From the NCBI GenBank assembly GCA_016200255.1, contig JACQFA010000008.1, positions 561-64,560 of the forward strand: DNA of 64,000 bases, in the 5' to 3' direction. Under the pieces are notes generated by a model that was not told where the DNA came from, ran no database searches, and saw nothing but the letters and a program-made list of their open reading frames with translations. Position numbers and translations under genes: made by a program. This DNA comes from Nitrospirota bacterium. Lineage in GTDB: Bacteria > Nitrospirota > Nitrospiria > JACQBZ01. Below, one piece after another: positions 1 through 64,000 of the stretch (its first letter is position 1; every line of letters begins with the position of its first letter).

Positions 1-1329
1 GTCGACTTCAATTACATCCGGCGCCTTGGCGTTATATTTCAAGGCCCGATCGGCCGCAATGACGTTGAAGCTCTTCACCGGCGCATCCGCCGGGCAGACC
101 GACTTCGCCGAGGCCGGAATCTCATCCCGCCCCGGAAGCTTCTTCAGGTCGGGAACTTCCTTATCCAACACCCGGAAGATCCCCCAGCTCCCCTCCGAGA
201 AGTGGGAGGGACGGCCGTCAAAGTGAAGATAATCCCCGGCCATCTGCTGAGGCCCTCCGGCCTTGCTCACCAGGTCGTATCGCTCCGCGATCCCGACATG
301 GTACGCATTCCTGAAATCGGAATGCTCGGCATACCGCTCCGTCCTAAAGGCATGACCCGAAAGGTGCCAGGTATGGCTCTCGTTCATCATCACATGCAAC
401 AGACGAAAGACCACCGTGTCGCCCAGGTAGGCCCGCAGTAGCGGTGTTCCCGGATCCTGCCCATGGACCTTGGTCGAAAAAACCAGGGACGGATCCGGAT
501 TGAACTTGAGTCGTTTTGCGATCGACTCCGCGCGGAAGAAGAATCCTCCACCGGTCGTGTGAGTCCCGCCGTTGAGCATCGGAACCGAGACCAGGTCCAG
601 ATCATAGGGCATCTGGAAGAACAGCGCCTGACCGGCGTCGATGGCCGCCTTGACCGTCTGACCCGGAGGATTTCCGGCCGTGACGACCTGCGCGGTATAC
701 GGCACCGTGTCATTAAGATATTGAACCATCTCGCGGAAACTGCCGTTCACGCCGTAGCCGACCGGTTCCGAGGTATGGATATCGGCGATCGGGCCGCTCC
801 GGATTTCCTTACCGGTCTTCGGATCATGATAGGTCGAACCATACGGCTCGACGATGTTGCCGCCCACCGCGCCATGCGGCCAGGTGGTGCCGCCGAGCGC
901 ATGGTCGTGCCAGAAGACGGTCCCCAGATCGACGTCCACCCAGTAGCGGTACCGGACGAACTCGACCGAGGCGATCTCGCCTTTCTTATGCGCATGCTTC
1001 AAGGGCTCGCCGAAAATCAGCGTATCGCCTTTTATATCCTTGATCCAGCGAACCTCGGAGGTCTTCACCTCGTGCATCCCGATCATGATGTCGGTGCCGA
1101 CATGGTACTTCGTCGCGCCTTCCGCCATCTGGATCTTGATCGAGGCCGCGCCGGCCTTGACATCCTCCGTCAGATGGGAGTTCATCGGCACCGGAAGCCC
1201 CGCGTGCTTGTCCTTTTTGAACTGCGTGAACGGCCGCACCGACATTTCATAGGCAAAACTGGTGATCACGCCGTCGGAGGCGTTGTTGTCGAACTGCATG
1301 AAGTGCGGGTGGATATTGATCTTCGACAT
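1..1329 (-). CDS. Multicopper-oxidase-like protein, N-terminal 443 codons (the C-terminus lies beyond the window's 5' edge). It begins MSKINIHPHFMQFDN and overlaps the 3' end of the upstream MCO ORF by 64 nt in another frame.
   Basis: The minus-strand frame was translated by hand from 1329 to position 1 and is open and protein-like throughout. It carries His-rich copper-site-like motifs (FWHDHALGGTTWPHG and HTWHLSGH, the latter resembling the MCO HxxHxH motif). No Shine-Dalgarno sequence precedes any candidate start. The plus-strand ORFs called over this region (26..226, 202..441, 463..1386) are antisense artefacts. Confidence 0.6.
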   Translation of the reverse strand, partial: MSKINIHPHFMQFDNNASDGVITSFAYEMSVRPFTQFKKDKHAGLPVPMNSHLTEDVKAGAASIKIQMAEGATKYHVGTDIMIGMHEVKTSEVRWIKDIKGDTLIFGEPLKHAHKKGEIASVEFVRYRYWVDVDLGTVFWHDHALGGTTWPHGAVGGNIVEPYGSTYHDPKTGKEIRSGPIADIHTSEPVGYGVNGSFREMVQYLNDTVPYTAQVVTAGNPPGQTVKAAIDAGQALFFQMPYDLDLVSVPMLNGGTHTTGGGFFFRAESIAKRLKFNPDPSLVFSTKVHGQDPGTPLLRAYLGDTVVFRLLHVMMNESHTWHLSGHAFRTERYAEHSDFRNAYHVGIAERYDLVSKAGGPQQMAGDYLHFDGRPSHFSEGSWGIFRVLDKEVPDLKKLPGRDEIPASAKSVCPADAPVKSFNVIAADRALKYNAKAPDVIEVD

Positions 1330-3779
1330 CTGGAAGTTCGTGGTGTCTTGGCCCGAACCGCGGCCTCCTCCTCATGCAGAACGTAGATTGTCCCGTGCTG
1401 ATCCACCACGGCCTTCTCTTTCCCGACCGCGTTATTCATCGTGATCGGCGTTTCAATGAAGTGGATCGTGTACTGCTTGCGACCCGCGTTGGCCGGACAG
1501 AGACTCCATTTTCCCTGCTCGCCCGGCCGTGCCGGCTGGTTCGTTTCACCGCCTGCCACACCGAGACCGCCCGGTTCATCTCCAATGGCCCCCGTGTTCT
1601 TATCCATATGGATCGGCTCTAACCACGGCGCCGGCCCATGATGCCGCGCAAACGGAATCCGTTTTCCAAAGTGCGGCTTGAAGAACGGATTGGCCAGCTT
1701 TCCGGTCTTTGCATCGAACAGGATCGGAGGCCGTTTTCCCGGCATCGGCGATTTATATTTCGGGTTGTCGAATGCCTGAGTCGCTTCCGGCTCACCCATC
1801 GCCTTGTTCCCTTCCCAAGCCCAGTCCCAGACCGTCGAATCATACGCCTCGATCTGGCCCTTCTCATCCGCGGTGCCGCCCGGCTGACCGGACGGAGGAA
1901 GCATCATCTTGACCCAGTCCTTGATCGAAACATCCGGAATCGGCTTCGAGAAATCCGTCTTGTCCGCGGTGATGTTCCATTTCTTGTCGTACCAGTCCAT
2001 CGTCTTTCCGACCAACTGGTCCGAGGTCACGGCCGCCTTCATCCGGCCCTTCCGGTCCGGAAGTTCCTGCAACGACGGCATGGTATCGGTGCTGCCGAAG
2101 GGATAGTTTCCGGTCTGTAGCGTGTTATAACCGCGCCCGTAAGACCACATTCCGGCGACATAGTGATGCGCCACGTGGCAGTGGAAAAGATATTCGGACG
2201 CGACCTGCTGGCAGAGGCCCCAGCCGCATTCGGTCTGAAGATCCAGAACTTCCGACGGACCGATCACTTCGACATCCACCCGGTCGGAGGTCGTACGGAC
2301 CTCCGGGTACTTCACCGGGCCGTTGCTGGCCGCGGTCATAATGAAGTCCGCCTTGCCGTCGGCCTTCGGCTGACGGAGCCAGCGGATCGACCCGCCATGA
2401 GGATGATGGGAATGGAACACCTCCCCGCCGCCATGAATCAGCCGCCATTTGGCCGGATCGCCCAGATAGCCCCTCGGAATCGGGGTCGGGACATCGCCGA
2501 AGGTGTAGGAGCTGTAGGCCATCGATTCGTCTTCAAAATGGAAATATTTCTCTTGTAGCGCGAGGTTATTGATCCCGAACGGCTCGCTGCGATAGTTGAG
2601 CGCCCGTGCGGAAGGCCGGTAGGCGTCGGTGTTCGGATCGCGCTGCGGGATCATATCGCCCTGGCGGTTCAGCGGGCGGAAGGATTCATCCCCGATCTCA
2701 TGATAGAAGATGACATACTCCCGGAAGTCGGGGAGGACCTTCGGGTGATCCGTGATCATCATCTGCCAGCCGCTCTTCGCCTCTTTCCCGCTGATCGGAT
2801 CGAGATAACGCGACCCCATTGGTTCGACGATGAAGGCTCCGATCATTCCCAGACTCGCCTGCTCCCGGCCGACATGGCTGTGAAGCATGTGGGAGCCTTC
2901 CTGCTCGTCGGGCCGGATGTACCATTCGAAGGTCTGGCTTTTCCCGGGCTTCACGGTCGAATCCGAATTCGCCGCGGTAGCCGCAAGACCGGTCGACTTG
3001 ATGATCATGCTGGATCCATGGATATGAAGGCCGACATCTTCGTCCTTCAGTTTGTTCTGAAGGGTGATCACCACACAATCCCCCTGGTTTCCGCGGAGGA
3101 CGATCGGCTGGATCATGTCGGTCTGAAGACCGGTGGTAACGGCCCCCTGATTATATCCCGACGCTTTACGGGCCTCCCGGTTGGCTTTCTCTTCATCCCG
3201 GACCTTCTGGAGGTTTTCGGTCAGGACATACATGTAGCCGGGATGGTAATCCAGCCACTGATTCAACGTGATTTCCACATTGACCGCCGAGACATCGTAC
3301 TGTTTCACCGGGGCGCCGCTTGGACAATGACCGCCAGCCGTCACCGACTCGCCCGCGGGCGCGGGACCGAGAAAGTAACTCTTGTCCATCTGCTGCATCA
3401 TGCTCATGCTGCTGAAGGGCCCCTGACCACCGGTGTGGGCCGCGTGCTCGTTGCCCCCCTTGGCGATCTCGTCCATCAGTTTCTGCATCGCCGCGTTCAC
3501 CTGGTCCTCATGGCCGGCGCGGCCTTCTTCCACATCTTCCCGTGCAATCTGTTCCTTGAATTTTTCCTTCCATTCCGGCGGCGTCTGCGAATCGGCAGAA
3601 GCCACCTGCAGATGCGGATGATCCTCCCCCGCCGTTGCCGTCGGAAGCAAAAGACCGCCCCCGGCAAGCGATGTCAGAAAGGATACGGCGATGAGCGATG
3701 CCGCTTTCCTAAACCATTCGAAGTACGATCTCTTCATGACTGACCTCCTCCTTATATTCCCGTGATAGGGTTGGTTCAC
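1266..3779 (-). CDS. Secreted three-domain multicopper oxidase with a roughly 250-aa N-terminal extension. The likely true start is the ATG at 3737 (MKRSYFEW...), preceded by AAGGAGGAGG.
   Basis: All four MCO copper motifs occur in canonical order: HIHG, HMLHSH, HSHHPHGG and HCHVAHHYVAGMW. There is an N-terminal hydrophobic signal peptide. The last roughly 25 residues (RTSRCRRSISTRTSCSSTTTPPTA) are compositionally non-protein-like, which is suspicious. Confidence 0.8.
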   Translation of the reverse strand: MNQPYHGNIRRRSVMKRSYFEWFRKAASLIAVSFLTSLAGGGLLLPTATAGEDHPHLQVASADSQTPPEWKEKFKEQIAREDVEEGRAGHEDQVNAAMQKLMDEIAKGGNEHAAHTGGQGPFSSMSMMQQMDKSYFLGPAPAGESVTAGGHCPSGAPVKQYDVSAVNVEITLNQWLDYHPGYMYVLTENLQKVRDEEKANREARKASGYNQGAVTTGLQTDMIQPIVLRGNQGDCVVITLQNKLKDEDVGLHIHGSSMIIKSTGLAATAANSDSTVKPGKSQTFEWYIRPDEQEGSHMLHSHVGREQASLGMIGAFIVEPMGSRYLDPISGKEAKSGWQMMITDHPKVLPDFREYVIFYHEIGDESFRPLNRQGDMIPQRDPNTDAYRPSARALNYRSEPFGINNLALQEKYFHFEDESMAYSSYTFGDVPTPIPRGYLGDPAKWRLIHGGGEVFHSHHPHGGSIRWLRQPKADGKADFIMTAASNGPVKYPEVRTTSDRVDVEVIGPSEVLDLQTECGWGLCQQVASEYLFHCHVAHHYVAGMWSYGRGYNTLQTGNYPFGSTDTMPSLQELPDRKGRMKAAVTSDQLVGKTMDWYDKKWNITADKTDFSKPIPDVSIKDWVKMMLPPSGQPGGTADEKGQIEAYDSTVWDWAWEGNKAMGEPEATQAFDNPKYKSPMPGKRPPILFDAKTGKLANPFFKPHFGKRIPFARHHGPAPWLEPIHMDKNTGAIGDEPGGLGVAGGETNQPARPGEQGKWSLCPANAGRKQYTIHFIETPITMNNAVGKEKAVVDQHGTIYVLHEEEAAVRAKTPRTSRCRRSISTRTSCSSTTTPPTA

Positions 3780-3799
3780 TTCCTCTTATTCTTTTTCAA

Positions 3800-4135
3800 T
3801 TACTTCAGCACGGCGGACATCAGATCTTCCACCGTGGCATTTTTGATTCTCGTCTTGTCGTAAATCGTGAGTTGATTCGCTTCCAGGGTGCAATGGACAA
3901 CCCGCGCGTGGTACCGCGAAACCAGTTCCTGCAAGAGCGCCTGCTCCTCCGCGCCGGACGTTTCTCTGAAATCGACCACCACGTCCGGCTTGAACGTTTC
4001 GCATTTGTCGATCGCCGCCTTCACGTCCGCCACCTTTTCAATCACCAGATGCTCCTTCTGATCGTCCAACAGGCTGACGATCCCGGTCCCGAACAACGAT
4101 TGAGTCGTAATTAATAAGAGCCGCCGCTTTTCCAC
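3800..4135 (-). CDS. Small hypothetical protein with a degenerate CheY/receiver-like fold, co-oriented between the response regulator and the MCO genes.
   Basis: 111-aa ORF whose stop lies 21 nt upstream of the MCO ORF. It shows an alternating hydrophobic beta / alpha pattern with a KPDVVVDF segment resembling the receiver phospho-Asp strand, but lacks the N-terminal acidic pair. Confidence 0.35.
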   Translation of the reverse strand: MEKRRLLLITTQSLFGTGIVSLLDDQKEHLVIEKVADVKAAIDKCETFKPDVVVDFRETSGAEEQALLQELVSRYHARVVHCTLEANQLTIYDKTRIKNATVEDLMSAVLK

Positions 4136-4282
4136 AACATCCCCTCATGGAGCCTGTCAGCCTGCAACTTACTCTGAATCAAAAGCGCTGTCTATTCCGC
4201 GGATGGTCTATTTTGAATGGAAAAAGGAGGTATTCGGATATAGCTCTTTTGGACTATACGGAAACCGGAAAACCGGGATTCA

Positions 4283-4960
4283 TTAATTTTTATGGAGGGG
4301 CTTTTGATTCACGAGGCCTTGTTCGTGGGCGTAGATGGCGGCCTGTATGCGGTTGTTCATATGGAGCTTTTTGAGGATATTCTTGAGATGGATCTTGACC
4401 GTGTGCTCGGAAATGCAAAGCGTGCCGGCGATCTCCTTATTGCTGCCGCCCTTGGCCAGGTGTTGGAGAATTTCATGTTCGCGTTTTGTCAGGAGGTTCA
4501 ACTTGGATTCCGCAGGCGCATCCATTTTGTGGGCGACGCTGCTGAATTCGTTAAGCAGCTTTGAGGCCATCGCGTGGGGAATCACGGCCTCGCCCTCGGC
4601 CAGAAGATGGATGGCCTTGATCAGTTGGTCGGGTTCCACATTTTTAAGCAGATAGCCACGAGCCCCGGCCTTGATGGCCGAGAACAGATCCTCGTCCTCC
4701 TCCGAGACGGTCAGCATAATAATGCGGGCATCGGGAAAAATTTCCCGGATGGCCCGGGTGGCTTGGATTCCGTTCAGGCGGGGCATATTGACGTCCATCA
4801 GGATGACGTCGGGCTTGAGGGTTTGGGCTAGCCGAAGGCCCTCTTCGCCGTCTTTGGCCTCCCCCACCACCTCGATGCCTTTCTGCTGCTTCAGAAGACT
4901 GGCGAGACCTTTCCGAAACAGCGTATGGTCATCCACGATGAGAACTTTGATCGGAGCCAT
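4283..4960 (-). CDS. NarL/FixJ-family response regulator (receiver domain plus LuxR-type helix-turn-helix).
   Basis: KVLIVDDH...PDVILMDVNMP receiver motifs and a C-terminal LTKREHEILQHLAKGGSNKEIAGTLCISEHTVKIHLKNIL LuxR HTH. Confidence 0.9.
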   Translation of the reverse strand: MAPIKVLIVDDHTLFRKGLASLLKQQKGIEVVGEAKDGEEGLRLAQTLKPDVILMDVNMPRLNGIQATRAIREIFPDARIIMLTVSEEDEDLFSAIKAGARGYLLKNVEPDQLIKAIHLLAEGEAVIPHAMASKLLNEFSSVAHKMDAPAESKLNLLTKREHEILQHLAKGGSNKEIAGTLCISEHTVKIHLKNILKKLHMNNRIQAAIYAHEQGLVNQKPLHKN

Positions 4961-4963
4961 CGA

Positions 4964-6175
4964 TTATTCCTCGGCCGCGTCGAGCGGAACGGCGACGCGT
5001 ACCGTCATCCCGTCGCCCAGCCGGGACTCCAGGTCGAGTTTTCCTTTCAGGCCGGCGATCCGCTCCCGCATGATCTCCAGTCCCATGCGCGGCTGCTTCT
5101 GTTTCTGAAGCGTCTGCGGATCAAAGCCGCGGCCGTCATCCTGGACAGAAACCTCAAGAACACCCCGGGTGACGGATAGGGAGATCTTGACCTGCCTCGC
5201 CGAGGCATGCTTTCGCACGTTGGAGAGAGCCTCTTGAATGATCCGGAATAACTGGACCTGAACCCTGGATGTCAGCACCAGACCGTCGGAGGAGTTGTGA
5301 AGGTGAGCCTGAATTCCGGTCCGTTGGCTGAAATCCTTCGCATAGTCGGACAAGACAGCAAGGAAGTCCTTATCTTCCTTGAATTTCGTCCTGAAATCCA
5401 CGAGAAGTTCCCGTACATCTTCATACGTATCGTTGATCACCTGACGGATCTGGCCTAATTCCGAAAGGGCCTGCGACGGAGCGTTCTTTTTCAACAGGTC
5501 TTCCAGCTTTTTGGTTTCCAGATTCAGATACGCCAGGTTCTGCGCGATGCCGTCATGGATCTCCCGTGCGATCAGGTTCCGCTCTTCCATAACAGCCAGT
5601 TCGCGGGCCCCCGCATAGAGCTGGGCGTTTTCAATCGCCACGCCGATCTGCCGTCCCACGAGAACAAGAAACTCCTGGTCCATGGTCTTAAACGCATGGG
5701 GACGTTTCGCATAAATCGTCATGATCCCCAGCACGCGGTCCCTCGATTTCAGCGGAATGCTGACGACCGACCCGAACGGTTCGTCCCGGCAGGCGGATCG
5801 GGTCAGGCGAATTTCGGCCGACAGGTCGGGCGATGAGATCAGTTCCCCGCTCTGGGCCACCCGGCCGCAGAGGCAGTCGCCGACCGGAATGCAGTTCTCC
5901 GCATAGACAAAACCCTGGGAGATCCCGCGGCTCGAGATCAGCTTCAACTGATGGGTCTTCGATTCAAGGATATGGACCGAGCCGATATCCGCTCCGGTCA
6001 GTTCCAAAAGTTGGTCCAGCGTTCCGCCGAGCGCCTTGTCTAGACGGCCCGTCTGGCTGATGACGGCCGACAGCTGGCTGAGCGTCGAAAATTGTGCGTT
6101 TCTCCGATGGAGAATCTCGGCCGGATCGGTCCGAGGGGTAGATTTCAAGGGCTTCACGATACGTCCCTTTCCCAT
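4964..6175 (-). CDS. Sensor histidine kinase with an N-terminal GAF domain and a NarX/DegS-type (HisKA_3) kinase core.
   Basis: The H-box EIHDGIAQNLAYLNLE and a C-terminal HATPase_c (DDGRGFD, GLGL-like segment). Its stop overlaps the response-regulator start (TAA-TCG-ATG). Confidence 0.85.
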   Translation of the reverse strand: MGKGRIVKPLKSTPRTDPAEILHRRNAQFSTLSQLSAVISQTGRLDKALGGTLDQLLELTGADIGSVHILESKTHQLKLISSRGISQGFVYAENCIPVGDCLCGRVAQSGELISSPDLSAEIRLTRSACRDEPFGSVVSIPLKSRDRVLGIMTIYAKRPHAFKTMDQEFLVLVGRQIGVAIENAQLYAGARELAVMEERNLIAREIHDGIAQNLAYLNLETKKLEDLLKKNAPSQALSELGQIRQVINDTYEDVRELLVDFRTKFKEDKDFLAVLSDYAKDFSQRTGIQAHLHNSSDGLVLTSRVQVQLFRIIQEALSNVRKHASARQVKISLSVTRGVLEVSVQDDGRGFDPQTLQKQKQPRMGLEIMRERIAGLKGKLDLESRLGDGMTVRVAVPLDAAEE

Positions 6176-6235
6176 TGATGATTTCCCATTGTACCGGGAT
6201 TTTCGAAAAGAATCAAAAACCCATTGTGGGATCGA

Positions 6236-7270
6236 TTACGGCCGACCGGATTGGTGGACGATTTCGACGACGGCCGCGACATTTTCGACCGGCGTTTCGG
6301 GCAGTATGCCGTGGCCGAGGTTGAAGATATGACCGGGCCGGTTCGCCGCGCGCTTGAGGATGTCCTCCACACGGCGTTCGATCTCCTGGACCGCCCCGAA
6401 CAGTACGACCGGATCGAGATTCCCCTGGATGGCAACATCGTGGCCCAACCGCTTCCAGGCGTCATCTAAATTGATCCGCCAATCCACACCGATCACATCC
6501 CCGCCGGCCTCGCGCATCGATTCCAGAAAACCGGACGTCCCCGTCCCGAAATGAATCACCGGCACGTTTTCCTTTTTCAAGCCGTCCATCATCCGTCGTG
6601 AATAGGGCATGACATATTCGCGATAATCCCCGGGGCTCAGACTGCCGACCCAGGAATCGAAGATCTGGACCGCCTGCGCCCCGGCCCGTATCTGGGCGCG
6701 AAGATAGGAGGCCATCATATCGGCCAGCTTGGTCATCAGCTCCTTCCAGAGTTCCGGTGAATGGAGCATCATCTGTTTGGTCCGGATATAATGGTTGGAG
6801 TGGCCGCCCTCGATCATGTAGCTGGCCAGCGTGAAGGGCGCGCCGCAAAACCCGATCAGCGGGACCTTTCCGTTTAATTCACGACGGACGGTCCGGATCG
6901 CCTCCATCACGAACGGCGTCTTTTCGTCCGGCTCGAACGGCTGGAGTGCCTTGACGGCCGCGGCGTCGCGCACCGGATTATGGATCACCGGCCCCTCGCC
7001 CTTTGCAAACTCCAATTGAATTCCCATCGGCTCAAGCGGAAGAAGGATGTCGGCAAAGATGATCGCAGCGTCGAGATCGAAATGTTCGATCGGCTGGAGG
7101 GTGACTTGCGCGGCCAATTCGGGCGTCTTGCAGATCGTCAGTATGGAATGCTTTTTCCGGATTGCCCGGTACTCCTTCATGTACCGCCCGGCCTGGCGCA
7201 TGAACCAGACCGGCGTGCAGTCCGTCTGTTTTCGCTGACAGGCTAAAAGAAATCGATCGCTTCGGCTCAT
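6236..7270 (-). CDS. hemE: Uroporphyrinogen decarboxylase.
   Basis: N-terminal signature PVWFMRQAGRY and typical length (344 aa). Confidence 0.9.
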   Translation of the reverse strand: MSRSDRFLLACQRKQTDCTPVWFMRQAGRYMKEYRAIRKKHSILTICKTPELAAQVTLQPIEHFDLDAAIIFADILLPLEPMGIQLEFAKGEGPVIHNPVRDAAAVKALQPFEPDEKTPFVMEAIRTVRRELNGKVPLIGFCGAPFTLASYMIEGGHSNHYIRTKQMMLHSPELWKELMTKLADMMASYLRAQIRAGAQAVQIFDSWVGSLSPGDYREYVMPYSRRMMDGLKKENVPVIHFGTGTSGFLESMREAGGDVIGVDWRINLDDAWKRLGHDVAIQGNLDPVVLFGAVQEIERRVEDILKRAANRPGHIFNLGHGILPETPVENVAAVVEIVHQSGRP

Positions 7271-7383
7271 TCCGTCATCCCGTGATTAAAAGAGTATTAT
7301 TTTATCAACACATCGTCGAGGTGTCAAATTATTTAACCATCCTACCGATTGACTCCCGACGCCGTGTGTGTTAAATCATAGCC

Positions 7384-8292
7384 ATGACGCGATCATCTCA
7401 AGAGGTTCGAGTCGAGGAGCGTTTCTGGACGCTGGATGAGGCGTTTGGGTATTGCGACCGCTTGGCTGCGGCCCATTATGAAAATTTTCCGGTCGGCTCG
7501 CGGTTCGTTCCGAAAAAACTCCGGCCGTATGTCCACAGCATCTATGCCTTCGCGCGGATCGCGGATGATTTTGCGGACGAGCCGGACACCCTCGACAACC
7601 TCCGCCTGGCTTTTTTGGAAAACTGGGAAGGCCAGCTGCTCCAATGCATCTGGCGGACGCCGCAGCACCCCGTCTTTATCGCGCTGAAAGAAACGATCCG
7701 GAAATTCGATCTGCCCGTCGCGCTGTTTCAGGATCTGCTGATGGCCTTCAAAATGGACGTCACGACGAAGAGGCACGACCGGTTCGAGGATCTTCTTGCC
7801 TACTGCCGAAACTCGGCCAATCCGGTCGGGCGTCTCGTTCTGCTTCTGTTCGGCTATCGTGATCCGGAACTCCATGCGCTTTCGGACTCGATCTGCTCCG
7901 CGCTTCAACTGGCCAATTTCTGGCAGGACGTGGCGGTCGATTACCGGAAAAATCGGATCTATCTTCCCCTTGAGGACATGGCAAAATTCGGCTACCGGGA
8001 AGACGACTTGAAAAACAGCCGCCACAACGAAGCCTTTCGCAACCTGATGCGGCACGAAGTTGCGCGGACGCGGGAAATGTTTCATCGCGGTCATCCTCTC
8101 TGCGACAAGGTCGGCCGTGAACTGCGCTTTGAGCTCCATCTCATCTGGAACGGGGGAATGGCGATTCTGGACCGGGTCGAGCATGCCGACTACAATGTTT
8201 TTATTCATCGCCCCACCCTCGGATTGAAAGACAAGATCTCGATGGTGACGAAGGCCGCGATCGCCCGCTACGGCCGCCAGGGAAAATCATAG
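7384..8292 (+). CDS. hpnC: Squalene/phytoene-synthase-family protein, HpnC-like (hydroxysqualene synthase), first gene of an hpnCDE arrangement.
   Basis: AHYENFPVGSRF ... YAFARIADDFADE aspartate-rich trans-isoprenyl diphosphate synthase head-to-head motifs. It is followed by a paralogue and an amine-oxidase gene. Confidence 0.7.
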   Translation: MTRSSQEVRVEERFWTLDEAFGYCDRLAAAHYENFPVGSRFVPKKLRPYVHSIYAFARIADDFADEPDTLDNLRLAFLENWEGQLLQCIWRTPQHPVFIALKETIRKFDLPVALFQDLLMAFKMDVTTKRHDRFEDLLAYCRNSANPVGRLVLLLFGYRDPELHALSDSICSALQLANFWQDVAVDYRKNRIYLPLEDMAKFGYREDDLKNSRHNEAFRNLMRHEVARTREMFHRGHPLCDKVGRELRFELHLIWNGGMAILDRVEHADYNVFIHRPTLGLKDKISMVTKAAIARYGRQGKS

Positions 8293-8295
8293 GCC

Positions 8296-9144
8296 ATGCC
8301 GCTCCAGACTCCCCGCATGACCCATCGGAAGAGTAACTTCGGAATCTCATTTCTGTTTCTTCCCCGCCGCCAACGGGAGGCGATCGAGCGCGTTTACGCT
8401 TTTTGTCGCGCACTGGACGACGTTTCCGACAGCGCGCTGGGCCCGGAAGAGAAAAAACGGCAGTTGGAATTCTGGCGGAACGAGTTGGACCGTTGCTATG
8501 CCGAAAAGGCGGAACATCCGATCACGGTCGCTCTTCAAGAAACGGTTCAGGAATTTAATCTCACCCGGACCTACTTTGAAGAACTGACGCAGGGGGTCGA
8601 GATGGATTTCACCGTCACCCGATACTCGAGTTTCGTCACTCTTTCCCAGTACTGCTACCGCGTCGCGGGCACCGTCGGACTGATCTGCCTTGAGATCTTC
8701 GGCTGTCCGGGTGAAAAGGACTACGCGGTTGCGCTGGGCATCGCGTTTCAGGTCACGAATATCCTGAGGGACGTCAAGGATGACGCCGGGCATGGACGGA
8801 TCTACCTTCCTCAGGACGATTTCTTGCGTTTCGGCTACAGCGAAAACGAATTATTGAACTCAACCTACAACGACCGGTTTGTGGAATTGATGCGGTTCGA
8901 AGCCGAACGGGCCGGCGATTATTTCCGGCGGGCGGCGGACCTGATCAAGCCAGAACACCGACGGCAACTCATCGCCTCCGAGATCATGGCCGCGATCTAC
9001 TCGACCCTCCTTCGGGAGATTAAGATTGCCCGGTACAACGTCTTTGATCAACGCGTCCGACTCTCCAAACCGCGCAAAGTCGCACTGGCTTTAAAAACCG
9101 CGCTGATGAACCGGATCGGCATCGGCCGGGCGATTTCGATATGA
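8296..9144 (+). CDS. hpnD: Squalene/phytoene-synthase-family protein, HpnD-like (presqualene diphosphate synthase).
   Basis: YAFCRALDDVSD and DAGHGRIYLPQDD motifs, paralogous to the upstream ORF. The HpnC versus HpnD assignment rests on gene order only. Confidence 0.65.
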   Translation: MPLQTPRMTHRKSNFGISFLFLPRRQREAIERVYAFCRALDDVSDSALGPEEKKRQLEFWRNELDRCYAEKAEHPITVALQETVQEFNLTRTYFEELTQGVEMDFTVTRYSSFVTLSQYCYRVAGTVGLICLEIFGCPGEKDYAVALGIAFQVTNILRDVKDDAGHGRIYLPQDDFLRFGYSENELLNSTYNDRFVELMRFEAERAGDYFRRAADLIKPEHRRQLIASEIMAAIYSTLLREIKIARYNVFDQRVRLSKPRKVALALKTALMNRIGIGRAISI

Positions 9145-10481
9145 CGCAGGTCCTGATCATCGGCGGGGGATTTGCCGGACTGTCGGCCGGCGTCGCCCTT
9201 GCGGATCAAGGCGCGAGGGTCACCGTGATCGAACAGCGTCGTATCCTGGGCGGCCGCGCCTATTCGGTCGAAGACGGAACGACGGGCGAGCTGATCGACA
9301 ACGGACAGCATGCGCTTCTCGGCGCCTTTCATGAAACCCAAAAATTTTTAAAAACAATCGGCACGGACGGCCTGATCCGGTATCAGGACCGCTTCCGGAT
9401 GGTCCTGGCCGAACCCGGCGGCGGCCGTATGACGTTGAAGGCCGCATCGCTTCCCGCCCCTTTTCATCTGGCGGCCGGCGTGGCTTTGTGCCGCGGCCTC
9501 TCGATGACGGACCGCTTTCATCTTCTCCGTGCCGGCCTCTCGATGCTGATGACCCGATCCCTTCCGGAAACGATGACCCTCAAGGACTGGCTGGACTCCC
9601 TCGGCCAGCCGGCATCGCTTCGCCAGCGATGGTGGTATCCCCTCTCGATCTCGGCCCTCAACGAACTGCCCCATCGCGCCTCGGCCGATCTCTTCTTGTG
9701 CGTATTAAAGCAGGCCTACTTCGGATCAGTCCGGGACTCTTCGTTCGGAATCATGACGGTCGGGCTGGGCGATCTCTACACCGAACAGGCCCGGCAATTC
9801 ATCGAAGCCGGAGGCGGGCAGGTCTTATGCAACACGACCGCGTTTCAACTGGCCTTCTCAGACCGGCAACTCGATGCCGTCGTGCTGCGAAACAGCGGTT
9901 CGATGACGGCCGATTACATGATCAGCGCCGTGCCGCATCATGTTTTACGGAAATTATTGCCGCCTGAACTGATGAAACAAGGCGCGCCGTTTGAAGCGCT
10001 GACGCACCTGGCCGAATCGCCCATGGTCTCGATCCATCTCTGGTTCGACCGGCCGGTGATGGACGAGGAGTTCATCGGACTGATCGACTCGCCGATTCAG
10101 TGGGTCTTCGACAAATCCCGTCTCTGGAAAGAGGGCGAAACCCAGGCCGGCGCGCTGGCCTGCATCACGAGCGGCGCCTACGACTTGATTGATCGCTCAA
10201 AGGAAGATCTAATTGCCCTCGCTCAGAATGAATTGGTCCGTTTTTTCCCGGAAGTTTCAAAGGCCAGACTCATTCATTCCCGGTTGATCAAGGAACGGAA
10301 TGCGACCTACTCCTGCACGCCCGAGGCCGAGCGATGGCGGCCGAAACAGGAAACGCCGTATCGAAATTTCTTCCTGGCCGGCGACTGGACCCGCACCGGC
10401 CTTCCCGCGACGATCGAGGGCGCCGTCACCAGCGGCCACCGCTGCGCTGGATTGATACTACGGGATAAGAGCGGCAATTAA
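9141..10481 (+). CDS. hpnE: FAD-dependent amine-oxidase-family hydroxysqualene dehydroxylase.
   Basis: N-terminal VLIIGGGFAGLSAG dinucleotide-binding motif. It lies immediately downstream of the hpnC/hpnD pair with a 4-nt overlap. Confidence 0.75.
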   Translation: MTQVLIIGGGFAGLSAGVALADQGARVTVIEQRRILGGRAYSVEDGTTGELIDNGQHALLGAFHETQKFLKTIGTDGLIRYQDRFRMVLAEPGGGRMTLKAASLPAPFHLAAGVALCRGLSMTDRFHLLRAGLSMLMTRSLPETMTLKDWLDSLGQPASLRQRWWYPLSISALNELPHRASADLFLCVLKQAYFGSVRDSSFGIMTVGLGDLYTEQARQFIEAGGGQVLCNTTAFQLAFSDRQLDAVVLRNSGSMTADYMISAVPHHVLRKLLPPELMKQGAPFEALTHLAESPMVSIHLWFDRPVMDEEFIGLIDSPIQWVFDKSRLWKEGETQAGALACITSGAYDLIDRSKEDLIALAQNELVRFFPEVSKARLIHSRLIKERNATYSCTPEAERWRPKQETPYRNFFLAGDWTRTGLPATIEGAVTSGHRCAGLILRDKSGN

Positions 10482-10659
10482 GGACTTCCTCAACGGAAAA
10501 TGTGTCTTATAAATAGATTGTGCCGGATGTCACAGAAAACATGAGACGACTCCTGTTATCGTTGTCGTCTCGATCGATAACGATCCGCCCCGGAATCTTC
10601 ATATTGATTCCCCGATGAAAAAAGCCTAGAATGATAATTAGCATTCACTGGAGATAGCA

Positions 10660-13600
10660 TTGATGGTCCGGACACGATTTGTACTTTTCATGTCGATTGC
10701 GCTTCTTCCTCTCCTGTTCTCGGGATGCCCCAGCAGCGGAGGAGGCGGATCATCCTCTTCCTCTTCATCGGATACGACACCGCCGACCGTCAGTTCCACC
10801 CAGCCGGCCGCCGATGCAACCGGAATCGCCCTTAACACGACCATCACCGCCACCTTCTCGGAGGCGATGGACGCCACAACGCTCACCGCCGCGACCTTTA
10901 TCCTGATGGCTGGCGGAACTGCGGTCACCGGAACGGTGAGCTACACCGGGACCACCGCCACCTTCACGCCGTCCGCAGCGCTGGCCTCGAACACACTCTT
11001 GACCGCAAAAATTACGACCGGGGCGCAAGACCTGGCCCACAATCCTCTCGCGGCCGATTTCAGCTGGCAGTTTACGACCGCGCCGGACACCACGCCGCCG
11101 ACCGTTATCTCAACCAATCCAGCGAACAACGCCGTCGACGTGCCATTGAACAGTTCGATCACCGCCACCTTCTCAGAACCGATGGACCACACAACCCTTT
11201 CGAATACCACCTTCATCGTAAGTACCGGGGGAGTCCCAATCGCCGGAAGGATCGGTTACAGCAGCACCAGCGTCACCTTTACGCCAACATCGAGTCTGAT
11301 CAATGTCACGGACTACACCGCAACGATCACGACCGGCGTAAAGGATCTGGCCGGAAATTCTCTCGCCGCCGACTTCGCCTGGTCGTTTACCAGCGGAGGC
11401 GCCATCGACAACATACCGCCCACGGTTATCTCCACGACGCCCGCCACTCATGCCACGAATGTTCCCTTTAATACAACGATCAGCGCCACATTTTCGGAAG
11501 CAATGGATCCTTCCTCGATAACAACGGACAGCTTCAAGGTCAGCACGGGCGGGGGCTTTATCACCGGAACGGTCAACTACAGCGGTACGACCGCCACCTT
11601 CACGCCAGATACGCCCCTCGCCTCGGCCGCCACGTATACCGCATCAATAAAAACCTTCGCAAAGGACCTGGCCGGAAATGCCCTGGCGGCCGACTACAAC
11701 TGGCAGTTCGGCATGCTCACAAAACCCACGCTCTGCGTTATACCGGGGGGCGGGGGTGTAAATAACTGTTATGCCACGATCAACGGCGCGCTGGCCGCGG
11801 CCAAAACCGGTGACATTGTCGGCGTCGCGGCCGGAACCTACCCCGAGAGCGTCGTCGCAAACAGTTTTAATTATAATGTTTTAATCACCCAGACCGTGAC
11901 ACTGGAAGGCGGCTGGGATATCAGCTTTAATGTCATGGACCCGGTGGCAAACGTCACCACGATCACACCGTTAAACCCTTATGCGGTTGTTGCAGTTGAG
12001 GGCGTGCCTGGGAGTACCAGCACGGTGGCCCCGACCATTGACGGTTTTACGATCACCGGCGCGGTCAGCACCAATCACGGAGGCGGTCTGCGGATCCAGA
12101 ACAGCGACGCGATCGTGCAAAATAATATCATCACAAATAATACGGCCTATTTCCTCGGAGGCGGCGCTTGGGTACAGAACGGCGCGCCCCAGTTCAAGAA
12201 CAATCAGATCACGAATAATACCGTCACCCCCAGCGGAAACGCTTATGGCGGCGGGATCGAACTGGAGAATACAACGGCCGCACTGGTCGGCAACACGATC
12301 AGCGGCAACACCGTGGCCGCCACAACCGGATATGGCGGCGGCGTATACGTTGACGGCGGAGGGCCGGTAAAACTGATCGGCAACACCATTGACGGAAATA
12401 CCGGAAGCCACGGATCGGGCTACGGCGGGGGCGTCAGCATTCGAGCCGCCGCTGCAACGCTGAACAGCAATATCATAGATGGGAACTCCGGGGGCGGAAG
12501 CGGCGCCGTCAGCTATGGCGGCGGGATCTATGTAGACAGTTCATCTTCATTCGTACTAAATAGCAACACGATCACCGGCAACGTCGTGGGCGCGGAAAGC
12601 ACCGGCGTCACGCCCTCTTACGGCGGCGGCGTGTATATCACCACGAGTCAGGGATCGCTGTCCGGCAACACGATCGCCAATAATATAGCCGCCCCGAGCG
12701 GCGCTTCTTCCGAGACGGGATGGGGAGGCGGATTGGCAATCGTCGGCAGCACGGTCTTTTCGCACAATGACAAGCTCACGGGCAACTCCGTCCGACTCGG
12801 CGACGGGTGCGGGCTCTATGCCGGCACAAGCACGATCAAATTCAATGCCGTAGCGATACAGGACAACAACTGCCTGGGGCTGTATCTTTCCGCCACCCCC
12901 TATACCCTGAACGACGCCTTGGTAACCGGGAATACGACGGGCGGGCTGAAAGCGGTTACAATCAGTGCAACCGCCAGCCCGGGCGTCTTGATCAACAACA
13001 CCTTCGTGGGAAACAATAGCGGAGAAGGGATTAATACCGACTCGGCTCTCACGATTGTGAACAACATCATCATGGGTCATGCGACCGGCGTTAAAGTTGG
13101 GGCAACGGCGCCGGTCAGCAGGAACAATGATTTCTACAACAACACGACGGACACCGTCGGTTTTTCAAAAGATGCCAGCGACATCATCCCAAGCGACCCT
13201 CTGTTCATCTCCATCTCCGATTACCATCTCACGTCATCTTCGCCGCTGATCGATGCCGGCACGCACGGGCCGATTCCGGATGCCACTTCACCGGGGCAGA
13301 ACGCGAACCTTCCCGACACCGACATGGACGGCCAGTCGCGTGCCATGATCGGCACCAGCCATCTGTATAAGGTCGATATCGGCGCGGATGAGTTCGCAGG
13401 CAATACCCCCAGACCCCAGCGGATCGTCAACCTGGACGGCGGCGGAGCGGACCTAACGATCATCGGCCCCGGAGGCGTGGACCCGAATGCGTCGGCCAAC
13501 GACTGGATCGGGTATGCCGTTCTGGGAACCGATATCAACGGCGACGGCAAAGCCGACTTAACGTTCTCGGCGGAGGATTGGGTCATCGACTTCAACAATC

Positions 13601-14793
13601 CGCCGCATTCGACCGGCCGTCTGTTCGGACTTTCTAATACGGGCAGCCGCAAGACCGGAACGCTCGATCTTTCCAGCACCTCGGCCGACCTGATCGTGGA
13701 TTCCAGGATGAATCTCCAGCATCTTGGATCGGCCCTGACGGGCGGCGATCTCAACGGCGATGGCCATTCCGACCTGATCGCCGGTTCATATCAGGACGAC
13801 GGGGGCGGTGGCGGGACGGTCTGGCCGACCGTGTTCGCCTTCTGGGGCGGTTCCTCCCTGACCGGAACCCGTCTGTTGGACGGCGTCCTTCCTTCGGATA
13901 ATCACGCCGATTTCGCGCTTCGCGCGCCGGGCCAGGACTTCTTTGCCTTCTCGTCCAAAAACGCCTTGACGACCGGCGACCTCAACGGCGACGGCATCGC
14001 CGACCTGATCGTCGGCGATGGGCTGGCGGACAACCCCTCCCCTGCAACGGCCGACACCGGGGCGATTTTTGTGATCTTCGGGGGATCCGGTCTGACGGGT
14101 CTGCATGATCTGGGGGCGACGCCGGCGGATTACACGCTTTATGGAGCCGCGGCCGCCGACAAACTCCAATCGGTCGCCGTGGGACTGGTCGATTCCGATG
14201 CGCAGGCGGACCTCGTGGCAAGGACGGACACCACCGCCTATGTCTTTCTGGGACCGATCACCGGAACACCGCCGATCACGGCCACCACCGCCTCGGCCGA
14301 TCTCACCATCACCGGTCTTTCGGCCGGAGGCGTCGCCGTGATGGACATAACGGGGGACAACAAGGGCGACCTCATCCTCGGTTCGGGGAATATCATCTAC
14401 ATCCTTCCCGGTCCATTGGCAAAAGGCAGCTTTCCTGTCACAAGCGCACCGGGCTTGATCACCTTGACCGGCATCGCATCGGATGCGGTTTTTTCCATCG
14501 GGAATGTGGTCGGCAGCTCGAACCCGGACCTGATCATCGGCTCGCCCTCGCTCAAGCGGGTTTTCGTCATTGCCGGGGGAATGCCGCTTTCCGGAACCGT
14601 CGATCTGGCTGATGCTTCGGCTACCTTCGTAGAAAGCGCCGTGCTAAATAAGCTGGGGTACGACGTTACGTCGGGCGATCTCGATAACGACAGCCGTCCC
14701 GACCTGATCGTCAGCACCTGGCAACAGAATGTGACCTCTCATCCCGCCAATTTCCAGGATGCCGGACTGGTTTATGTGATCTACGGCAAATGA
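10660..14793 (+). CDS. Giant cell-surface lipoprotein: three tandem Ig-like (SbsA/Big-type) domains, a right-handed parallel beta-helix region and a C-terminal FG-GAP/VCBS repeat region.
   Basis: Lipobox LLFSGC followed by a Gly/Ser linker. Three roughly 105-aa repeats each begin TPPTV...ATFSE.MD. Periodic NNxITNN and YGGG(V/I) turns are typical of PbH1 repeats. Multiple GDLNGDG...DL integrin-alpha-type calcium-loop repeats occur toward the C-terminus. The likely start is the ATG at 10663. Confidence 0.8.
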   Translation: MMVRTRFVLFMSIALLPLLFSGCPSSGGGGSSSSSSSDTTPPTVSSTQPAADATGIALNTTITATFSEAMDATTLTAATFILMAGGTAVTGTVSYTGTTATFTPSAALASNTLLTAKITTGAQDLAHNPLAADFSWQFTTAPDTTPPTVISTNPANNAVDVPLNSSITATFSEPMDHTTLSNTTFIVSTGGVPIAGRIGYSSTSVTFTPTSSLINVTDYTATITTGVKDLAGNSLAADFAWSFTSGGAIDNIPPTVISTTPATHATNVPFNTTISATFSEAMDPSSITTDSFKVSTGGGFITGTVNYSGTTATFTPDTPLASAATYTASIKTFAKDLAGNALAADYNWQFGMLTKPTLCVIPGGGGVNNCYATINGALAAAKTGDIVGVAAGTYPESVVANSFNYNVLITQTVTLEGGWDISFNVMDPVANVTTITPLNPYAVVAVEGVPGSTSTVAPTIDGFTITGAVSTNHGGGLRIQNSDAIVQNNIITNNTAYFLGGGAWVQNGAPQFKNNQITNNTVTPSGNAYGGGIELENTTAALVGNTISGNTVAATTGYGGGVYVDGGGPVKLIGNTIDGNTGSHGSGYGGGVSIRAAAATLNSNIIDGNSGGGSGAVSYGGGIYVDSSSSFVLNSNTITGNVVGAESTGVTPSYGGGVYITTSQGSLSGNTIANNIAAPSGASSETGWGGGLAIVGSTVFSHNDKLTGNSVRLGDGCGLYAGTSTIKFNAVAIQDNNCLGLYLSATPYTLNDALVTGNTTGGLKAVTISATASPGVLINNTFVGNNSGEGINTDSALTIVNNIIMGHATGVKVGATAPVSRNNDFYNNTTDTVGFSKDASDIIPSDPLFISISDYHLTSSSPLIDAGTHGPIPDATSPGQNANLPDTDMDGQSRAMIGTSHLYKVDIGADEFAGNTPRPQRIVNLDGGGADLTIIGPGGVDPNASANDWIGYAVLGTDINGDGKADLTFSAEDWVIDFNNPPHSTGRLFGLSNTGSRKTGTLDLSSTSADLIVDSRMNLQHLGSALTGGDLNGDGHSDLIAGSYQDDGGGGGTVWPTVFAFWGGSSLTGTRLLDGVLPSDNHADFALRAPGQDFFAFSSKNALTTGDLNGDGIADLIVGDGLADNPSPATADTGAIFVIFGGSGLTGLHDLGATPADYTLYGAAAADKLQSVAVGLVDSDAQADLVARTDTTAYVFLGPITGTPPITATTASADLTITGLSAGGVAVMDITGDNKGDLILGSGNIIYILPGPLAKGSFPVTSAPGLITLTGIASDAVFSIGNVVGSSNPDLIIGSPSLKRVFVIAGGMPLSGTVDLADASATFVESAVLNKLGYDVTSGDLDNDSRPDLIVSTWQQNVTSHPANFQDAGLVYVIYGK
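10777..11710 (+). repeat. Three intragenic tandem repeats of about 315 nt each, encoding the Ig-like domains of the giant lipoprotein.
   Basis: TPPTV(S/I)ST.PA ... ITATFSE(A/P)MD ... GT(V/I).Y..T..TFTP ... KDLAGN.LAAD recurs three times in the translated ORF. Confidence 0.7.
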
Positions 14794-14840
14794 CCCTCAT
14801 CAGCCGCCGCTGCGCGGAAGCGATCCGACGATCTTCACAG

Positions 14841-14868
14841 GGGCGGTCCTGATGGTCGCCCTTTTTTT
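14841..14868 (+). terminator. Putative Rho-independent terminator downstream of the giant lipoprotein gene.
   Basis: GGGCG(gtcctgatggt)CGCCC stem followed by TTTTTTTATTTT. Confidence 0.45.
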
Positions 14869-14907
14869 ATTTTATGTGAATGCGGTCAATGCGGAAGAGG
14901 AGCGTCT

Positions 14908-15111
14908 TCAGTAGAGCGGGGGCTGGGGGCCCGGCTTGATGCCGGCCAGATCGGGATCCAGACCATCCTCAAGAGGGATCTCGGTCTCCTTGACTTTTTT
15001 ACGTTCTTCACGGCGCTGGATCTTTTCCTTGCGCTTTTCGGCTTTGGCACGTTCGCGCGATCGCTTCGTTGCCGTCGCTTTTGGATGAGTCGCCATATGG
15101 GTTCCTTCCAA
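14908..15111 (-). CDS. Small, highly basic Lys/Arg-rich hypothetical protein. The likely start is the ATG at about 15096 (MATHPK...), preceded by GGAAGGA.
   Basis: ORF with a plausible Shine-Dalgarno sequence 6 nt upstream of an internal ATG. No recognisable domain. Confidence 0.35.
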   Translation of the reverse strand: MEGTHMATHPKATATKRSRERAKAEKRKEKIQRREERKKVKETEIPLEDGLDPDLAGIKPGPQPPLY

Positions 15112-15167
15112 CCATCGAGATTATTTGTGATGGGATTATATCATACTAACGGACAAAACACAAACAG

Positions 15168-16187
15168 ATGACCTCTGCTGAAGTTGTCGCCGAATTTCGC
15201 CCCGCATGGTGGCTTCGCGGATCGCACCGTCAGACGGTCTGGCGGTCGCTGTTCGGCAGAGGTCCGGCGCCGCCGTACCGGCGCGAACGATTTGAGACAT
15301 CGGACGGCGATTTTGTGGACCTGGATTGGTTCGGATCCGGCGGTCGATCCGGCGACCGGCCGCTGGTGATCGTACTGCACGGTCTGGAAGGATCGTCCCG
15401 ATCACCTTACGTTCCCGGGCTGCTTCGCGAGGCGGCCCGGCGCGGCTGGGACGGGGTCGCCATGAATTTCAGGTCCTGCAGCGGCGAGATGAACCGGAGG
15501 CCGCGGTTCTATCACTCCGGCGAAACCGCGGACCTGGACGAGGTTCTCTCTTCACTGATCCATCATCGGCCCGGCCGTTCGATCGGGCTGGTCGGCACCT
15601 CGCTGGGTGGAAATGTACTGTTAAAATGGCTGGGCGAGCGCGAAGACAAGGTTCCCGAAGCCGTTCGGGCGGCCGTGGCGGTCTCCGTCCCGTTCGATCT
15701 GGCGGCCGCGGCTTATCAGGTCGACCACGGGCTGAGTCGGATCTACGGACGGAGGTTCCTTCGCACGCTGAAGGAAAAGGCGCTGGCCAAGGCCCGTCTG
15801 TATCCCGGCCTGCTCGACCCGGACGAGGTCGCCGCGATCCGGAGCTTCGCCGTTTTCGATGACCGCGTAACCGCGCTGCTCCACGGATTCTCAAGCGGGC
15901 GTGACTACTGGACGCGGGCGAGCGCCACGCCGTGGCTCGCGGCCATCCGGAAACCGACGCTACTGATCAATGCAAGCGACGATCCGTTTTTACCGGCAGC
16001 CTGCCTTCCCCATGACGCGGCGGCCAGGTCGCACTGGATCAAAACCGAGTTTACTCTACGCGGCGGGCACGCGGGATTTGTCGAGGGATGGCGGCCGGGA
16101 GCGGTTTCCTACTGGATCGATCGCCGGGCGATGGCCTTTCTCGATTCGGTCGTCTGCACCAAAGGTCGCACAGGCCCGGCTCCTTGA
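15168..16187 (+). CDS. Alpha/beta-fold hydrolase of the YheT/ABHD1-3 type.
   Basis: LVIVLHGLEGSS ... GTSLGGN nucleophile-elbow region. Length 339 aa. Confidence 0.75.
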   Translation: MTSAEVVAEFRPAWWLRGSHRQTVWRSLFGRGPAPPYRRERFETSDGDFVDLDWFGSGGRSGDRPLVIVLHGLEGSSRSPYVPGLLREAARRGWDGVAMNFRSCSGEMNRRPRFYHSGETADLDEVLSSLIHHRPGRSIGLVGTSLGGNVLLKWLGEREDKVPEAVRAAVAVSVPFDLAAAAYQVDHGLSRIYGRRFLRTLKEKALAKARLYPGLLDPDEVAAIRSFAVFDDRVTALLHGFSSGRDYWTRASATPWLAAIRKPTLLINASDDPFLPAACLPHDAAARSHWIKTEFTLRGGHAGFVEGWRPGAVSYWIDRRAMAFLDSVVCTKGRTGPAP

Positions 16188-16215
16188 CAAGTCGGCGCGG
16201 ATGCCTTAATCTATA

Positions 16216-16235
16216 TGTAGAACAATTGTTCTACA
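16216..16235 (+). promoter_or_regulatory. Perfect 20-bp palindrome TGTAGAACAATTGTTCTACA, the putative autoregulatory operator/promoter of the toxin-antitoxin operon.
   Basis: The sequence is self-complementary. It is centred about 32 nt upstream of the antitoxin GTG start and immediately upstream of AGGAG. Confidence 0.6.
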
Positions 16236-16257
16236 ATTATATAGAAGGAGAGCGCCC

Positions 16258-16527
16258 GTGAAGTTCGTTGCCGTAAGGGAACTACAGATCAATTCTTCCA
16301 GGATTCTGGACAAAGTCAAGAAGGGGGAAGACGTCGTTTTAACCCGATTAGGCAAACCGGAAGCGGCCCTGATTCATCTCACGGAGGACGAGCTCGATGA
16401 ATTCCTGGTGCTCCGTCATCCCACCCTGATGAAAGAACTTGAAAGCGCCTACGAGGAGTTCCGGAAGAAGGGAGGCATTACCCAAAAAGAGATGAAAGAA
16501 AGACTCCGTCGCCGTGGAAAACGTTGA
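16258..16527 (+). CDS. Phd/YefM-family type II antitoxin.
   Basis: VAVRELQ...SRILDKVKKGEDVVLTRLGKPEAALI N-terminal Phd/YefM fold motif. It overlaps the downstream toxin by 14 nt. Confidence 0.8.
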   Translation: MKFVAVRELQINSSRILDKVKKGEDVVLTRLGKPEAALIHLTEDELDEFLVLRHPTLMKELESAYEEFRKKGGITQKEMKERLRRRGKR

Positions 16528-16822
16528 CCTGATCTACGCCCCGCGCGCCCAACGCGATCTGCTGGATCTGCCCAAAAAGATAGTCGATCAAATCCTAAAC
16601 GACCACGACCTCCTGAAAACCCGCCCCTGGCCTAACACCAAAGTCAAAAAACTAAAAGGACATCCTTACCGGGAGCTGAAGACCGGAGATTATCGGTCTC
16701 TGTTCGTTGTTGAATCAAACACCGTTGTCTTTCTCCGCATCGTGAACCGGAAAGACCTCGAAACCGCCGTGAAGCGAATCGATCTCAGAACGCTCTGGCT
16801 GTGGTTGAGGGATAAAAGTTAA
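16514..16822 (+). CDS. RelE/ParE-family type II toxin.
   Basis: YAPRAQRDLLDLP ... LKGHPYRELKTGDYRSLFVV ... VVFLRIVNRKD. Small, basic, and translationally coupled to the antitoxin. Confidence 0.8.
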   Translation: MENVDLIYAPRAQRDLLDLPKKIVDQILNDHDLLKTRPWPNTKVKKLKGHPYRELKTGDYRSLFVVESNTVVFLRIVNRKDLETAVKRIDLRTLWLWLRDKS

Positions 16823-17046
16823 CACAGATACCGCTCCCTTGTTTCAAAAACCTCGTCATGGTCTCATGAATCCGGAAATTGATTTTTAAAAGGTTTCAGC
16901 GTACCCTCATTGGGAGGTCAAAAACAAATGTTTAATCCCAAGGCAGGAATGTGGTTTCTTTAGGGAATAGATATCCTGTTAAGTTCCGATGCTATCACTT
17001 TTGCGTTCGGGTTTGTGATGGCGATACAGAGGAATAAGAGACGAGC

Positions 17047-17844
17047 TTGAATATGGAAACTGTTCGTGTGAACTCAGTCGAGGAGTTTGCTTCCCGAGTG
17101 AGGATTTTTCGTAATAATTGGGATAAGGAAGAGCTGTGGTTTAGAGGTGAAGACTCCTCACGATACCGCAACCCATTACGTCCAAGCATCTACCGGCCAC
17201 CCCGACCTGCGATAGAACATGAGGCTCGGGAAAATGAGGACGAAACTCGGATCGAGTTCAGCCGGCGCGGGCACTCGCTCGTTATCGAGAGAACGCCAGA
17301 AAACGAACTGGATTGGTATATCCTCATGAGACACAATGAGGTACCTACTCGCCTATTGGACTGGACCGAAGCATCTCTGATTGCTCTTTTCTTTGCGGTG
17401 CGGGACCGCGGTAGGGCGAATTCCGATAACAGGACTGAAAGTGCTGCAGTTTGGGTGCTCGATCCTGAGTGGCTCAACAAGAAAGTTATTGGCAAGTATG
17501 AGTTTGTATTACCAAGCGACCCAATCATTAATAAATATCTCCCTGAACCAAGGAAAAGAAAGCCAAGGGGCTTGCTTCCGATCGCGATCCTTCCACGTTA
17601 CCCGATCCGTCAAATGCTGTCGCAAAGGAGCACGTTTACAATTCAGGGAGCTCCTAATGGTTTTGATTTAATAAGATCCCGACGGGGAGAGAGGCGGATT
17701 GCAAAGATCGTAGTTCGGAAGTCCAGCTTCGGCGATATACTTAATGATCTCTCTAGCTGCGGCATTGACGAAGCAACGCTCTTCCCGACCTTGACGGGTC
17801 TGGGCAAGGAAGTGACAGCACTTTACTTGAATTATTCTAAATAA
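17047..17844 (+). CDS. FRG-domain protein.
   Basis: Hallmark EELWFRGE motif near the N-terminus with surrounding conserved hydrophobic positions. It sits in an AT-rich islet. Confidence 0.6.
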   Translation: MNMETVRVNSVEEFASRVRIFRNNWDKEELWFRGEDSSRYRNPLRPSIYRPPRPAIEHEARENEDETRIEFSRRGHSLVIERTPENELDWYILMRHNEVPTRLLDWTEASLIALFFAVRDRGRANSDNRTESAAVWVLDPEWLNKKVIGKYEFVLPSDPIINKYLPEPRKRKPRGLLPIAILPRYPIRQMLSQRSTFTIQGAPNGFDLIRSRRGERRIAKIVVRKSSFGDILNDLSSCGIDEATLFPTLTGLGKEVTALYLNYSK

Positions 17845-18218
17845 ATTCGATATGTGGCCCCCTTTTACTCGAACGGCCCGCAACACGTTTACCGAAAATA
17901 TCGCACGGTGTTTACTGGTAGGAATGAACGAAAGTTATAAGTGAATCTTTTCTGGTTCCAAAATCAGTTCTTTCTGAGTTTGCCTATTCACAAAGGAAAA
18001 AACCGATGAAAGTCAAAGAATTTGTGGTATCGAAAAAGAACAGGTTTTTGAAACCTCCCTTTGTCAGATAAAAAGTGGGATGTGAACTTCTTCCTGAAGT
18101 CAATAGTTGAAAAAAATCGATATAGGGCGTAGATTACAGGCGAAAATTGTTTATGCAAGGAGGCGAGTGTGGCAAGTTACACAGATCCATTTAACGCTAG
18201 TTAGAAATCACGGTTGCA

Positions 18219-18659
18219 GTGGTGCGAGACATGGGTTCTACAGATATTGCGGCATGGTGGGGAGCGGTTGTTGCCTCTCTTGTTCTGTTCTGGGACGTGT
18301 ATAAATGGAAAGCAGAGGGACCGCGCTTGACAATGCGTTTATCGCCAAACATGAACATTTTTGGAGACCCGTTGCGGGAAGGAAAAAAATGGGTCACCGT
18401 AACAGTTTCGAACATCGGGAACCGTCCGACCACAATCAAGAGTGTTGGAATGGAGTACCATAGCAATTGGTTGAATCGGCTTCGAAATAGAGCCGAGAAG
18501 GCTGTTGTATATACAAATCCGAACGATCATTTCCCGCTTCCTAGACTTCTAAATCCAGGGGATGAATGGGTTGGCCTAATTCCTCAAGAGCGTCTCGACA
18601 AATGGGTGGATCTTGAAGATATGTCTCGAACAGGTCATGTGATGATTTGGCTATCGTAA
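18219..18659 (+). CDS. Hypothetical protein with an N-terminal transmembrane anchor, in the AT-rich islet.
   Basis: One hydrophobic helix (AAWWGAVVASLVLFW). A strong AAGGAGG lies about 60 nt upstream. No known domain recognised. Confidence 0.5.
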   Translation: MVRDMGSTDIAAWWGAVVASLVLFWDVYKWKAEGPRLTMRLSPNMNIFGDPLREGKKWVTVTVSNIGNRPTTIKSVGMEYHSNWLNRLRNRAEKAVVYTNPNDHFPLPRLLNPGDEWVGLIPQERLDKWVDLEDMSRTGHVMIWLS

Positions 18660-18768
18660 TCCCACAAGCAACGGGCAATGCGAAAACGGCTCATTTTCGC
18701 TGGCTCTTAAAGACTGATGCTCCGAAGGAGCAAGATCAGACTGGTAAAAGCTAAAACTATTTTAGAAT

Positions 18769-19788
18769 TTGGAGAAAACCTACCATGACCCAGTGGGGGA
18801 TATTCCTATGTTTCGATTTTGCGGTGTAGCTATTATTGTTGCCCTGGCGTGCCTCACGCCATGTCTTGTATTTGCGCAGGGACCAGCAAAGTGTGATTTT
18901 GAGACCGAACTCGGCAAGTTATACAGCGATGCACAAACAAAACGCGAAAATTTGGCAGTTCAGCAGAAGCAGGTGCTAGGTCAAATCAGAAAGATCATAG
19001 AAAATCTTCCCGAGAACAACAAACCAATTGGGGAGCAGTTAGACAAAGAAGGTCTTGCTAACTTTGAAAAGCTTAGAGAGAGACAATTTGTGCTGATGAA
19101 CGTGTCTCTATCGGAGAGCAAGCGCATGCGTGACATGCAGTTTTTTCGTAAGTTTGCGATCCTTGCAGAGAAGGATGTGCGGTTCCCGGAGATACCGCCC
19201 TCCGACCACCCTGATTTCATTGCTTACATAATGCTGACGTCTGCCCGTCAAATATTCCAAGGTAAAGTAGAAATATCAGAGGTGAAATTTGATCAGTGCA
19301 ATCTCGAAGCAGCCATCCAGACGATGGAGCAGGACGTGATTGATAGGGTCAATGCGAAGGACAATACAGCCCTCAATGAATTGCTGGGCTTACAGTCAAT
19401 GCTTGAGAGGAAATACAAGACAAAAGACTTAGATCCCCAAAAGATATCGGAAGCGGACCAGAAAGCCCTAAAGAAGGCTATCGAGAACAATGAGCCAATG
19501 CAGAGGTTAATAAATCTCGCGAAGGACTACGAGATCCTGAAGGTGCTTGTGAAAGCAAGCCAGCTGATATACGACATGGATAAGGAAGACATCCTGACAT
19601 ACGGTGCTGACGCAAAAAAAATCGGAAGCACACTCATGACCAAGGCAAACGCCGGTAAATATGGGGATATGGTAAAACGTGCGCATGCCGTCATGCTGGT
19701 GATGGACAAAAAGATTCCCTCTGATGACGCAAAGGATATAAAGAAATTGTCCGATGAAGCGGAGGCCGATAGAAAGGAAGCCAAGTAG
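18769..19788 (+). CDS. Hypothetical secreted alpha-helical/coiled-coil protein, in the AT-rich islet.
   Basis: Internal signal peptide MFRFCGVAIIVALACLTPCLVFAQG (the likely real start is about 18808). Charged heptad-like composition. No known domain recognised. Confidence 0.5.
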   Translation: MEKTYHDPVGDIPMFRFCGVAIIVALACLTPCLVFAQGPAKCDFETELGKLYSDAQTKRENLAVQQKQVLGQIRKIIENLPENNKPIGEQLDKEGLANFEKLRERQFVLMNVSLSESKRMRDMQFFRKFAILAEKDVRFPEIPPSDHPDFIAYIMLTSARQIFQGKVEISEVKFDQCNLEAAIQTMEQDVIDRVNAKDNTALNELLGLQSMLERKYKTKDLDPQKISEADQKALKKAIENNEPMQRLINLAKDYEILKVLVKASQLIYDMDKEDILTYGADAKKIGSTLMTKANAGKYGDMVKRAHAVMLVMDKKIPSDDAKDIKKLSDEAEADRKEAK

Positions 19789-20260
19789 ATAGACTGCATA
19801 TTACCAATTTGACCATTGAAAAGAACATGTCATCTGCTAACCACCTCCGAGGGATCGCTTCGCACCCCCAGACCCATTGACGTTATACTCTCTTTTTCCC
19901 GTAATCCTTAATTCTCTGCCATTGTTTCTTTGAGCATTAGTAGGTGAAAGCCACAAAGAATATTTGTGCTCAAGCCCACCACTCTCAGGCCAATTCCAGC
20001 CCACTCCACCAAATTAGCGTTTCTTTATAACTGTTTGCTGGAATTGGTTCATGTGGGATAGAGCAGGACGGAATAGATGAGTTAAACTTTTTAGAAGGCA
20101 GATGCTCTATTTTACCGTAAACTATCGAACTATAGATTTCGGACGGCGTCAGAATTCAGATGTTTTCAGTTTTGTAGAGACTGATTTCGTACGAACACCG
20201 TTACAGATAATATTTAAATTCGCTTCCGAACGTCGGGAAATAGGCCGAGATCATCGGCTC

Positions 20261-22339
20261 TTATCGCGCCTTCCTGCTGTTTTTGGACCGCGTGCGACTT
20301 CCCTTTCGCTCTTCCGGCGGGACGTCTTCCAGAACCATCAGAAGCTGTTTTTCGACGACCGCCTCGTTGAGCTTGACCGCAATCTCTTTGATCACGCCGT
20401 GCATCGGCGACAGGACGGCCGTCTCGACCTTCATCGCCTCGATGTTCATGATCTCCTCGCCCTCCTTTACGATGTCCCCGATCTTGAGGATGCGGTCTTT
20501 GTCCCCGATCCGCCAGACGTTCCCCATAATGGGGGAGGCGACCCGCCCGGGCACGGCCGGATCGGCAAAGCGCGGACCGGCCTTCTGGGCGGCCTTGCGG
20601 GACGGCATTTCGACGGGGAAGACATGCATCGTGCTGTTCACCGATAGAACAATATGCTTGACCCCGTCCACATCCTGGCCGATCGAAACCAGTTTGATCC
20701 TGTTGGGTTTTCCGTGGGTCTCAAAGACCGCCTCGCTTCCGAACTCCTTTAATCCGTCGAACCAGATCCCGGTCGGAAGCACCGTGGTGTTTCCGAAACG
20801 GGTCTGGAAGCGGATGAAGTCCACCGCCGCGCCGGGATGCTGCATGTAAAGCACCAGTTCATTCTCGGTAGGATGGCGGGCTATCCCTTTTTGAAGCTCC
20901 GTCCGGGCCCGCTCGACATCTTCGTCCGGCTTTTGGGCCAGCGGGGATTCTTCGAAACGCTCCCTGGCGACCTTCTCACGCCAGGCATCGCCGAATACGG
21001 ATTGATAGACCCAGTCGGCGGGCCATCCGAAGGGCAGCGGCCCGTAACGTCCCAACAACAGGTTTTTGAGATCATCCGTGGCGCGGGCATACAACCCCAG
21101 CAGCGACTCCTTTTCCTCCGGCTTGAGCGCGTCAAACGACTGCCCCTGCGCGATGAACCGCTCGCAAAGATCCAGAAGATCCTCGACCTGCTTGAGGCCG
21201 CCCTCCTTGTAGTGATACTGGACGATCCCTGCCCAGGTCGTCCAGGTGATTTGCGATCCCGGCGTGACATCGAAATATTTAATGAAACGGTTGCCGTTGC
21301 TCATCCCTCTCAATATCTGCGGCATGAGCGAAAGAAAGCCGCCCTTGGCGGCCTGTTCAAAGGAGCTGGGGAAAGCGCCGCCTGGCATCCGGTGCTCGGT
21401 GACTTTATAGGAGAAGCCGTGGAACTGGGACTCGAACTCCCGGTAATGACCGATGAAGCCGGTGACCGTCTCGGCCGCTTTGTCCGCCATGGGAAGATCC
21501 AGGCTGGTTGCTATCCCCATCTCTTGGAGGAGGGCCTGGACGGAGCGGACCGGCGCATGGCCGTAGTACCGCGTGAACGGGTCGTCCGTCACATCGAGAA
21601 TCTTCACCCCAGCCTTCGCCGCGGCCGCCAGGGCCGGAACGGCCAGACCGTCCGTCGCGTGGCGGTGGTACTGGATCACCAGATCGGGATATTTTTGAAG
21701 CAGGACGTCCGTCAACCGGGCGACCCGTTTGGGCGATCCCACCCCGGCCATGTCCTTGATGCAGAGGATGATCTCGTTCGTTCCGCCGGTGACCTTGAGG
21801 ATCTCGTCCGTCAATTTCCGGTAATAAGCATCGGTGCAGTCCTGCGAGACGCCGAAGGAGATGGCGGGTTGAAACAGCTTCCCGCCCTTCATCACCTCCT
21901 CCGCGATCGGGATCATGTTGGGAACGTAGTTCAGAAAATCGAAGCATCTCCACACGTCCACAGTCGGAAGGAAGGCCTTCACGGAAAGACGGATCACATT
22001 GCGGGGATACATCCGGTAGCCCCAGAGATTGGTCGAGCGGACCAGCGTCTGCGTCATCACGTCCGGCATCCGCTCCTTCCAGAGGATCGCCTCCTCGAAC
22101 GGATCGGTCATGTTCTGAAGGAGGTTCTGGTGGAAGCGGGCCCCGCCGTGGTTTTCGATCGAGAAATAACCGGACCGGTTGTAGAACGGGGCGAGACGGA
22201 TCAGGTCATACAGCGTGTGCCGGTTCTTAAAATCGCTCTGGCCGGTATCCCGCGGACCGGTGTTGGTGAAATAGACCCGCCGGTCGCTCCGGAGGGCGGC
22301 GATATTTTCGCGGGGGCTTTTTTTCGGATGGACCGTCAT
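20261..22339 (-). CDS. Large subunit of a two-subunit biotin-dependent carboxylase (carboxyltransferase plus C-terminal biotinyl carrier domain), of the pyruvate carboxylase subunit B / 2-oxoglutarate carboxylase CfiA type.
   Basis: Carboxyltransferase (HMGL-like) core around YHRHATDGLAVPALAAAAKAG. A C-terminal biotinyl-lysine motif EAMKVE. Confidence 0.8.
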   Translation of the reverse strand: MTVHPKKSPRENIAALRSDRRVYFTNTGPRDTGQSDFKNRHTLYDLIRLAPFYNRSGYFSIENHGGARFHQNLLQNMTDPFEEAILWKERMPDVMTQTLVRSTNLWGYRMYPRNVIRLSVKAFLPTVDVWRCFDFLNYVPNMIPIAEEVMKGGKLFQPAISFGVSQDCTDAYYRKLTDEILKVTGGTNEIILCIKDMAGVGSPKRVARLTDVLLQKYPDLVIQYHRHATDGLAVPALAAAAKAGVKILDVTDDPFTRYYGHAPVRSVQALLQEMGIATSLDLPMADKAAETVTGFIGHYREFESQFHGFSYKVTEHRMPGGAFPSSFEQAAKGGFLSLMPQILRGMSNGNRFIKYFDVTPGSQITWTTWAGIVQYHYKEGGLKQVEDLLDLCERFIAQGQSFDALKPEEKESLLGLYARATDDLKNLLLGRYGPLPFGWPADWVYQSVFGDAWREKVARERFEESPLAQKPDEDVERARTELQKGIARHPTENELVLYMQHPGAAVDFIRFQTRFGNTTVLPTGIWFDGLKEFGSEAVFETHGKPNRIKLVSIGQDVDGVKHIVLSVNSTMHVFPVEMPSRKAAQKAGPRFADPAVPGRVASPIMGNVWRIGDKDRILKIGDIVKEGEEIMNIEAMKVETAVLSPMHGVIKEIAVKLNEAVVEKQLLMVLEDVPPEERKGSRTRSKNSRKAR

Positions 22340-22356
22340 CTCTCTTCTCTTGGGCC

Positions 22357-23811
22357 CTACTGGGAATAAGGATTCTTCCCGAGCGCCGTGACCTCGGCGA
22401 TGAACCGGCTGATCTTGAGGATCTCGTCCTCGTCTTCCACGTAATCCAGAAGCCCGGAAAGATGGTCGTCGATGAAGTCCGTGTCGAAACGCCCCTCGAC
22501 GAAATCCGGATGGACCATGATCTTCTCAAGCAACGGGATCGTCGTCTTGATGCCCCAGACCGTAAACTCCGACAGCGCCCGGCGCATCCGCTCGATCGCG
22601 GTGGGCCGGTCCTTTCCGACGGAACAGATTTTCGAAACGAGGGAGTCGTAAAACGGCGGCACCTCGCAGCCCTGATAGATGCCGCTGTCGGCCCGCACGA
22701 ACGGCCCGCTGACCTGGCGCAGATAGGTGACGGTGCCGTAGGAAGGCGCAAAATCGTTCTTAGGGTCCTCGGCATTCACCCGGCACTGAATCGCATGACT
22801 CGCGATGCGGATCTCCTCCTGCCGCAGGCGGAGCGGCGTTCCCACCGCCATCCGGATCATCAGCCGGATGATGTCCAGCCCGACGATCATTTCGGTGACG
22901 GTATGCTCGACCTGGATCCGGGGATTCACCTCGATCGCGTAGTAGCGCCGATCGGGGGCGACCAGAAACTCGAGCGTGCCGGCCGTAACGTATCCGATTT
23001 CCTTGGCGGCTTTGACCACGACCTGGCCCATTTCGTTCCGGAGGCGGTCGTCCAACAGGGACGACGGCGCCTCCTCCACCAGTTTCTGGTGGCGGCGCTG
23101 GATGGAACATTCACGATCGCCCAGATGAACCACCCGCCCGAAGGCGTCCGCGATGAACTGGAACTCAATATGCCGCGCGCCGCGGATATATTTCTCCGCA
23201 TACACCTCGCCGCTTCCGAACAGTTTTTCCGCAATCGAAACGGCCCGTTCCAACGCGGATTTGGCCTGATCGGCCGAATCGACCCGTTGCATGCCGCGAC
23301 CGCCCCCGCCCGCCACGGCCTTGATGATGATCGGCCAGCCCGCCTCTTTCCCGAACGCCACGATCTCGTCGGCAGACTTTAGCCTTGGAAGACCGGGGAT
23401 GATCGGGACCCCGGCATCCGCCAGGGCCTTCTTGGTCGCGATCTTGTCCCCCATCCGGGCAATCACATCGGAGGTCGGCCCGATAAAAATCAAACCGGCG
23501 GAACGACAGGCCTGGGCGAACTCGGCATTCTCCGATAGAAACCCATATCCGGGAAAAACGGCCTCGCAGCCGGTTCTCCGGGCGGCATCCACCACCTTGC
23601 CGATATCCATGTAGCTCAGTTTCACCGGGGAAGGACCGAGATGGACCGCCTCGTCCGCAATCTTCACGTGATAGGACAGTGCGTCGCAATCGGAATAGCC
23701 CACCACCGCCCGGATGCCCAGCTCCCGACAGGTTCGGATCGTCCGGCAGGCGATCTCGCCTCGGTTGGCGATGAACAGTTTTTGAATCATTTTAGTCTTG
23801 GAATCAGGCAT
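22357..23811 (-). CDS. Biotin carboxylase subunit, of the pyruvate carboxylase subunit A / CfiB type.
   Basis: ATP-grasp biotin carboxylase motifs (KIATKKALADAGVP ... IIKAVAGGGGRGM ... EVNPRIQVEHTVTE). Confidence 0.85.
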   Translation of the reverse strand: MPDSKTKMIQKLFIANRGEIACRTIRTCRELGIRAVVGYSDCDALSYHVKIADEAVHLGPSPVKLSYMDIGKVVDAARRTGCEAVFPGYGFLSENAEFAQACRSAGLIFIGPTSDVIARMGDKIATKKALADAGVPIIPGLPRLKSADEIVAFGKEAGWPIIIKAVAGGGGRGMQRVDSADQAKSALERAVSIAEKLFGSGEVYAEKYIRGARHIEFQFIADAFGRVVHLGDRECSIQRRHQKLVEEAPSSLLDDRLRNEMGQVVVKAAKEIGYVTAGTLEFLVAPDRRYYAIEVNPRIQVEHTVTEMIVGLDIIRLMIRMAVGTPLRLRQEEIRIASHAIQCRVNAEDPKNDFAPSYGTVTYLRQVSGPFVRADSGIYQGCEVPPFYDSLVSKICSVGKDRPTAIERMRRALSEFTVWGIKTTIPLLEKIMVHPDFVEGRFDTDFIDDHLSGLLDYVEDEDEILKISRFIAEVTALGKNPYSQ

Positions 23812-23896
23812 TGTGATCCATCGTATCCGTGAGGAATCCCCTGATAGAGTCCGTAATGGACGTGATCAAGGAGAGACACCCTCTTGGAAGCGGAGG

Positions 23897-24835
23897 TTAT
23901 CTCGCGCGCAGGACGCGGGCGCCATGCTTGTCAACACGGGAGACGGTGATCACGGAGGAGATTCCGTGTTGCTGAAAGACCTTCTGCATCGCCAGACCGA
24001 TCTTTTTGGCATGGCTTTTCCGGTCCGTCACGGCAAAAACGGATGCGCCCGCCCCGCTGATCGAGGCCCCCAGCGCGCCGGCCTTCAAGGCCGCGGCCTT
24101 GACGTCCGGAAATCCCGGGATGAGATGCGCCCGCGCGGGCTCGACGATGCCGTCCTGAATCGCCAGACCAAACCGCCGGGCGTTTTTCTGGGCTACGGCC
24201 GCCACCATCGTCGCGGTAAAGGCCATGTTGGACACCGCCAGACTCAACGGCACCTTGTCCGGAAGGACCGCCCGCGAGATCTTGGTCAGCACGCTGTGAT
24301 ACGGCGTCACAACCACCACGACCAGATCCGGAATCGTCCCGATCGAAAAGGCCTGGCGCTGGGCCGCATGGCTGACGATGATCCCGCCGAACAGCGAGGC
24401 CGAAACGTTGTCGATAAAATATCCGCCGCTGACGGAATGCTCGGCCGCGGCGCACGGCGGGATCAACTCCTCGCGATCCAGTTTATTCCCGAACAGGGCA
24501 TTCACCGCGACGGCCGCCGCCACGGCGCTGGCCGCGCTGCTTCCCAAACCGGTTCCGGGGATATTTTTTTGGATGATCAGATCCACGCCGTGCTTGGCCT
24601 TGACCAGCTTCAGAACTTCCTTGGCCGCAATTCCGGCCGTATTCCGGTCCGTCTCAAGTGGGATCGTCCCGTCCCCGCCCTTGATCTCACGGATCACAAC
24701 ATCCCGTCCCCGGTTCTTCTCAGCCGTGACCGTGTCGCCCAATCCGGTGATGGCCATGCCCAGAACGTCAAAACCCGGGCCGATATTCCCGATGGATGCC
24801 GGAGCAAACGCCTTTGCCATTTTCATCGTGTCCAC
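23897..24835 (-). CDS. thrB: Homoserine kinase (GHMP kinase).
   Basis: PASIGNIGPGFD N-terminal motif and GLGSSAA ATP loop. Confidence 0.85.
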   Translation of the reverse strand: MDTMKMAKAFAPASIGNIGPGFDVLGMAITGLGDTVTAEKNRGRDVVIREIKGGDGTIPLETDRNTAGIAAKEVLKLVKAKHGVDLIIQKNIPGTGLGSSAASAVAAAVAVNALFGNKLDREELIPPCAAAEHSVSGGYFIDNVSASLFGGIIVSHAAQRQAFSIGTIPDLVVVVVTPYHSVLTKISRAVLPDKVPLSLAVSNMAFTATMVAAVAQKNARRFGLAIQDGIVEPARAHLIPGFPDVKAAALKAGALGASISGAGASVFAVTDRKSHAKKIGLAMQKVFQQHGISSVITVSRVDKHGARVLRAR

Positions 24836-24850
24836 CGATTCCTGTTGAGG

Positions 24851-26191
24851 TTAGTTGCCCGCCACCGTCATTCGCGACAGTTTCAATGTGGGTGACGCGA
24901 CCGTGCCCCGAAACTCCAGATCATTCCCGATCATTTCAATATTCATCAGTATCTCTTTCAGATTGCCCGCAATCGTGATTTCCTCCACTGGGTAGGTCAA
25001 CTCGCCGTTCTCGATCCAGAGCCCGACCGCCCCCCGCGAGTAATCGCCGGTGACATGGTTTACTCCGAATCCGATCATCTCGACCACGTACAGGCCCCGC
25101 TTCACGGAACGAATGATCTCCTCCGGGCGATGGTTCCCCGGCGCGAGGTGGAAATTCGTGTGCGAAACGGACGGGACATCCCCGACGCTCCGGACCGCGT
25201 TGCCGGTGGAACGCAGCCCCAGTTTCCGGGCGGAATAGGTGTCCAGCAGATAGCTTTCCAGTATTCCGTTCCTGATCACGGTCGTCTTCCTCGTCGCCAG
25301 CCCCTCGCCGTCGAACGGCCGGGACCCCAGCGCGGACGGAATCACTCCGTCATCCAAAACCGTCACGGAAGAAGCCGCCACGGATTGGCCCAGTTCGCCG
25401 GCCAGAAACGAGACTCCTTTATAAACGGCGTATCCCGACACGCAGGCCGCGATGCTGCCGACCAGTTCGGACGCCGTTTCGGGATCGAAGACCACCGGCA
25501 CGTCACAGGTCGAAATCTTACGCCCCCCCAGCCTCCGAAGCGCCCGCTGTGCGGCCGTGCGGCCCACGGCCTCGGGAGCGGCCAGTTCCTTCACTCTTCG
25601 TTTTGCCGAGTACCAGTAGTCCCGTTGCATCAACCCGTCCGCCGTGGCGATGGGTGATACCGAATAGGAGACCGAACCGACCGGATAACTTCCGACGACG
25701 CCATGGGTATTGGCATACACCACCCGCCGGCCGGCATGAGAGAGGTTCGCCCCTTCGGAATTGGTGATGCGTGCATCATAATCCAACGCCGCCGCTTCGG
25801 CCTGAACGGCCAGATGAATCTTATCCTCTATCTTCCATCCGTGAAGCGACTCGTCGTACAGACCCAGATCCGGCGAAACCAGCGGCGACGGCTCCGGAAG
25901 ACCGGCATGGGGATCTTCGGCCGTGCTCCGCGCCAGATGACAGGTGTCCTCCACGAGCCGATCCAGGGACTCCCTTGAAAAATCGGAGGTTGAGCAGACC
26001 GCGGTGCGCTGGCCGAAAAAAAGCCTCAAGCCCAGCCGTTTTTCATGGGCGTTGCTCAGTTTGTCGACCGATCTGAGCCGCACCTGAACATCGAAGCTGT
26101 CGCCCTCCACGATCACGACATCGCCGGACGATGCCCCCTTGGTCGTCGCCTTTTTCAATAATTCGCCTGCCAGATTTTCGTATTGAACCAT
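24851..26191 (-). CDS. pmbA: PmbA/TldE-family metalloprotease-modulator protein.
   Basis: TldD/PmbA-family fold without HExxxH. It is paired with tldD. Confidence 0.75.
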   Translation of the reverse strand: MVQYENLAGELLKKATTKGASSGDVVIVEGDSFDVQVRLRSVDKLSNAHEKRLGLRLFFGQRTAVCSTSDFSRESLDRLVEDTCHLARSTAEDPHAGLPEPSPLVSPDLGLYDESLHGWKIEDKIHLAVQAEAAALDYDARITNSEGANLSHAGRRVVYANTHGVVGSYPVGSVSYSVSPIATADGLMQRDYWYSAKRRVKELAAPEAVGRTAAQRALRRLGGRKISTCDVPVVFDPETASELVGSIAACVSGYAVYKGVSFLAGELGQSVAASSVTVLDDGVIPSALGSRPFDGEGLATRKTTVIRNGILESYLLDTYSARKLGLRSTGNAVRSVGDVPSVSHTNFHLAPGNHRPEEIIRSVKRGLYVVEMIGFGVNHVTGDYSRGAVGLWIENGELTYPVEEITIAGNLKEILMNIEMIGNDLEFRGTVASPTLKLSRMTVAGN

Positions 26192-26192
26192 T

Positions 26193-27641
26193 TTATCCCC
26201 GCGTCCCGCCGACCGTGATACTGTTGATTTTTATCGTTGGAAGACCGACGCCCACCGGCACGGACTGCCCGTCCTTGCCGCAGGTGCCGACCCCGGCATC
26301 CAGCTTAAGATCGTTTCCGACCATTGTCACGCGCTTTAACACGTCCGGGCCGTTCCCGATCAGCGTCGCGCCCTTCACCGGCACGGTCACTTTTCCGTCC
26401 TCGATCCGGTAGGCCTCACTGGCCGAGAAGACGAACTTCCCGCTGGTGATATCGACCTGCCCGCCTCCGAAGGATACGGCATACAGGCCGTTCTTAACCG
26501 AACGAATGATCGCGTCCGGATCGGAGTCCCCCGCCAGCATGAAGGTGTTCGTCATGCGCGGCATCGGGATGTGCATGAAACTTTCCCTGCGGCCGTTTCC
26601 GGTCGGGGCCATTCCCATCAACTTGGCATTCAGTTTATCCTGGAGGTAGCCCTTCAATATTCCTTTTTCGATCAGGACGGTCCGGTGGGTGGGCGTCCCT
26701 TCGTCGTCAACGTTTAAGGAGCCCCGCCGGCCCGGAATCGTTCCGTCATCCACAACGGTGCAAAGCTCCGAGGCCACCGGCTTGCCGATCAAATCGGTGA
26801 AGGCCGAGGTCTGTTTACGGTTGAAGTCCCCTTCCAATCCGTGCCCGATCGCCTCATGGAGCAGGATCCCAGGCCATCCCGGACCTAGGACGACATCCAT
26901 CGTTCCGGCCGGCGCATCCATGGCCGAAAGATTTAAAATGGCCTGACGGGCGGCCTCTTTCGTATACTCTTCAAAACGGCCGTTCTCCAAAAAGAAGGAA
27001 TAGTCGCCGCGACCGCCGCCGCCGAAACTGCCGACCTGCCGGTTTCCATTCTCCTCCGCGATGCAGGTCACGTTGAGCCGGGAAAGGGGCTGGATATCAC
27101 CCACGATCATGCCGTCGGAGGTTACGATCAGTATCACCTTGTGCTCGCTGGAGAAGGACGCCATCACCTTTGTGATGCGCGGATCGTAGCGCCGGGCCAG
27201 GATATCAATCCGGTTCAACAGATCGATCTTCTTCTGAATCGTGATATCCGAAACCGGCGTCTGGATCGGGTAGAGATCCCGTTGGGCGGAGCCGCTTCGA
27301 ACCGGCACCGGTTTTCCTACGGTCGAATCATCCGCAATGTATCGCGCCGTTCGCGCGGCCTCCTCCAGATTTTTAACGGTGATCTCGTCCGAATAGGCAT
27401 ACCCCGTCTTCTCTTCGGCCACGGCCCGAACCCCGACGCCCTGACCGACCGATTTCACGGCCTTCTTCACCATGCCCTCTTCAAGGCTGACCGACTCGTT
27501 CGTCCGGTATTCGAAATAAAGGTCGGCATAATCGATCCGTTTTCCCAATGCCTTGCCGACCGTCTGCTCCAATTGAAGCGTATTCAGATTAAATTTTTTG
27601 AGGAAAAAGTCCTCGGCCTTTGTGAGCTCTTTGGCCACCAT
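26193..27641 (-). CDS. tldD: TldD-family metalloprotease.
   Basis: HEAIGHGLE zinc-binding motif. Length 482 aa. Confidence 0.8.
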   Translation of the reverse strand: MVAKELTKAEDFFLKKFNLNTLQLEQTVGKALGKRIDYADLYFEYRTNESVSLEEGMVKKAVKSVGQGVGVRAVAEEKTGYAYSDEITVKNLEEAARTARYIADDSTVGKPVPVRSGSAQRDLYPIQTPVSDITIQKKIDLLNRIDILARRYDPRITKVMASFSSEHKVILIVTSDGMIVGDIQPLSRLNVTCIAEENGNRQVGSFGGGGRGDYSFFLENGRFEEYTKEAARQAILNLSAMDAPAGTMDVVLGPGWPGILLHEAIGHGLEGDFNRKQTSAFTDLIGKPVASELCTVVDDGTIPGRRGSLNVDDEGTPTHRTVLIEKGILKGYLQDKLNAKLMGMAPTGNGRRESFMHIPMPRMTNTFMLAGDSDPDAIIRSVKNGLYAVSFGGGQVDITSGKFVFSASEAYRIEDGKVTVPVKGATLIGNGPDVLKRVTMVGNDLKLDAGVGTCGKDGQSVPVGVGLPTIKINSITVGGTRG

Positions 27642-27818
27642 GCGTCCTTTCTATTGATTTAAGGGATGTTTACGACGGTATTATACGGGGAAATGCGTCG
27701 AGGGTCAATAAGAAATAAAGGGAAGGCCGGGGTAAAACAACGGGCGTATCATCATAACCCATTGTTTTGTTTTATTTAATCATCAATTTTAAACCACGGT
27801 TAGAATACGGTGATCTCA

Positions 27819-28280
27819 TCACGGCAGTCGACGGATCAATTTTGTTACTTCTTCTTTTAATTCAGGTATTTCTGCCATATTATTTTGAATCGCCCCTAGG
27901 ATCTTTTCCAGCCGGGCCTTACGGGTCATCTCCTTGTCCATCGCCACCTTTTCATCCAATTGCCGGTAGGCTTCGGGCAGTCGGGGTTCCAGTTCCGGAC
28001 GGAGGGACTGGATCCCCTCAAGAATCTGATGGATGATCGGGTCTATCTTTGGGGCCATGGTAAAGGATCCATCCTCCATCATCAGCGCAGCACCTGCTCC
28101 ATCCTTGAGTGGAACCACCTTTTTTATTTTTTTGCCAAGGCATTCGGACCAGCTTAAGAAAAAGCCTGGAAATGATTTGATGAATGCCGTCTTCTCCTCA
28201 TTGGCGGCCCATTTTTCTTCGCTTGAAGACATTGTTTTCTCCGATTTTTTAGGGGCTCGCGTCGCCCCCTCCCCGGGCAA
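27819..28280 (-). CDS. Hypothetical protein.
   Basis: ORF only. No recognised domain. The start is uncertain (internal M at MSSSEEKW). Confidence 0.35.
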   Translation of the reverse strand: MPGEGATRAPKKSEKTMSSSEEKWAANEEKTAFIKSFPGFFLSWSECLGKKIKKVVPLKDGAGAALMMEDGSFTMAPKIDPIIHQILEGIQSLRPELEPRLPEAYRQLDEKVAMDKEMTRKARLEKILGAIQNNMAEIPELKEEVTKLIRRLP

Positions 28281-28332
28281 AGCCCGGGAGCCTCCCCCTC
28301 TCGCTCGCGTTGCTCGCTGGGAAGAGTCGTCT

Positions 28333-28659
28333 CTACGTTGTATTCCGATCCTTCATTAACAGCCGCTCGACCACTTCTCCCTTGACGATATGCCGGTCCA
28401 TGATCTCATCCGCGTCCTGGACGGTCCGGACCGTGTACCAGATCCCTTCCGGATAGATCACGACGGACGGACCGTTTGCACAATGATCCAGACAACCGGC
28501 TTTATTCGCCCGAACCATCCCTTTCAACCCGCGCTTCTTCACTTCGGATGAAAAATGCTCCTGAATCTGTTTTGAGTTCTTCGCCCAACAGGATCCCCGC
28601 GGATCATCCGGCATCCGTTCATTGATACAGACAAAGATATGTTTTTTAAAACCGGGCAT
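28333..28659 (-). CDS. Thioredoxin-like [2Fe-2S] ferredoxin.
   Basis: HIFVCINER...GSC...AGCLDHCANGP cysteine pattern. It overlaps the upstream HDAC gene by 1 nt. Confidence 0.75.
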   Translation of the reverse strand: MPGFKKHIFVCINERMPDDPRGSCWAKNSKQIQEHFSSEVKKRGLKGMVRANKAGCLDHCANGPSVVIYPEGIWYTVRTVQDADEIMDRHIVKGEVVERLLMKDRNTT

Positions 28660-29618
28660 CAGAAATCTCCAGATAGATAAACGTTTAAATGACGTTCAAC
28701 CGATCGGGCCAGCGCGTCGAGATTGTACCCCCCCTCAAGGCAGGACAGGACCCTTCCCTGACAATGAACACGGGCCCAGTCGTTAACCATCCGCGTCATC
28801 TCCCCAAAACCATCCTCGGTCACGCGCATGTTGGCCAGCGGATCATCCCGATGGGCGTCGAAGCCGGCCGAGATCAGGATGAAGTCTGGCCGAAACGCCT
28901 CGACGGCCGGACGAAGCGATTTCTCGAAGACCGCCATGTATTCATCATCTCCCTTGCCGGGTGAAAGCGGACAGTTCAACGTATAGCCTTCCCCTGCGCC
29001 GCGGCCGTGTTCGTCCGCCCGTCCGGTTCCGGGATAAAGCGGAAACTGGTGAATGCTGAAGTAAAAGACGGTCGGGTCCTCCTCAAAGATATGCTGCGTC
29101 CCGTTTCCGTGATGGACATCCCAGTCGACGATCATTATTTTTTTAAGACCGTGCCGGCGTTGCAGGTAACGCGCCGCGATCGCGACGTTATTCAAAAGAC
29201 AGAATCCCATGGCGCGGTTGGACTCGGCATGATGACCGGGCGGACGCACGGCACAAAACGCGTTTTTGAACCGCCCCGCCAGGATCCCATCCGCCGCGGT
29301 TAACATCCCCTCCACGGCCAGGAGCGCCGCGCGATACGACTCGGATGACATCAATGTATCGGCATCAATGTGTGCGATCCCGGTCTCCGGCCGAAGATGT
29401 TCAAGCCGGCTGAGATGGCCGGGTTGATGCACCTGCGCGATCCAGTCCGAAAGATCGGGCCGCGGCGGGCCGGGACGGACCCCCGTCAATCGTTTCATCA
29501 AACCCGTCTCCTCCAAACGGCTGCTAATGGCCTTCAAACGAAGAGGTGATTCCGGATGATAACCTCCGGTGTCATGCAAAAGGTAATCGGGATGATAGAT
29601 CAAACCGGTGCTGTCCAC
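28659..29618 (-). CDS. Histone-deacetylase-family (acetoin-utilisation AcuC/HDAC-like) amidohydrolase.
   Basis: DWDVHHGNGTQ and SAGFDAH motifs. Confidence 0.8.
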   Translation of the reverse strand: MDSTGLIYHPDYLLHDTGGYHPESPLRLKAISSRLEETGLMKRLTGVRPGPPRPDLSDWIAQVHQPGHLSRLEHLRPETGIAHIDADTLMSSESYRAALLAVEGMLTAADGILAGRFKNAFCAVRPPGHHAESNRAMGFCLLNNVAIAARYLQRRHGLKKIMIVDWDVHHGNGTQHIFEEDPTVFYFSIHQFPLYPGTGRADEHGRGAGEGYTLNCPLSPGKGDDEYMAVFEKSLRPAVEAFRPDFILISAGFDAHRDDPLANMRVTEDGFGEMTRMVNDWARVHCQGRVLSCLEGGYNLDALARSVERHLNVYLSGDF

Positions 29619-29717
29619 GGCCCTTATCCTAACATAGGGTGATCGTCAGAACAAGCCGGGCGTCTTAAGATTTGGATTGCGGATTCAGGGGAGTTTCGTT
29701 ACAATGGGGGCCGACCT

Positions 29718-30872
29718 TTGAGAAGACAGATGATGCGCGATCGTCAATGGCTCACCCCCTTTTTGATCATTCTCCTTGCCAGCTGCAGCCCGCGAACACC
29801 CGCTCCGCCGCCGCCCGAGATGTTTAACACCCCGTCCAGCTATCCCGTCGGCGTTAACCCGACCGGAATCGCCGCGGCCGACGTAAACCATGACGGAAAT
29901 CTGGACTTGATCACGCCGAACTTCGGAAGCAACGACCTTTCCGTCCTCCTTGGAAACGGCGACGGGACCTTCCAGGATCAAAAACGCACGGCCGTGGGGA
30001 TCGAGCCGAAATCGATCGCGGTCGGACGGTTCGACGCCGATCCGTATCCGGACGTCGCGGTCATTCATCATTCCGATGCCGTCCTGTTGATCCTGTCCGG
30101 TGACGGGAGCGGAAATTTTCATCCGACCCAGCGCGAAGATCTGCACAAGACACCGACGGCCATTGTGGCGGCCGATTTTAATGGCGATGGGAATCTCGAC
30201 CTGGCCGTCTCATTGATGCTGGACCGCGTCCTGATTTTTACCGGGGACGGTCACGGCCGGTTTAAACAAACCTATGCGTTCGATCCGGGCGATACCCCGA
30301 CTTCGATGGTAGCGGCCGACATGAACCATGACGGGTATATGGACCTGGTGATCGCCAACAATGGGTCGATGAAACCGGGACTGGCCATTTATTGGGGAAA
30401 GGGGGACGGAACGTTTGAAAGGTCGCAACACTACCCCACGCGTCTCCGTCCCTTGATCGTCAATACCGGGGACTACAATGGGGACGGATTTACCGACGTG
30501 GTGGCGATTTACAGTTCCGAAAGCACGCTGGCCCTTTTTCTTGGCGGCCGCGACGGCACGCTTCAGGATGGGATCAACTTCGGAGCGGAAGGGGGACCGA
30601 CGTCTGTCCTGATGGGCGATTATAACCACGACGGCAAACAGGACATCCTGATCACGAATAACCTAAGCAACCATTTTTCGATCGCCTTCGGAAAGGGAGA
30701 TGGAACATTCGCTTATCCTCCCGTCAGTTATCGGACGGGCGACGGGCCCTTCGCCGTCATCGATGGGAAGTTCAATAAAGAGAGCTCAAACGGACTGGCG
30801 ATCGCGAACAATGTGAGCAACACCGTCTCGATCTACCTCGCCAAAGAACACCCCTCGGCCGGAAAACCATAA
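29718..30872 (+). CDS. FG-GAP/VCBS-repeat lipoprotein.
   Basis: Lipobox LLASC. Repeated D.N.DG..D...N loops with hydrophobic beta strands. It is paralogous to the C-terminal region of the giant lipoprotein. Confidence 0.7.
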   Translation: MRRQMMRDRQWLTPFLIILLASCSPRTPAPPPPEMFNTPSSYPVGVNPTGIAAADVNHDGNLDLITPNFGSNDLSVLLGNGDGTFQDQKRTAVGIEPKSIAVGRFDADPYPDVAVIHHSDAVLLILSGDGSGNFHPTQREDLHKTPTAIVAADFNGDGNLDLAVSLMLDRVLIFTGDGHGRFKQTYAFDPGDTPTSMVAADMNHDGYMDLVIANNGSMKPGLAIYWGKGDGTFERSQHYPTRLRPLIVNTGDYNGDGFTDVVAIYSSESTLALFLGGRDGTLQDGINFGAEGGPTSVLMGDYNHDGKQDILITNNLSNHFSIAFGKGDGTFAYPPVSYRTGDGPFAVIDGKFNKESSNGLAIANNVSNTVSIYLAKEHPSAGKP

Positions 30873-30890
30873 CCTCGGGGCGACCCGCTC

Positions 30891-31463
30891 CTATTTCCTC
30901 TGCACCAGCCTGAAGGTCATGCTCATCCCCGGCTGCAGACTGTTGCTTTTGGCAAAACCGGCTGCGGCCTGCATCACGTAAAGAGCCTCCGGCTCCTTCG
31001 GGCCATACGTAGGACAGGGATCCGTCGCACAGGGCGGGGCGGCCTCCTCGACATGCAAGATCTTTCGGTCACGGTCCATCCAGATCATGTCGATCGGAAA
31101 GTGACTGTTCTTGGTCCAGAGTCGGTGCGAATCCTCGTCTTCATAGATAAACAGCATCGCGCCGTCGGGAGGAAGCTTCTTGGCGAAAAACAGCCCGACA
31201 ACCTGTTTTTCAGGGCTCTCGGCCACCTGGGCGAGAATCTGCTTTCCGTTGGGAAGCTCGACCATGAAATAATTGATGTCCTGATTGCCCATCATCAACG
31301 GCATGGCGATTCCCAGTGTCACAAGGGCGAACAAGAGGAAGGCTCCTTTCTTAAGATTCTTTTTATCGAGGGCCATGGCACGTATCATAGGTTCAGCCAA
31401 GTAAAAAGTCAATCCAATCGGGATAAAAAAAAGCCCCTCCGTTTCCGGAGGGGCTTTTGTCAA
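30891..31463 (-). CDS. DUF192-family secreted protein. The annotated TTG start falls inside the upstream terminator hairpin; the likely true start is the ATG at about 31388 (MIRAMALDKK...).
   Basis: DUF192 core (FPIDMIWMD ... CATDPCPTYGP). The first 25 codons of the called ORF are the translation of a terminator stem-loop. Confidence 0.7.
   Translation of the reverse strand: MTKAPPETEGLFFIPIGLTFYLAEPMIRAMALDKKNLKKGAFLLFALVTLGIAMPLMMGNQDINYFMVELPNGKQILAQVAESPEKQVVGLFFAKKLPPDGAMLFIYEDEDSHRLWTKNSHFPIDMIWMDRDRKILHVEEAAPPCATDPCPTYGPKEPEALYVMQAAAGFAKSNSLQPGMSMTFRLVQRK
31433..31454 (-). terminator. Strong Rho-independent terminator for the outer-membrane protein gene.
   Basis: GCCCCTCCG-tttc-CGGAGGGGC hairpin flanked by A8 (plus strand) / T8 (minus strand). 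Confidence 0.8.
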
Positions 31464-31478
31464 ACAGAGAATCCGGCC

Positions 31479-32720
31479 TTATTTGAAACGATACGTGGCC
31501 GAAAGCATCGAGGACAGCGTCTCCGCCACACCCGAAACCACGTAGGTGCCGCTGAACAGAATATCCTGATTGATCACCGCGTCCAGCATCAGGTTATCCG
31601 CAACGGCCCAGCCGAACCCCATACTCACGGTGGCAGTACCGTCGGCAACCTTCGTAACTTTGCTGGCACCCGCTGTGGTGCAAGTCGGGTCCACATTCTT
31701 ACAGTCCGTGGTGTTGTAGAGCGCACTGGACAGACCGATACGCGTCTTCACCACTTTAAAGGTCTGGTGCTCGACCGCGACATTCACGGGAATGGTCAAG
31801 TTCGAGGTCGTCGTTTTCGATCCAGCCGGCTTTGGCTTGGCTTCGGTGGACGTGGATGCGATCCCGACACCGGCCACCAACAGCGTGTTCGGATTGGGCA
31901 TCGAGTTCACGGCCGTATCGACGCGAATGGTATTGGATGTCAGTCCGACCTTGGTCCCCCCTGTAGCCTTCAACGAGGCGTCACCCAAGAGGATCTGGCC
32001 CGTGGTCAACAGTTTGGCGTTGCCGCCCAATCCGGTGTGGAGCCGTCCGAGCAGCGCGACATTGATGGCCCCATCGGTTTGGACTTTTGTGGTGCCGTTG
32101 TTGGTTTCAAAAGAAGGCATTCCAAGATTGAGTGCGACATCGAGCATGTTGTTCATGACCAGTCCGCCGACACCCAGATTGATCTCGGAGGCGTCATTCG
32201 TTGTTTTAACGCCCGCAGTCTTCACATCTGCGGCACGAGAGGCATAGCTCAGATAGAAACCGAGCGGCATGCCGTGCGTGGCGTAGAACAGATCAAACCG
32301 ATTGTCTAGCGGAGCCGTCAAAGGCGCAACACCCGGTAAGCCCCCAATCGCGGTCGCGGCCGCATTGAGCGGACCGGCATACGGCCGGCCAAGATAGACG
32401 CCCCAACCCCCGTAGGAGACATCCATGTTCATACCACCCCATTGAGAACCAAAACCAATACCGTCCTGGTTTGGACCCAGACCAGCGCCACCCCCGATGG
32501 ATGGGTTTGCAGCCGTATACGTTCCGAGTTCACCATAGACGTTATTTTTGTAATTGCTGAGCTGTGCGGGGTTGATAAAGATATTAAAATCATCCTCAAT
32601 CTGCCAGTTGGCCACACCCATACCCGCCATGCGGGAATCCCTCGTCGGGTTGCTGATGACCTGGGCTGATGCGGTTGAAGCGAAGAGAAGGGTTAAGAAT
32701 ACTGCAGCAAGTTTCTTCAT
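31479..32720 (-). CDS. Outer-membrane beta-barrel protein (porin-like).
   Basis: Signal peptide MKKLAAVFLTLLFASTASAQ. Alternating amphipathic beta-strand composition rich in Gly/Thr/Asn. Aromatic near the C-terminus (YRFK). Confidence 0.6.
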   Translation of the reverse strand: MKKLAAVFLTLLFASTASAQVISNPTRDSRMAGMGVANWQIEDDFNIFINPAQLSNYKNNVYGELGTYTAANPSIGGGAGLGPNQDGIGFGSQWGGMNMDVSYGGWGVYLGRPYAGPLNAAATAIGGLPGVAPLTAPLDNRFDLFYATHGMPLGFYLSYASRAADVKTAGVKTTNDASEINLGVGGLVMNNMLDVALNLGMPSFETNNGTTKVQTDGAINVALLGRLHTGLGGNAKLLTTGQILLGDASLKATGGTKVGLTSNTIRVDTAVNSMPNPNTLLVAGVGIASTSTEAKPKPAGSKTTTSNLTIPVNVAVEHQTFKVVKTRIGLSSALYNTTDCKNVDPTCTTAGASKVTKVADGTATVSMGFGWAVADNLMLDAVINQDILFSGTYVVSGVAETLSSMLSATYRFK

Positions 32721-33025
32721 GCTCTGTTCCTCCTTTATTGAGTGTGCATCCGGAAAACAACTGCAACATCAAATAACGCGGAGTACCCTTGCACTACGTA
32801 TGCAAACAACCTTGGAACCTGCTGTGTTTTGCGATCGACCGGTTCACCCCCTTTCAAATCCGTTCCGTTCGACCGAGGCGTTAATGACCGCAATCCGAGG
32901 CATCCCCCATGCCGAACAACGATCGTTACCGATAACAAAATTGTCGGCACTATAACATGGGTCGAAAAAAGTGTCAAGTTTTTTTTCTGATTTATCAAGC
33001 TGAAAGAGCGTCGGAGAGTCCCGGG

Positions 33026-33706
33026 TTAAACCGTCAGAAGACGAAACCGCGTCTTCCAGGCCCAGAGCCGCTCCTCCCTTCGCTTGTATCCCGGAGAGCG
33101 TTTGAACATTTCCAACGCGACTCGATAGACCGTGACGGCCTTGTCCCTCTCGCCGGCCCGTTGATAGGCCAGCCCCAGAAGATAATGTCCTTCGACGCTG
33201 GAAGAGAAAATGGACCGGAATCGCTCGAGCCGCTCCGCGGCCTGCCCCACCTGTCCCTGGTGCAACAGGAATTCACCCCAGCGAAGGGAGGGCTCGCCGT
33301 ACCGGAGTTTTGGACTGCGTTCCAACGCCAGCCGGATTAAATCTTCCCCTTCCGGCACTCTTCCGGTCCAAAGGTAGGCCAGCCCGAGGTCGCAGATCGT
33401 CTCATCCGATTCCGGCATGCGCTCCATCGCCATTTGAAGATGCGGCGCCGCTTCATGAAAGCGGCGGGCTTCAACCAACAGTCGTCCCAGATCGCGGCGG
33501 GCCGCGGCGTCATGAGGATTGATATCGAGATCCCTCAAAAGCGCCCGGATCGCGGCGGCGCGCCGGAACCGACCAAACAGCCGCCGGGATAGCCCGATGA
33601 ACTGATAATCGACGGCAAGATAGAAGACCAGAATCACCAGCAGCGCGATCACCGGGCTGCCGGTCAGGAGGGTGATCAAGAAGAATAGGAAGAGATTCCG
33701 CATCAA
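33026..33706 (-). CDS. Membrane-anchored TPR-repeat protein.
   Basis: N-terminal transmembrane helix. Several TPR-like repeats (AxxxxxxA, Y/G spacing). Confidence 0.55.
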   Translation of the reverse strand: MMRNLFLFFLITLLTGSPVIALLVILVFYLAVDYQFIGLSRRLFGRFRRAAAIRALLRDLDINPHDAAARRDLGRLLVEARRFHEAAPHLQMAMERMPESDETICDLGLAYLWTGRVPEGEDLIRLALERSPKLRYGEPSLRWGEFLLHQGQVGQAAERLERFRSIFSSSVEGHYLLGLAYQRAGERDKAVTVYRVALEMFKRSPGYKRREERLWAWKTRFRLLTV

Positions 33707-33707
33707 A

Positions 33708-34433
33708 CTAAAACGACCGTTTGGCCAGTTTTTCGAGCGCCTGTTTGGCCGCCTGCTGCTCGGCTTCCTTCTTGCTCCGGCCCCGGCCGATGCCGAAGAC
33801 CTCCTCCCGGATCGTCAGCTTGACCTCAAACTGTTTCTGGTGATCGGGACCCGACTCACTTAAAACGCGGTAGGTCGGCAGAACGTCGTATTCCCGCTGG
33901 CAGCATTCCTGAAGCTCGGTTTTGTAATCCATGTCGTCCTGATGCGGGTCGGAGCGATGCATTTCGTCGTCAAAGATCTTCAGGAGCACCGTGCGGGCGG
34001 TCTCAAATCCGCCGTCCAGATAGACTGCCGCAATCACGGCTTCCAGGGCGTCCGCCAGCAGCGACGGTTTTTCCCGGCCTCGGGTCCGTTCTTCACCCCG
34101 ACCGAGCGACAGAACGTCGCCGACGCCCAGCCGCTTCGCGACGCGGGCCAGGGTGACCTCGCTCACGATCCGGGCCTTCATTTTGGAAAGATCGCCCTCG
34201 GTCGAGAGCGGGTAGAGCGCGATCAGGCCCTCGCTGACCACCAGATCCAGAACGGCATCGCCCAGGAATTCCAACCGTTCATTATCCTGCGCCGCCCGGT
34301 CTTTTTCGGTAACGCGCAGTTCATTCAGATAGGACTTATGGGTAAGGGCTTCGCGCAGAAGATCCGGCTTGTGGAAGGAGTACCCTAAGGTTTTTTGGAA
34401 TGGATCGAGTGATTCGACCGACATAACGGCCAT
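33708..34433 (-). CDS. rnc: Ribonuclease III.
   Basis: ERLEFLGDAVLDLVVSE catalytic signature and a C-terminal dsRBD. Confidence 0.9.
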   Translation of the reverse strand: MAVMSVESLDPFQKTLGYSFHKPDLLREALTHKSYLNELRVTEKDRAAQDNERLEFLGDAVLDLVVSEGLIALYPLSTEGDLSKMKARIVSEVTLARVAKRLGVGDVLSLGRGEERTRGREKPSLLADALEAVIAAVYLDGGFETARTVLLKIFDDEMHRSDPHQDDMDYKTELQECCQREYDVLPTYRVLSESGPDHQKQFEVKLTIREEVFGIGRGRSKKEAEQQAAKQALEKLAKRSF

Positions 34434-35702
34434 TCATTGTGCTTCATATTTTTTAAAGATCAGACAGGCGTTTGTTCCTCCGAAACCGAACGAGTTCGAG
34501 AGGGCCGCGCCCGGCTGCGCCTTCCGCGCGGTGTTGGGGACACAATCCAGATCGCACTCGGGGTCCGGATTCTCGTAATTGATCGTGGGCGGAATGATGC
34601 CGTGAACCAGCGCCAGGACGGTAAAGACCGCCTCGATCCCTCCGGCCGCTCCCAACAGATGACCGGTCATGGATTTGGTGGAACTGACCGGGATCCGTTT
34701 GGCCTGGTCTCCGAACACGGTCTTGATCGCCAGCGTCTCGATTTTGTCCGCAAACGTGGAGGTGGCATGGGCATTGATGTAGCCGATCTCGTCCGGTTTC
34801 AACCCCGCATCCTTGAGCGCCAGCGACATGCATCGAATCGCGCCCATCCCGTTGTCCGGCGGCGCCGTGATGTGATAGGCGTCAGCCGTCATGGCATAGC
34901 CGACCAGTTCGGCGTAGATCCGCACGCCGCGCCGTCACGCCGACTCCAACTCTTCCAGCAGCAGCAGACCGGCGCCCTCGCCCACCACAAAACCGTCGCG
35001 TTCCCGGTCAAACGGCCGGCTGGCATGGATGGGGTCATTGTTACGCGTCGAGAGGGCGCGCGAGGCCGCGAACCCGGCCACGGCGAGAGGCGTGATCGCG
35101 GCTTCCGCCCCCCCGGCAATCATCGCGTCGGCTTCGCCCCGCTGGATGATCCGGAAAGCATCCCCGATGCAGTTGTTCCCGGTGGCGCAGGCCGTGACCG
35201 CGCAGGAGTTCGGCCCCTGCAGACCGTATCGGATTCCAATCTGGCCGGAGGCCAGATTGATGATCGTCATCGGAATGAAAAACGGGGTGATCCGCTTGGG
35301 GCCCTTTTCAATGAGGACATTGTGCCACTCTTCGATGGCATGGAGACCGCCGATCCCGGAACCGACATAGACGCCGATCCGCTCCGCGTTCTCCGTCGTC
35401 ACCTTCAATCCGGAATCATCCATCGCCATCTGGCTGGCCGCAATGGCGTAATGAATGAAGGTATCCATCTTCTTGATTTCTTTTTTATCGATATAATTCG
35501 CGGGATCAAAACCCTTCACCTCGGCCGCGATCTGCACCGGCATATCGGCTAAATCAAACCGCGTGATGCGGCCCACGCCGCTGATTCCATCGCAGAGGGC
35601 CTTCCACGTCGGCTCCACTCCGATTCCCAAAGGAGTCACTGTCCCCAAACCTGTCACGACCACACGGCGCTTCAGAACCACACCTCCCTTGTCATGCCGC
35701 AA
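34434..35702 (-). pseudogene. fabF: Beta-ketoacyl-ACP synthase II interrupted by an in-frame TGA at 34935..34937 (LEELESA[17 protein letters not shown]). The same frame continues for 163 codons to the natural TGA stop.
   Basis: The two ORF-track pieces (34935..35702 and 34434..34925) are in the same frame and together align end-to-end with FabF (E. coli ...[21 protein letters not shown]...). The stop replaces a conserved Lys/Arg position and is one substitution away from AGA/CGA. Confidence 0.6.
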
Positions 35703-35711
35703 CCATCCGGA

Positions 35712-35945
35712 TTAGGCCCGTTCTTTGATGTAATCAATGACGTTTTGCACCGTAAGGATTTTTTCGGCGTCTTCGTCCGGGATTTCGATTCCGAACTCCT
35801 CCTCAAAAGCCATGACCAGTTCGACCGTATCCAGCGAATCCGCACCCAGATCATCCACAAAGGAGGCATCCGGCGTCACATCCTCTTCATCCACTCCAAG
35901 TTGCTCGATAATAATCTTTTTCACCTTTTCATCCGCGGCTGCCAT
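35712..35945 (-). CDS. acpP: Acyl carrier protein.
   Basis: [20 protein letters not shown] phosphopantetheine-site motif. A GGGAGGTG Shine-Dalgarno sequence precedes it. Confidence 0.95.
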
Positions 35946-35999
35946 TGGTTTTGCACCTCCCGTCTTGAGTTGATAATTGAAAATTCAAACGATGTCTCT

Positions 36000-36743
36000 T
36001 CAGACCATCAACATGCCGCCGTTGACATGAATCACCTGCCCTGTAATATACCCGGCCTCCTCCGAAACCAGGAACCGGACCGCATGGGCGATATCCTGGG
36101 GCGTTCCGAGCCGGCCCAGCGGAATCTGCTTCATCAGGACTTCCCGCACATCGGGCGACAGATCCCGGGTCATCGCCGTATCAATGAATCCGGGTGCCAC
36201 GGCGTTGGCCGTGATTCCGCGGCTGGCGTATTCACGCGCAACGGACTTTGTAAAACCTATCAGGGCCGCCTTGGACGCGGCATAGTTGGCCTGACCGGCG
36301 TTTCCCATCACGCCCACGACGGACGCAATGCTGACGATTCGTCCCCGGCGATTCTTGGTCATCACCGGCAGCACCGATTTTGTGCAGTGAAAGGCGCCTT
36401 TCAGATTGACGTTCAGAACCAGATCCCAATCCTCCTCTTTCATCCGAACGAGGAGACCGTCGCGGGTAATCCCCGCATTATTGATCAAAATGTCGATCCG
36501 TCCGAACTCCTTAATCGCCCGATCCGCCAACTCTGCCACGGCCTTGCCGTCCGTGACGTTGGCCTCCACTGCAAGACATTTGATGTCGCCGACGGCGAGT
36601 TCCTTGGCCGTCTGTCGGGCCTCGTTCAGGTTCACATCCGATATCACCAGATGGGCGCCGCCCTCTGCCAGGCTTTGCGAGATCGCCTTGCCGATGCCGC
36701 GGGCCCCTCCCGTTACAATGGCCACCTGTCCCTTTAGATTCAT
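36000..36743 (-). CDS. fabG: 3-oxoacyl-ACP reductase (short-chain dehydrogenase/reductase).
   Basis: TGGARGIG ... NAG ... YAASK motifs. Confidence 0.9.
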   Translation of the reverse strand: MNLKGQVAIVTGGARGIGKAISQSLAEGGAHLVISDVNLNEARQTAKELAVGDIKCLAVEANVTDGKAVAELADRAIKEFGRIDILINNAGITRDGLLVRMKEEDWDLVLNVNLKGAFHCTKSVLPVMTKNRRGRIVSIASVVGVMGNAGQANYAASKAALIGFTKSVAREYASRGITANAVAPGFIDTAMTRDLSPDVREVLMKQIPLGRLGTPQDIAHAVRFLVSEEAGYITGQVIHVNGGMLMV

Positions 36744-36780
36744 GCCTACCCCCTGCCTACTGATTTAAAAGACTCCTGGA

Positions 36781-37719
36781 TCACGCGGTCAACTCACGGA
36801 GAGTTGACTCCAAACTGTCCGGATCTTCCACGTGACAGATCGTCGCATCCTTTGCGATCCGTTTGACCAGGCCGGATAGAACCGTCCCCGGACCGATCTC
36901 GACAAAAGCCGTTACGCCGTCCTGAACCATCCGCTGCACGGTGTCCACCCAAAGTACGGGAGCCGCCAACTGCCCAACCAGCGCTTTCTTTGCCGAATCC
37001 CCCGACGTAATCGGTGCGGCATCAAGATTGGTCACGACCGGAATCTGAAGCGGGAGGAGCGTTACCCTGGACAGATCCCGTGCGAGCCGTTCAGCCGCCG
37101 GCTTCATCAAAGCGCAATGCGAAGGAACACTGACGGCCAGCGGAATGATCCGTTTTGCGCCTCGCTCCTTGGCCAGAGCCATTGCGGCCTCAACCGCGCG
37201 TCGCTCGCCCCCGATCACGATTTGGACCGGCGAATTGATATTGGCGGCCGAAACAACCCCATGCCCGGACGCCGCCTTGCAGATATCCTCCACGGCCGCC
37301 CGATCCAGACCCAGGATCGCCGCCATCGCACCGGCGCCTTCCGGAACAGCCTCCTGCATATACCGGCCGCGGTTTTGCACCAAGGCCACGGCATCCGGGA
37401 AGGTCATGCTGCCAGCCGCGACAAGCGCGGTATACTCTCCCAGGCTGTGGCCGGCCAGCATCGAGGCCGAAAGTCCCTTTTCCTTCGCCAAGGTCCAGGC
37501 GGCCACGCTGGTCGTCAGAAGCGCCGGCTGCGTGTATTCGGTCCGATTCAACTGATCGTCCGGGCCCTGATGACAGAGCCGAGCAACATCATACCCCAGC
37601 ACCTTCCCGGCCGCATGGTAAATCTCCCGGACCGACTCGGAGGCCTGGTACAATCTGGCACCCATTCCGACGTGCTGGGAACCCTGGCCTGGAAACAGAA
37701 AAGCAACCGTCATTTTCAA
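36781..37719 (-). CDS. fabD: Malonyl-CoA:ACP transacylase.
   Basis: GHSLGEY active-site motif. Confidence 0.9.
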   Translation of the reverse strand: MKMTVAFLFPGQGSQHVGMGARLYQASESVREIYHAAGKVLGYDVARLCHQGPDDQLNRTEYTQPALLTTSVAAWTLAKEKGLSASMLAGHSLGEYTALVAAGSMTFPDAVALVQNRGRYMQEAVPEGAGAMAAILGLDRAAVEDICKAASGHGVVSAANINSPVQIVIGGERRAVEAAMALAKERGAKRIIPLAVSVPSHCALMKPAAERLARDLSRVTLLPLQIPVVTNLDAAPITSGDSAKKALVGQLAAPVLWVDTVQRMVQDGVTAFVEIGPGTVLSGLVKRIAKDATICHVEDPDSLESTLRELTA

Positions 37720-37930
37720 ATGACTGAGATATTGCTTAAATTAGTTCCTGAAGTCAACAAAAAAATAACCTGAAATTGAGTAAAATTCAGGCGACCCGGT
37801 ATCCCTGAATCGGCAACGGATTGAGACAACCTTTGGGAGAAATCGCTTACACCAAAAGGCGGGATCGCTCAGCTTTGAAGAAGAACCTGATCATGATCAT
37901 CCGCTTGTCCCGGGGCGCCCGACACCCGTT

Positions 37931-38908
37931 TTACCATCGTACAAGGGCCGAAGCCCATGTCAGCCCCGCGCCGAAGGCCTCAAACAACACCAAATCACCG
38001 TCCTTGACCCGGCTCTGACGAACCGCCTCGTCCAAGGCGATCGGAATGGACGCCGCCGAGGTATTGCCGTACCGCTCCACATTGAGCATGACTTTTTCCA
38101 CCGGCAGACCCAGGCGTTGGGCCACGGCCATGATGATCCGGATATTGGCCTGGTGCGGAATCAGCAGGGAAAGTTCGGACGGTTGAACATGCGCGTCTTT
38201 CAGGGTTTCATAGACCGCCTCTTCCAATGTCCTCACGGCCACTTTAAAGGTTTCGTTCCCTTTCATTTTAATAAAGGGTTTCCGCTCGGCCAGCATGGAT
38301 GCGGACGGAGGAAGTCGGGAACCGCCGCCCGGCACCTGGATGAGGCTCCACAGCCTTCCGTCCGAATGCAGGTGGGTGGATAAAATCCCATGGTCGCCCT
38401 GGGTCCGTTGAAGGACCGCCGCACCGGCGCCGTCACCGAACAGGACGCAGGTATTCCGGTCGGTCCAATCGATGATCCGGGACATCACCTCGCTGCCGAT
38501 GATCAATACAGTCTTGTAAACCCCGTTGCGGATATACTGATCGGCCACCGAAAGGGCGAACAGAAAACCGGAACAGGCCGCGGACAGATCAAACGCCGCA
38601 GCCTGACGCGCCCCGAGTTGATCCTGAACAATGCAGGCCGTGGATGGGAAAAACATATCGGGTGTCGTTGTCGCCACGATGATCAGATCCAGATCGTTTG
38701 CATCGATTCGGGCCATCTCCAAGGCCCGGCGGGCCGCGTGAACGGCCAAATCCGATGCCGCTTCGCTTTCATCCGCGATCCGTCGTTCCCGGATGCCGGT
38801 CCGCTCCACGATCCAGTTTTCGGTCGTGTCCACGAGGCGTTCGAGATCCCGGTTCGTCATGATCCGCTTGGGAAGGTAGGAACCGGTGCCGATGATTCGG
38901 GTCTTCAT
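37931..38908 (-). CDS. fabH: Beta-ketoacyl-ACP synthase III.
   Basis: Active-site Cys region AACSGF, plus HQAN and NVERYGNTSAAS. Confidence 0.9.
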   Translation of the reverse strand: MKTRIIGTGSYLPKRIMTNRDLERLVDTTENWIVERTGIRERRIADESEAASDLAVHAARRALEMARIDANDLDLIIVATTTPDMFFPSTACIVQDQLGARQAAAFDLSAACSGFLFALSVADQYIRNGVYKTVLIIGSEVMSRIIDWTDRNTCVLFGDGAGAAVLQRTQGDHGILSTHLHSDGRLWSLIQVPGGGSRLPPSASMLAERKPFIKMKGNETFKVAVRTLEEAVYETLKDAHVQPSELSLLIPHQANIRIIMAVAQRLGLPVEKVMLNVERYGNTSAASIPIALDEAVRQSRVKDGDLVLFEAFGAGLTWASALVRW

Positions 38909-39997
38909 TCAGTCTCGTTTGGGGGAATGGAGATACTCTTCGTGCACTTTGTTGTAGAGGGCCATGCTCGTTTCGATATCTTTGTAGAGGGCCATGCTCG
39001 TTTCGATATCTTTCTGAATCCGTTCGTTTACCTGGCCCTCCGCCTGGGTCTTGGCCACCCGGATGGCGTTCTTGATCGCTTTGGCGGACGACCGTCCATG
39101 GCAGATAATCGAAATCCCGTTCACACCCAGGAGCGGAGCGCCGCCGTACTCGGCATAGTCCACCCGTTGCCGGAACCGCTGAAACGCGGGACGGAGGAAG
39201 AGATAGCCCAGCTTGCCTCCGAGCGTCGCCGCGATTTCGCGTTTTAAAAGCTTACCCAACGTATCCTCAAGTCCCTCGCTGATTTTCAGGGCGATATTGC
39301 CGATGAAACCGTCGCAGACAATCACATCGGCCGTTCCCGAATAAACGTCCCGGCCTTCGACGTTGCCGATGAAATTCAGCGGGCTGGCTTTGAGGATCTT
39401 GAAAGCCTCTTTGGTCACCTCGTTGCCTTTGGTATCCTCCTCACCGATGCTGAGCAGACCGATCTTCGGTTGAGTTTTTTGCAAAACCCACTCGGCATAC
39501 TCATGCCCCATGGTCGCGAATTGAAACAGATGAAGCGGTTTGCAATCGACGTTGGCGCCGACGTCCAGAAGGACGGCGCTGCCCGTCAAGGTCGGCAGAA
39601 CGGTTGCGATCGCGGGACGCTCCACACCCTGGAGCGGGCCGAGGATGAAGAGCGCGGTGGCCATGGTGGCGCCGCTGTTCCCCGCGCTGATCACGGCCAC
39701 GGCATCACCTTTTTTGACCTGTTCGGTCGCCACCCAGATGGACGAGTCCCGTTTTCGTCGGATGACAACGGAGGGGGCCTCTTCCATTTCCACTTTCTGG
39801 GCCGCATGCACAATGGAGACATCGAGCCCAGAAAGGTCATGCCGGCCAAGATCCTTTTGGATCACGGCAGAATCGCCGACCAGAAGAATCCCGATGCCGT
39901 ACTCTCTTGCGGCCAGAACGGCCCCTTCGACAATCGGGCCGGGCGCGCTATCCCCCCCCATTGCGTCAACGGCTATTTTTATTGAAGCGGCCGTCAC
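38909..39997 (-). CDS. plsX: Phosphate acyltransferase PlsX, carrying an in-frame 30-bp tandem duplication near its 3' end.
   Basis: PlsX fold (ICHGRSSAKAI). The C-terminus reads KDIETSMALYKDIETSMALYNKV. Confidence 0.85.
   Translation of the reverse strand: MTAASIKIAVDAMGGDSAPGPIVEGAVLAAREYGIGILLVGDSAVIQKDLGRHDLSGLDVSIVHAAQKVEMEEAPSVVIRRKRDSSIWVATEQVKKGDAVAVISAGNSGATMATALFILGPLQGVERPAIATVLPTLTGSAVLLDVGANVDCKPLHLFQFATMGHEYAEWVLQKTQPKIGLLSIGEEDTKGNEVTKEAFKILKASPLNFIGNVEGRDVYSGTADVIVCDGFIGNIALKISEGLEDTLGKLLKREIAATLGGKLGYLFLRPAFQRFRQRVDYAEYGGAPLLGVNGISIICHGRSSAKAIKNAIRVAKTQAEGQVNERIQKDIETSMALYKDIETSMALYNKVHEEYLHSPKRD
38951..39010 (-). repeat. Two perfect-but-one tandem copies of a 30-bp unit (TTGTAGAGGGCCATGCTCGTTTCGATATC plus one variable first base) inside the plsX 3' end.
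   Basis: 38951..38980 and 38981..39010 differ only at the first base. The result is an in-frame duplication of 10 amino acids. Confidence 0.8.
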
Positions 39998-40042
39998 CGT
40001 TGGAGTCCCCCGATCGTCCGAATTGAATCCGAACCGTTTCGA

Positions 40043-40225
40043 TTAGGTTTCTTTGATCGCAATGATCGTCTGACCTTTATAGGTGCCGCAGCTCAGACAA
40101 ACATAGTGAGGCCGCTTGGGTTCATGACATTGAGGACAGAGAACCAAGCTAGGGGCCGATAGTTTCTTGTGGGTCCGCCGCTTATCCCTGCGGGCTTTTG
40201 ATATTTTATGTTTTGGATGGGCCAT
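40043..40225 (-). CDS. rpmF: 50S ribosomal protein L32.
   Basis: [19 protein letters not shown] ... [22 protein letters not shown]. Confidence 0.9.
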
Positions 40226-40245
40226 ACGATTTTAACCTCTCCTGA

Positions 40246-40797
40246 TTATTTTTTAATGATCTTCTTCAATCTCTCTTGGAACGGCGTCATGGGTGGACCG
40301 GCCTCTTCCGCCACGCAACAGCACGCCAAACGGTTCTGGTCCGCCCCACATTGCGGGCAGAGCCCGCGACAGTCGGAACGACATAATGGGTAGGTTGGCA
40401 AGGCCAGCAGAATCTGCTATCTCACCAACTCCTCCAGATCCATCGTGTCCCCCGAGTAGGTGTGTTCGTCCAGTTCTTCCCGACGGAGTTCATGCAACTC
40501 ACCCGGCGTCGTTTCGGATACCGATTCCCGGGGCTCCACATTGACCTGAAACGTTGCGCGCAACGGAAACGGAATCGCCACAAGACACCGAACGCACTGA
40601 AGCTCCGCCTCCGCGTCGGCTGCACCCGAAACATACACCGTGCGCTCCATGACGACCAGACGAGATTGGACGTGAATCGGCGCCACAAACTTGATGCCGG
40701 AGTCTTCTAAATCAAGCGCCGCCGGATCCATCTCGAACTGGAGATCAAGCCCTTCTCGAGGGATATCGGACAACGAAATCCGCATACAAGACCTCAA
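40246..40797 (-). pseudogene. yceD: DUF177 / YceD-family protein (large-subunit rRNA accumulation) with an in-frame TAG at 40417..40419. The frame continues through QILLALPTYPLCRSDCRGLCPQCGADQNRLACCC to a TAA at 40246..40248.
   Basis: The called ORF 40417..40797 lacks the family's C-terminal Cys cluster. The 57 codons immediately after the TAG, in the same frame, encode the canonical LLALP..P.C..DC.GLC..CG motif. TAG is one substitution from GAG (Glu) at a typically acidic position. Confidence 0.6.
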
Positions 40798-40910
40798 TAA
40801 ACTTTCAGATTATAGGGATGAGACACTCATTTGTCAAGGGAAATGGCCTCCAAAAAACGGAACTCATGCAACACATTGCAAACTTGGTCAAAAAACAGGA
40901 TAATGGCTTT

Positions 40911-41279
40911 ATGAAAAAATACACGTCTGATTCCTCAGGACAGTTGCGGGTCGGACTTCTCCTGTTTCTGACCCTCATCGGGGCTTGTGTCTATCTCGGT
41001 TTTCAGTTGGCCCCCTATTGGATCAATGCCTACGAGATGAAGGATGTTCTGGCCGAACAGGCCAGAACATCGGAACTGGCCTCGGACGAAACGATCCGGG
41101 CGGCCATCATCGAGAAGGCCGATCGACTGGGCATCGCCCTCACAGATCAAGACATCGATATTGACCGGTCTCCAACCGCAATCTCGATCTCGATCACCTG
41201 GCAGTTTGATTACAACTTCTTCGGACTGTACACCCATACCTTTGCCTTCTCTCCCCAGGCAACGTTTAGCCACCAGTGA
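40911..41279 (+). CDS. Small membrane protein (hypothetical, DUF-like). The likely start is the ATG at about 40911 (MKKYTSDSS...) rather than the ORF-track start at 40818.
   Basis: One transmembrane helix (VGLLLFLTLIGACVYLGF). An AGGA lies 10 nt upstream of the internal ATG. Convergent with tsaD and overlapping it by 14 nt. Confidence 0.45.
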   Translation: MKKYTSDSSGQLRVGLLLFLTLIGACVYLGFQLAPYWINAYEMKDVLAEQARTSELASDETIRAAIIEKADRLGIALTDQDIDIDRSPTAISISITWQFDYNFFGLYTHTFAFSPQATFSHQ

Positions 41280-42294
41280 AACCCGTTTCGCTCATCGCGA
41301 GTGTCGCCTGAGGGCTCATGGCAAGCGATGACTCCTTGCGCCCATTCATTCGAAAATATCCGGCCGCCGCGATCATGGCGCCGTTATCCGTACAATAGCC
41401 CGGGCTGGGGATTTTAAGCTGGAGGCCGCGTTCCTTGCAAATCTCCGTCAGCTGTCGTCGGAGGACGGTATTGGCGGCGACCCCGCCGGTCACGAACACG
41501 GTCCGGACCCGACGACGATCCGCCGCGGATAGGGTCTTTTCCACCAATACGTCCACGATGGCCTGCTGAAAAGCGGCCGCGACGTCCGGAGTGTTAACAT
41601 CGGATGCGCTTGGAAAACCGGATCGCTCCAGATAATAGCGCAGCGATGTCTTCAACCCGCTGAAACTCATGTCCAACGAATCGTGATTGAGACAAGGTCT
41701 TGGAAAAGTTAATCGCGTCGGATCGCCCGTCCTGGCAATCCGATCAATCGCCGGTCCTCCCGGATAAGACAACCCCATCATCTTGGCGCCCTTGTCAAAA
41801 GCCTCCCCCGCGGCATCGTCAACGCTTTGACCCAACGATTTCAAAGGACCATGAACCGGAACATAATAGAGCATGGTATGACCGCCGGAAACCACCAAGG
41901 CCACGGCCGGGAGATGCACAATGCGATTCTCCAGATGGACAGCCGCAATATGCCCTTCCAGATGGTGAACACCGATCAGCCTCAAGTGGTGGCGATAGGC
42001 CAATGCCTTCGCATAGGACAGACCCACCAACAAAGCCCCCATCAGACCGGGGCCCTGCGTCACAGCGATTCCGGACAAATCTTGAAAATCGATTTTTGCT
42101 TTATCCATGGCGGCACAGACCACATTCGAAATCACAGCAACATGCTGGCGACAGGCCAGTTCCGGAACAACGCCGCCATATTTTCGATGAATCGGAACTT
42201 GGGTCGATAGAACATTGGACAAGACCTCCCGTCCGTCTCTGACAACAGCGGCAGCCGTTTCATCGCATGATGTTTCTATGCCCAAGAGAAGCAC
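41266..42294 (-). CDS. tsaD: tRNA N6-adenosine threonylcarbamoyltransferase.
   Basis: LLGIETSCDETAAAV N-terminus and HxxGH metal site (HHLEGHIAA). Confidence 0.9.
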   Translation of the reverse strand: MLLLGIETSCDETAAAVVRDGREVLSNVLSTQVPIHRKYGGVVPELACRQHVAVISNVVCAAMDKAKIDFQDLSGIAVTQGPGLMGALLVGLSYAKALAYRHHLRLIGVHHLEGHIAAVHLENRIVHLPAVALVVSGGHTMLYYVPVHGPLKSLGQSVDDAAGEAFDKGAKMMGLSYPGGPAIDRIARTGDPTRLTFPRPCLNHDSLDMSFSGLKTSLRYYLERSGFPSASDVNTPDVAAAFQQAIVDVLVEKTLSAADRRRVRTVFVTGGVAANTVLRRQLTEICKERGLQLKIPSPGYCTDNGAMIAAAGYFRMNGRKESSLAMSPQATLAMSETGFTGG

Positions 42295-42334
42295 GTTACT
42301 CCCGATTAAGATTTATTTGAGATGCACATGAAAG

Positions 42335-43129
42335 CTAAGGCAAACGATCGAGATGTTTTTTTACCAGTTGTACGGCCTGCTCATGTTTACGAGTAGCCAG
42401 CGCCAGGAAGGTTTGATACTGTCGCTTTGACTCCTCAAAATATCCGGCCCGTTCGAGTAAAACCGCATAGTTCAAGTGCGGGTCCGGAAAATTCGGCTGG
42501 GTCGTAACCGCCTTTTGATAAAGGCGCTTGGCTTCCTCCAAGCGGTTCTGCCGCTCATAGAGGAGTCCAAGATTGTTCATGGCTTGAACATTTCTAGCGT
42601 CGAGCCGTAACGCCGACTGATAACGCGACTCGGCCTCTCCATCGCGACCCTGTTTCTTGAAAACCAGCCCGAGATCCGTCTGAATCGCCGATGACTCCGG
42701 GTCTAAAGACACCGCCAGCAATAACTCCCGCTCCGCCTCCGAAAGCTTTCCCTGCTCAAGATAACTTACGCCTGATTTTTCATGAGAAGCCGCCGTGCTT
42801 TTTGAATTCACGGGTTCCGGCTGAGGAGATGGCTTAGAAAAAGTGGCGCGGTCTCCGGAGCTTGACGGCGCGGGAAGTTCAACCGATGGTGAGGGGGAAA
42901 AAACGGCTTGAACCCGACGGGTTGCGAAAATACGAGTTAAGGCGTCGCGCTCCACGTATGCGAGAAATGCGACTGCCATGATAATGGTGAAAAGACCGAT
43001 CCGAAGAAGAATATCTTTAGAAAGAAAGGCGGACTGGGTGGCAAATCTGATCGTTCTAGATCCTTCAACCGCTGGCCCCGGGACTTCATCTCGAGTCGCT
43101 TTCTTCAGAGCCTCATGAATGATGCTCAT
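42335..43129 (-). CDS. Membrane-anchored TPR-repeat protein.
   Basis: One transmembrane helix followed by 4-5 TPR units (YLEQGKLSEAERELLLAV..., LGLLYERQNRLEEAKRLYQKAV...). Confidence 0.6.
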   Translation of the reverse strand: MSIIHEALKKATRDEVPGPAVEGSRTIRFATQSAFLSKDILLRIGLFTIIMAVAFLAYVERDALTRIFATRRVQAVFSPSPSVELPAPSSSGDRATFSKPSPQPEPVNSKSTAASHEKSGVSYLEQGKLSEAERELLLAVSLDPESSAIQTDLGLVFKKQGRDGEAESRYQSALRLDARNVQAMNNLGLLYERQNRLEEAKRLYQKAVTTQPNFPDPHLNYAVLLERAGYFEESKRQYQTFLALATRKHEQAVQLVKKHLDRLP

Positions 43130-43180
43130 AACACAACTTCACCCCATGAGCACAGGTCTCATCTGCAATCACTCAGCCGA

Positions 43181-45610
43181 TCAAACCCCCGCCAGCACTT
43201 CATCTTCAACAAAAGCGAGCGCATTGTCTTTCAGGACCACCTTGATTCGCTTGGCGTCCTTGAAACGCCCCTTGATCAGTTCTTCAGACAACGGATCACC
43301 GATACTCTTTTGAATGACGCGCCGCATGGGTCGAGCCCCGTAGGCCGGCTCATAGCCCTCCTTGGTAAGCCATGCTTTGACTTCCGGGCTCACCTCGAGT
43401 TGAATGCCGCGATCGGTAAGCCGTTGGTTGACCTCCTCGATCAAGATATCCACAATTTTGATCAGATGCCGCTTCTCCAAAGGATGGAAAACGACAATCT
43501 CATCAACCCGATTCAAAAATTCCGGATTGAACCCCTTCTTCAACTCGGACAAGACATCGTCCTTCATACGGCCCCGTCTCTCTTCTTCCCCTTCTTTCTG
43601 GAATCCAAGCGAGGTTCCCTTGTGGATCAGCTTGGTCCCAAGGTTGGAGGTCATGATCAGAACACAGTTCTTGAAATCCACCTTGCGGCCAAGACTGTCG
43701 GTCAGACAACCATCCTCCAAGACCTGGAGCAGCATGTGGAAAATCTCAGGATGGGCCTTTTCGATCTCGTCAAACAAGACAACCGAATAAGGCCGGCGCC
43801 GGACCGTTTCGGTCAACTGCCCTCCTTCTTCGTAACCCACATACCCCGGAGGGGCGCCGACGAGCCGCGATCCCGTGAACTTTTCCATGTACTCCGACAT
43901 GTCGATACGGATTAAAGCATTTTCGTCATCAAACAGGAACTCCGCCAGCGCTTTGGCCAGCTCGGTTTTTCCCACGCCGGTCGGTCCCAGGAAGATAAAC
44001 GATCCGATCGGTCTCTTGGCTTCTTTCAATCCGGCCCGGGAACGCCGGATGGCGCGGCAGATGGCCGTAATCGCTTCTTCCTGTCCCACGATGCGTTTAT
44101 GAAGCTCCTCTTCCATATGAAGAAGTTTCTGGGATTCCGCCTCTTCCAACTTATACAACGGAATCCCGGTCATTTTCGACACGACATACCCCACATCCTC
44201 TTTTGAGATCACCGGTCGATTTTTTTCCTGACTCTTTTTCCATTCCTGTTTCGCCTCTTCCAGCAGCCGTTTGTGCCGCTCTTCTTCCTCGCGAAGCTTG
44301 ACGGCCTCTTCAAAATTTTGGAGCGTAACAGCCAGCTCTTTATCGCGGGTCACCCGTTTCAGTTCCTGCTCCAATGCTTTCAGTTCATCGGGCAACGAAT
44401 AGCTCTTCATTTTCGCCCGCGAGCCGGTCTCATCAATCACATCAATCGCCTTGTCGGGCATGAAACGATCGGTGATGTAGCGATCCGACAGACGGACGGC
44501 CTCGACAATGGCCTCCTCCGTGATCTCGACACCATGGTGCTCTTCATACCGATCCCGAAGCCCTTTGATGATCTTGATGGTCTCCTCGGCACTGGGCGGC
44601 TGAACAAAGATCGGCTGGAATCGTCGCTTGAGGGCGCCGTCTTTTTCGATGTGCTTACGGTATTCATCCAGGGTCGTCGCTCCGATGCACTGAATCTCGC
44701 CCCGAGCCAGCGCCGGTTTGAGCATATTGGACGCATCAATGGAGCCTTCCGCCGCACCGGCGCCGACCAGCGTATGGAGTTCGTCAATAAAAATAATAAT
44801 GTTTCCAGCCTGGACAATCTCCTTCATGACCACTTTCAATCGTTCTTCAAATTGTCCGCGATACTTGGTCCCCGCCACCAGGGAACCCAGATCCAAGGCG
44901 ATCACGCGTCGGTTCAAAAGATTATCCGGAACTTCGGCCGAGACGATCCGCTGGGCCAATCCCTCTACGATCGCCGTCTTTCCAACCCCGGACTCTCCGA
45001 TCAGGGCCGGGTTATTCTTCGTCCGCCGGCATAAAATCTGAAGAACGCGTTCGATCTCGTCCGCGCGACCGATCACCGGATCCAGAGCTCCCTCGCTCGC
45101 CATCTGGGTCAGGTCCCGGCCGAACTCTTCCAGCGCAGGGGTGTTGCTTTTCTTTTCTCGCTCGCGGGGAACGGATTTGCGGAGAAAATTAACCGTAAGT
45201 TGGCGTGCGGTGAGCAGGTTGGCTCCCAGACTTCGAAGTATCTTGCCCCCGATGCCTTCTTCCTCACGGAGAAGACCCAACAGAAGATGCTCGCTCCCGA
45301 TATGGTTATGGCCAAGCAATCGCGCCTCTTCCACTGCAAACTCAATCACTTTTTTTACGCGAGGCGTGAATGGAATCTCGCCGAAGGTCATGGTGCTGCC
45401 GCCACTGGGCAGGTTCCGCTCAATCTCCAGACGAACCTGCTCGGGAGAAAGCCCCATCTTTTTTAAGATGGCCAACGCGATTCCATCCGTTTCCCTCAAG
45501 GTCGCCAGCGCCAGATGTTCGGTCCCGAGATAGTCGTTCTGATGGCGCTCGGCTTCTTCCCGAGCCAGGATGATGATCTTTCTTCCCTTATCCGTAAATC
45601 GCTCGAACAT
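43181..45610 (-). CDS. clpC: ATP-dependent Clp protease ATP-binding subunit ClpC-type AAA+ chaperone.
   Basis: Double Clp_N repeats. Two AAA+ modules ([16 protein letters not shown]). A UVR-like linker. Length 809 aa. Confidence 0.9.
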
Positions 45611-45690
45611 CGGACCTCCTCAGTCTTGACCGCGCTCACTGGAATAAGCCATGCAAATAAGAGAGGCTCTTGATTTCACTGTAAAAAAAA

Positions 45691-45719
45691 TGGCATTTCT
45701 ATAACGCCATCTGTTTTTT
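45691..45719 (-). terminator. Rho-independent terminator downstream of the acyl-ACP-reductase-like gene.
   Basis: ATGGC-(11 nt)-GCCAT hairpin between A8 and T6 runs. On the minus strand the hairpin is followed by a T8 run. Confidence 0.5.
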
Positions 45720-45859
45720 GCCTAACCTCTGAATCAGCGAATTTGCTTGATTTCATTGTAACCATTGGCCCTTCTATTGTCAAGATATTTCTCCCGACAC
45801 CAGCCTTGTTTTCGACCGATGCAAAAGGCAAGATACGGATCGGGAGGGCTGGATCTCAC

Positions 45860-47017
45860 TCAAATAACCGCATGAGGATGGCCTGAACGGACGGCTCGGA
45901 CGGTATCGAATTGTGCCGGATGAATGGTGCGGCCCTGCCACTGGAACTCCGCCAGTTCGAACCCGATCTCCTGACTGAGTTTTTCCAGTTCGAAAGCTAG
46001 TTCAAGATCTTTTTTGCCTTCGAGGTGTCGGCGTTCATACATCCGGTCCCAGCAGAGCAAAATGGTTTCTCCCAAACAACCAAACACCTCATCCTTATGA
46101 AGAAGCCCGAAATCAAAAGAGCAATCCATGCCGGATAGCCGCCCGACCCCTCCTTCAACGACGATTACATCCGGTCGATTCTCCATTAAATCCAGGGGGG
46201 TGCTGGTTGGCCGACTATCATCAAGAATAAGGGTTCCCGGAGGAAGATCGGCCGAATTCAGAACCGCTGAAATCGCATTGGTTGCCGCCACGATGATATC
46301 GGCTTTTTGCATCGGAGAAATATCTTTTGAGACTTCAATGGGGGCTTTTGTCTGCTTGGCCAGTTCCTCCCCGAGTTCGGTAAGCACTTTGATCCGACGA
46401 TCGACAAGAATAAGCCTTCCCACCTTTTCAGTCAACAGCTTACTCGTCAGTGAACCGACAAGGCCGGCTGCTCCGACAACAGCCACCGTGCAATCCTTTA
46501 GATCTAGTCCGGCCTTTTTGGCCAAATGCTCCGCACCCTGCTTGAGCAAAACAGACGTAAAGATACTACCGCTCGTAATCAAGGCCTTGACTCCGTCCAG
46601 CGACTCCCACTTCCCCCTCATAACCGATGCGGACAAAGCTCCCAGTCCGATCACTTTTGGACCCAACGTTTCACCGAGCCGAACGGAACGCAGGATTCTT
46701 TTTCGGGCCCGATCAAGATCCTTAAACATCTGCTCGGCCGTCAACGGACAGAAAACGACCCGCCCTCTCATTGGTTGACCCTCATGGGTTCTTATTCCAG
46801 AGATGGTCGGTCCAAAAACCGGCCAGAGGTGACGGGACAACCATTCGATAAACCAGCCCGGAGCCAATCGAAGCAAAGGGTACTTTCGATAAATGTCGGA
46901 GGGATAACGGGGATGGATGACAAAAACAAAGTCAACTGACCCGACCATAAATTGCACGATCGGCCTGGGGATCACATAAAGCAAACGATCGCGTAGGGTG
47001 CTCATTAAAGCTTTCAT
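45860..47017 (-). CDS. NAD(P)-dependent oxidoreductase resembling cyanobacterial long-chain acyl-ACP reductase (AAR family).
   Basis: Rossmann motif CTVAVVGAAGLVGS and overall collinearity with AAR (…ATVAVVGATGDIGS… / …LIDGGYP…). Confidence 0.5.
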   Translation of the reverse strand: MKALMSTLRDRLLYVIPRPIVQFMVGSVDFVFVIHPRYPSDIYRKYPLLRLAPGWFIEWLSRHLWPVFGPTISGIRTHEGQPMRGRVVFCPLTAEQMFKDLDRARKRILRSVRLGETLGPKVIGLGALSASVMRGKWESLDGVKALITSGSIFTSVLLKQGAEHLAKKAGLDLKDCTVAVVGAAGLVGSLTSKLLTEKVGRLILVDRRIKVLTELGEELAKQTKAPIEVSKDISPMQKADIIVAATNAISAVLNSADLPPGTLILDDSRPTSTPLDLMENRPDVIVVEGGVGRLSGMDCSFDFGLLHKDEVFGCLGETILLCWDRMYERRHLEGKKDLELAFELEKLSQEIGFELAEFQWQGRTIHPAQFDTVRAVRSGHPHAVI

Positions 47018-47197
47018 TATTTTGCAAGATCCCGGTTCATGATTCGCCCCCTAATTGTACTACACACTTTTCACGTGTCAACCTGTCATTTGTGCTTTAA
47101 AACTTTGGCTACTCAATTTGCCTCATTTTGTGATACTATTAACACTACATTCTTGGTTGGATTTCTTTGTTTTCGTTCTTCCTGATCGTAGGAGCCC

Positions 47198-49435
47198 GTG
47201 GAAACGAAAACGGTCATATTATTTGTAACCGCCGCCCTGAATCTCATACTTTCCCTGATTGTCTACAGCAGAGGGGGAAGAAACCCAATTACGCGTTCAT
47301 ATGCCGCAGCCGTCCTTTCGGTGGCGGCTTGGGCTTTTGGTCATGGCATGTATGCCCTGGCCGATAGCCAGTCATCGCTGTTTTGGTTTTACTTCACCTA
47401 TGTGGCAGGCGCTTTCATCGCCTACTATTTTTTTAATTTTGCGAGGATATTTCCCAACCCCAATGACACACCCTCCATGCTCTTACCCGCAAGGTTATTG
47501 AGTATCGGTTTCCCGCTCTTGGTCTTTGCAGGCCTGCTTGCGCCGCACATATTAATTAAATCCTTTACACGGTCGGGTAGCGGAACGCAGGTCGTCTTCG
47601 TGATGCCGAGCTACTTTTTCTACTCCGTCGGCTTTTCTTTACTGATGGGATGGGGGTTCTTCCACCTTCTGATCCGGTATCGAGAGTCCACGGGCCGACA
47701 GAAGATGCAGATCCGTTACGTTGTAGCCGGAACCGGCATTGCGGCAGCATTTGGCAGCTACTTCAACCTGTGGCTGCCCTGGATGGGGGACACAAGCCTC
47801 ATGTGGCTCGGACCTCATTTCTCCTTATTCATGATCGGGTTCATCTCTTATGCAATCGTCAAACATCGATTGATGGATATCCGTCTCATCCTGAGCCGTA
47901 CCATCGTCTATTCATTACTGCTGGCCAGCACCTTGGTGCTGTACACCATGTTGATTCTGCTGGCACAGCAGTTTTTTCAAGACAGAACCGGCTATACAAC
48001 CAGCCTTGTCATCGGCTCGCTATTGATTGCATTGGGTTTCGAACCGCTGAAGAGGTTGTTCCAAAAAACAACAGAAAAGGTATTCTTCAGAGGGGAGATG
48101 GATCCGCAGCGCCTGCTGGGTGAATTGAGCGAGACCTTCAGCATCGTGAGAGATCTGAATAATCTTCTCAAAAGCACCGCACAACAGTTGTCCAACGCCT
48201 TCCGCACCGATCATACCATCCTGGTTGCCTTGATGGATCACGGAGAACTGTCCGCAGCCGCCAGTGGAAATCGGGCAACGCCGCTTCCCTCTTTTTCGAT
48301 AGATCTCCCTCTGATAAAGTACTATGATTCCGCCGCACCGGGGCACTATCTCAAGATGCCCGCCAAACGGGAAATCCTCCTTCAAGAGGAGTTGTCAGAG
48401 AATCAACATTCGAGCGTCTTGATGGACGAAGGAACACGGGCCAATCTTCTTTCAGTCATGGAACAACTTCAGGCGTCGGTCGCGGTGCCCATTTTCACGA
48501 AAGATCAATTCATCGGACTGATTCTCCTGGGCCACAAGCGATCGGGTGACAGTTTTTTCCCCGCTGATCTGAAACTCCTGGAGATCGTTTCTCAACAGGC
48601 CGGCGTGGCGATTGAAAACGCCTGTCTCTATCAAACCCTTCAGCAACAGATGGAGGAACTCAAGCGCAGTCAGACGCAGCAATTGATCCAGTCCGCCAAG
48701 CTGGCCTCCATTGGAGAACTGGCCACCAGCGTGGCCCATGAGATCAACAATCCACTCACCAGCATTCTGGGTTTTACAACCCTCTTGCTCGACGACATGG
48801 GAGACCATGATCCTCACAAGAAGGATTTGAGAATCATTGAAAGCGAAGCGCTTCGTTCCCGCGACATCGTCAGAAATTTGCTGGATTTTGCACGCAAGCG
48901 GGGGATCAAGAAGGAGATGGCCGATATCAATCAACTGATTCAGAAAACGCTGAATCTGCTTCGCCACCAGGCCGAGATCTCCAATATCGTTTTAAAAGAG
49001 ACCTACGCAGCCGACCTGCCGACGATTATCGTCGATGCGGATCAATTGAAACAGGTTTTCATCAATCTCATGAAAAACGCCTTCGACGCCATGCCGAAAG
49101 GCGGCACGCTGACCGTGACCACCCTGGCTCATGGTTTTGACGGAATAGCCACACAACCGGTTTTTGGAGAGAAAGAGCACGGCATTCCCAGAAAGATAAT
49201 CGAAATTCGGTTCCAGGACACGGGGGAAGGCATTGCCAAGGAAAACATTCCGAAAATATTTGATTCTTTTTTTACGACCAAGGAAGAGGTTGGAACCGGG
49301 TTGGGATTGGCGGTCAGTTATGGAATCATTGAGCGTCACGGAGGACGGATCGAGGTTTTCAGCGATCTGGGGGCCGGAGCCGAATTCGTGATCAAACTTC
49401 CCGTCAAAGAAGAGGCGACGCTCCCCCGTTCATAA
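47198..49435 (+). CDS. Sensor histidine kinase with an N-terminal 7-transmembrane sensor region, a GAF domain, HisKA and HATPase_c.
   Basis: Seven hydrophobic helices in the first about 260 aa. H-box SVAHEINNPLTSILGF. G-boxes GTGLGLAVS. Confidence 0.85.
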   Translation: METKTVILFVTAALNLILSLIVYSRGGRNPITRSYAAAVLSVAAWAFGHGMYALADSQSSLFWFYFTYVAGAFIAYYFFNFARIFPNPNDTPSMLLPARLLSIGFPLLVFAGLLAPHILIKSFTRSGSGTQVVFVMPSYFFYSVGFSLLMGWGFFHLLIRYRESTGRQKMQIRYVVAGTGIAAAFGSYFNLWLPWMGDTSLMWLGPHFSLFMIGFISYAIVKHRLMDIRLILSRTIVYSLLLASTLVLYTMLILLAQQFFQDRTGYTTSLVIGSLLIALGFEPLKRLFQKTTEKVFFRGEMDPQRLLGELSETFSIVRDLNNLLKSTAQQLSNAFRTDHTILVALMDHGELSAAASGNRATPLPSFSIDLPLIKYYDSAAPGHYLKMPAKREILLQEELSENQHSSVLMDEGTRANLLSVMEQLQASVAVPIFTKDQFIGLILLGHKRSGDSFFPADLKLLEIVSQQAGVAIENACLYQTLQQQMEELKRSQTQQLIQSAKLASIGELATSVAHEINNPLTSILGFTTLLLDDMGDHDPHKKDLRIIESEALRSRDIVRNLLDFARKRGIKKEMADINQLIQKTLNLLRHQAEISNIVLKETYAADLPTIIVDADQLKQVFINLMKNAFDAMPKGGTLTVTTLAHGFDGIATQPVFGEKEHGIPRKIIEIRFQDTGEGIAKENIPKIFDSFFTTKEEVGTGLGLAVSYGIIERHGGRIEVFSDLGAGAEFVIKLPVKEEATLPRS

Positions 49436-49447
49436 GAGTGATCAGGC

Positions 49448-50962
49448 ATGCTGCACGAAAAAGCTCTGGTTGTGGATGATGAACCGGCGATCGTGGAACT
49501 CTGCACCCGTCTCTTATCCAAAGAAGGGTACATTGTCCATACCGCCTCGAACGGCCAGGAAGCGCTGGACCTGTTCCGTCGGGAACCTGTCGATCTGTTG
49601 CTGACCGACATCCGGATGCGGGGCATGAGCGGCCTGGAACTGATCGACGCCGCCAAGAAGCACGACCCCGGTGTTGCCATTGTGGTCATCACCGGCCACG
49701 GCACCGTCAACATCGCGATCGAATCGCTCAAGCTGGGAACGCTGGGCTTTGTCATCAAACCATTCACGATGGACGAGCTGCTGACCGCCGTGCGACATGC
49801 CACGGAAAAAAACCGGCTCATCAAAGAAAACATCCGTCTCCGGTCCCTGATGCCGCTGTTTGAGATCAACCGCCGGCTGGTCACGACCGATCTGGATCAT
49901 CTTTGCAAACAAATCGTGGAAAGCGCGCGTCTTGAAACCAAGGCCGACCGCGCGTCGCTCATGCTGCTGGATGAAATTCACCAGGAACTCCATGTCAAGG
50001 CCCATTCCGGTTTTGCCGTTCTCATCCCCTCTAAAATGGTCAAAAAAGTCGGCCAGGGGGTCGCCGGCGTCGTCGCCCAAACCCGGAAGCCGCTCATCAT
50101 TCAAGGAGGCGTTGAGCAAAACCCGATGCTGGCGAACGTTCTCGAAGACGGGGAGGTTCTTTCCTCGGTCTCCGTTCCATTGATCGGAAAGGGTCATCTC
50201 AAGGTTGGATCCTTAACCCGCCCGCCGCAGACCCATGAGCGCCTCATCGGAGTGCTCAACATTTCCAAAAGCAGTCCGGGAGCCACCCCCTTTACCGAAA
50301 GCGACTTGGAACTCGCAACTCTCCTGGCCGGCCAGGCCTCCGCCGCGATTGAAAACGGCACGCTGTTCGCCGAACTGCATCAGAACTTCGTCAAAACAAT
50401 CCGGTCGCTCGTCGCGACGATCGAGTTGAAAGACAGTTACACCTCGGGTCATTCCGAAAATGTTTCGAGATATGCCGAAGCCCTGGCACGCGAAATGGGC
50501 CTGTCGGCGAACGAAATCGACGAGATTGAAATCGGCGGCATTCTTCACGACATCGGAAAGATCGGCAGCAGCGAGGACATCCTCTTAAAAGAAGGCCGTC
50601 TGACCGAGAAAGAGTTCGAGCGCATGAAGGCTCATCCCAAGAATGCCGTCAAGATCCTCAGTCCGGTGGGTCTTTCCGACACTATCCTGAAGATCGTTCT
50701 CCATCATCACGAGCAATGCAATGGAACGGGTTACCCGGACGGACTGGCCCGTGAACAGATTCCCTTGGGAGCGAGGATTCTCATGGTGGCGGACACCATT
50801 GACGCCATGACGTCCGACCGGCCTTACCGGAAAGCCCAACCGCTGATGAAACTGGCGGAGGAGCTTAGAAAATATACCGGCCATCAATTTGATCCGGACG
50901 TGGTCGGCGTCTTCGAGCGCCTGCTGGAGAAAACCGGTCCGGACTACTTCCGACATCACTAG
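49448..50962 (+). CDS. Response regulator with receiver, GAF and HD-GYP domains (putative c-di-GMP phosphodiesterase).
   Basis: Receiver ALVVDDEP...DLLLTDIRMRGMSG. C-terminal HD-GYP signatures (GILHDIGKIG and HHHEQCNGTGYPDGL). Confidence 0.85.
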   Translation: MLHEKALVVDDEPAIVELCTRLLSKEGYIVHTASNGQEALDLFRREPVDLLLTDIRMRGMSGLELIDAAKKHDPGVAIVVITGHGTVNIAIESLKLGTLGFVIKPFTMDELLTAVRHATEKNRLIKENIRLRSLMPLFEINRRLVTTDLDHLCKQIVESARLETKADRASLMLLDEIHQELHVKAHSGFAVLIPSKMVKKVGQGVAGVVAQTRKPLIIQGGVEQNPMLANVLEDGEVLSSVSVPLIGKGHLKVGSLTRPPQTHERLIGVLNISKSSPGATPFTESDLELATLLAGQASAAIENGTLFAELHQNFVKTIRSLVATIELKDSYTSGHSENVSRYAEALAREMGLSANEIDEIEIGGILHDIGKIGSSEDILLKEGRLTEKEFERMKAHPKNAVKILSPVGLSDTILKIVLHHHEQCNGTGYPDGLAREQIPLGARILMVADTIDAMTSDRPYRKAQPLMKLAEELRKYTGHQFDPDVVGVFERLLEKTGPDYFRHH

Positions 50963-50973
50963 CTCTTCTTCGT

Positions 50974-51264
50974 CTAGAGCCGCTCTTCCAGCCGATCCAG
51001 CAGATCCAGAATCACCTCGATGCCCGCCAGGTTGACTCCCAGGTCCCGCGTCAGAGAACAAATCGTCCTGATCCGCCGGAGATCCCGCTCTTGATATGTC
51101 ACCGCCTCGCGACCATCCTCCAGCAACACGACGTCGCGCCCGATCAAGCCCCGCCGTTCGTACGTCAAAAGCGTTTGCGGATGCAGACGGTACAGTTTGC
51201 AGACGGTCGAAATCGTCATGGATATTTGAATCGGCCGAGGCTTTCTGTTTCGCGTCTTCGGCAT
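50974..51264 (-). CDS. MerR-family small regulator, CbpM/HspR-like chaperone modulator.
   Basis: 96 aa. Collinear with E. coli CbpM (TI..CKLY.L ... LAGIEVILDLLDRLEE). Immediately downstream of the DnaJ-like gene with a 3-nt gap. Confidence 0.6.
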   Translation of the reverse strand: MPKTRNRKPRPIQISMTISTVCKLYRLHPQTLLTYERRGLIGRDVVLLEDGREAVTYQERDLRRIRTICSLTRDLGVNLAGIEVILDLLDRLEERL

Positions 51265-51267
51265 GTC

Positions 51268-52317
51268 TCACTCCAGATTTTTTCGGATGGATGGTTCGTT
51301 GCCCCGCTCGATTCTCAACCGACCGAGCTCGGTAAAAAGCTCCCGCTCCTTGGCGCTGGCCTGCTCCGGAACCATGACCCGTATCCTGTAATACAGATCG
51401 CCCGTTCCCTCGCCGTGCGGCTTGTGCAGCCCTTTTCCGCTCAATCGGAGTCGTCGTTCCGATTGACTGCCGGGCGGGATTTTTAAGAGAACTTTCTGAC
51501 CCAGCGTTGGAACTGCGATCTGGGTTCCCAAGGCGGCCTCGTCCACCCAGACGGGCAGATCCGCTTCAAGATCGTACCCGTTGAGACGAAACAAGCGATG
51601 CGGAAGCAGCCGAACCACCAGGTAGAGATCCCCGGCCGACCCTCCCCGGATTCCCTTATCCCCCATTCCGGCCAGCCGGATCTTCGAACCCTCTTTCACT
51701 CCCTTGGGTATCTTGACCTCGACTTCGCGTTGTTTGGAGATCTGGCCGGTCCCGTGACAGGTTTCGCAGGGCTGTGCCGATGTGACAACCGGCCGTTTCC
51801 CCTCGCGAACGGACGAAGTCGTGATCATCCCCTGCCCGTGGCAGGTCGGACAGGTCTCGCCCACGGAGAGACTCAACAATTTTCGGGGTCCGTGATACAG
51901 GTCCTCCAGGGTGAGTGCGATCTCGTATTGAAGATCTCCTCCCGGATGAGGCCCGGCGGCAAACGGCCCGCCCCCGAATCCGGACATCCGTTCCCCGAAA
52001 AATGTCGTAAAAAAATCTCTGAGATCAAAATCCTCCCGCGACCCTTCACCGGGCTGCGCATATTGCCGCGCGTAGTCGCGATCGCGCTGAATCTGTTCCC
52101 AATGGGAGCCAAGCTCGTCATATTTCCGGCGCTTTTCCGGATCGCTCAAAACTTCATTGGCCTCGTTGATTTCCTTGAATCGCTCCTCCGCGGACCGATT
52201 TCCCGGATTCAGATCGGGATGAAACTGCCGGGCCAGTTTACGGAAGGCCTTTTTGATCTCCGGTTCGGAAACGTCCTTGGCGACCCCCAGAATTTTATAG
52301 TAGTCCCTGTACTCCAT
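51268..52317 (-). CDS. DnaJ-class J-domain co-chaperone (CbpA/DnaJ-like) with a half-size zinc-finger region.
   Basis: J domain YYKILGV...HPD. Two CxxCxGxG repeats (CPTCHGQG, CETCHGTG). C-terminal DnaJ_C beta domains. Confidence 0.8.
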   Translation of the reverse strand: MEYRDYYKILGVAKDVSEPEIKKAFRKLARQFHPDLNPGNRSAEERFKEINEANEVLSDPEKRRKYDELGSHWEQIQRDRDYARQYAQPGEGSREDFDLRDFFTTFFGERMSGFGGGPFAAGPHPGGDLQYEIALTLEDLYHGPRKLLSLSVGETCPTCHGQGMITTSSVREGKRPVVTSAQPCETCHGTGQISKQREVEVKIPKGVKEGSKIRLAGMGDKGIRGGSAGDLYLVVRLLPHRLFRLNGYDLEADLPVWVDEAALGTQIAVPTLGQKVLLKIPPGSQSERRLRLSGKGLHKPHGEGTGDLYYRIRVMVPEQASAKERELFTELGRLRIERGNEPSIRKNLE

Positions 52318-53688
52318 TTACTTCAGGCTCAGCATATAATCCGTCAGATCGTCCCGCTCGCTCGGACTCAACGGAAGCCGGGGCATGATCGATCCCGGCA
52401 CCACCGCCTGCGGATTATCGAAATGACGGTTGAGCCAGTCCCGGTCCCGGTCCTTTCCCACATAAGAAAGGTCCGGTCCCACGGCCCCGCCGGATCCGTG
52501 AATACGGTGACACCCGCTGCATTGAAGCTTAGAATAGACCTCCCGGCCTCTCACCACCGAGCGATTTGTAGTCGGAACGGAATAGATTTCCTTCAATGAA
52601 ACCGCCATCAGACCGAATACCAAAATCAAAAAAACGCCGCCGATCAGGATCGCCCTGGGACGCCGTGCCGGATTGCGCGCCGGGTTTCGATCCACAAAGG
52701 GCAGGAACATCAAAAGCGCGTAGAAAATCATCGGCAGGATCCAGGTCGCCAGGGGCTCGAACACGCCGTGGACGTATTTGAGGCCCTGGTAATAAAACAG
52801 AAAGTACCATTCCGGAATCGGCTTGAAACTCGTGTCGGACGGATCGGCCTTATCGGCGAGCGGAAACGGCAGCCCGACCGCCAGGACCGCCACGATCAGG
52901 AACACCCCGCCCGCCACGACGGCATCTATGAAGACCTGCCTCGGATAGAACGGCTCGCTGACGGGCCGGCGCCGTCGTTCCGTTTGAACCGCAGCACCGG
53001 CCCCCGCGGTTCTTTTTTCCTCAAACGAGCCGGCCGGACCGACCCGTCGTAAAATAAACAGATGAAGCGCGATGAAACCGAACGTCATCAGCGGAAAGAA
53101 AAGAACATGGAGCGCGAAGAAACGGCTCAGGGTCAGGGCCCCCAGGTTGTCGCCCCCCCGGATGATTCGAACCAGGACGCCGCCGATCCAGGGAACCGTT
53201 CCGACCATGTTGATGCCGATCTGGGTCGCCCAGTACGCCTTTTGGTCCCACGGCAGCAGATAACCGCTGAAGGCAAAACCAAGGGTCAGGAGAAACAACA
53301 CCACCCCGACCATCCACATCATTTCGCGCGGCGGTTTGTAGGCGCCGGCCAGATAGACCTGAAGCATGTGAAGCCCGATCGCGACCACCATGGCGCTGGC
53401 GCCCCAGTGATGCAGCCCTCTCACAAAGGCGCCGAACGTCACCGAGGTCATGATGAACTGGATGCTGTCGTAGGCATGATCCGGTGTCGGTGCATAGTAG
53501 ATGGCGAGAAAACTTCCGGTCAGGAATTGAAGACAGAACAGAAACAGGGTGGCGCTTCCGAAAACATAGACCCAGCTGGCGCCGCCGGGGATCGGCTCGT
53601 TCAAGAGCATCTCCCCGATTGGCGTCAGCTTCAGGCGTTGGTCCAGCCAGTGATAAACCGCTCGGATGATCGTCATGGCCCGCGTCAC
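52318..53688 (-). CDS. Cytochrome b (b6 plus subunit-IV-like) fused to a C-terminal monohaem cytochrome c domain.
   Basis: Cytochrome b haem-ligand helices (GLHHWGASAMV, ALHVLFFPL). C-terminal CSGCH haem-c motif. Confidence 0.85.
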   Translation of the reverse strand: MTRAMTIIRAVYHWLDQRLKLTPIGEMLLNEPIPGGASWVYVFGSATLFLFCLQFLTGSFLAIYYAPTPDHAYDSIQFIMTSVTFGAFVRGLHHWGASAMVVAIGLHMLQVYLAGAYKPPREMMWMVGVVLFLLTLGFAFSGYLLPWDQKAYWATQIGINMVGTVPWIGGVLVRIIRGGDNLGALTLSRFFALHVLFFPLMTFGFIALHLFILRRVGPAGSFEEKRTAGAGAAVQTERRRRPVSEPFYPRQVFIDAVVAGGVFLIVAVLAVGLPFPLADKADPSDTSFKPIPEWYFLFYYQGLKYVHGVFEPLATWILPMIFYALLMFLPFVDRNPARNPARRPRAILIGGVFLILVFGLMAVSLKEIYSVPTTNRSVVRGREVYSKLQCSGCHRIHGSGGAVGPDLSYVGKDRDRDWLNRHFDNPQAVVPGSIMPRLPLSPSERDDLTDYMLSLK

Positions 53689-54179
53689 AACTCGATCTGC
53701 TGGGATGTTCCGGACTTGAATTGCTTGTCGATGATAAAGAGCCGTCCCTCTTCCATTTTGACGGGCAGGCGATCCAACGGCCGCGGGGCCGGGCCGGCGA
53801 TGACTTTTCCATCAATATTAAAGATACTGTTATGACATGGACACTTGAAGGTGAGATCGTCCGAATCCCAATGATACCCGCATCCAAGATGTGTGCAAAG
53901 GGGCGCGAAGACCGTGACCCCCCCCTCCGTCTGACGGACGGCCCAGACCGATTTCATGGCGGTGGTTTTCAACCAGCCGTCTTGAACGGTCACGACATAG
54001 GTGAGTTCCCGTGGAATGCCGGCTTTTAATTCATCCACGGCGCCGGCTTCGGCCCAGTCCCGGGCCTGCCGACGGAAGGCCGGCGAAATCACGTAGCCGA
54101 CCAGGGGAATCGAAAGGGCCAGACCCATCAGGCCCATGATTAATGCCGTTGCGCGTGTAAGGAAGGTTCGCCGTTTCAA
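53685..54179 (-). CDS. Rieske [2Fe-2S] iron-sulfur subunit.
   Basis: CTHLGC...CPCHNS boxes. N-terminal transmembrane/Tat-like anchor. It overlaps the cytochrome b gene by 4 nt. Confidence 0.9.
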   Translation of the reverse strand: MKRRTFLTRATALIMGLMGLALSIPLVGYVISPAFRRQARDWAEAGAVDELKAGIPRELTYVVTVQDGWLKTTAMKSVWAVRQTEGGVTVFAPLCTHLGCGYHWDSDDLTFKCPCHNSIFNIDGKVIAGPAPRPLDRLPVKMEEGRLFIIDKQFKSGTSQQIEL

Positions 54180-54271
54180 TGGTCTGTCTCACAAGGATAA
54201 GGTCGTCGAGACAGTGTAGCGTCTCACCCGCCGTAAATCAAGCACGGCGGATGCCGATGGTCCGATGACGT

Positions 54272-55441
54272 CTACGGGACGGCGATGAGTTCCTCGGCCA
54301 TCCGGTCCCAGAGACGAAGACCCTTGGGGGAAAGCCGGACCCGCGGAAGATCCAGGATCACCAACTCATCCCGGCTCCATTGCTCGAACGTTGTTTGCAG
54401 GCGTTCCGGATCGGGCGTGGGGTACCGCCTCCGGATCTCATCGAGATCGATCCCGGCCGTCTTCCTTAACCCGAAAATCACGGCCTCCCGTCCGGCCAGA
54501 GCCGGACCGATCGGCTCGGACTCCTCGATCGCTTCACCGCCGGATGCAACGTTTTCAATGTAGGCCTCAATATCTTCAATTTTTGAAAAACGCCGGCCGC
54601 CGAAATAAGAATGGGCGCCGGGACCGAGGCCCAGGTAGTCGTTCTGGCTCCAGTAACCCAGATTGTGGCGGCAGGCATAACCGGGCCGCGCGTAGTTGGA
54701 AACTTCGTACTGGTCATATCCCGTGGCAGAAAGTTTTGTCCGGGTCAGCTCATCGAAGCGGATCTGCCGCTCCTCGTCGGGCAACACCATCAGGCCGTTA
54801 TTATGATCCGCGCCGAAACGCGTCCCCGCCTCGATCGTCAGGGCATAGGCCGACAGATGTTCCGGCCCGAGGTCGATCGCCTTGTCCAGCGTGGCCGCCC
54901 AATCTTCAAGGCGCTGGTCCTGAAGGGCATACATAAAATCGAGATTGATATTTTCGAATCCGGCTTCCCGCGCCGCCCGATAGGCGTCCCGGGCCACGTT
55001 CGAGTTATGCGCGCGCCCGAGCGCAACAAGCTCTTCGTCCCGAAAAGACTGCACACCCATGCTCAATCGGTTGATCCCTCCGCGCCGCAAGGCCGCGAGT
55101 TTTTTCATATCAACCGTCCCTGGATTGGCCTCCATCGTGATCTCGATATCATCCGAAAAATCAAAATAACCCCTGCAGTGATCGAGCACATCCAGAATCC
55201 GATCGGCCGAAAAGATGGACGGCGTTCCTCCCCCCATGAAGATCGTCGAGAGGCGGCGGCCCTGGACGGCGGGCAGGCGGCCGCAATGGACAATCTCGGC
55301 CTTCAAGGCCGAAAGGAACCGGAGGCTCTGGGGCTTGTCATACCGGATGGAGTTGAAGGCGCAGTAGTGGCATTTGCTCCAGCAGTAGGGGAAATGGAGA
55401 TAGAGTGAAAGGGCGGCGTCCATGGACCCAGTATACAACAC
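54272..55441 (-). CDS. hemW: Radical-SAM HemN-like protein (haem chaperone HemW / oxygen-independent coproporphyrinogen-oxidase-like).
   Basis: CxxxCxxC motif CHYCAF near the N-terminus and a HemN_C region. Length 389 aa. Confidence 0.8.
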   Translation of the reverse strand: MLYTGSMDAALSLYLHFPYCWSKCHYCAFNSIRYDKPQSLRFLSALKAEIVHCGRLPAVQGRRLSTIFMGGGTPSIFSADRILDVLDHCRGYFDFSDDIEITMEANPGTVDMKKLAALRRGGINRLSMGVQSFRDEELVALGRAHNSNVARDAYRAAREAGFENINLDFMYALQDQRLEDWAATLDKAIDLGPEHLSAYALTIEAGTRFGADHNNGLMVLPDEERQIRFDELTRTKLSATGYDQYEVSNYARPGYACRHNLGYWSQNDYLGLGPGAHSYFGGRRFSKIEDIEAYIENVASGGEAIEESEPIGPALAGREAVIFGLRKTAGIDLDEIRRRYPTPDPERLQTTFEQWSRDELVILDLPRVRLSPKGLRLWDRMAEELIAVP

Positions 55442-55474
55442 TGGATCGGCCGAATCAAAAGGACGCGGCTTGGG

Positions 55475-57358
55475 TCATCGGTTCAGGTGATACGGCACGC
55501 TCGTGACCACCACATCCCTGCGGAACAGCAGCGCCCCCTTGAGCAGAAGCGCGGTCTGGTTATGGAGCAGGTGATGCCACCATCGCCGCGGCACGAACTC
55601 GGGCAGAACGACAATGACAAGGCCGCGGAGCTCCTTCTGCTCTTGATCGATGTAATCCAGCAACGGACCGATGATGGAGCGGTACGGGGATTCGAGAATG
55701 ACGAGATCGATACCGGGGTTCCACTTTTTCCAGGCCGTCTGGATCTGCTCCGCCGCTGCGGCGTCGATATTGATGTAAACGGCCCGGACGGTGGGCGAGA
55801 GGGATCGGGCAAATTCCAGAGCCGTCAGGACCGGCCGCGTGATTCCGGAGATTGGCACCAGCACGGTGTGGGAAACGGCCCGCGGCGGTTCCGTCGGGTG
55901 CACCGCCAGCTGCCGTCCGACCAGCTTATAGTGAAAGCGAATCCGCAGAAACATCGAGACGAGCGCCGGGATGATCACCATGACCATCCAGGCGCCGTGG
56001 ATGAATTTGGTCAATGCAATCACGATCAGGACCGTGCCGGTCAACAGCGCCCCGACGCCGTTGATCACGGCCCGCCAGCGCCAGCCGGATTCGCGACGCC
56101 TGAACCATCGCACCAACATCCCCGCCTGCGACAAGGTGAATGCGAGAAAAACGCCCACCGCATACAAAGGAATCAGGGCATGCGTGTCGGCGCTGAAGAT
56201 CACGAGGAGCACCGCCGCCATTCCTCCCAGAAGAATAATCCCGTTTGAGAAAACGAGCCGATCGCCCAGGTGGGCCAGCTGCTGGGGCAGGAACCGGTCC
56301 TGGCCGAGGAGCGAGGCCAGACGCGGAAAGCCGGTGAAACTGGAATTGGCCGCGAGCAACAGGATCATCGCGGTCGCCGCCTGGACCAGGTGATACTGAA
56401 GGGGGGAATGGAGAACCGTGCGACTGAGCTGTGAGAGCACCGTCTCGTCCGGGGTCGGATGGATCCCATAGTTGAGCGTCAGAAACGTGACGCCCAGAAA
56501 CAACACAGCCAGGACCGCGCCTAACACGATCAGGGCGTTTCCGGCATGGCGGGAAGAGGGTTCACGAAAAGCCGGCACGGTGTTTGCGATCGCCTCCACG
56601 CCGGTCATCGCGACGCTCCCGGAAGAAAAGGCCCGGAGAATCACCCACCAGCCCACCACCGATACGGCCTCGGACGGAATCACAGGCGAGATGAAATCAG
56701 CCGGGGATCGGCCTTGGATTACCAGTCCGGCAATGCCGTTTCCAATCACCCATAGGAGGCTCAGGATGAAAAAATAAGTGGGGAGGGAAAAGTAAAATCC
56801 GGCTTCCCGGATCCCTCTCAGATTTCCGAGGGTGAGCAACAGAACGAAGACCAGGGCCAGCACGACGCGATGTTCGTGCAGAACCGGAAAAGCCGAGGCG
56901 ATCGCCGCGACCCCGGCCGCAACGCTTACCGCCACGGTCAGAACATAATCCACCACCAGCGACGCTGCCGCGATCAGGGCCGGATAGAGTCCCAGGTTCT
57001 CCCGCGCGACGTTATAGGCCCCGCCGCCGGCCGGATAGGTATGAACGGTTTGATAATATGAGGTTAAGACAACGATCAGGAGGACCGTAATCACAACCGC
57101 AATGGGAGCCCCGAAGGTCAGGGCGGCCGCTCCGATGGAAAAAAGAACCAGCATCATTTCCTCGGTCGCGTAGGCCACCGAGGAAATGGCATCCGAGGCA
57201 AATGCGCCCAGTCCCACGAGGACCGACACCCGCTCCCGCAGCTCATGAATGCTTTGGAACGGGTGGCCGACCAGGATTCGTTTCATGCGGGACAGAGGCC
57301 TTTCACGAGAAGGCAAAGGCGGCTCCCATCGTATCCAACGGATAAAAAATTGTTTCAT
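55475..57358 (-). CDS. APC-superfamily amino-acid/polyamine permease with an extra C-terminal cytoplasmic domain.
   Basis: About 12 transmembrane helices. GAFASDAISSVAY motif typical of the APC family. Confidence 0.65.
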   Translation of the reverse strand: MKQFFIRWIRWEPPLPSRERPLSRMKRILVGHPFQSIHELRERVSVLVGLGAFASDAISSVAYATEEMMLVLFSIGAAALTFGAPIAVVITVLLIVVLTSYYQTVHTYPAGGGAYNVARENLGLYPALIAAASLVVDYVLTVAVSVAAGVAAIASAFPVLHEHRVVLALVFVLLLTLGNLRGIREAGFYFSLPTYFFILSLLWVIGNGIAGLVIQGRSPADFISPVIPSEAVSVVGWWVILRAFSSGSVAMTGVEAIANTVPAFREPSSRHAGNALIVLGAVLAVLFLGVTFLTLNYGIHPTPDETVLSQLSRTVLHSPLQYHLVQAATAMILLLAANSSFTGFPRLASLLGQDRFLPQQLAHLGDRLVFSNGIILLGGMAAVLLVIFSADTHALIPLYAVGVFLAFTLSQAGMLVRWFRRRESGWRWRAVINGVGALLTGTVLIVIALTKFIHGAWMVMVIIPALVSMFLRIRFHYKLVGRQLAVHPTEPPRAVSHTVLVPISGITRPVLTALEFARSLSPTVRAVYINIDAAAAEQIQTAWKKWNPGIDLVILESPYRSIIGPLLDYIDQEQKELRGLVIVVLPEFVPRRWWHHLLHNQTALLLKGALLFRRDVVVTSVPYHLNR

Positions 57359-57361
57359 GTT

Positions 57362-57736
57362 CTACTCCCAGCTCCCGATGATCATCCCACTCGCGGCATC
57401 CTTGATCCAGGGGCGCCAGGACAACGTTCGTCCAATCCGATAATCGGCGTCGAACCGATAGGCATGCCCCGCCTCCGCCATAAAGGTATAGGTAACCGGC
57501 ATCGGGCCATAATCCCCCATATTATGCGACGCCCTCAAGACATGTTCGCCCGGAAGGATCTGCAGCTTGTTACGACCGGCAATCTTCACACCTTCGCCGT
57601 CCAATGTGTACACCGTCACGGCTCCGATCTCGAGAACGGCAATTTGATCACGCGTCCGTTCCGGGCCCGGATACATCTTGATCGCGCCGCAGCCCAGAAT
57701 CATCAGACCCAGGATCGAAATCAACAGCCGTCTCAT
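57362..57736 (-). CDS. Small lipoprotein, hypothetical.
   Basis: Lipobox ILGC. No recognised domain. Confidence 0.5.
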   Translation of the reverse strand: MRRLLISILGLMILGCGAIKMYPGPERTRDQIAVLEIGAVTVYTLDGEGVKIAGRNKLQILPGEHVLRASHNMGDYGPMPVTYTFMAEAGHAYRFDADYRIGRTLSWRPWIKDAASGMIIGSWE

Positions 57737-57757
57737 GGAAAAACCTCCCGAAAACGA

Positions 57758-59038
57758 TCAACCCTTTTTATCCATCTTGACGCCCAACCAGAGCAGACCG
57801 CCTAAAAACGCCGCCCCCGCCGCCACGCTCAACGCCGCCGGCCATCCCCACCGCTCGCCGATCCATGGGGTCAGCGTCGGCGAGATCGTCCCGCCCAGAT
57901 TGGCCCCCATGTTCATCAGGCCGGACAACGCCCCGGAATGTTCATGGGAAAGATCGATCGTGCTGGCCCAGTAAGCGCCCACCGTCGCATAAAGAATCCC
58001 GGCGCCCAGAGAAAGCAAAACGATGGCCGTATACGGCTCCCGGGCGACGGCACCGCTGTAGATGATCAGCGAGGTCAGAAACATTCCGGCTCCGCCGACA
58101 CCGGCCCGTCCCATACGATGGCCGTATCGTTTTGTGATCGCATCGCTCAGCCAGCCGCCCGTCGGGCAGAAGATCGCCATCGCGATGAAAGGGCCCGTGG
58201 CCCAGATCGATCCCTTAAGAACCGTAAAATTCCGGACATTCACGAGGTAAAGAAAAAACCAGGAAAGATAAATATAGGCGATATAACCCAGCATCGCATA
58301 ACTGAACGTCAGAAACCAGACCGAGGGCATTTTCAGCAACTCGGCAAACGGCCGCGTTGATGAAGCGCCGGGCCGGGACCCCGCCGGGTATTGGGTGATC
58401 CAGGCCAATTCGGACGGATTGACCCCGGGATGTTCGCAGGGATCATCCCGGGAAAAAAGATACCAGGCCGCCGCGATAAACAGGCCGATCGCCCCGGTTG
58501 CATAGAAAGCCGTCTTCCATCCATAATGGACCATCAGCCATGCAACCAGCGGCGGGGTCACGGCCGAGCCCAGCCCGATGCCACCGATCGAGACGCCCAT
58601 TCCCAATCCCCGTTCGGACGGCGCCAGCCAGTTTGCAACGGTTCGATTGAAATTCGGCAATGCCGCCGCTTCGCCCGCCCCGATCAGAAACCGGATCAGA
58701 ATGAACGAACCCAGGACACCGATAAGAGAACCGGAAAACAGACAGCCCGCCCCGGCCGTCAGAATCGTGAAAAGAGACCACCAGAGCACCGCGAGGGTCA
58801 GAACACGCCGGGATCCCCAGCGGTCGCCCAGCCATCCCCCCGGAATTTGAAAGAGCGCATATCCCAGAACAAAGGAGGAAAAAATGGAGCCCATTTGAAC
58901 GGACGACAAACCGAACAAGGGCATCATCTCTTTTCCGGCCACCGAAATATTCACCCGGTCGATGTAGGTCACGACGCTGATCAAAAACAGGAGTCCGAGA
59001 ATCCGCCAGCGAACACGGCTGCGGCCACTTTTAATCAT
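57758..59038 (-). CDS. MFS transporter (ACS/anion:cation symporter-like).
   Basis: 12 transmembrane helices and a D-R-x-G-R-R-like motif (GDRWGSRR). Confidence 0.8.
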   Translation of the reverse strand: MIKSGRSRVRWRILGLLFLISVVTYIDRVNISVAGKEMMPLFGLSSVQMGSIFSSFVLGYALFQIPGGWLGDRWGSRRVLTLAVLWWSLFTILTAGAGCLFSGSLIGVLGSFILIRFLIGAGEAAALPNFNRTVANWLAPSERGLGMGVSIGGIGLGSAVTPPLVAWLMVHYGWKTAFYATGAIGLFIAAAWYLFSRDDPCEHPGVNPSELAWITQYPAGSRPGASSTRPFAELLKMPSVWFLTFSYAMLGYIAYIYLSWFFLYLVNVRNFTVLKGSIWATGPFIAMAIFCPTGGWLSDAITKRYGHRMGRAGVGGAGMFLTSLIIYSGAVAREPYTAIVLLSLGAGILYATVGAYWASTIDLSHEHSGALSGLMNMGANLGGTISPTLTPWIGERWGWPAALSVAAGAAFLGGLLWLGVKMDKKG

Positions 59039-59190
59039 TTCGTATTATCGCCATCCCGCCCGATTGCGGCTGAAGTGATTCATTCTATCCAACACGATGC
59101 AACTCTGTCAAAGGATAAAGCTGAACCCCCCAATATTTCTGTTGACAGGTCGCCGTTTGTAAGGTAAAAGAAATCTGGAGTAATATTAGG

Positions 59191-60231
59191 ATGAAAAGAA
59201 AAACGGCCACAAAAGATGTTTCGAAAGACGATCTTTTAAAGAAGATCCATTTTATCATGGAGCGGGTGGTTGTCTTTGATGGCATCGATGAGGTGTTGGA
59301 ATATATCGTGAAGTCGGCCGTAAGCCTGGCCAGGGCTGAGGCAGCTACATTGAGGATCTTTAACGTCGCAACAGGAAAACTGGAGATCAAGGCCGGTTTT
59401 GGTCTATCCAATCGGTTTCTAAATCAGCCCCCTTTGAACCTGGGGGAAGGCATTGTGGGAAGGGTCGTCCTGAACGGCGAATCGTTCAAGACGACGGATG
59501 TCTCCAAGGAGGCTTCCTGTGTCTACAAGGAGCTGGCAGAATTAGAGGGTATCAAGGGTCTGTTGTCCGTGCCTCTCAGGACAAGCAGCAAGACGATCGG
59601 ATGTTTGACGGCGTATCGAAAGACGGATGAGGTCTATACCGATACCGATCTTCTCCTCCTGAATATTTTTGCCGCCCAATCGGTGGAGGCGGTTGAGAAA
59701 ACCAAGCTTATCGAGGATCTGAAGAATCAGGCCACCTTTGACCAACTGACCAACATCTACAACAAGCTCTTCCTCATCAAACGACTTGAGGAAGAGATCA
59801 AAAGAGCATCCAGACACAACCTGATTCTTTCCGTCATCTTTATTGACATCGATGACTTCAAGGGGTTCAACGATACCCATGGGCATCTCTTGGGGGATAA
59901 GTTGCTGGCCGATTTCGTCGGCCTCCAGAATACACTTCTCAGGAAAAACGACATCATGGGACGGTATGGAGGGGAGGAATTTATCATCGTCACTCCCGAG
60001 ACAGACAAAAGGAAAGCGTTGACCTTGACGAACAAGCTTCTGAAAGCGGTCAATCATTACAAGTTTTTAGGAAGAAAAGGGAGCGTGACAGGAATTAGTT
60101 TCAGCGCCGGCATATCGTCCTTTCCCCAGGACGGAAAGACCGTCACGGAGATTATCAATCGAGCGGATCAAGCGATGTATATGGCAAAAAGGGGAAAGAA
60201 AAACAAGGCAAAGATTTGGGAATCGGCATGA
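59191..60231 (+). CDS. GAF-domain diguanylate cyclase (GGDEF).
   Basis: GGEEF active site (RYGGEEFIIV). Upstream GAF. DxLT inhibitory-site-like region. Confidence 0.85.
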   Translation: MKRKTATKDVSKDDLLKKIHFIMERVVVFDGIDEVLEYIVKSAVSLARAEAATLRIFNVATGKLEIKAGFGLSNRFLNQPPLNLGEGIVGRVVLNGESFKTTDVSKEASCVYKELAELEGIKGLLSVPLRTSSKTIGCLTAYRKTDEVYTDTDLLLLNIFAAQSVEAVEKTKLIEDLKNQATFDQLTNIYNKLFLIKRLEEEIKRASRHNLILSVIFIDIDDFKGFNDTHGHLLGDKLLADFVGLQNTLLRKNDIMGRYGGEEFIIVTPETDKRKALTLTNKLLKAVNHYKFLGRKGSVTGISFSAGISSFPQDGKTVTEIINRADQAMYMAKRGKKNKAKIWESA

Positions 60232-60264
60232 CCGCTCGGCGCGCATCGTCAATAACAACTCGGA

Positions 60265-60615
60265 TCATCCGGATTTCTTCCCGTTCCAGAACAACCAGAT
60301 CGCCGAGATCAATGAAGCCCCCCCGCCGTCCGCCATCACATCAAAAAAATCCGAATCCCGACTGGGGACAAACGACTGGTGAAACTCGTCCGATGCTCCG
60401 TATGCCACCGCGATCAAAACAGCCGATATCGCGATGGTCAGCTTGAGTGTATCGGGAAACGTCCCTCCCAACGCTCGCAAGATCAGAAAACAGAACAGGC
60501 CGTACTCCGTTGCATGCGCCACCTTGTCCCATTGGGGGAACGGACCCTCGCCCACGAAATCCAGAGACTGGGAGGAAAGAAAGAAAATCAGCGCGGCGTA
60601 GAGCAGCACCGGCAC
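60265..60615 (-). CDS. VanZ-family membrane protein.
   Basis: SDEFHQSFVPSRD signature and four transmembrane helices. Confidence 0.7.
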   Translation of the reverse strand: MPVLLYAALIFFLSSQSLDFVGEGPFPQWDKVAHATEYGLFCFLILRALGGTFPDTLKLTIAISAVLIAVAYGASDEFHQSFVPSRDSDFFDVMADGGGASLISAIWLFWNGKKSG

Positions 60616-60721
60616 CCAGAGAACCGCGGCGGCATTGAAGACGGACCTATGAATGGATCACCCGCATTGTTCTCTTATTCTCCCCCGCCGGCTTTCTTCA
60701 TAAGCGCCCCGGCGTAACCGA

Positions 60722-61273
60722 TCAACGGCCGTAATAGGCCGTGAACTTGGCTTTGGCCAATGCATTCTGATTCAGATAGTAACCCGCCATCGCACCGCTC
60801 GCGTCCGCTTTGAGCGGCAACTGATCCACTTTGAGCGCAAACACCGTAAAGATATAACGATGCGGCTTATCACCCGCCGGCGGACAGGGGCCGCCGTAAC
60901 CGGGCTGACCAAAATCAGTCATGCTTTGAATGCTGCCTTGGGGAGCCAACCCGCTGTCCGGCTTTCCGGCGTTGGCGGGGAGTTTGTCTGTCGAGGGAGG
61001 CAGATTGAAAATGACCCAGTGCCACCAGCCGCTTCCTGTCGGCGCGTCGGGATCATAGAGGGTCACCGCAAAACTTTTTGCATCCTTGGGCGCATTCTGC
61101 CATTGCAGTTCCGGAGAAACATTCCCGCCGGTGCAACCGAAACCGGAGAAAACCTGTTCGTTCCCGATCGTCCCCTTATCTTTCAGAACCGGACTCGTCA
61201 AGCGAAAATCCGCGGCAAAGGAAGGAACGGCGATGAGGACCAAAATCAATGACAACCAGATTTGAGACATCAT
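60722..61273 (-). CDS. YbhB/YbcL-family (PEBP / Raf-kinase-inhibitor-like) periplasmic protein.
   Basis: Signal peptide. DPDAP and GxHR-like PEBP motifs (YDPDAPTGSGWWHWV). Confidence 0.8.
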   Translation of the reverse strand: MMSQIWLSLILVLIAVPSFAADFRLTSPVLKDKGTIGNEQVFSGFGCTGGNVSPELQWQNAPKDAKSFAVTLYDPDAPTGSGWWHWVIFNLPPSTDKLPANAGKPDSGLAPQGSIQSMTDFGQPGYGGPCPPAGDKPHRYIFTVFALKVDQLPLKADASGAMAGYYLNQNALAKAKFTAYYGR

Positions 61274-61533
61274 TTTCTCCTTTTGTTGAAAGAAATGAAC
61301 TGTGGCAAGCGGCTCTTTAGTCAGAACCCGCTATAAACAGCCCTTAAAGTATAAGAGAAACAATTTCAAAAGCCAAATGAAATCATTGGAGCATCTCGCA
61401 TAGCTTGATCATTAGAACATTGGAGCAATAGACGGAGCAATAGACCGCATTCTCACACCTCTTTTCGGCGTTTCTAATGCTCCATTGCTCTACTGTTCGA
61501 ATGCTCTGAATTTTTCGCGGAGTGAAAAATTCT

Positions 61534-61606
61534 TGCCCCCGGGGTGATTTGAACACCCGGCCAACGGTTTAGGAAACCGCTGCTCTATCCCCTGAGCTAC
61601 GGGGGC
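61534..61606 (-). tRNA. tRNA-Arg, anticodon CCU.
   Basis: 73-nt cloverleaf: acceptor GCCCCCG/CGGGGGC, D-arm GCTC-AGGGGATA-GAGC, anticodon arm GCGGT-TTCCTAA-ACCGT (U33, A37), T-arm GGGTG-TTCAAAT-CACCC, discriminator A. No encoded CCA. Confidence 0.85.
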
Positions 61607-61705
61607 GGTTTCATTTTCTTCGTCTAAAAATGAGGCGCGACGAACCAAAGCTACATTGGATGATACCCTGATCAAGAGTTCGAATCAAGGAGGAAGGTGG
61701 CGATG

Positions 61706-62800
61706 TCAGATCGTTGCAGCCTTTTTCTTGCCGAAATACAATCGCCGCGTACGAATATTGTTCGGATCAATACAGAATGACTTCAACTGCTCACGTTTCC
61801 TTGGAATAAATATACTGGCTCTGCGGTAGAGAAACTGATATAGCTTTGTCATCCCAGCTCTTCCAGAACTTATTTGCACACTGTATGATGGATGCTTGCT
61901 CGACGTAGAATTCACATAAATATGGGCCGGAAATCCCAACAAGTTTAATGCGGAGTTAAGTCCATTTGCAAAGGCCTCTGAGCCGGTAACAAGCGTTGCT
62001 TTTTTACCAGAATATGAGCCGTCGCCATCAAACACACCTCTTATAAAGCCACTCAAGTATCGAGATGGTATGTCTGGAAAAGCTATTTTAAGGCTTTTAT
62101 TCGGACAAAGCCCAAAACTTTCCAGTCTCTCAAATATTTCCTTATCATAAAATCGCAGGGTGTGTATATAACTATCCTCGTTGTTTCTCGATCTAACCAG
62201 TGCAGTATTCAAAGAGAGCATCTCCTTTATTCGATCGAGAATGTACGGGTCCTTTTGAGAGATTGAGACTTGATATCTGGCCACGACTTTATTTCTATTT
62301 TTAACAAAACTTTCCTTTATTAGATTACCGTCAGTATAAATGAGCCCCAAAACGTAAGCAAAACCATCAGTCCAGTTATTAAAAAAGGATCTATCGATCT
62401 CTTGTTTTTTATGTTGAATGTGTTTGATATTACCCCACGTATCCTTTATTTCATATGCGATTTTACCTTTGCCTAAAGCCGTCGCCCTAGCATCTTGTTT
62501 TGAACGCCGCTCTATTCCAAACGACTTCATTAACTTCAAAACATACTGGCGGCTACATTTAAGCTCGCTGGCAATGTCCTGGAGAGAGGCTCCGTTTTTT
62601 TCGTACCGCTCAATAAAATATTCACGTGTTATATTTTTTAAGATACCATGTTTTCTAATGAAAGATGACTTGTTCAGTTTCCTGCGTTCATTAGCTTCAC
62701 GTTCATAACAAACTCTACATAGACCTCGACTCCTATGGGGAACATCAACTGTCCCACAATTAACACACTTGGAATTCTTTAGAGACCACGGTCGAAGCAT
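61706..62800 (-). CDS. Free-standing double-motif LAGLIDADG-type homing-endonuclease-like protein with an N-terminal zinc ribbon and helix-turn-helix.
   Basis: C-x2-C...C-x2-C (CVNCG...CRVC). HTH LQDIASELKCSRQYVLKLM. Two dodecapeptide motifs, VLGLIYTDGNL and LSGFIRGVFDGDGS. Low-GC gene adjacent to a tRNA. Confidence 0.6.
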   Translation of the reverse strand: MLRPWSLKNSKCVNCGTVDVPHRSRGLCRVCYEREANERRKLNKSSFIRKHGILKNITREYFIERYEKNGASLQDIASELKCSRQYVLKLMKSFGIERRSKQDARATALGKGKIAYEIKDTWGNIKHIQHKKQEIDRSFFNNWTDGFAYVLGLIYTDGNLIKESFVKNRNKVVARYQVSISQKDPYILDRIKEMLSLNTALVRSRNNEDSYIHTLRFYDKEIFERLESFGLCPNKSLKIAFPDIPSRYLSGFIRGVFDGDGSYSGKKATLVTGSEAFANGLNSALNLLGFPAHIYVNSTSSKHPSYSVQISSGRAGMTKLYQFLYRRASIFIPRKREQLKSFCIDPNNIRTRRLYFGKKKAATI

Positions 62801-62827
62801 CTGTTAATCCACCAGCATTAAAATTTC

Positions 62828-63580
62828 TCAAGAACACCACAGCGGCTTACCGAAATACCACATCTCTGAGGCAATCGAGATTATAAGAATGAAAAGCAAC
62901 ATAACCAGCCAATCCGATGCTGGGTGCTCTTCGATTGGGCGGTTGGGGTCAAGCATCCATAGCTCTAACTCGCGTTGACGCCATCTCATTCTTACATGGA
63001 GCCAATAGAGAGATACCATACCGTTCAGAATGATGACGGACATAAAAGCCGATTTTGAAGAACATAAGATCATAGAAGGCCCAGAAACAAAAAACCAAAC
63101 AAAGAACGACATTAAGGAAGAAAGCGAAGCGTTTCCCGCCATCTCTTTTATGACCACCAAGCGCTCACGGTTGTGTGCTATTCGTTCACGCGCTCTTCCC
63201 TTATTTGCATCATTTTCTCTTTGATCGAAATTGTTTTGCTCAAACTGTAATATCCGATTAAAAAATACTTCATAAGTTTCATCGCTGGGATGAGCACTTA
63301 ATATCTGCACCGGTCTCAATTCCGCCCATCTTGGTACTTGGATTAACTCTCCTAAACCCTGGATGGCAAATCCCAACGCATAGCATATGCCGTAAACAAA
63401 CAACCAGCCCCACGTCGGTATCTTACGAATCGCATCAATGAAGGGAGGATTCCCATCATTAACATTAAACCACCATGCAACGGTCAATAGAAGAATCCCA
63501 CCTGGAACAATTTTCGCAAAGAGGTCTCTGGCAATGAATGTTGCGTAGAATCGGTCGAGGTTCATGAGATGATACCTCAC
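62828..63580 (-). CDS. Hypothetical polytopic membrane protein in the low-GC islet.
   Basis: About 4-5 hydrophobic helices. No recognised domain. Confidence 0.45.
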   Translation of the reverse strand: MRYHLMNLDRFYATFIARDLFAKIVPGGILLLTVAWWFNVNDGNPPFIDAIRKIPTWGWLFVYGICYALGFAIQGLGELIQVPRWAELRPVQILSAHPSDETYEVFFNRILQFEQNNFDQRENDANKGRARERIAHNRERLVVIKEMAGNASLSSLMSFFVWFFVSGPSMILCSSKSAFMSVIILNGMVSLYWLHVRMRWRQRELELWMLDPNRPIEEHPASDWLVMLLFILIISIASEMWYFGKPLWCS

Positions 63581-63710
63581 AGGAAAGCGACAAGGATTGA
63601 TAGGCCGAATATACGCTTATCCAGGATGGGAATCAAGAAGACGGGAATAGCAGAAAGGTTTGAAGACGAGGAAGGATGCTTTAGAGACTCAGACAGTTAA
63701 TGACTACTTC

Positions 63711-64000
63711 TTAGCTGCTTTTAAGATACCGCAACGTGAAATCTCCCACGTTGCCATTATATCTAAAATCAAACCGACTGAGAACTTCTCTGCCGATTAA
63801 ACCGTCGATAATCCTTGAGTCGTGTAAGCTTCCGCTCATAATCAGAGTATCAATCCAGGCAGTGTGGGTTACTCTTGGGTCGACTTTAGACTTACAAATA
63901 AAGGAAATTCTTCCCATATAAACTTTACCCGTCGTGTCAACACCCACACCATGGATGGGGTAACTGGAATTTATTAGTTTTAAACCGGCCCTTTCAGCAA
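63711..64000 (-). CDS. Hypothetical protein, 3' portion only (the N-terminus lies beyond the window's 3' edge).
   Basis: The minus-strand frame is open from the window edge (...AERAGLKLINSSYPIHGVGVDTTGK...) to the stop at 63711. No confident domain assignment. Confidence 0.35.
   Translation of the reverse strand, partial: AERAGLKLINSSYPIHGVGVDTTGKVYMGRISFICKSKVDPRVTHTAWIDTLIMSGSLHDSRIIDGLIGREVLSRFDFRYNGNVGDFTLRYLKSS

Follow-up and report, generated by a model that had tools for sequence, protein, structure and literature searches.

Layout of the oxidase locus

The window analysed here, a stretch of 64,000 nucleotides from a Nitrospirota bacterium, begins with two overlapping minus-strand reading frames that both carry histidine motifs of multicopper oxidases (MCOs). 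The first, ORF1, whose coordinates were checked on the minus strand, extends from a GTG at 3779 to 1266 and encodes 837 aa. Its true start is likely the ATG at 3737, which would result in a protein of 823 aa: a ribosome-binding site with a strong Shine-Dalgarno sequence (AAGGAGGAGG; 3738..3760, minus strand) can be read 6 nt upstream of this codon, and the closest relative, L002, shows an equivalent start with AAGGAGG and ATG. The following N-terminal region (3618..3737, minus strand; MKRSYFEWFRKAASLIAVSFLTSLAGGGLLLPTATA/GE) consists of a charged n-region, a hydrophobic core and an A-x-A-like end, and is predicted to serve as an export signal or signal anchor. The upstream neighbour of the oxidase gene encodes a 111-aa protein without a Pfam match.

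ORF1 terminates at a TGA (1268-1266), and its C-terminus, KTPRTSRCRRSISTRTSCSSTTTPPTA followed by the stop, matches no homologue. As the preliminary description had suspected, the end of ORF1 is a nonsense-like tail, which we delimited to 26 residues (TPRTSRCRRSISTRTSCSSTTTPPTA; 1266..1346, minus strand). This out-of-frame read-through and its chance stop have no counterpart in any homologue, and the same bases read in the other frame encode the conserved DTTNFQMSKINIHPHFMQFDNNASDGV. A TGA at 1374-1372 precedes this other frame, ORF2, which then stays open from 1371 down to position 1 of the window. The coordinates reported earlier for both frames were exact to the base: the first ATG of ORF2 is located at 1329 (MSKINIHPHF...), overlaps ORF1 by 64 nt and is followed by 443 codons up to the window edge. 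No Shine-Dalgarno (SD) core was present upstream of any of the 13 in-frame ATG, GTG and TTG codons within the first 150 codons of ORF2, which accordingly lacks an SD-bearing start codon, and it has no signal peptide. An SD-like GAGGAGGAGG is located 34 nt upstream of the ATG at 1329.

Copper-binding motifs were found in both frames, as had been described: HIHG, HSH, HSHHPH and HCHVAHHYVAGM in ORF1, and HPH and HDH in ORF2. The domain-1 motifs LHIHG and LHSHV (2871..3026, minus strand; HIHG at 3015-3026 and HSH at 2871-2882) are clade-specific. Histidines occupy these HxH columns in only 50-93 of 112 homologues, so that the domain-1 motifs occur in about half of the family, and they are absent from Bacillus MnxG in the alignment. 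The domain-2 ligands (2148..2414, minus strand) comprise HSHHPH, of the form HxxHxH, at 2397-2414 and HCHVAHHYVAGM at 2148-2183. The latter would supply the type-1 Cys, His and Met together with two histidines of the trinuclear cluster. These domain-2 ligands were invariant in all 112 homologues, and in the alignment they correspond to HxxH.. and HCH in Bacillus MnxG. Equally invariant (112/112) were the HxH pairs of domain 3 in ORF2, HPH (1303-1311, minus strand) and HDH (901-909, minus strand), which are predicted trinuclear-cluster motifs. The full ligand set (HxxHxH, HCHxxxHxxxxM and two HxH) is therefore present in the window, but divided between ORF1 (2148-2414) and ORF2 (901-909 and 1303-1311).

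ORF1 had been taken for a complete three-domain MCO on the basis of its four motifs. The motifs were indeed there; however, the only significant Pfam Cu-oxidase match lay at residues 202-306, so that the assignment of three domains was a reading of motifs and not a domain result. Since only about half of the family has the domain-1 HxH motifs, whereas the HxH pairs conserved in all 112 homologues are those of domain 3 in ORF2, ORF1 is probably not a self-sufficient three-domain MCO. No homologue of a stand-alone laccase type, ending near residue 800, was found.

A single gene and its lesion

A conceptual fusion of ORF1 and ORF2 was matched by 898 homologues. Nearly all of the best 120 of these were uninterrupted proteins of 1,606-1,658 aa from Nitrospiria, Ca. 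Manganitrophus, Nitrospira and Nitrospina, which spanned both ORFs and covered 96-100% of the fusion. Identity to the fusion among the homologues was 56-85% at this coverage, and the window protein was 90.7% identical to protein P0136 from L002. Furthermore, ORF1 and ORF2 each matched one and the same protein family at 83-91% identity, and both frames are therefore real far beyond chance. When the intact homologue P0001 was used in tblastn, its residues 3-783 aligned to window positions 3668-1344 (frame -3) and its residues 811-1259 to positions 1347-1 (frame -2). Among 37 related genome loci, all of those whose contig reaches the junction run continuously across it, and 30 of the junction-reaching loci contain a single long uninterrupted MCO frame; none of the homologues found ended or started at the junction or near residue 800. 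This supported the earlier proposal that a change of frame had divided a single large oxidase of the MnxG/ceruloplasmin type. The window gene groups with those of L001-L006 and L023. At 90% identity, the closest relative belongs to a cluster of 39 members; none of the 15 members listed exceeds 93% identity to the window protein, and those among them that cover the junction are all intact at this point. Two to three paralogues of the oxidase occur in related genomes, the other paralogues belonging to the clades of L007/L011 and L029.

The gene is disrupted as written: it matches the Nitrospirota/Nitrospinota clade of ~1,630-aa MCOs over its full length and at high identity, yet a single uninterrupted ORF of ~1,600-1,660 aa is lacking in the window. 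Judged from its homologues, the gene would encode ~1,630 aa when intact, with the C-terminal ~380 codons beyond the start of the window, and not the ~1,300 aa proposed before. The disrupted gene occupies 1..3737 (minus strand) according to tblastn and homologue coverage, and its downstream part in the shifted frame (1..1347, minus strand) carries the rest of domain 3, with HPH and HDH, and later domains. In the relative L001, the genes downstream of the oxidase are CarboxypepD_reg/fn3_3-like.

The lesion was mapped with the relatives that aligned on both sides of it (L001-L006, L008, L023 and L024). In each of them, the blastn alignments break between 1348 and 1347, and the subject coordinates of L001-L006 contain exactly 85 extra nt. 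At this deletion junction (1347..1348, minus strand) the window reads GCCAA/GACACC, where the intact version would contain CTCCGATCTGG...GAGGACAAC. Compared with all these relatives, NSDLARPLVYRANVYDCVDVILKSEWLDN, exactly 85 nt (C TCC GAT ... GAG GAC AAC), is missing. The deletion removes 29 codons and shifts the frame, and a simple -1/+1 slip in an otherwise complete gene, as had been suggested, was thereby rejected. Nine residues that are invariant across 67 and 112 homologues, including a Cys and a Trp, fall inside the deleted segment. In the AlphaFold model of the intact homologue P0114 this segment corresponds to strands E794-799 and E802-811, and the model places the loss at two core β-strands immediately ahead of the first HxH copper motif in cupredoxin domain 3. 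The breakpoints showed no exact microhomology. Slippage between direct repeats did not account for the loss: a CAAC...CAAC near-repeat predicts an in-frame loss of 84 nt, whereas 85 nt were lost.

The rest of the gene was intact. All 252 of the remaining invariant positions were retained, and the dN/dS of the downstream half versus L002 was 0.065, compared with 0.075-0.09 for intact pairs. The lesion is therefore either an assembly artefact or a very recent event; the same data spoke against an old pseudogene, which was rejected. Together these findings showed a single gene with an exactly mapped lesion, the loss of invariant residues and no other decay. We are highly confident that positions 1-3737 represent one exported MnxG-like oxidase gene of the ~1,630-aa clade of Nitrospiria, Ca. 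Manganitrophaceae, Nitrospira and Nitrospina, broken by an 85-nt deletion. Rather than a new two-gene system, the locus represents a gene broken in an ordinary way or a fault of the assembly.

Translation from the ATG at 3737 would yield ~797 native residues and the nonsense tail, and the remaining ~830 codons have no usable start, ribosome-binding site or export signal. In the intact enzyme, domain 2 would hold the type-1 copper site (His, Cys, His, Met) and four histidines of the trinuclear cluster, and domain 3 the other four (HPH, HDH). Electrons from the substrate would enter at the type-1 copper and cross the Cys-His bridge to reduce O2 at the trinuclear cluster. Ligands and electron path were assigned by motif, from homology to Bacillus MnxG and canonical MCO chemistry, and not from coordinates. 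Since the break separates the invariant ligands of domain 2 in ORF1 from those of domain 3 in ORF2, the locus as written would be unable to encode an active oxidase. The roles of the ligands, the route of export and the inactivation of the enzyme are inferred. The N-terminal product retains four motif types (HIHG, HSH, HxxHxH and HCH), and a residual activity is conceivable.

Origin of the deletion and alternative gene models

We lean towards a deletion that is present in the cells. Quite possibly, however, the gene is complete in the organism (~1,630 aa), and the 85 nt were lost only during assembly, polishing or consensus calling, for instance when a minority deletion variant was chosen for the consensus. 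Such an artefact would touch the origin of the lesion only and is compatible with the single-gene conclusion. An artefact would agree with the absence of other decay, that is, the 252 invariant columns without a mismatch and the low dN/dS; this absence fits a very recent event equally well. In addition, an in-frame TGA in fabF within the same 64 kb hints at errors in the record. This TGA is located at 34935-34937, and fabF is normally essential. The loss of the oxidase would also be unexpected, as two MCOs are common to all 8 Ca. Manganitrophaceae genomes analysed by Yu et al. (PMC9040806). On the other hand, errors at the level of reads or of polishing do not typically remove 85 nt from non-repetitive, non-homopolymer sequence, no further split genes were seen among the other ~55 ORFs of the window, and the two to three paralogues in related genomes could make the loss of one copy tolerable.

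Searches for an independent assembly of the junction returned little. Exact-product look-ups of ORF1 (with both starts), the histidine kinase, ClpB, the HD-GYP regulator, the 111-aa neighbour and AcpP were all without a match, and the response regulator alone was found. It lies on a Logan contig of 1,381 nt (L039, SRR12113410) that is 99.7% identical and reaches only 18 nt into the oxidase gene. In two scans of metagenome DNA, 32- and 50-mers flanking the junction gave no matches, and when the C-terminal 166 aa of ORF1, nonsense tail included, were searched against proteins, only distant short fragments of at most 66% identity were retrieved.

If the deletion is real, it would make the strain, which is related to the manganese-oxidising chemolithoautotroph Ca. 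Manganitrophus, a natural knockout with a bearing on whether the metabolism of the lineage can do without such oxidases. It is improbable, though conceivable, that the strain has recently lost a core MnxG-like oxidase in this way, or that it still exports a truncated two-domain fragment with four copper motifs and some activity. A real deletion in a cultivated manganese-oxidising relative would provide modest evidence for a dispensable paralogue.

The preliminary description had also considered two translationally coupled tandem genes, that is, an exported oxidase of ~820 aa and a downstream oxidase of ~830 aa starting from the ATG at 1329. This model was rejected as very unlikely. The four MCO-type histidine motifs in ORF1 and the in-frame ATG in ORF2 would agree with it, and true tandem MCO genes do occur in the relatives L016 and L011; however, each of those tandem genes is itself full length (~1,620 aa), and the homologues are continuous across the junction, none of them ending or starting there. 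Moreover, the tail of ORF1 is non-homologous, ORF2 lacks not only an SD sequence and a signal peptide but also the first strands of its domain, and nine invariant residues have been lost. Termination-reinitiation coupling would also require a shorter distance than the 64 nt by which the ATG precedes the stop of ORF1. Programmed recoding, in which a ribosomal frameshift or bypass would produce the full-length protein from two frames, has a negligible probability: the overlap without a ribosome-binding site and the SD-like GAGGAGGAGG would suit it, but all relatives encode the protein in one frame instead of a conserved two-frame layout, the homologues neither need nor have a conserved slippery site, and the frameshifted product would still lack the 29 conserved codons with the invariant Cys and Trp.

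Accordingly, the annotation should show a single disrupted (pseudo)gene belonging to the clade of MnxG-like oxidases, or a repaired gene if the reads contain the 85 nt; neither two oxidase genes nor a recoding event should be entered.

Relationship to known oxidases

The relationship to MnxG proposed earlier was borne out, as the closest solved structure by both sequence and fold was 9bxa. A phmmer search with intact P0001 identified MnxG (PDB 9bxa, 9bxa_A) as the best solved relative (E = 3.3e-103; five aligned stretches). For the fold comparison, an AlphaFold model of the N-terminal 1,014 aa of P0114 (pLDDT 70, pTM 0.73) was used, and the top Foldseek match was again 9bxa_A (E = 1.2e-30; 917 aligned columns); the next matches were factor V/VIII chains and ceruloplasmin. 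The window ORFs themselves matched the MnxG model locally. Sequence, fold and copper ligands all placed the protein in the MnxG-like multi-cupredoxin MCO superfamily.

Like the Mn(II) oxidase MnxG of Bacillus sp. PL-12 / SG-1 (9bxa, 'Mnx H340A complex'), the Nitrospiria protein has multiple cupredoxin domains, with HxxHxH and HCH in the second domain and HxH pairs in the third. In contrast to the Bacillus protein (1,227 aa), it has ~1,630 aa and is thus ~400 aa longer, and the model predicts that its N-terminus is extended by helices and that domains 2 and 3 are separated by an insert of ~200 residues. Identity between the two was only ~19% in the structural alignment. None of the MnxG accessory genes mnxE and mnxF was recognised beside the window gene, the downstream side of which lies beyond the window. 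The family NF041487 (copper_ox_MnxG, an NCBIfam equivalog for the ~1,900-aa proteobacterial type of MnxG) gave weak but significant local matches. Intact homologues scored 99-109 bits and the window fragments 29-46 bits, far under the cut-off of 3,100 bits, and membership of this equivalog was therefore rejected.

Within the ~1,630-aa clade, the window gene is 56-58% identical to Nitrospina and Nitrospira proteins, 76% to that of Ca. Manganitrophus sp. SA1 and up to 91% to that of a groundwater Nitrospirae MAG, each over the whole fusion. The clade has already been described, and the window contributes no more than a damaged copy to it. The Nitrospina gracilis homologue was described as a putative periplasmic MCO similar to the Mn oxidase of Bacillus SG-1, with a possible role in ROS defence (Lucker 2013, PMC3578206). 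The importance of the clade is apparent from the abundance of Nitrospinae 'MnxG' in ocean metaproteomes, its Mn(II) oxidase activity being putative (Saunders 2022, PMC9477243), and from the two novel MCOs among the gene clusters common to all 8 Ca. Manganitrophaceae genomes analysed so far (Yu 2022, PMC9040806). The 85-nt deletion and the frame shift are found in the window copy alone, whereas the compared relatives are intact at this position. With an ordinary small-deletion pseudogene the locus shares the two out-of-frame fragments, the nonsense tail and a second fragment without a ribosome-binding site. In contrast to such a pseudogene, it shows no further decay, and the lesion is therefore either very young or not real.

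Two reading frames and the missing segment

Two multicopper oxidase (MCO) frames overlap on the minus strand at the start of the window. ORF1 runs from a GTG at 3779 to the TGA at 1268-1266 (837 aa); its true start is likely the ATG at 3737, with AAGGAGGAGG 6 nt upstream, which would yield 823 aa. The C-terminal 26 residues, TPRTSRCRRSISTRTSCSSTTTPPTA, are rich in Ser, Thr and Arg. The shifted ORF2 has no stop codon between 1371 and the window edge; from an ATG at 1329, it overlaps ORF1 by 64 nt and continues for 443 codons to position 1. No Shine-Dalgarno core precedes any of the 13 in-frame start candidates within its first 150 codons. In the preliminary description, the ORF ends, the overlap, the codon count and the absent Shine-Dalgarno sequence had all been given exactly.

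That description mainly favored one large, split MCO gene, and proposed that continuity across the junction be examined in homologues. A search of a 5.8-billion-protein collection with the conceptual fusion of both frames returned 898 matches; with few exceptions, the best 120 were single proteins of 1,606-1,658 aa covering 96-100% of the fusion. The matches are named multicopper oxidase domain proteins and originate from Nitrospiria, Ca. Manganitrophus sp. SA1 (76% identity), and Nitrospira, Nitrospina gracilis and other Nitrospinae (56-58%). Among GTDB representative genomes, a scan identified 37 related loci, and a 120-residue probe centered on the junction aligned continuously in each one whose contig extends that far. 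A single uninterrupted MCO frame was found in 30 loci, and it measured at least 1,600 aa wherever the gene was complete on the contig. Judged by sequence, this indicates that ORF1 and ORF2 are pieces of one gene rather than two genes, in agreement with the earlier reading apart from some corrections.

The alternative that had been offered, two translationally coupled MCO genes, had to be rejected because no homologue begins or stops at the junction. Moreover, the ORF1 tail is non-homologous, ORF2 lacks a start, a ribosome-binding site and a signal peptide and has a mutilated first domain, and genuine tandem paralogues are each full length (3302-8160 and 9829-14833 in locus L016; ~10001-14776 and ~24285 onward in L011). 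Such pairs, ~1,620 aa each, lie close together on one strand in some Manganitrophaceae-like genomes. Programmed frameshifting fails as well, since homologues use a single frame and the window is missing 29 conserved codons outright.

Protein alignments show 29 residues (NSDLARPLVYRANVYDCVDVILKSEWLDN in P0001, an intact homologue used for residue numbering) to be missing from the window between ...EEEAAVRA and DTTNFQMSKINIHPH. In the relatives aligned on both sides (L001-L006, L008, L023 and L024), blastn alignments break between window positions 1348 and 1347, where the subject coordinates of L001-L006 place exactly 85 extra nt. The split therefore stems from a deletion of 85 nt, 2 nt short of 29 codons, and not from the single-base -1/+1 frameshift previously suggested. 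Exact microhomology was not found at the breakpoints. Slippage at the near-repeat CCAAC...ACAAC was considered and rejected, as it would remove 84 nt in frame instead of the observed 85 nt.

The missing segment holds nine residues (P, R, Y, D, C, D, E, W and D) that do not vary across 67 and 112 homologues. When the intact homologue P0114 was modeled with AlphaFold (1,014 aa, pLDDT 70, pTM 0.73), the segment folded as two consecutive beta-strands, E794-799 and E802-811, which directly precede the HxH motif of their cupredoxin domain. It resembles the '...PLxxRxNxGDCVxVxLxNxL' found before the first HxH in the first and fifth domains of the same protein, an arrangement that holds across MCOs generally.

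Age and reality of the deletion

Outside the deletion, none of the other 252 invariant positions is altered. Columns that are at least 95% conserved deviate at 7 of 416 positions, versus 2-8 in intact relatives, and the downstream, shifted part has a dN/dS of 0.065 when compared with the closest relative, much like the 0.075-0.09 of intact pairs. Because the gene is otherwise pristine, the deletion must be very recent, if it is biological at all.

Three points favor a real deletion. A loss of 85 nt in unique, non-homopolymer sequence is unlike the usual read error; there are no more split genes among the other ~55 ORFs of the window; and related genomes, including several MAGs, carry two or three oxidase paralogues from distinct clades (L005+L011, L006+L024, L013+L023+L029), so that one copy may be expendable. 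Three points likewise favor an artefact: decay is entirely absent, the oxidase family is core in Ca. Manganitrophaceae (PMC9040806), and the window contains a second lesion, an in-frame TGA within fabF. The latter gene (34434-35702, minus strand) occupies its position in the canonical plsX-fabH-fabD-fabG-acpP-fabF-rnc cluster, and the TGA at 34935-34937 falls exactly between the Pfam ketoacyl-synt N- and C-terminal domains, leaving ORFs of 255 and 166 aa. The gene fabF is normally essential, and this second gene lesion bears on the reliability of the record.

Two metagenome DNA scans gave no matches. The sole near-identical public piece was Logan contig L039 (SRR12113410; 99.7%), which stops 18 nt inside the oxidase gene. 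Compared with window 3720-5100, it is identical except for four clustered substitutions (3839, 3845, 3854 and 3856) at the 3' end of the adjacent 111-aa gene, and this near-identity points to a nearly identical strain in the SRR12113410 sample. Among the members listed from the closest 90% cluster, identity does not exceed 93%, and every one that covers the junction is intact there.

Genomic surroundings

Directly upstream of the oxidase (3800-6175, minus strand) lie the 111-aa gene, which has no Pfam match, and genes for a NarL/GerE-type response regulator and a GAF/HisKA_3 kinase; hemE comes next. This gene order is syntenic in the closest relative, L002, and in L034, so the regulator and kinase may be dedicated to the oxidase.

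Elsewhere, the window carries the ordinary housekeeping content of a Nitrospiria-like chromosome (55.6% GC). Third-position GC is low at 16210-19788 (0.51-0.63 versus ~0.70 elsewhere), a region that encodes a Phd/YefM-ParE toxin-antitoxin pair (16210-16822) and an FRG-domain protein (17047-17844). It further includes a 921-nt gap and a 339-aa ORF without Pfam match, and looks like a small acquired island. The stretch 61534-63580, a possible remnant of a mobile element at a tRNA, comprises tRNA-Arg(CCT) (61534-61606), a 364-aa LAGLIDADG_3-domain ORF (61706-62800, minus strand) and a 250-aa low-GC3 ORF without Pfam match. On the plus strand, two squalene/phytoene-synthase family genes and a flavin amine-oxidase-type gene (7384-10481) resemble the HpnC/HpnD/HpnE arrangement for squalene synthesis for hopanoids. 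A 1,377-aa protein (10660-14793, plus strand) has three Big_5 Ig-like domains, a weak CopC-like match and FG-GAP repeats; this protein and a second FG-GAP protein (29718-30872) are large, putative secreted or surface proteins.

Copper ligands and the known oxidase clade

The closest solved structure is the Mn(II) oxidase MnxG of Bacillus sp. PL-12 (9bxa_A; phmmer E = 3.3e-103 with P0001), which was also the top Foldseek hit of the P0114 model (E = 1.2e-30), ahead of factor V/VIII chains and ceruloplasmin. The Pfam domains detected were Cu-oxidase_3/_2, and scores against the NCBIfam MnxG equivalog (99-109 bits) were far below its cut-off of 3,100.

Metal ligands invariant in all 112 full-length homologues sit in domains 2 and 3, namely HxxHxH (H427, H430 and H432 in P0001) and H504-C505-H506...H510...M515 in the former, and H823/H825 and H957/H959 in the latter. 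ORF1 retains the domain-2 ligands and a predicted export signal, and ORF2 the domain-3 ligands. By canonical MCO chemistry, type-1 copper would sit in domain 2, and domains 2 and 3 would each contribute half of the trinuclear cluster, in which case the break would part the two halves of the O2-reducing site. It thus appears that the locus as written cannot encode an active enzyme.

The preliminary description had counted a full set of copper motifs in ORF1. The domain-1 motifs HIHG and HSH (window 2871-3026) are indeed present, but His occurs there in only 50-93 of 112 homologues (~45-83%), mostly of the Nitrospiria clade; the motifs may mark an additional, clade-specific copper site or one that is vestigial.

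The oxidase clade is already described. Lucker et al. (2013) reported a periplasmic MCO of Nitrospina/Nitrospira similar to the Bacillus SG-1 Mn oxidase and proposed a role in ROS defence (PMC3578206), Saunders et al. (2022) found Nitrospinae 'MnxG' of unconfirmed activity to be abundant in Pacific metaproteomes (PMC9477243), and Yu et al. (2022) noted 'two novel MCOs' common to all Ca. Manganitrophaceae (PMC9040806). To this the window adds one damaged copy, a disrupted member of the known MnxG-like clade which, unlike Bacillus MnxG in the alignment, has the domain-1 HIHG and HSH motifs.

Follow-up and report, generated by a model that had tools for sequence, protein, structure and literature searches.

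Both the Aravind group (PMC9503650) and a second source (bioRxiv 10.1101/2024.07.30.605764) count the FRG domain in the ADP-ribosyltransferase (ART) superfamily and regard it as a putative NADase effector. In PADLOC, FRG proteins are matched by the candidate PDC-S15, one of the 145 PDC systems, which are stated by their source to be untested (Payne et al., bioRxiv 10.1101/2024.01.29.577857). The candidates were detected through genes embedded within BREX, DISARM or type I restriction-modification systems, and no demonstrated defence phenotype for any FRG protein was found in the searchable literature.

Other described systems suitable for comparison are the ART toxins and effectors (RES toxins, KptA/Tpt1, DarT, and the cholera, pertussis and diphtheria-type toxins), the Phd/YefM-ParE pairs that stabilise islands and integrons, and the locus following the replication gene in P2-like phages, which we take to be a variable defence hot spot.

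The locus considered here belongs to a Nitrospirae metagenome assembly and lies in a stretch of 64,000 nucleotides (hereafter the window, whose numbering is used throughout), where it is flanked by an alpha/beta-hydrolase gene and by the 3' end of a biotin-carboxylase operon. An earlier note on this DNA had proposed that an islet at 16830-20260, encoding an FRG-domain protein and two unknown proteins (ORF2 and ORF3), is a candidate for an uncharacterised accessory or defence module. The comparison with related loci leads to a different reading: the segment from about 16200 to 20260 is, with good probability, a variable hot spot holding at least three independently acquired units, and not one system. 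The first unit would be a Phd/ParE toxin-antitoxin (TA) pair and the second a unit of about 1 kb with FRG as its only gene, while ORF2 and ORF3, two unrelated orphan genes, would make up the remaining cargo. Conserved AT-rich spacers would bound the swapped units, the likeliest route of exchange being homologous recombination between related populations, and most of a native 91-aa gene would have been lost when the patch arrived.

The Low-GC Patch and Its Alleles in Related Genomes

The islet is composed of three ORFs in the same orientation, as the earlier note had described and the ORF list confirms, separated by intergenic gaps of 110-375 nt. Its GC content is 45.3% (the first estimate was about 43%) vs. 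55.6% across the whole window, and the remaining 3.4-kb windows have a mean of 56.3% with a standard deviation of 3.1%. In the flanks, the hydrolase and carboxylase genes reach 64.8 and 59.7%, respectively, and GC3 is 46-54% in the islet genes vs. 73-79% in the flanking ones. The patch is therefore AT-rich, as claimed, but its left limit had been misplaced: the fall in GC does not occur right after the TA pair but begins at about 16200, ahead of that pair, whose own GC content is 50.8%. Another low-GC patch is present within the window at 61.7-63.6 kb.

The site differs in related Nitrospirae genomes. In one of them (L016) it is “empty,” being composed of the hydrolase gene, two small genes and the carboxylase gene, with hydrolase and carboxylase 83 and 86% identical to those of the window and with no TA pair, FRG gene, ORF2 or ORF3. 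A second one (L015) carries other cargo: it shares with the window the segments 15180-16911 (hydrolase, TA pair and first spacer), 17959-18138 and 19940-20045, lacks the FRG gene, and carries, where ORF2 and ORF3 would be, a cytochrome P450 gene in the opposite orientation. Since the composition of the patch is foreign and the patch is absent or different in these close relatives, it can be regarded as accessory DNA, in agreement with the horizontal acquisition proposed in the earlier note, and the TA pair has to be included in the variable region because it is missing from L016.

Insertion as a tRNA-integrated genomic island or prophage was considered and rejected. Among the scanned ORFs no integrase gene is found in or adjoining the patch, which is flanked by the hydrolase and the carboxylase genes; profile searches gave no integrase or transposase match for FRG, ORF2 or ORF3; no tRNA lies beside the islet, the only one of the window being at 61534-61606; and the repeat search detected no flanking direct repeats or target-site duplication above chance. 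The profile and repeat searches thus bear out the islet's description as devoid of integrases, transposases and flanking direct repeats. In the non-coding parts, an E-value search over 15900-20500 gave no Rfam match to structured RNAs.

The right edge of the patch, previously described as about 470 nt of non-coding DNA, measures 472 nt (19789-20260), but it is less featureless than that description suggests, as it contains a segment of 106 nt shared with L015 and, on the reverse strand at about 20204-20260, a 17-codon C-terminal remnant (EPMISAYFPTFGSEFKYYL followed by the stop codon) of the native 91-aa gene. Compared with L016, which has the whole gene downstream of its carboxylase, the window lacks the 5' three-quarters.

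The Toxin-Antitoxin Pair

At the left limit of the patch, the repeat search revealed an imperfect palindrome of 34 nt (16209-16242) directly upstream of the Phd gene, a position that makes it a probable promoter/operator of the TA pair. The two genes, both on the forward strand and overlapping by 14 nt, encode an 89-aa antitoxin of the Phd/YefM family (16258-16527; TIGR01552, 25.1 bits with a cut-off of 20.8; Pfam PhdYeFM, E = 6e-7, slightly below the gathering score) and a 102-aa toxin of the ParE/RelE family (16514-16822; Pfam ParE_toxin, 27.1 bits with a cut-off of 23), and both match type II TA families. The antitoxin, absent from L016, is 98% identical to the L015 copy and the toxin 91%.

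In its overlapping genes, its upstream palindrome and its place at one edge of the variable patch, the pair resembles the Phd/YefM-ParE stabilisers of islands and integrons; here, the same pair sits with different cargo in L015. By this likeness, the pair probably just stabilises the patch.

The FRG-Domain Protein

The FRG unit spans about 1.05 kb on the forward strand (16912-17958) and is absent from L015, where 74 unrelated nt are found instead. It encodes a stand-alone FRG-domain protein of 263 aa (17053-17844, forward strand) that starts at the ATG at 17053, with the TTG at 17047 as an alternative start. The FRG-domain call of the earlier note passed a Pfam profile search (PF08867, E = 1.8e-18, 67.7 bits with a gathering cut-off of 25, residues 29-123). 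The (F/Y)RG motif is present as W29-F30-R31-G32, with R31 and G32 invariant in 71 homologs, and the conserved residues include H94, T99-R100, D103-W104, Q191, S193 and F195 as well.

At the sequence level the protein matches no solved structure. Its predicted structure is confident and shows an ART-type fold; the closest solved structures are nearly all ADP-ribosyltransferases, with modest scores, and the model ties the FRG protein to this fold. The likeness to the ART toxins and effectors listed above is one of fold; the classic H-Y-E or R-S-E triads could not be matched to the conserved FRG residues, and the gene has no apparent antitoxin or immunity partner.

Fourteen PADLOC models of PDC-S15 match the protein, the best being PDLC04938 (E = 1.1e-40, residues 2-261). 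The full-length match, the stand-alone architecture and the occurrence of relatives near defence genes are shared with PDC-S15; in contrast to the cases within BREX, DISARM or type I restriction-modification systems, the FRG gene of the window is not so embedded and has the TA pair as its sole mobile or defence-like neighbor. Elsewhere, FRG relatives adjoin AbiLi/AbiLii or a DitA-like gene, and one follows the replication gene in a P2-like phage. At this locus, Peduovirus P2_2H1 carries a PDC-S15-matching FRG protein of 454 aa, 33% identical to that of the window and with about 165 extra residues at the N-terminus; unlike the phage locus, that of the window is chromosomal and without phage genes.

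Whereas the fold and the family membership come from the model and the profile searches, it is the literature and the gene neighborhoods that suggest a defence role and NAD+ chemistry. Most likely, the FRG protein is an abortive-infection effector, predicted to consume NAD+ or to ADP-ribosylate and to act alone. With respect to the earlier note, the defence candidacy holds for FRG, as PDC-S15, and does not extend to ORF2 and ORF3, which have no PADLOC match; the term “uncharacterised” has to be dropped, because FRG proteins are already ART-like in the literature and already PADLOC candidates. The site itself is an ordinary variable hot spot, with an FRG gene of this known kind. It provides a clear case, in nature, of a stand-alone FRG (PDC-S15) gene that travels by itself in about 1 kb of DNA, which supports testing FRG as a single-gene effector.

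ORF2 and ORF3

The product of ORF2 (18219-18659, forward strand; 142 aa from the ATG at 18231) has a transmembrane helix at its N-terminus and, after it, an Ig-like beta-sandwich. The N-terminal anchor described earlier is thus present, but the protein is not intact: a premature TAA (18657-18659) falls at a conserved Gln and truncates the C-terminus, while the homologs run about 20 residues further and the frame past the stop still reads SHKQRAMRKRLIF, matching them. Relatives of ORF2 are found among the accessory “moron” genes of prophages and also beside integrases. Neither ORF2 nor ORF3 has a significant Pfam, NCBIfam or PADLOC match, with a single marginal PHROG match (E = 0.009), in line with the earlier note, which saw no recognisable domain in ORF2.

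ORF3 (18808-19788, forward strand) codes for 326 aa, a secreted protein whose signal peptide would be cleaved at about VFA|QG. The ATG at 18808 is most likely its start, being preceded by a GGGGGA ribosome-binding site and giving a product identical to the deposited protein; a TTG start, which gives the 339 aa previously assigned, is less likely. ORF3 is a small uncharacterised secreted family: there are 9 close clusters of homologs, and a wider search gives 249 representatives at E ≤ 1e-3, mostly of about 300-350 aa. Over 68 sequences, the nearly invariant positions (≥90%) are two Cys, an R-D pair, an Asp and a Pro. No significant link to a known family came out of Pfam searches on the 68 members or a profile search of the PDB, and no matches were found in viral contigs or plasmids. 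One relative lies within an element bearing an integrase and an excisionase. A conserved partner gene was sought but not found, as the neighbors in three different contexts are unrelated to one another and to those in the window. In this way, two uncharacterised families whose genes move singly as accessory cargo are delimited: the membrane-anchored Ig-like ORF2, known also from prophages, and the secreted ORF3 with its two conserved cysteines and 249 representatives.

The mobile contexts of these relatives might indicate that the patch is what remains, after decay, of one larger mobile element (a prophage or integrative island), which lost its integrase and its ends and whose genes arrived together as cargo. 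The truncation of the native gene at the right edge, the decay of ORF2 and the uniformly low GC over the patch are consistent with this explanation, which we nevertheless consider unlikely: integrase, tRNA and direct repeats are all missing at the patch, the elements found elsewhere share at most one gene with it, and L015 differs unit by unit on a common backbone. Because of these unit-by-unit differences, piecemeal turnover fits better than a single arrival.

Co-occurrence of the Three Genes

Thirty fetched loci match a protein of the islet, and 28 of them, which carry a relative of FRG, ORF2 or ORF3, are informative; the two left out are L015, where only the TA pair matches, and L045, which is a piece of the window locus itself at 100% identity. 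By tblastn, none of the 28 has more than one of the three genes: FRG occurs as the only one in 10 loci, ORF2 in 11 and ORF3 in 6. The sample is small, as these loci, on short contigs, correspond to about 8 distinct contexts for FRG, about 8 for ORF2 and about 3 for ORF3.

These counts bear directly on the possibility that FRG, ORF2 and ORF3 form one defence or abortive-infection operon, with FRG as the effector and the others as sensors or partners. Co-orientation, close spacing, a common low GC content and the adjacent TA pair would all be expected of such an operon. Besides the lack of any pairing in the 28 informative loci, however, the alignment with L015 has FRG as a separate insertion/deletion and ORF2 and ORF3 replaced together by a P450 gene, ORF2 carries a premature stop and PADLOC treats FRG as a single-gene candidate. 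The three-gene operon is largely refuted by the co-occurrence test and we give it hardly any credit; the single module of the earlier note is not supported on the same grounds, a lack of co-occurrence elsewhere being an outcome that the note itself had named as a refutation. Since the genes are co-oriented and closely spaced, FRG, ORF2 and ORF3 may be co-transcribed at this locus. More generally, genes that are closely packed in one orientation within foreign-looking DNA need not be a system.

The Spacers and the Proposed Exchange of Units

Three AT-rich spacers persist in L015, as seen by blastn and alignment: spacer 1 (16823-16911, 84% identity), spacer 2 (17959-18138, 85.6%) and spacer 3 (19940-20045, 106 nt, 80%). 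An inverted repeat of 11 nt at 19990-20047 overlaps spacer 3 and is poorly conserved in L015.

Conserved spacers flanking units that differ between relatives call to mind an integron-like cassette array without integrase (CALIN), in which site-specific swapping would take place at attC-like sites in the spacers. The units of the patch are co-oriented, single-gene and promoter-poor, a TA pair is a usual component of chromosomal integrons, the FRG unit has a left junction that recurs, and spacers 2 and 3 contain imperfect hairpins. Nonetheless, a box-pattern scan of both strands over 16100-20400 found the pair RYYYAAC...GTTRRRY in no spacer, its single match lying in the ParE gene; there is no integrase gene in or beside the patch; in L015 the arms of these hairpins lack both conservation and compensatory changes; the replacement gene of L015 is on the opposite strand; and no further copies of the spacers occur in the window. 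A cassette array of this kind is thus very improbable. A perfect inverted repeat of 13 nt around FRG (16841/18042) was also evaluated and, having two uncompensated mismatches in L015, was taken as chance.

The preferred reading, exchange by homologous recombination, leaves room for two more speculative ideas, which we put forward together as a long shot. The first is that the spacers could mark an integron-free exchange, at a fixed chromosomal site in Nitrospirota, of cassettes that each carry one accessory or defence gene, as they bound the units that vary among relatives and one junction, that of the FRG unit at 16912-16918, recurs in two independent comparisons, the second being with L046. 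The other, separate from it, is that TA pairs could be coupled to FRG effectors. A functional link is conceivable because FRG is preceded by a TA pair both here and in L047, whose Phd/ParE genes are of a different lineage, and because HicAB is close to FRG in L035.

Two minor features were noted in spacer 2. A small ORF (MKVKEFVVSKKNRFLKPPFVR) that seemed conserved was discarded, since its start codon is lost in L015, and the promoter scan located a promoter-like site at 18107-18135, identified by consensus match only.

Composition and Gene Content of the Patch

The low-GC stretch between the alpha/beta-hydrolase gene and the biotin-carboxylase operon is foreign in composition. GC content in 16830–20260 is 45.3%, against 64.8% in the hydrolase gene on the left and 59.7% in the carboxylase gene on the right, 55.6% in the whole window and a mean of 56.3% (sd 3.1) in the other 3.4-kb windows. 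Third-position GC is 46–54% in the genes of the patch vs. 73–79% in the flanking genes, and the anomaly noticed in the earlier note is therefore real. The drop, which had been placed right after the toxin-antitoxin (TA) pair, starts instead at about 16200, ahead of that pair (GC 50.8%). The genes of the Phd antitoxin (16258–16527) and the ParE toxin (16514–16822), both passing their family thresholds, overlap by 14 nt and are preceded by a 34-nt palindrome; the three co-oriented ORFs proposed earlier were all found, namely FRG (17053–17844, with an alternative TTG start at 17047), ORF2 (18219/18231–18659) and ORF3 (18808–19788). The reported lack of obvious flanking direct repeats is borne out by a repeat search, in which none exceeded chance; a tRNA scan of the window placed no tRNA beside the patch, and an Rfam search of the patch gave no match. 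The wider neighborhood in the window is of housekeeping type (hopanoid-type genes, the carboxylase operon and a GHMP kinase). A second low-GC patch, at 61.7–63.6 kb (61534–63600, 40–47% GC), adjoins the only tRNA of the window, tRNA-Arg-CCT (61534–61606), and codes for a 364-aa LAGLIDADG_3-domain protein and a 250-aa protein without Pfam match.

The Patch Is Not One Module

The earlier note regarded FRG, ORF2 and ORF3 as a candidate module. When the proteins of the patch were compared by tblastn with all 49 fetched loci, 30 had at least one match: FRG only in 11 (including one FRG-SET-type or partial relative), ORF2 only in 11, ORF3 only in 6, the TA pair only in one (L015, a related Nitrospirae MAG contig), and the TA pair with FRG in one (L045, a 1.3-kb, 100% identical fragment of the window's own locus). 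Leaving out the last two, none of the 28 informative loci holds two of the three genes, the very outcome that the note itself had named as speaking against its proposal; together with the unit-wise differences from the relatives, this shows that the patch is not a single module.

Two related Nitrospirae MAG contigs, L015 and L016, retrieved via the hydrolase, reveal a patch that varies unit by unit. In L016 the order is hydrolase, a small basic-protein gene, a 91-aa gene and carboxylase, and all five genes of the patch are absent. L015 is 85% identical to window 15180–16911 (hydrolase, both TA genes and 89 nt of spacer), then carries 74 unrelated nt in place of a 1,047-nt FRG segment, shares the spacer 17959–18138 (85.6%), has in place of ORF2 and ORF3 a cytochrome P450 gene, which lies on the other strand, and shares 19940–20045 (80%). 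The FRG unit is separable: in L046, a third contig, whose FRG gene is 89% identical in DNA, another gene is found upstream, and homology sets in at window 16918, which is also where the left junction falls when L015 is compared. At the right edge, the carboxylase stop codon is immediately followed by what is left of the 91-aa gene, its last 17 codons (20204–20260, minus strand); this gene, without Pfam match, is intact in L016 (3434–3709). Both relatives also miss at this place 10460–15186 (4.7 kb, from the hopanoid-type genes to the hydrolase), encoding a surface protein of the Big_5/FG-GAP type (1377 aa) and a protein of 67 aa rich in lysine and arginine; a homolog of the small gene is found in L016 on the opposite side of the hydrolase.

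Homologous recombination via the conserved spacers most likely exchanges the units, and the TA pair probably stabilizes the patch. We consider improbable a novel, spacer-bounded mechanism of cassette exchange. An integron-like patch, in which attC sites would delimit the cassettes, has a slight chance of being correct, since neither hairpin conservation nor a scan for attC boxes (a pattern scan rather than an attC covariance model) lends it support. A perfect 13-nt inverted repeat brackets the FRG gene (16841–16853, GTTTCAAAAACCT; 18042–18054, AGGTTTTTGAAAC); it is probably due to chance, because its arms have two uncompensated mismatches in the FRG-less L015. The nearest known counterparts are Phd/ParE pairs, variable accessory-gene hot spots in general, the PADLOC phage defence candidate PDC-S15 and the ADP-ribosyltransferase (ART) superfamily, and no evidence from the patch requires a new kind of system.

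The FRG Protein as a Candidate Defence Effector

The FRG-domain call of the earlier note passes a profile search (Pfam PF08867, E=1.8e-18). The protein is also matched by phrog_4962 and by 14 PDC-S15 models, the best spanning its whole length (E=1.1e-40), and by sequence it is a member of PDC-S15, a class whose function is a candidate one. The PDC candidates were derived by applying "guilt-by-embedding" to loci of BREX, DISARM and type I restriction-modification systems; their source states explicitly that they are untested (bioRxiv 10.1101/2024.01.29.577857). Among more than 500 homologs, the closest (60–66% identity) are stand-alone and equal in length, therefore the window copy is intact. 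Fusion to a SET methyltransferase domain (PF00856) is frequent among more distant homologs: roughly 40 of the 120 best homologs are such proteins, of ~400 aa (P0086–P0160), an architecture of which no discussion was found in the literature searched.

A confident AlphaFold2 model (71 sequences; pLDDT 93.3, pTM 0.91) gave no significant match in Foldseek, the top matches being nevertheless ARTs, and a PDB sequence search had no match. The modeled fold is ART-like, with modest scores, and places the protein in the superfamily at the fold level, in agreement with the assignment of FRG to it by the Aravind group, who proposed an antiviral effector, possibly an NADase (PMC9503650; cited also in bioRxiv 10.1101/2024.07.30.605764).

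Association and fold are what points to a defence role, in which FRG would be an effector that aborts infection by itself, through NAD+ depletion or ADP-ribosylation. In locus L047 (5617–6507), an FRG gene 54% identical to that of the window, split into ORFs of 100 and 168 aa (frameshift, stop codon or assembly error), lies directly 3' of a Phd/ParE pair of another lineage, with an AbiLi/AbiLii pair ~2 kb off. The order TA-then-FRG is therefore seen twice, with unrelated TA pairs; a functional coupling of the two seems unlikely to us. In L035, a DitA-like DUF5677 gene and a gene for the HicA toxin lie ahead of FRG, the small ORF before HicA presumably being the antitoxin, and an IS200-like transposase comes behind; in L037, FRG is placed among ordinary metabolic genes. 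Peduovirus P2_2H1 has a 454-aa PDC-S15-type protein downstream of the replication gene and close to the genome's right end, the position of the variable old/tin region in P2-like phages.

ORF2 and ORF3

ORF2, which may be decaying, stops at a TAA (18657–18659) where ~50 homologs (~50 clusters, 160–170 aa) have Gln. In 18657–18710 the stop is followed by 13 codons (SHKQRAMRKRLIF) that still match the homologs, so that it is a recent, even very recent, nonsense mutation, which cuts off a basic C-terminal tail of ~20 residues; the identical truncated sequence is also present in an independent Logan assembly. Distant relatives (30–38% identity) were found in six IMG/VR viral contigs. Some, of 170 aa and with the same layout of transmembrane helix and beta-sandwich, are flanked, in myovirus-like prophages, by the genes of the tail tube and the tape measure (L038 5980–6492; equivalents in L041 and L042), an unusual location for a small membrane protein, and one adjoins an excisionase and an integrase; these are moron-like positions.

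For ORF3, the signal peptide proposed earlier is clear by inspection; the protein is most likely 326 rather than 339 aa long, counted from ATG 18808 with a GGGGGA ribosome-binding site in front, and this product is identical to a deposited protein of a Nitrospirae MAG. Close clusters are only nine; when 1.84 billion representatives were searched with a profile, 249 family proteins were recovered, mostly of ~300–350 aa. Near-invariant residues of the family (≥90% in an alignment of 68 sequences) are two Cys, an R-D pair, an Asp and a Pro. Searches of Pfam and PDB gave no link, those of viral contigs and plasmids no match, and the neighbors in the three distinct contexts of the family bear no relation to one another. 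ORF3 would be an unrelated periplasmic or secreted protein. TA pairs recur beside all three orphan families: lone ORF3 relatives lie immediately 3' of VapBC (L001–L004, with a HEPN/MNT pair nearby in L001), and a lone ORF2 relative immediately 3' of MazEF (L009).

Follow-up and report, generated by a model that had tools for sequence, protein, structure and literature searches.

The fabF locus

The window, as the whole 64-kb stretch of DNA that was analysed is called here, carries on its minus strand a canonical cluster of genes in the order yceD-rpmF-plsX-fabH-fabD-fabG-acpP-fabF-rnc, in which fabF was found to be broken by one in-frame TGA (Table 1). In the minus-strand frame, the codons around it read GAA GAG TTG GAG TCG GCG TGA CGG CGC GGC GTG CGG ATC TAC GCC, and this TGA is the sole stop in the fabF frame between the stop of acpP (35712..35714) and the gene's own TGA (34434..34436). 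An earlier note on this DNA had described fabF as divided by an in-frame TGA into pieces of 255 and 163 amino acids lying in the same frame, and reading the minus strand bore this out. The two pieces are mechanical ORFs, however, while the start set by homology, a GTG at 35681 (MVLKRRVVVTGLG), gives 248 codons, the TGA and a further 166 codons.

The match to PF00109 in the 5′ part covers profile positions 2-252 of 252 and extends up to the last residue before the TGA, while the match to PF02801 in the 3′ part covers positions 1-119 of 119 and begins 7 residues past it. When the stop was replaced by Arg, the repaired protein aligned with positions 1-407 of 407 of the fabF equivalog profile TIGR03150 at 661.2 bits, above the cutoff of 493.75 bits, and it matched B. 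subtilis FabF (4LS5) and E. coli FabF (2GFW) in the PDB with E-values of 4.6e-165 and 6e-151, respectively. Moreover, the catalytic set is complete, with Cys165 (TACATG), His305 (NAHATST), Lys336 (STKS), His341 (TGHLLG) and FGFGGTN at position 398. What the gene does not have is both domains in one uninterrupted frame, as the TGA at codon 249 parts PF00109 from PF02801. Overall, fabF is a bona fide KAS II gene with one premature TGA. No second KAS I/II was found within the 64-kb window, where, according to the earlier note, FabF is the elongation condensing enzyme of the only FAS II cluster.

Table 1. Positions in the window of fabF, its in-frame TGA and the other features discussed in the text.
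Feature	Position	Strand	Description
fabF	~35681..34434	minus	KAS II gene broken by one in-frame TGA
fabF 5′ part, codons 1-248	34938..35681	minus	KAS N-terminal domain including active-site Cys165; start set from ortholog homology
In-frame TGA, codon 249	34935..34937	minus	Context GCG UGA C
fabF 3′ part, 166 codons and genuine TGA stop	34434..34934	minus	KAS C-terminal domain
GTG (Val253), four codons past the TGA	34923..34925	minus	Starts the mechanical 163-aa ORF; only conceivable re-initiation codon
7-bp hairpin	34910..34929	minus	CGGCGUG / CGGAUC / UACGCCG; starts 5 nt after the UGA
plsX tandem duplication, 30 bp	38952..39013	minus	Perfect, in frame, KDIETSMALY twice
yceD (DUF177)	40246..40782	minus	First gene of the fabF operon; interrupted by an in-frame TAG
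In-frame TAG in yceD	40417..40419	minus	Context AGA UAG C; Glu in relatives

Codon 249 in relatives and selection on fabF

A comparison with orthologs, which the earlier note had proposed, showed a sense codon at this site in the relatives and a stop in none of them: approximately 120 close and 83 broader orthologs were free of a stop at codon 249, and all were full length. The best FabF protein matches (87-92% identity) came from MAGs of uncultured Nitrospirota/Nitrospiria, and the FabF of Candidatus Manganitrophus was 76-77% identical. A scan of the GTDB representatives with the FabF protein gave a top match of 77% identity. Furthermore, a protein search with the N-terminal fragment, aimed at split copies, yielded a best match of 94% identity, and every match was full length. 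In the JGI metagenomes, a 32-nt pattern laid over the codon, with the codon itself left free, was matched nine times by unrelated fabF genes, which had CGC, GTG or AAG at that place. Searches of the JGI metagenomes, the GTDB representatives and the protein collection gave no sequence of the same species, and look-ups of the exact RNase III and FabG products encoded nearby gave no record. The TGA is known from exactly one sequence. Across the collections searched, the stop was shown to be private to this genome.

Among the 120 closest homologs, column 249 was occupied by Arg in 105 (88%), followed in frequency by Lys (5), Ile (4), Gln (3), Leu (2) and Trp (1, in the ortholog P0112), and L, M, E, S and T were also seen in the 83 broader genomes. 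Cys never appeared there in the approximately 200 homologs checked. The codon had been placed previously at a conserved Lys/Arg position, a label that holds for the predominance of Arg but is only partly right, because the column also tolerates several other residues. As judged from these alignments, column 249 is a usually Arg yet permissive, variable position of the surface type, and not a redox site. Regarding the codons used by relatives, CGG was found in L081, L094 and L095/96, CGT in L084 and CAG in L082/83, while CGA appeared in 2 of 57 loci; across the window, CGA accounts for 140 of the 1206 Arg codons. A single step separates TGA from CGA or TGG; from CGG, the codon of the closest relatives, two steps are needed unless the lineage had CGA or TGG. 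The route from CGN to TGA probably passed through one of these two codons.

On either side of the TGA, the synonymous changes in fabF far exceeded the nonsynonymous ones. With respect to L081, L082 and L084, dN/dS was 0.146, 0.037 and 0.077 before the stop and 0.078, 0.067 and 0.150 after it, respectively. In addition, none of the 112 invariant FabF columns had a private change. The divergence from the nearest relative corresponds to a dS of 0.34-0.42, and any neutral period must have been at most a small fraction of that divergence. Apart from the TGA, fabF was shown to be pristine and to have stayed under strong purifying selection up to a very recent time. An old pseudogene in decay was discarded because no decay was seen downstream of the TGA, where dN/dS was 0.07-0.15, further stops, frameshifts and radical changes were absent, and both catalytic His residues as well as the Lys were retained.

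Lesions in yceD and plsX

Two further lesions were found in the same operon: yceD is interrupted by an in-frame TAG, and plsX contains a tandem duplication. Neither is mentioned in the earlier note. The scans of codon bias for interrupted frames were noisy, flagging nothing but gene-gene junctions and fabF and missing yceD. The interruption of yceD was found because its Pfam match stopped short, PF02620 being matched before the TAG only over profile positions 1-66 of 119. The frame runs on past the TAG (DLEELVR*QILLALPTYPLCRSDCRGLCPQCG), and dN/dS was 0.04-0.10 over the 56 codons that follow it, where the second Cys cluster is encoded. At the site of the TAG, which is about 5.5 kb from the fabF TGA, Glu (GAG or GAA) was present in five out of five relatives, the change being a single G>T. 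On the other hand, the duplication in plsX (period 30, 2.1 copies and 100% matches according to TRF) sits in the variable C-terminal tail of the protein and is missing from L082, L084, L094 and L095. The coding sequence of the window contains no other perfect tandem duplication of notable size, and this one is an event of the mutation type and not of the base-call type, lying in frame in a tolerant tail.

A block of 21.7 kb was syntenic with L094 and L095, and the other 19 of its 22 genes aligned end to end and were free of lesions; outside this block, the Pfam and NCBIfam matches were full length. An ORF of 124 amino acids (57362..57736) was also considered as an interrupted frame and rejected, as it carries a lipoprotein signal peptide of its own and, though in frame with both neighbours, is a normal gene. 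The three lesions (fabF, yceD and plsX) fall within 5.5 kb, for which P is approximately 0.02 if they were uniformly placed, a post hoc value for the operon that was examined closest. Taking the sequence comparisons together, the fabF TGA is to be regarded as one of three young, lineage-private lesions in one operon and not as a special codon.

Reading of the stop and comparison with known systems

TGA terminates 23 of the 56 gene-like ORFs in the window, fabF included, at positions that agree with those of the orthologs, and a single in-frame TGA was found in 57,384 coding nt. The previous dismissal of a generalised recoding was upheld by these terminators, and a genome-wide reassignment of TGA to sense is, like the decaying pseudogene discarded above, exceedingly improbable. 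Hardly any credence can be given either to the insertion of selenocysteine at the fabF UGA. An in-frame UGA followed from 5 nt downstream by a GC-rich 7-bp hairpin is what speaks for it. However, the search for a SECIS-like hairpin that had been suggested returned no Rfam SECIS match at either the gathering or a permissive threshold (E<=10), and the fold was non-significant, the 91 nt downstream of the UGA having a z-score of 0.25, that is, no better than shuffled sequences. The hairpin sequence is identical in the uninterrupted, ordinary fabF genes of L085, L087, L091 and L092, and it is encoded by the conserved peptide RGVRIYAE; on this evidence, it results from the coding sequence and is not a recoding signal. 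Moreover, besides the lack of Cys in column 249, no relative has a UGA there, and the sel genes (selA/selB/selC/selD) and tRNA-Sec were absent from the 64-kb window.

Other ways of decoding the UGA were rejected as well. Programmed readthrough is at odds with a stop that is unconserved in approximately 200 homologs, with the absence of a stimulatory structure and with an ordinary context, since TGA-C is also found at 8 of the 23 genuine TGA terminators in the window and is thus not special here. Nor does the selection signal give programmed readthrough an edge, because a low downstream dN/dS is expected equally from a young lesion. A +1 frameshift of the prfB type was rejected because FabF continues in the zero frame. 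The editing motif of the TadA type is UACG, and A-to-I editing of the UGA was rejected because the motif here is GACG and the fold places the site in no loop. The TGA is an unprogrammed point lesion of very recent date, be it a true nonsense allele or an error in a base, and the feature belongs to a known and common class instead of representing a new decoding mechanism. The candidates put forward in the earlier note (nonsense allele, sequence error and readthrough) were the right set, which the tools used here narrow.

Our preferred reading, with a probability of roughly 50%, is that of a genuine, very recent and unprogrammed nonsense mutation (Arg249, CGN to TGA), one of three private lesions of the operon. 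A less probable but serious contender is that the true codons are sense (CGA, CGG or TGG in fabF and GAG in yceD) and that the stops occur only in the deposited sequence, owing to low local coverage, damage-type C>T/G>T miscalls, polishing errors or a bad join, the duplication in plsX being then an untrimmed k-1 overlap or a contig join. Bacteria whose only elongation KAS is FabF, e.g. B. subtilis and Listeria, cannot do without it (PMC5206705), so that, short of a paralog, one would not expect a nonsense allele in the majority; here, an essential and otherwise perfect gene is struck by a stop present in no relative. Stop codons of two kinds (TGA and TAG) and a duplication of 30 bp (k-1 for k=31) come together within 5.5 kb, a clustering that suggests a local quality problem. 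Furthermore, the TGA lies within a near-pure G+C tract, a difficult template that reads GCGCGGCGGCGCGGCGCGCGG in orthologs, and the two differences of this tract from L081 are 12 nt apart and both C>T; the single G>T in yceD would also fit a miscall. In contrast, no indel or frameshift was found in the 56 genes and there were no N's, and the absence of indels counts against a long-read error regime. As just 3.45% of the substitutions in the coding sequence of the window create stops, two stops become likely only at approximately 20-60 errors per 64 kb, a rate that counts against a well-covered short-read contig and is hardly credible in any contig of 64 kb or more. A uniform random base error is, consequently, a poor fit to two stops without frameshifts. 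No private deviations were detected at 306 invariant columns of FabD, FabG, ACP, FabF and RNase III, which is a weak test with approximately 0.5 expected, and the duplication keeps the frame and affects a variable tail, as would be the case for a tolerated real mutation.

If the stop is real, most ribosomes would end at codon 249 and produce a fragment of 248 amino acids, which would keep Cys165 and lose His305, Lys336 and His341; without these three residues, the fragment should be inactive. A minority of ribosomes would pass the leaky UGA by means of a near-cognate tRNA, classically tRNA-Trp, giving full-length FabF. UGA is leaky with insertion of Trp, and the readthrough of catA86-TGA reached up to 6% in wild-type B. 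subtilis (PMC7918605). The inserted residue would be tolerated at column 249, where Trp is natural in P0112. Viability would come from this trickle of readthrough and/or from a KAS paralog outside the window; several fabF genes are carried by some bacteria (PMC8319022), while nothing useful was found in the literature on KAS paralogs of Manganitrophus. As a short-lived in-frame-stop polymorphism, the allele would be expected to disappear by reversion or purging.

It is improbable that the leaky stops (UGA in fabF and UAG in yceD) are maintained through sufficient readthrough, or that FabF is made in two pieces, with the lipid operon tuned down. In the two-piece variant, translation would end at codon 249 and re-initiate at the GTG, and the halves of the thiolase fold would assemble non-covalently; a KAS II in two parts has no precedent known to us. 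The TGA falls exactly in the gap between PF00109 and PF02801, the in-frame GTG is located 9 nt after it, and both in-frame stops (fabF and yceD) are followed by C. The GTG stems from a change of Ala to Val that is rare in close relatives, as this column had Ala in 118 and Val in 2 of the 120 close orthologs; however, Val was found there in 20 of the 83 broader FabFs (24%), which are free of the stop. The GTG lacks a Shine-Dalgarno motif at a workable distance, the nearest GGAG being approximately 19 nt upstream. The C that follows the TGA is, as stated, shared by 8 of 23 genuine terminators, and a low downstream dN/dS, which would accord with a maintained stop, would be shown equally by a young lesion. 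In addition, such stops are held to be transiently advantageous in some cases by Belinky et al. (PMC7918605), but this one is conserved in no relative, and a stimulatory RNA structure is absent, given the z-score of 0.25. Doubtful to a slightly greater degree is the full proposal that the sole elongation KAS is made via a leaky UGA-C (decoded as Trp, Arg or Cys) or in two pieces and that, together with the amber codon of yceD, this throttles the operon. If true, the UGA in fabF and the amber at the head of the operon would constitute an operon-level throttle on membrane-lipid synthesis. All the remaining explanations together have only a very small chance.

The genuine nonsense mutation and the artefact bear on annotation alike. 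An annotation of the NCBI PGAP type would mark fabF and yceD as pseudo (internal stop), and both genes merit that flag for quality control, the stretch from 34.4 to 40.8 kb being suspect. Compared to other pseudogene calls due to an internal stop, fabF differs in showing no signs of decay and in being a normally indispensable gene, and an inference such as 'no functional FAS II elongation step' would be premature before the reads of this stretch are inspected. If the stops are real and there is no fabF paralog, this would be a natural case in which near-cognate readthrough sustains an essential gene, and it would bear on the time that deleterious nonsense alleles persist in slow-growing chemolithotrophs of small population.

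Among known systems, selenoprotein genes of the fdhF type share with fabF the in-frame UGA and a hairpin, but fabF has no SECIS match, no pair of Sec and Cys homologs and no conserved UGA, and the position is not catalytic. Likewise, prfB (PMC12421855) is an essential gene with an in-frame UGA-C in its early or middle part, as fabF is; unlike prfB, fabF has neither the slippery CUU-U nor an upstream Shine-Dalgarno sequence, and it is the zero frame that continues instead of the +1 frame. The readthrough of UGA by tRNA-Trp in E. coli, Salmonella and B. subtilis offers a route to full-length FabF here too, as Trp is tolerated at the column, although fabF gives no sign of an enhanced or selected readthrough. 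Finally, in-frame stops are widespread in bacteria, of the age of SNPs and with dN/dS<1 (Belinky et al. 2021, PMC7918605). In that study, the stop had to be present in at least two genomes as a guard against artefacts, while the fabF stop comes from one sequence only. In other respects, fabF resembles those short-lived polymorphisms, with a single stop that is private and confined to the immediate lineage, flanks whose dN/dS is well below 1 (0.04-0.15) and a TGA that is a leaky codon.

Interruptions and repeats in the fabF operon

By sequence comparison, a second in-frame stop was found in the operon of fabF (the KAS II gene), namely a TAG within yceD, the DUF177 gene at its head. All five relatives presented Glu at this site (GAG or GAA), and the 56 codons located 3′ of the TAG, among them a CxxC cluster, retained their conservation, with dN/dS values of 0.04-0.10. 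Regarding the in-frame TGA of fabF, the tract around it differed from L081, the locus of a close relative taken as reference, at two positions, both being C>T changes at CpG that lay 12 nt apart, one at position 1 of CGG>TGA and the other converting GCG to GTG. This could point to a hot spot of deamination or to a template that is hard to sequence.

Furthermore, the duplication in the plsX tail was not present in the four relatives compared, and it was the only repeat of its kind in the coding sequence of the window. Since it is exactly k-1 long for k=31, the duplication is possibly an artefact of a contig join.

Features located in the window
Feature	Coordinates	Strand	Remarks
Multicopper oxidase, 837 aa	1266..3779		Faint similarity to MnxG
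HpnC/HpnD/HpnE-like squalene synthesis set	7384..10481		
Big_5/FG-GAP/CopC-domain protein, 1377 aa	10660..14793		
Phd/YefM-ParE toxin-antitoxin pair	16258..16822		Inside low-GC island 16000..20000
FRG-domain protein	17047..17844		Inside low-GC island 16000..20000
Two-subunit biotin carboxylase pair	20261..23811		Pyruvate or 2-oxoglutarate carboxylase type
G+C tract around fabF TGA	34915..34945	minus	Nearly 100% G+C in orthologs, GCGCGGCGGCGCGGCGCGCGG
plsX 3′ tail	38952..39013	minus	Perfect 30-bp in-frame tandem duplication, KDIETSMALY x2
yceD	40246..40782	minus	In-frame TAG at 40417..40419; same operon as fabF
385-aa protein	45860..47017		Weak matches only
Cytochrome b with fused C-terminal cytochrome c domain, 456 aa, and adjoining Rieske protein	52318..54179		
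12-nt x2 repeat	61422..61445		Region 61274..64000
tRNA-Arg(CCT)	61534..61606		Region 61274..64000
LAGLIDADG-domain protein, 364 aa	61706..62800		In 41% GC stretch beyond tRNA-Arg(CCT)

Low-GC regions

The island at 16000..20000 showed 45-49% GC, compared to 56% overall. Two of its ORFs had no family match. The island probably represents an islet that is mobile or serves in defence. In the region 61274..64000, the stretch of 41% GC comes after the tRNA gene and includes a 250-aa ORF for which no match was found. This region looks like an element integrated beside tRNA-Arg(CCT).

Metabolic and redox genes

The carboxylase pair, comprising a carboxyltransferase/BCCP subunit (692 aa) and a biotin carboxylase (484 aa), fits with carbon fixation of the reductive-TCA type in the clade. 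The squalene synthesis set consisted of two squalene/phytoene synthase paralogs in tandem and an amine-oxidase-type flavoprotein. The 385-aa protein showed only weak similarity to acyl-ACP reductase, to the N-terminal region of PigE and to the glutamyl-tRNA reductase NAD(P) domain. Moreover, the cytochrome b-c fusion beside the Rieske protein is a bc-type complex in an unusual arrangement. Finally, the multicopper oxidase and the Big_5/FG-GAP/CopC protein may be of interest in view of the relationship to the manganese-oxidising Candidatus Manganitrophus.
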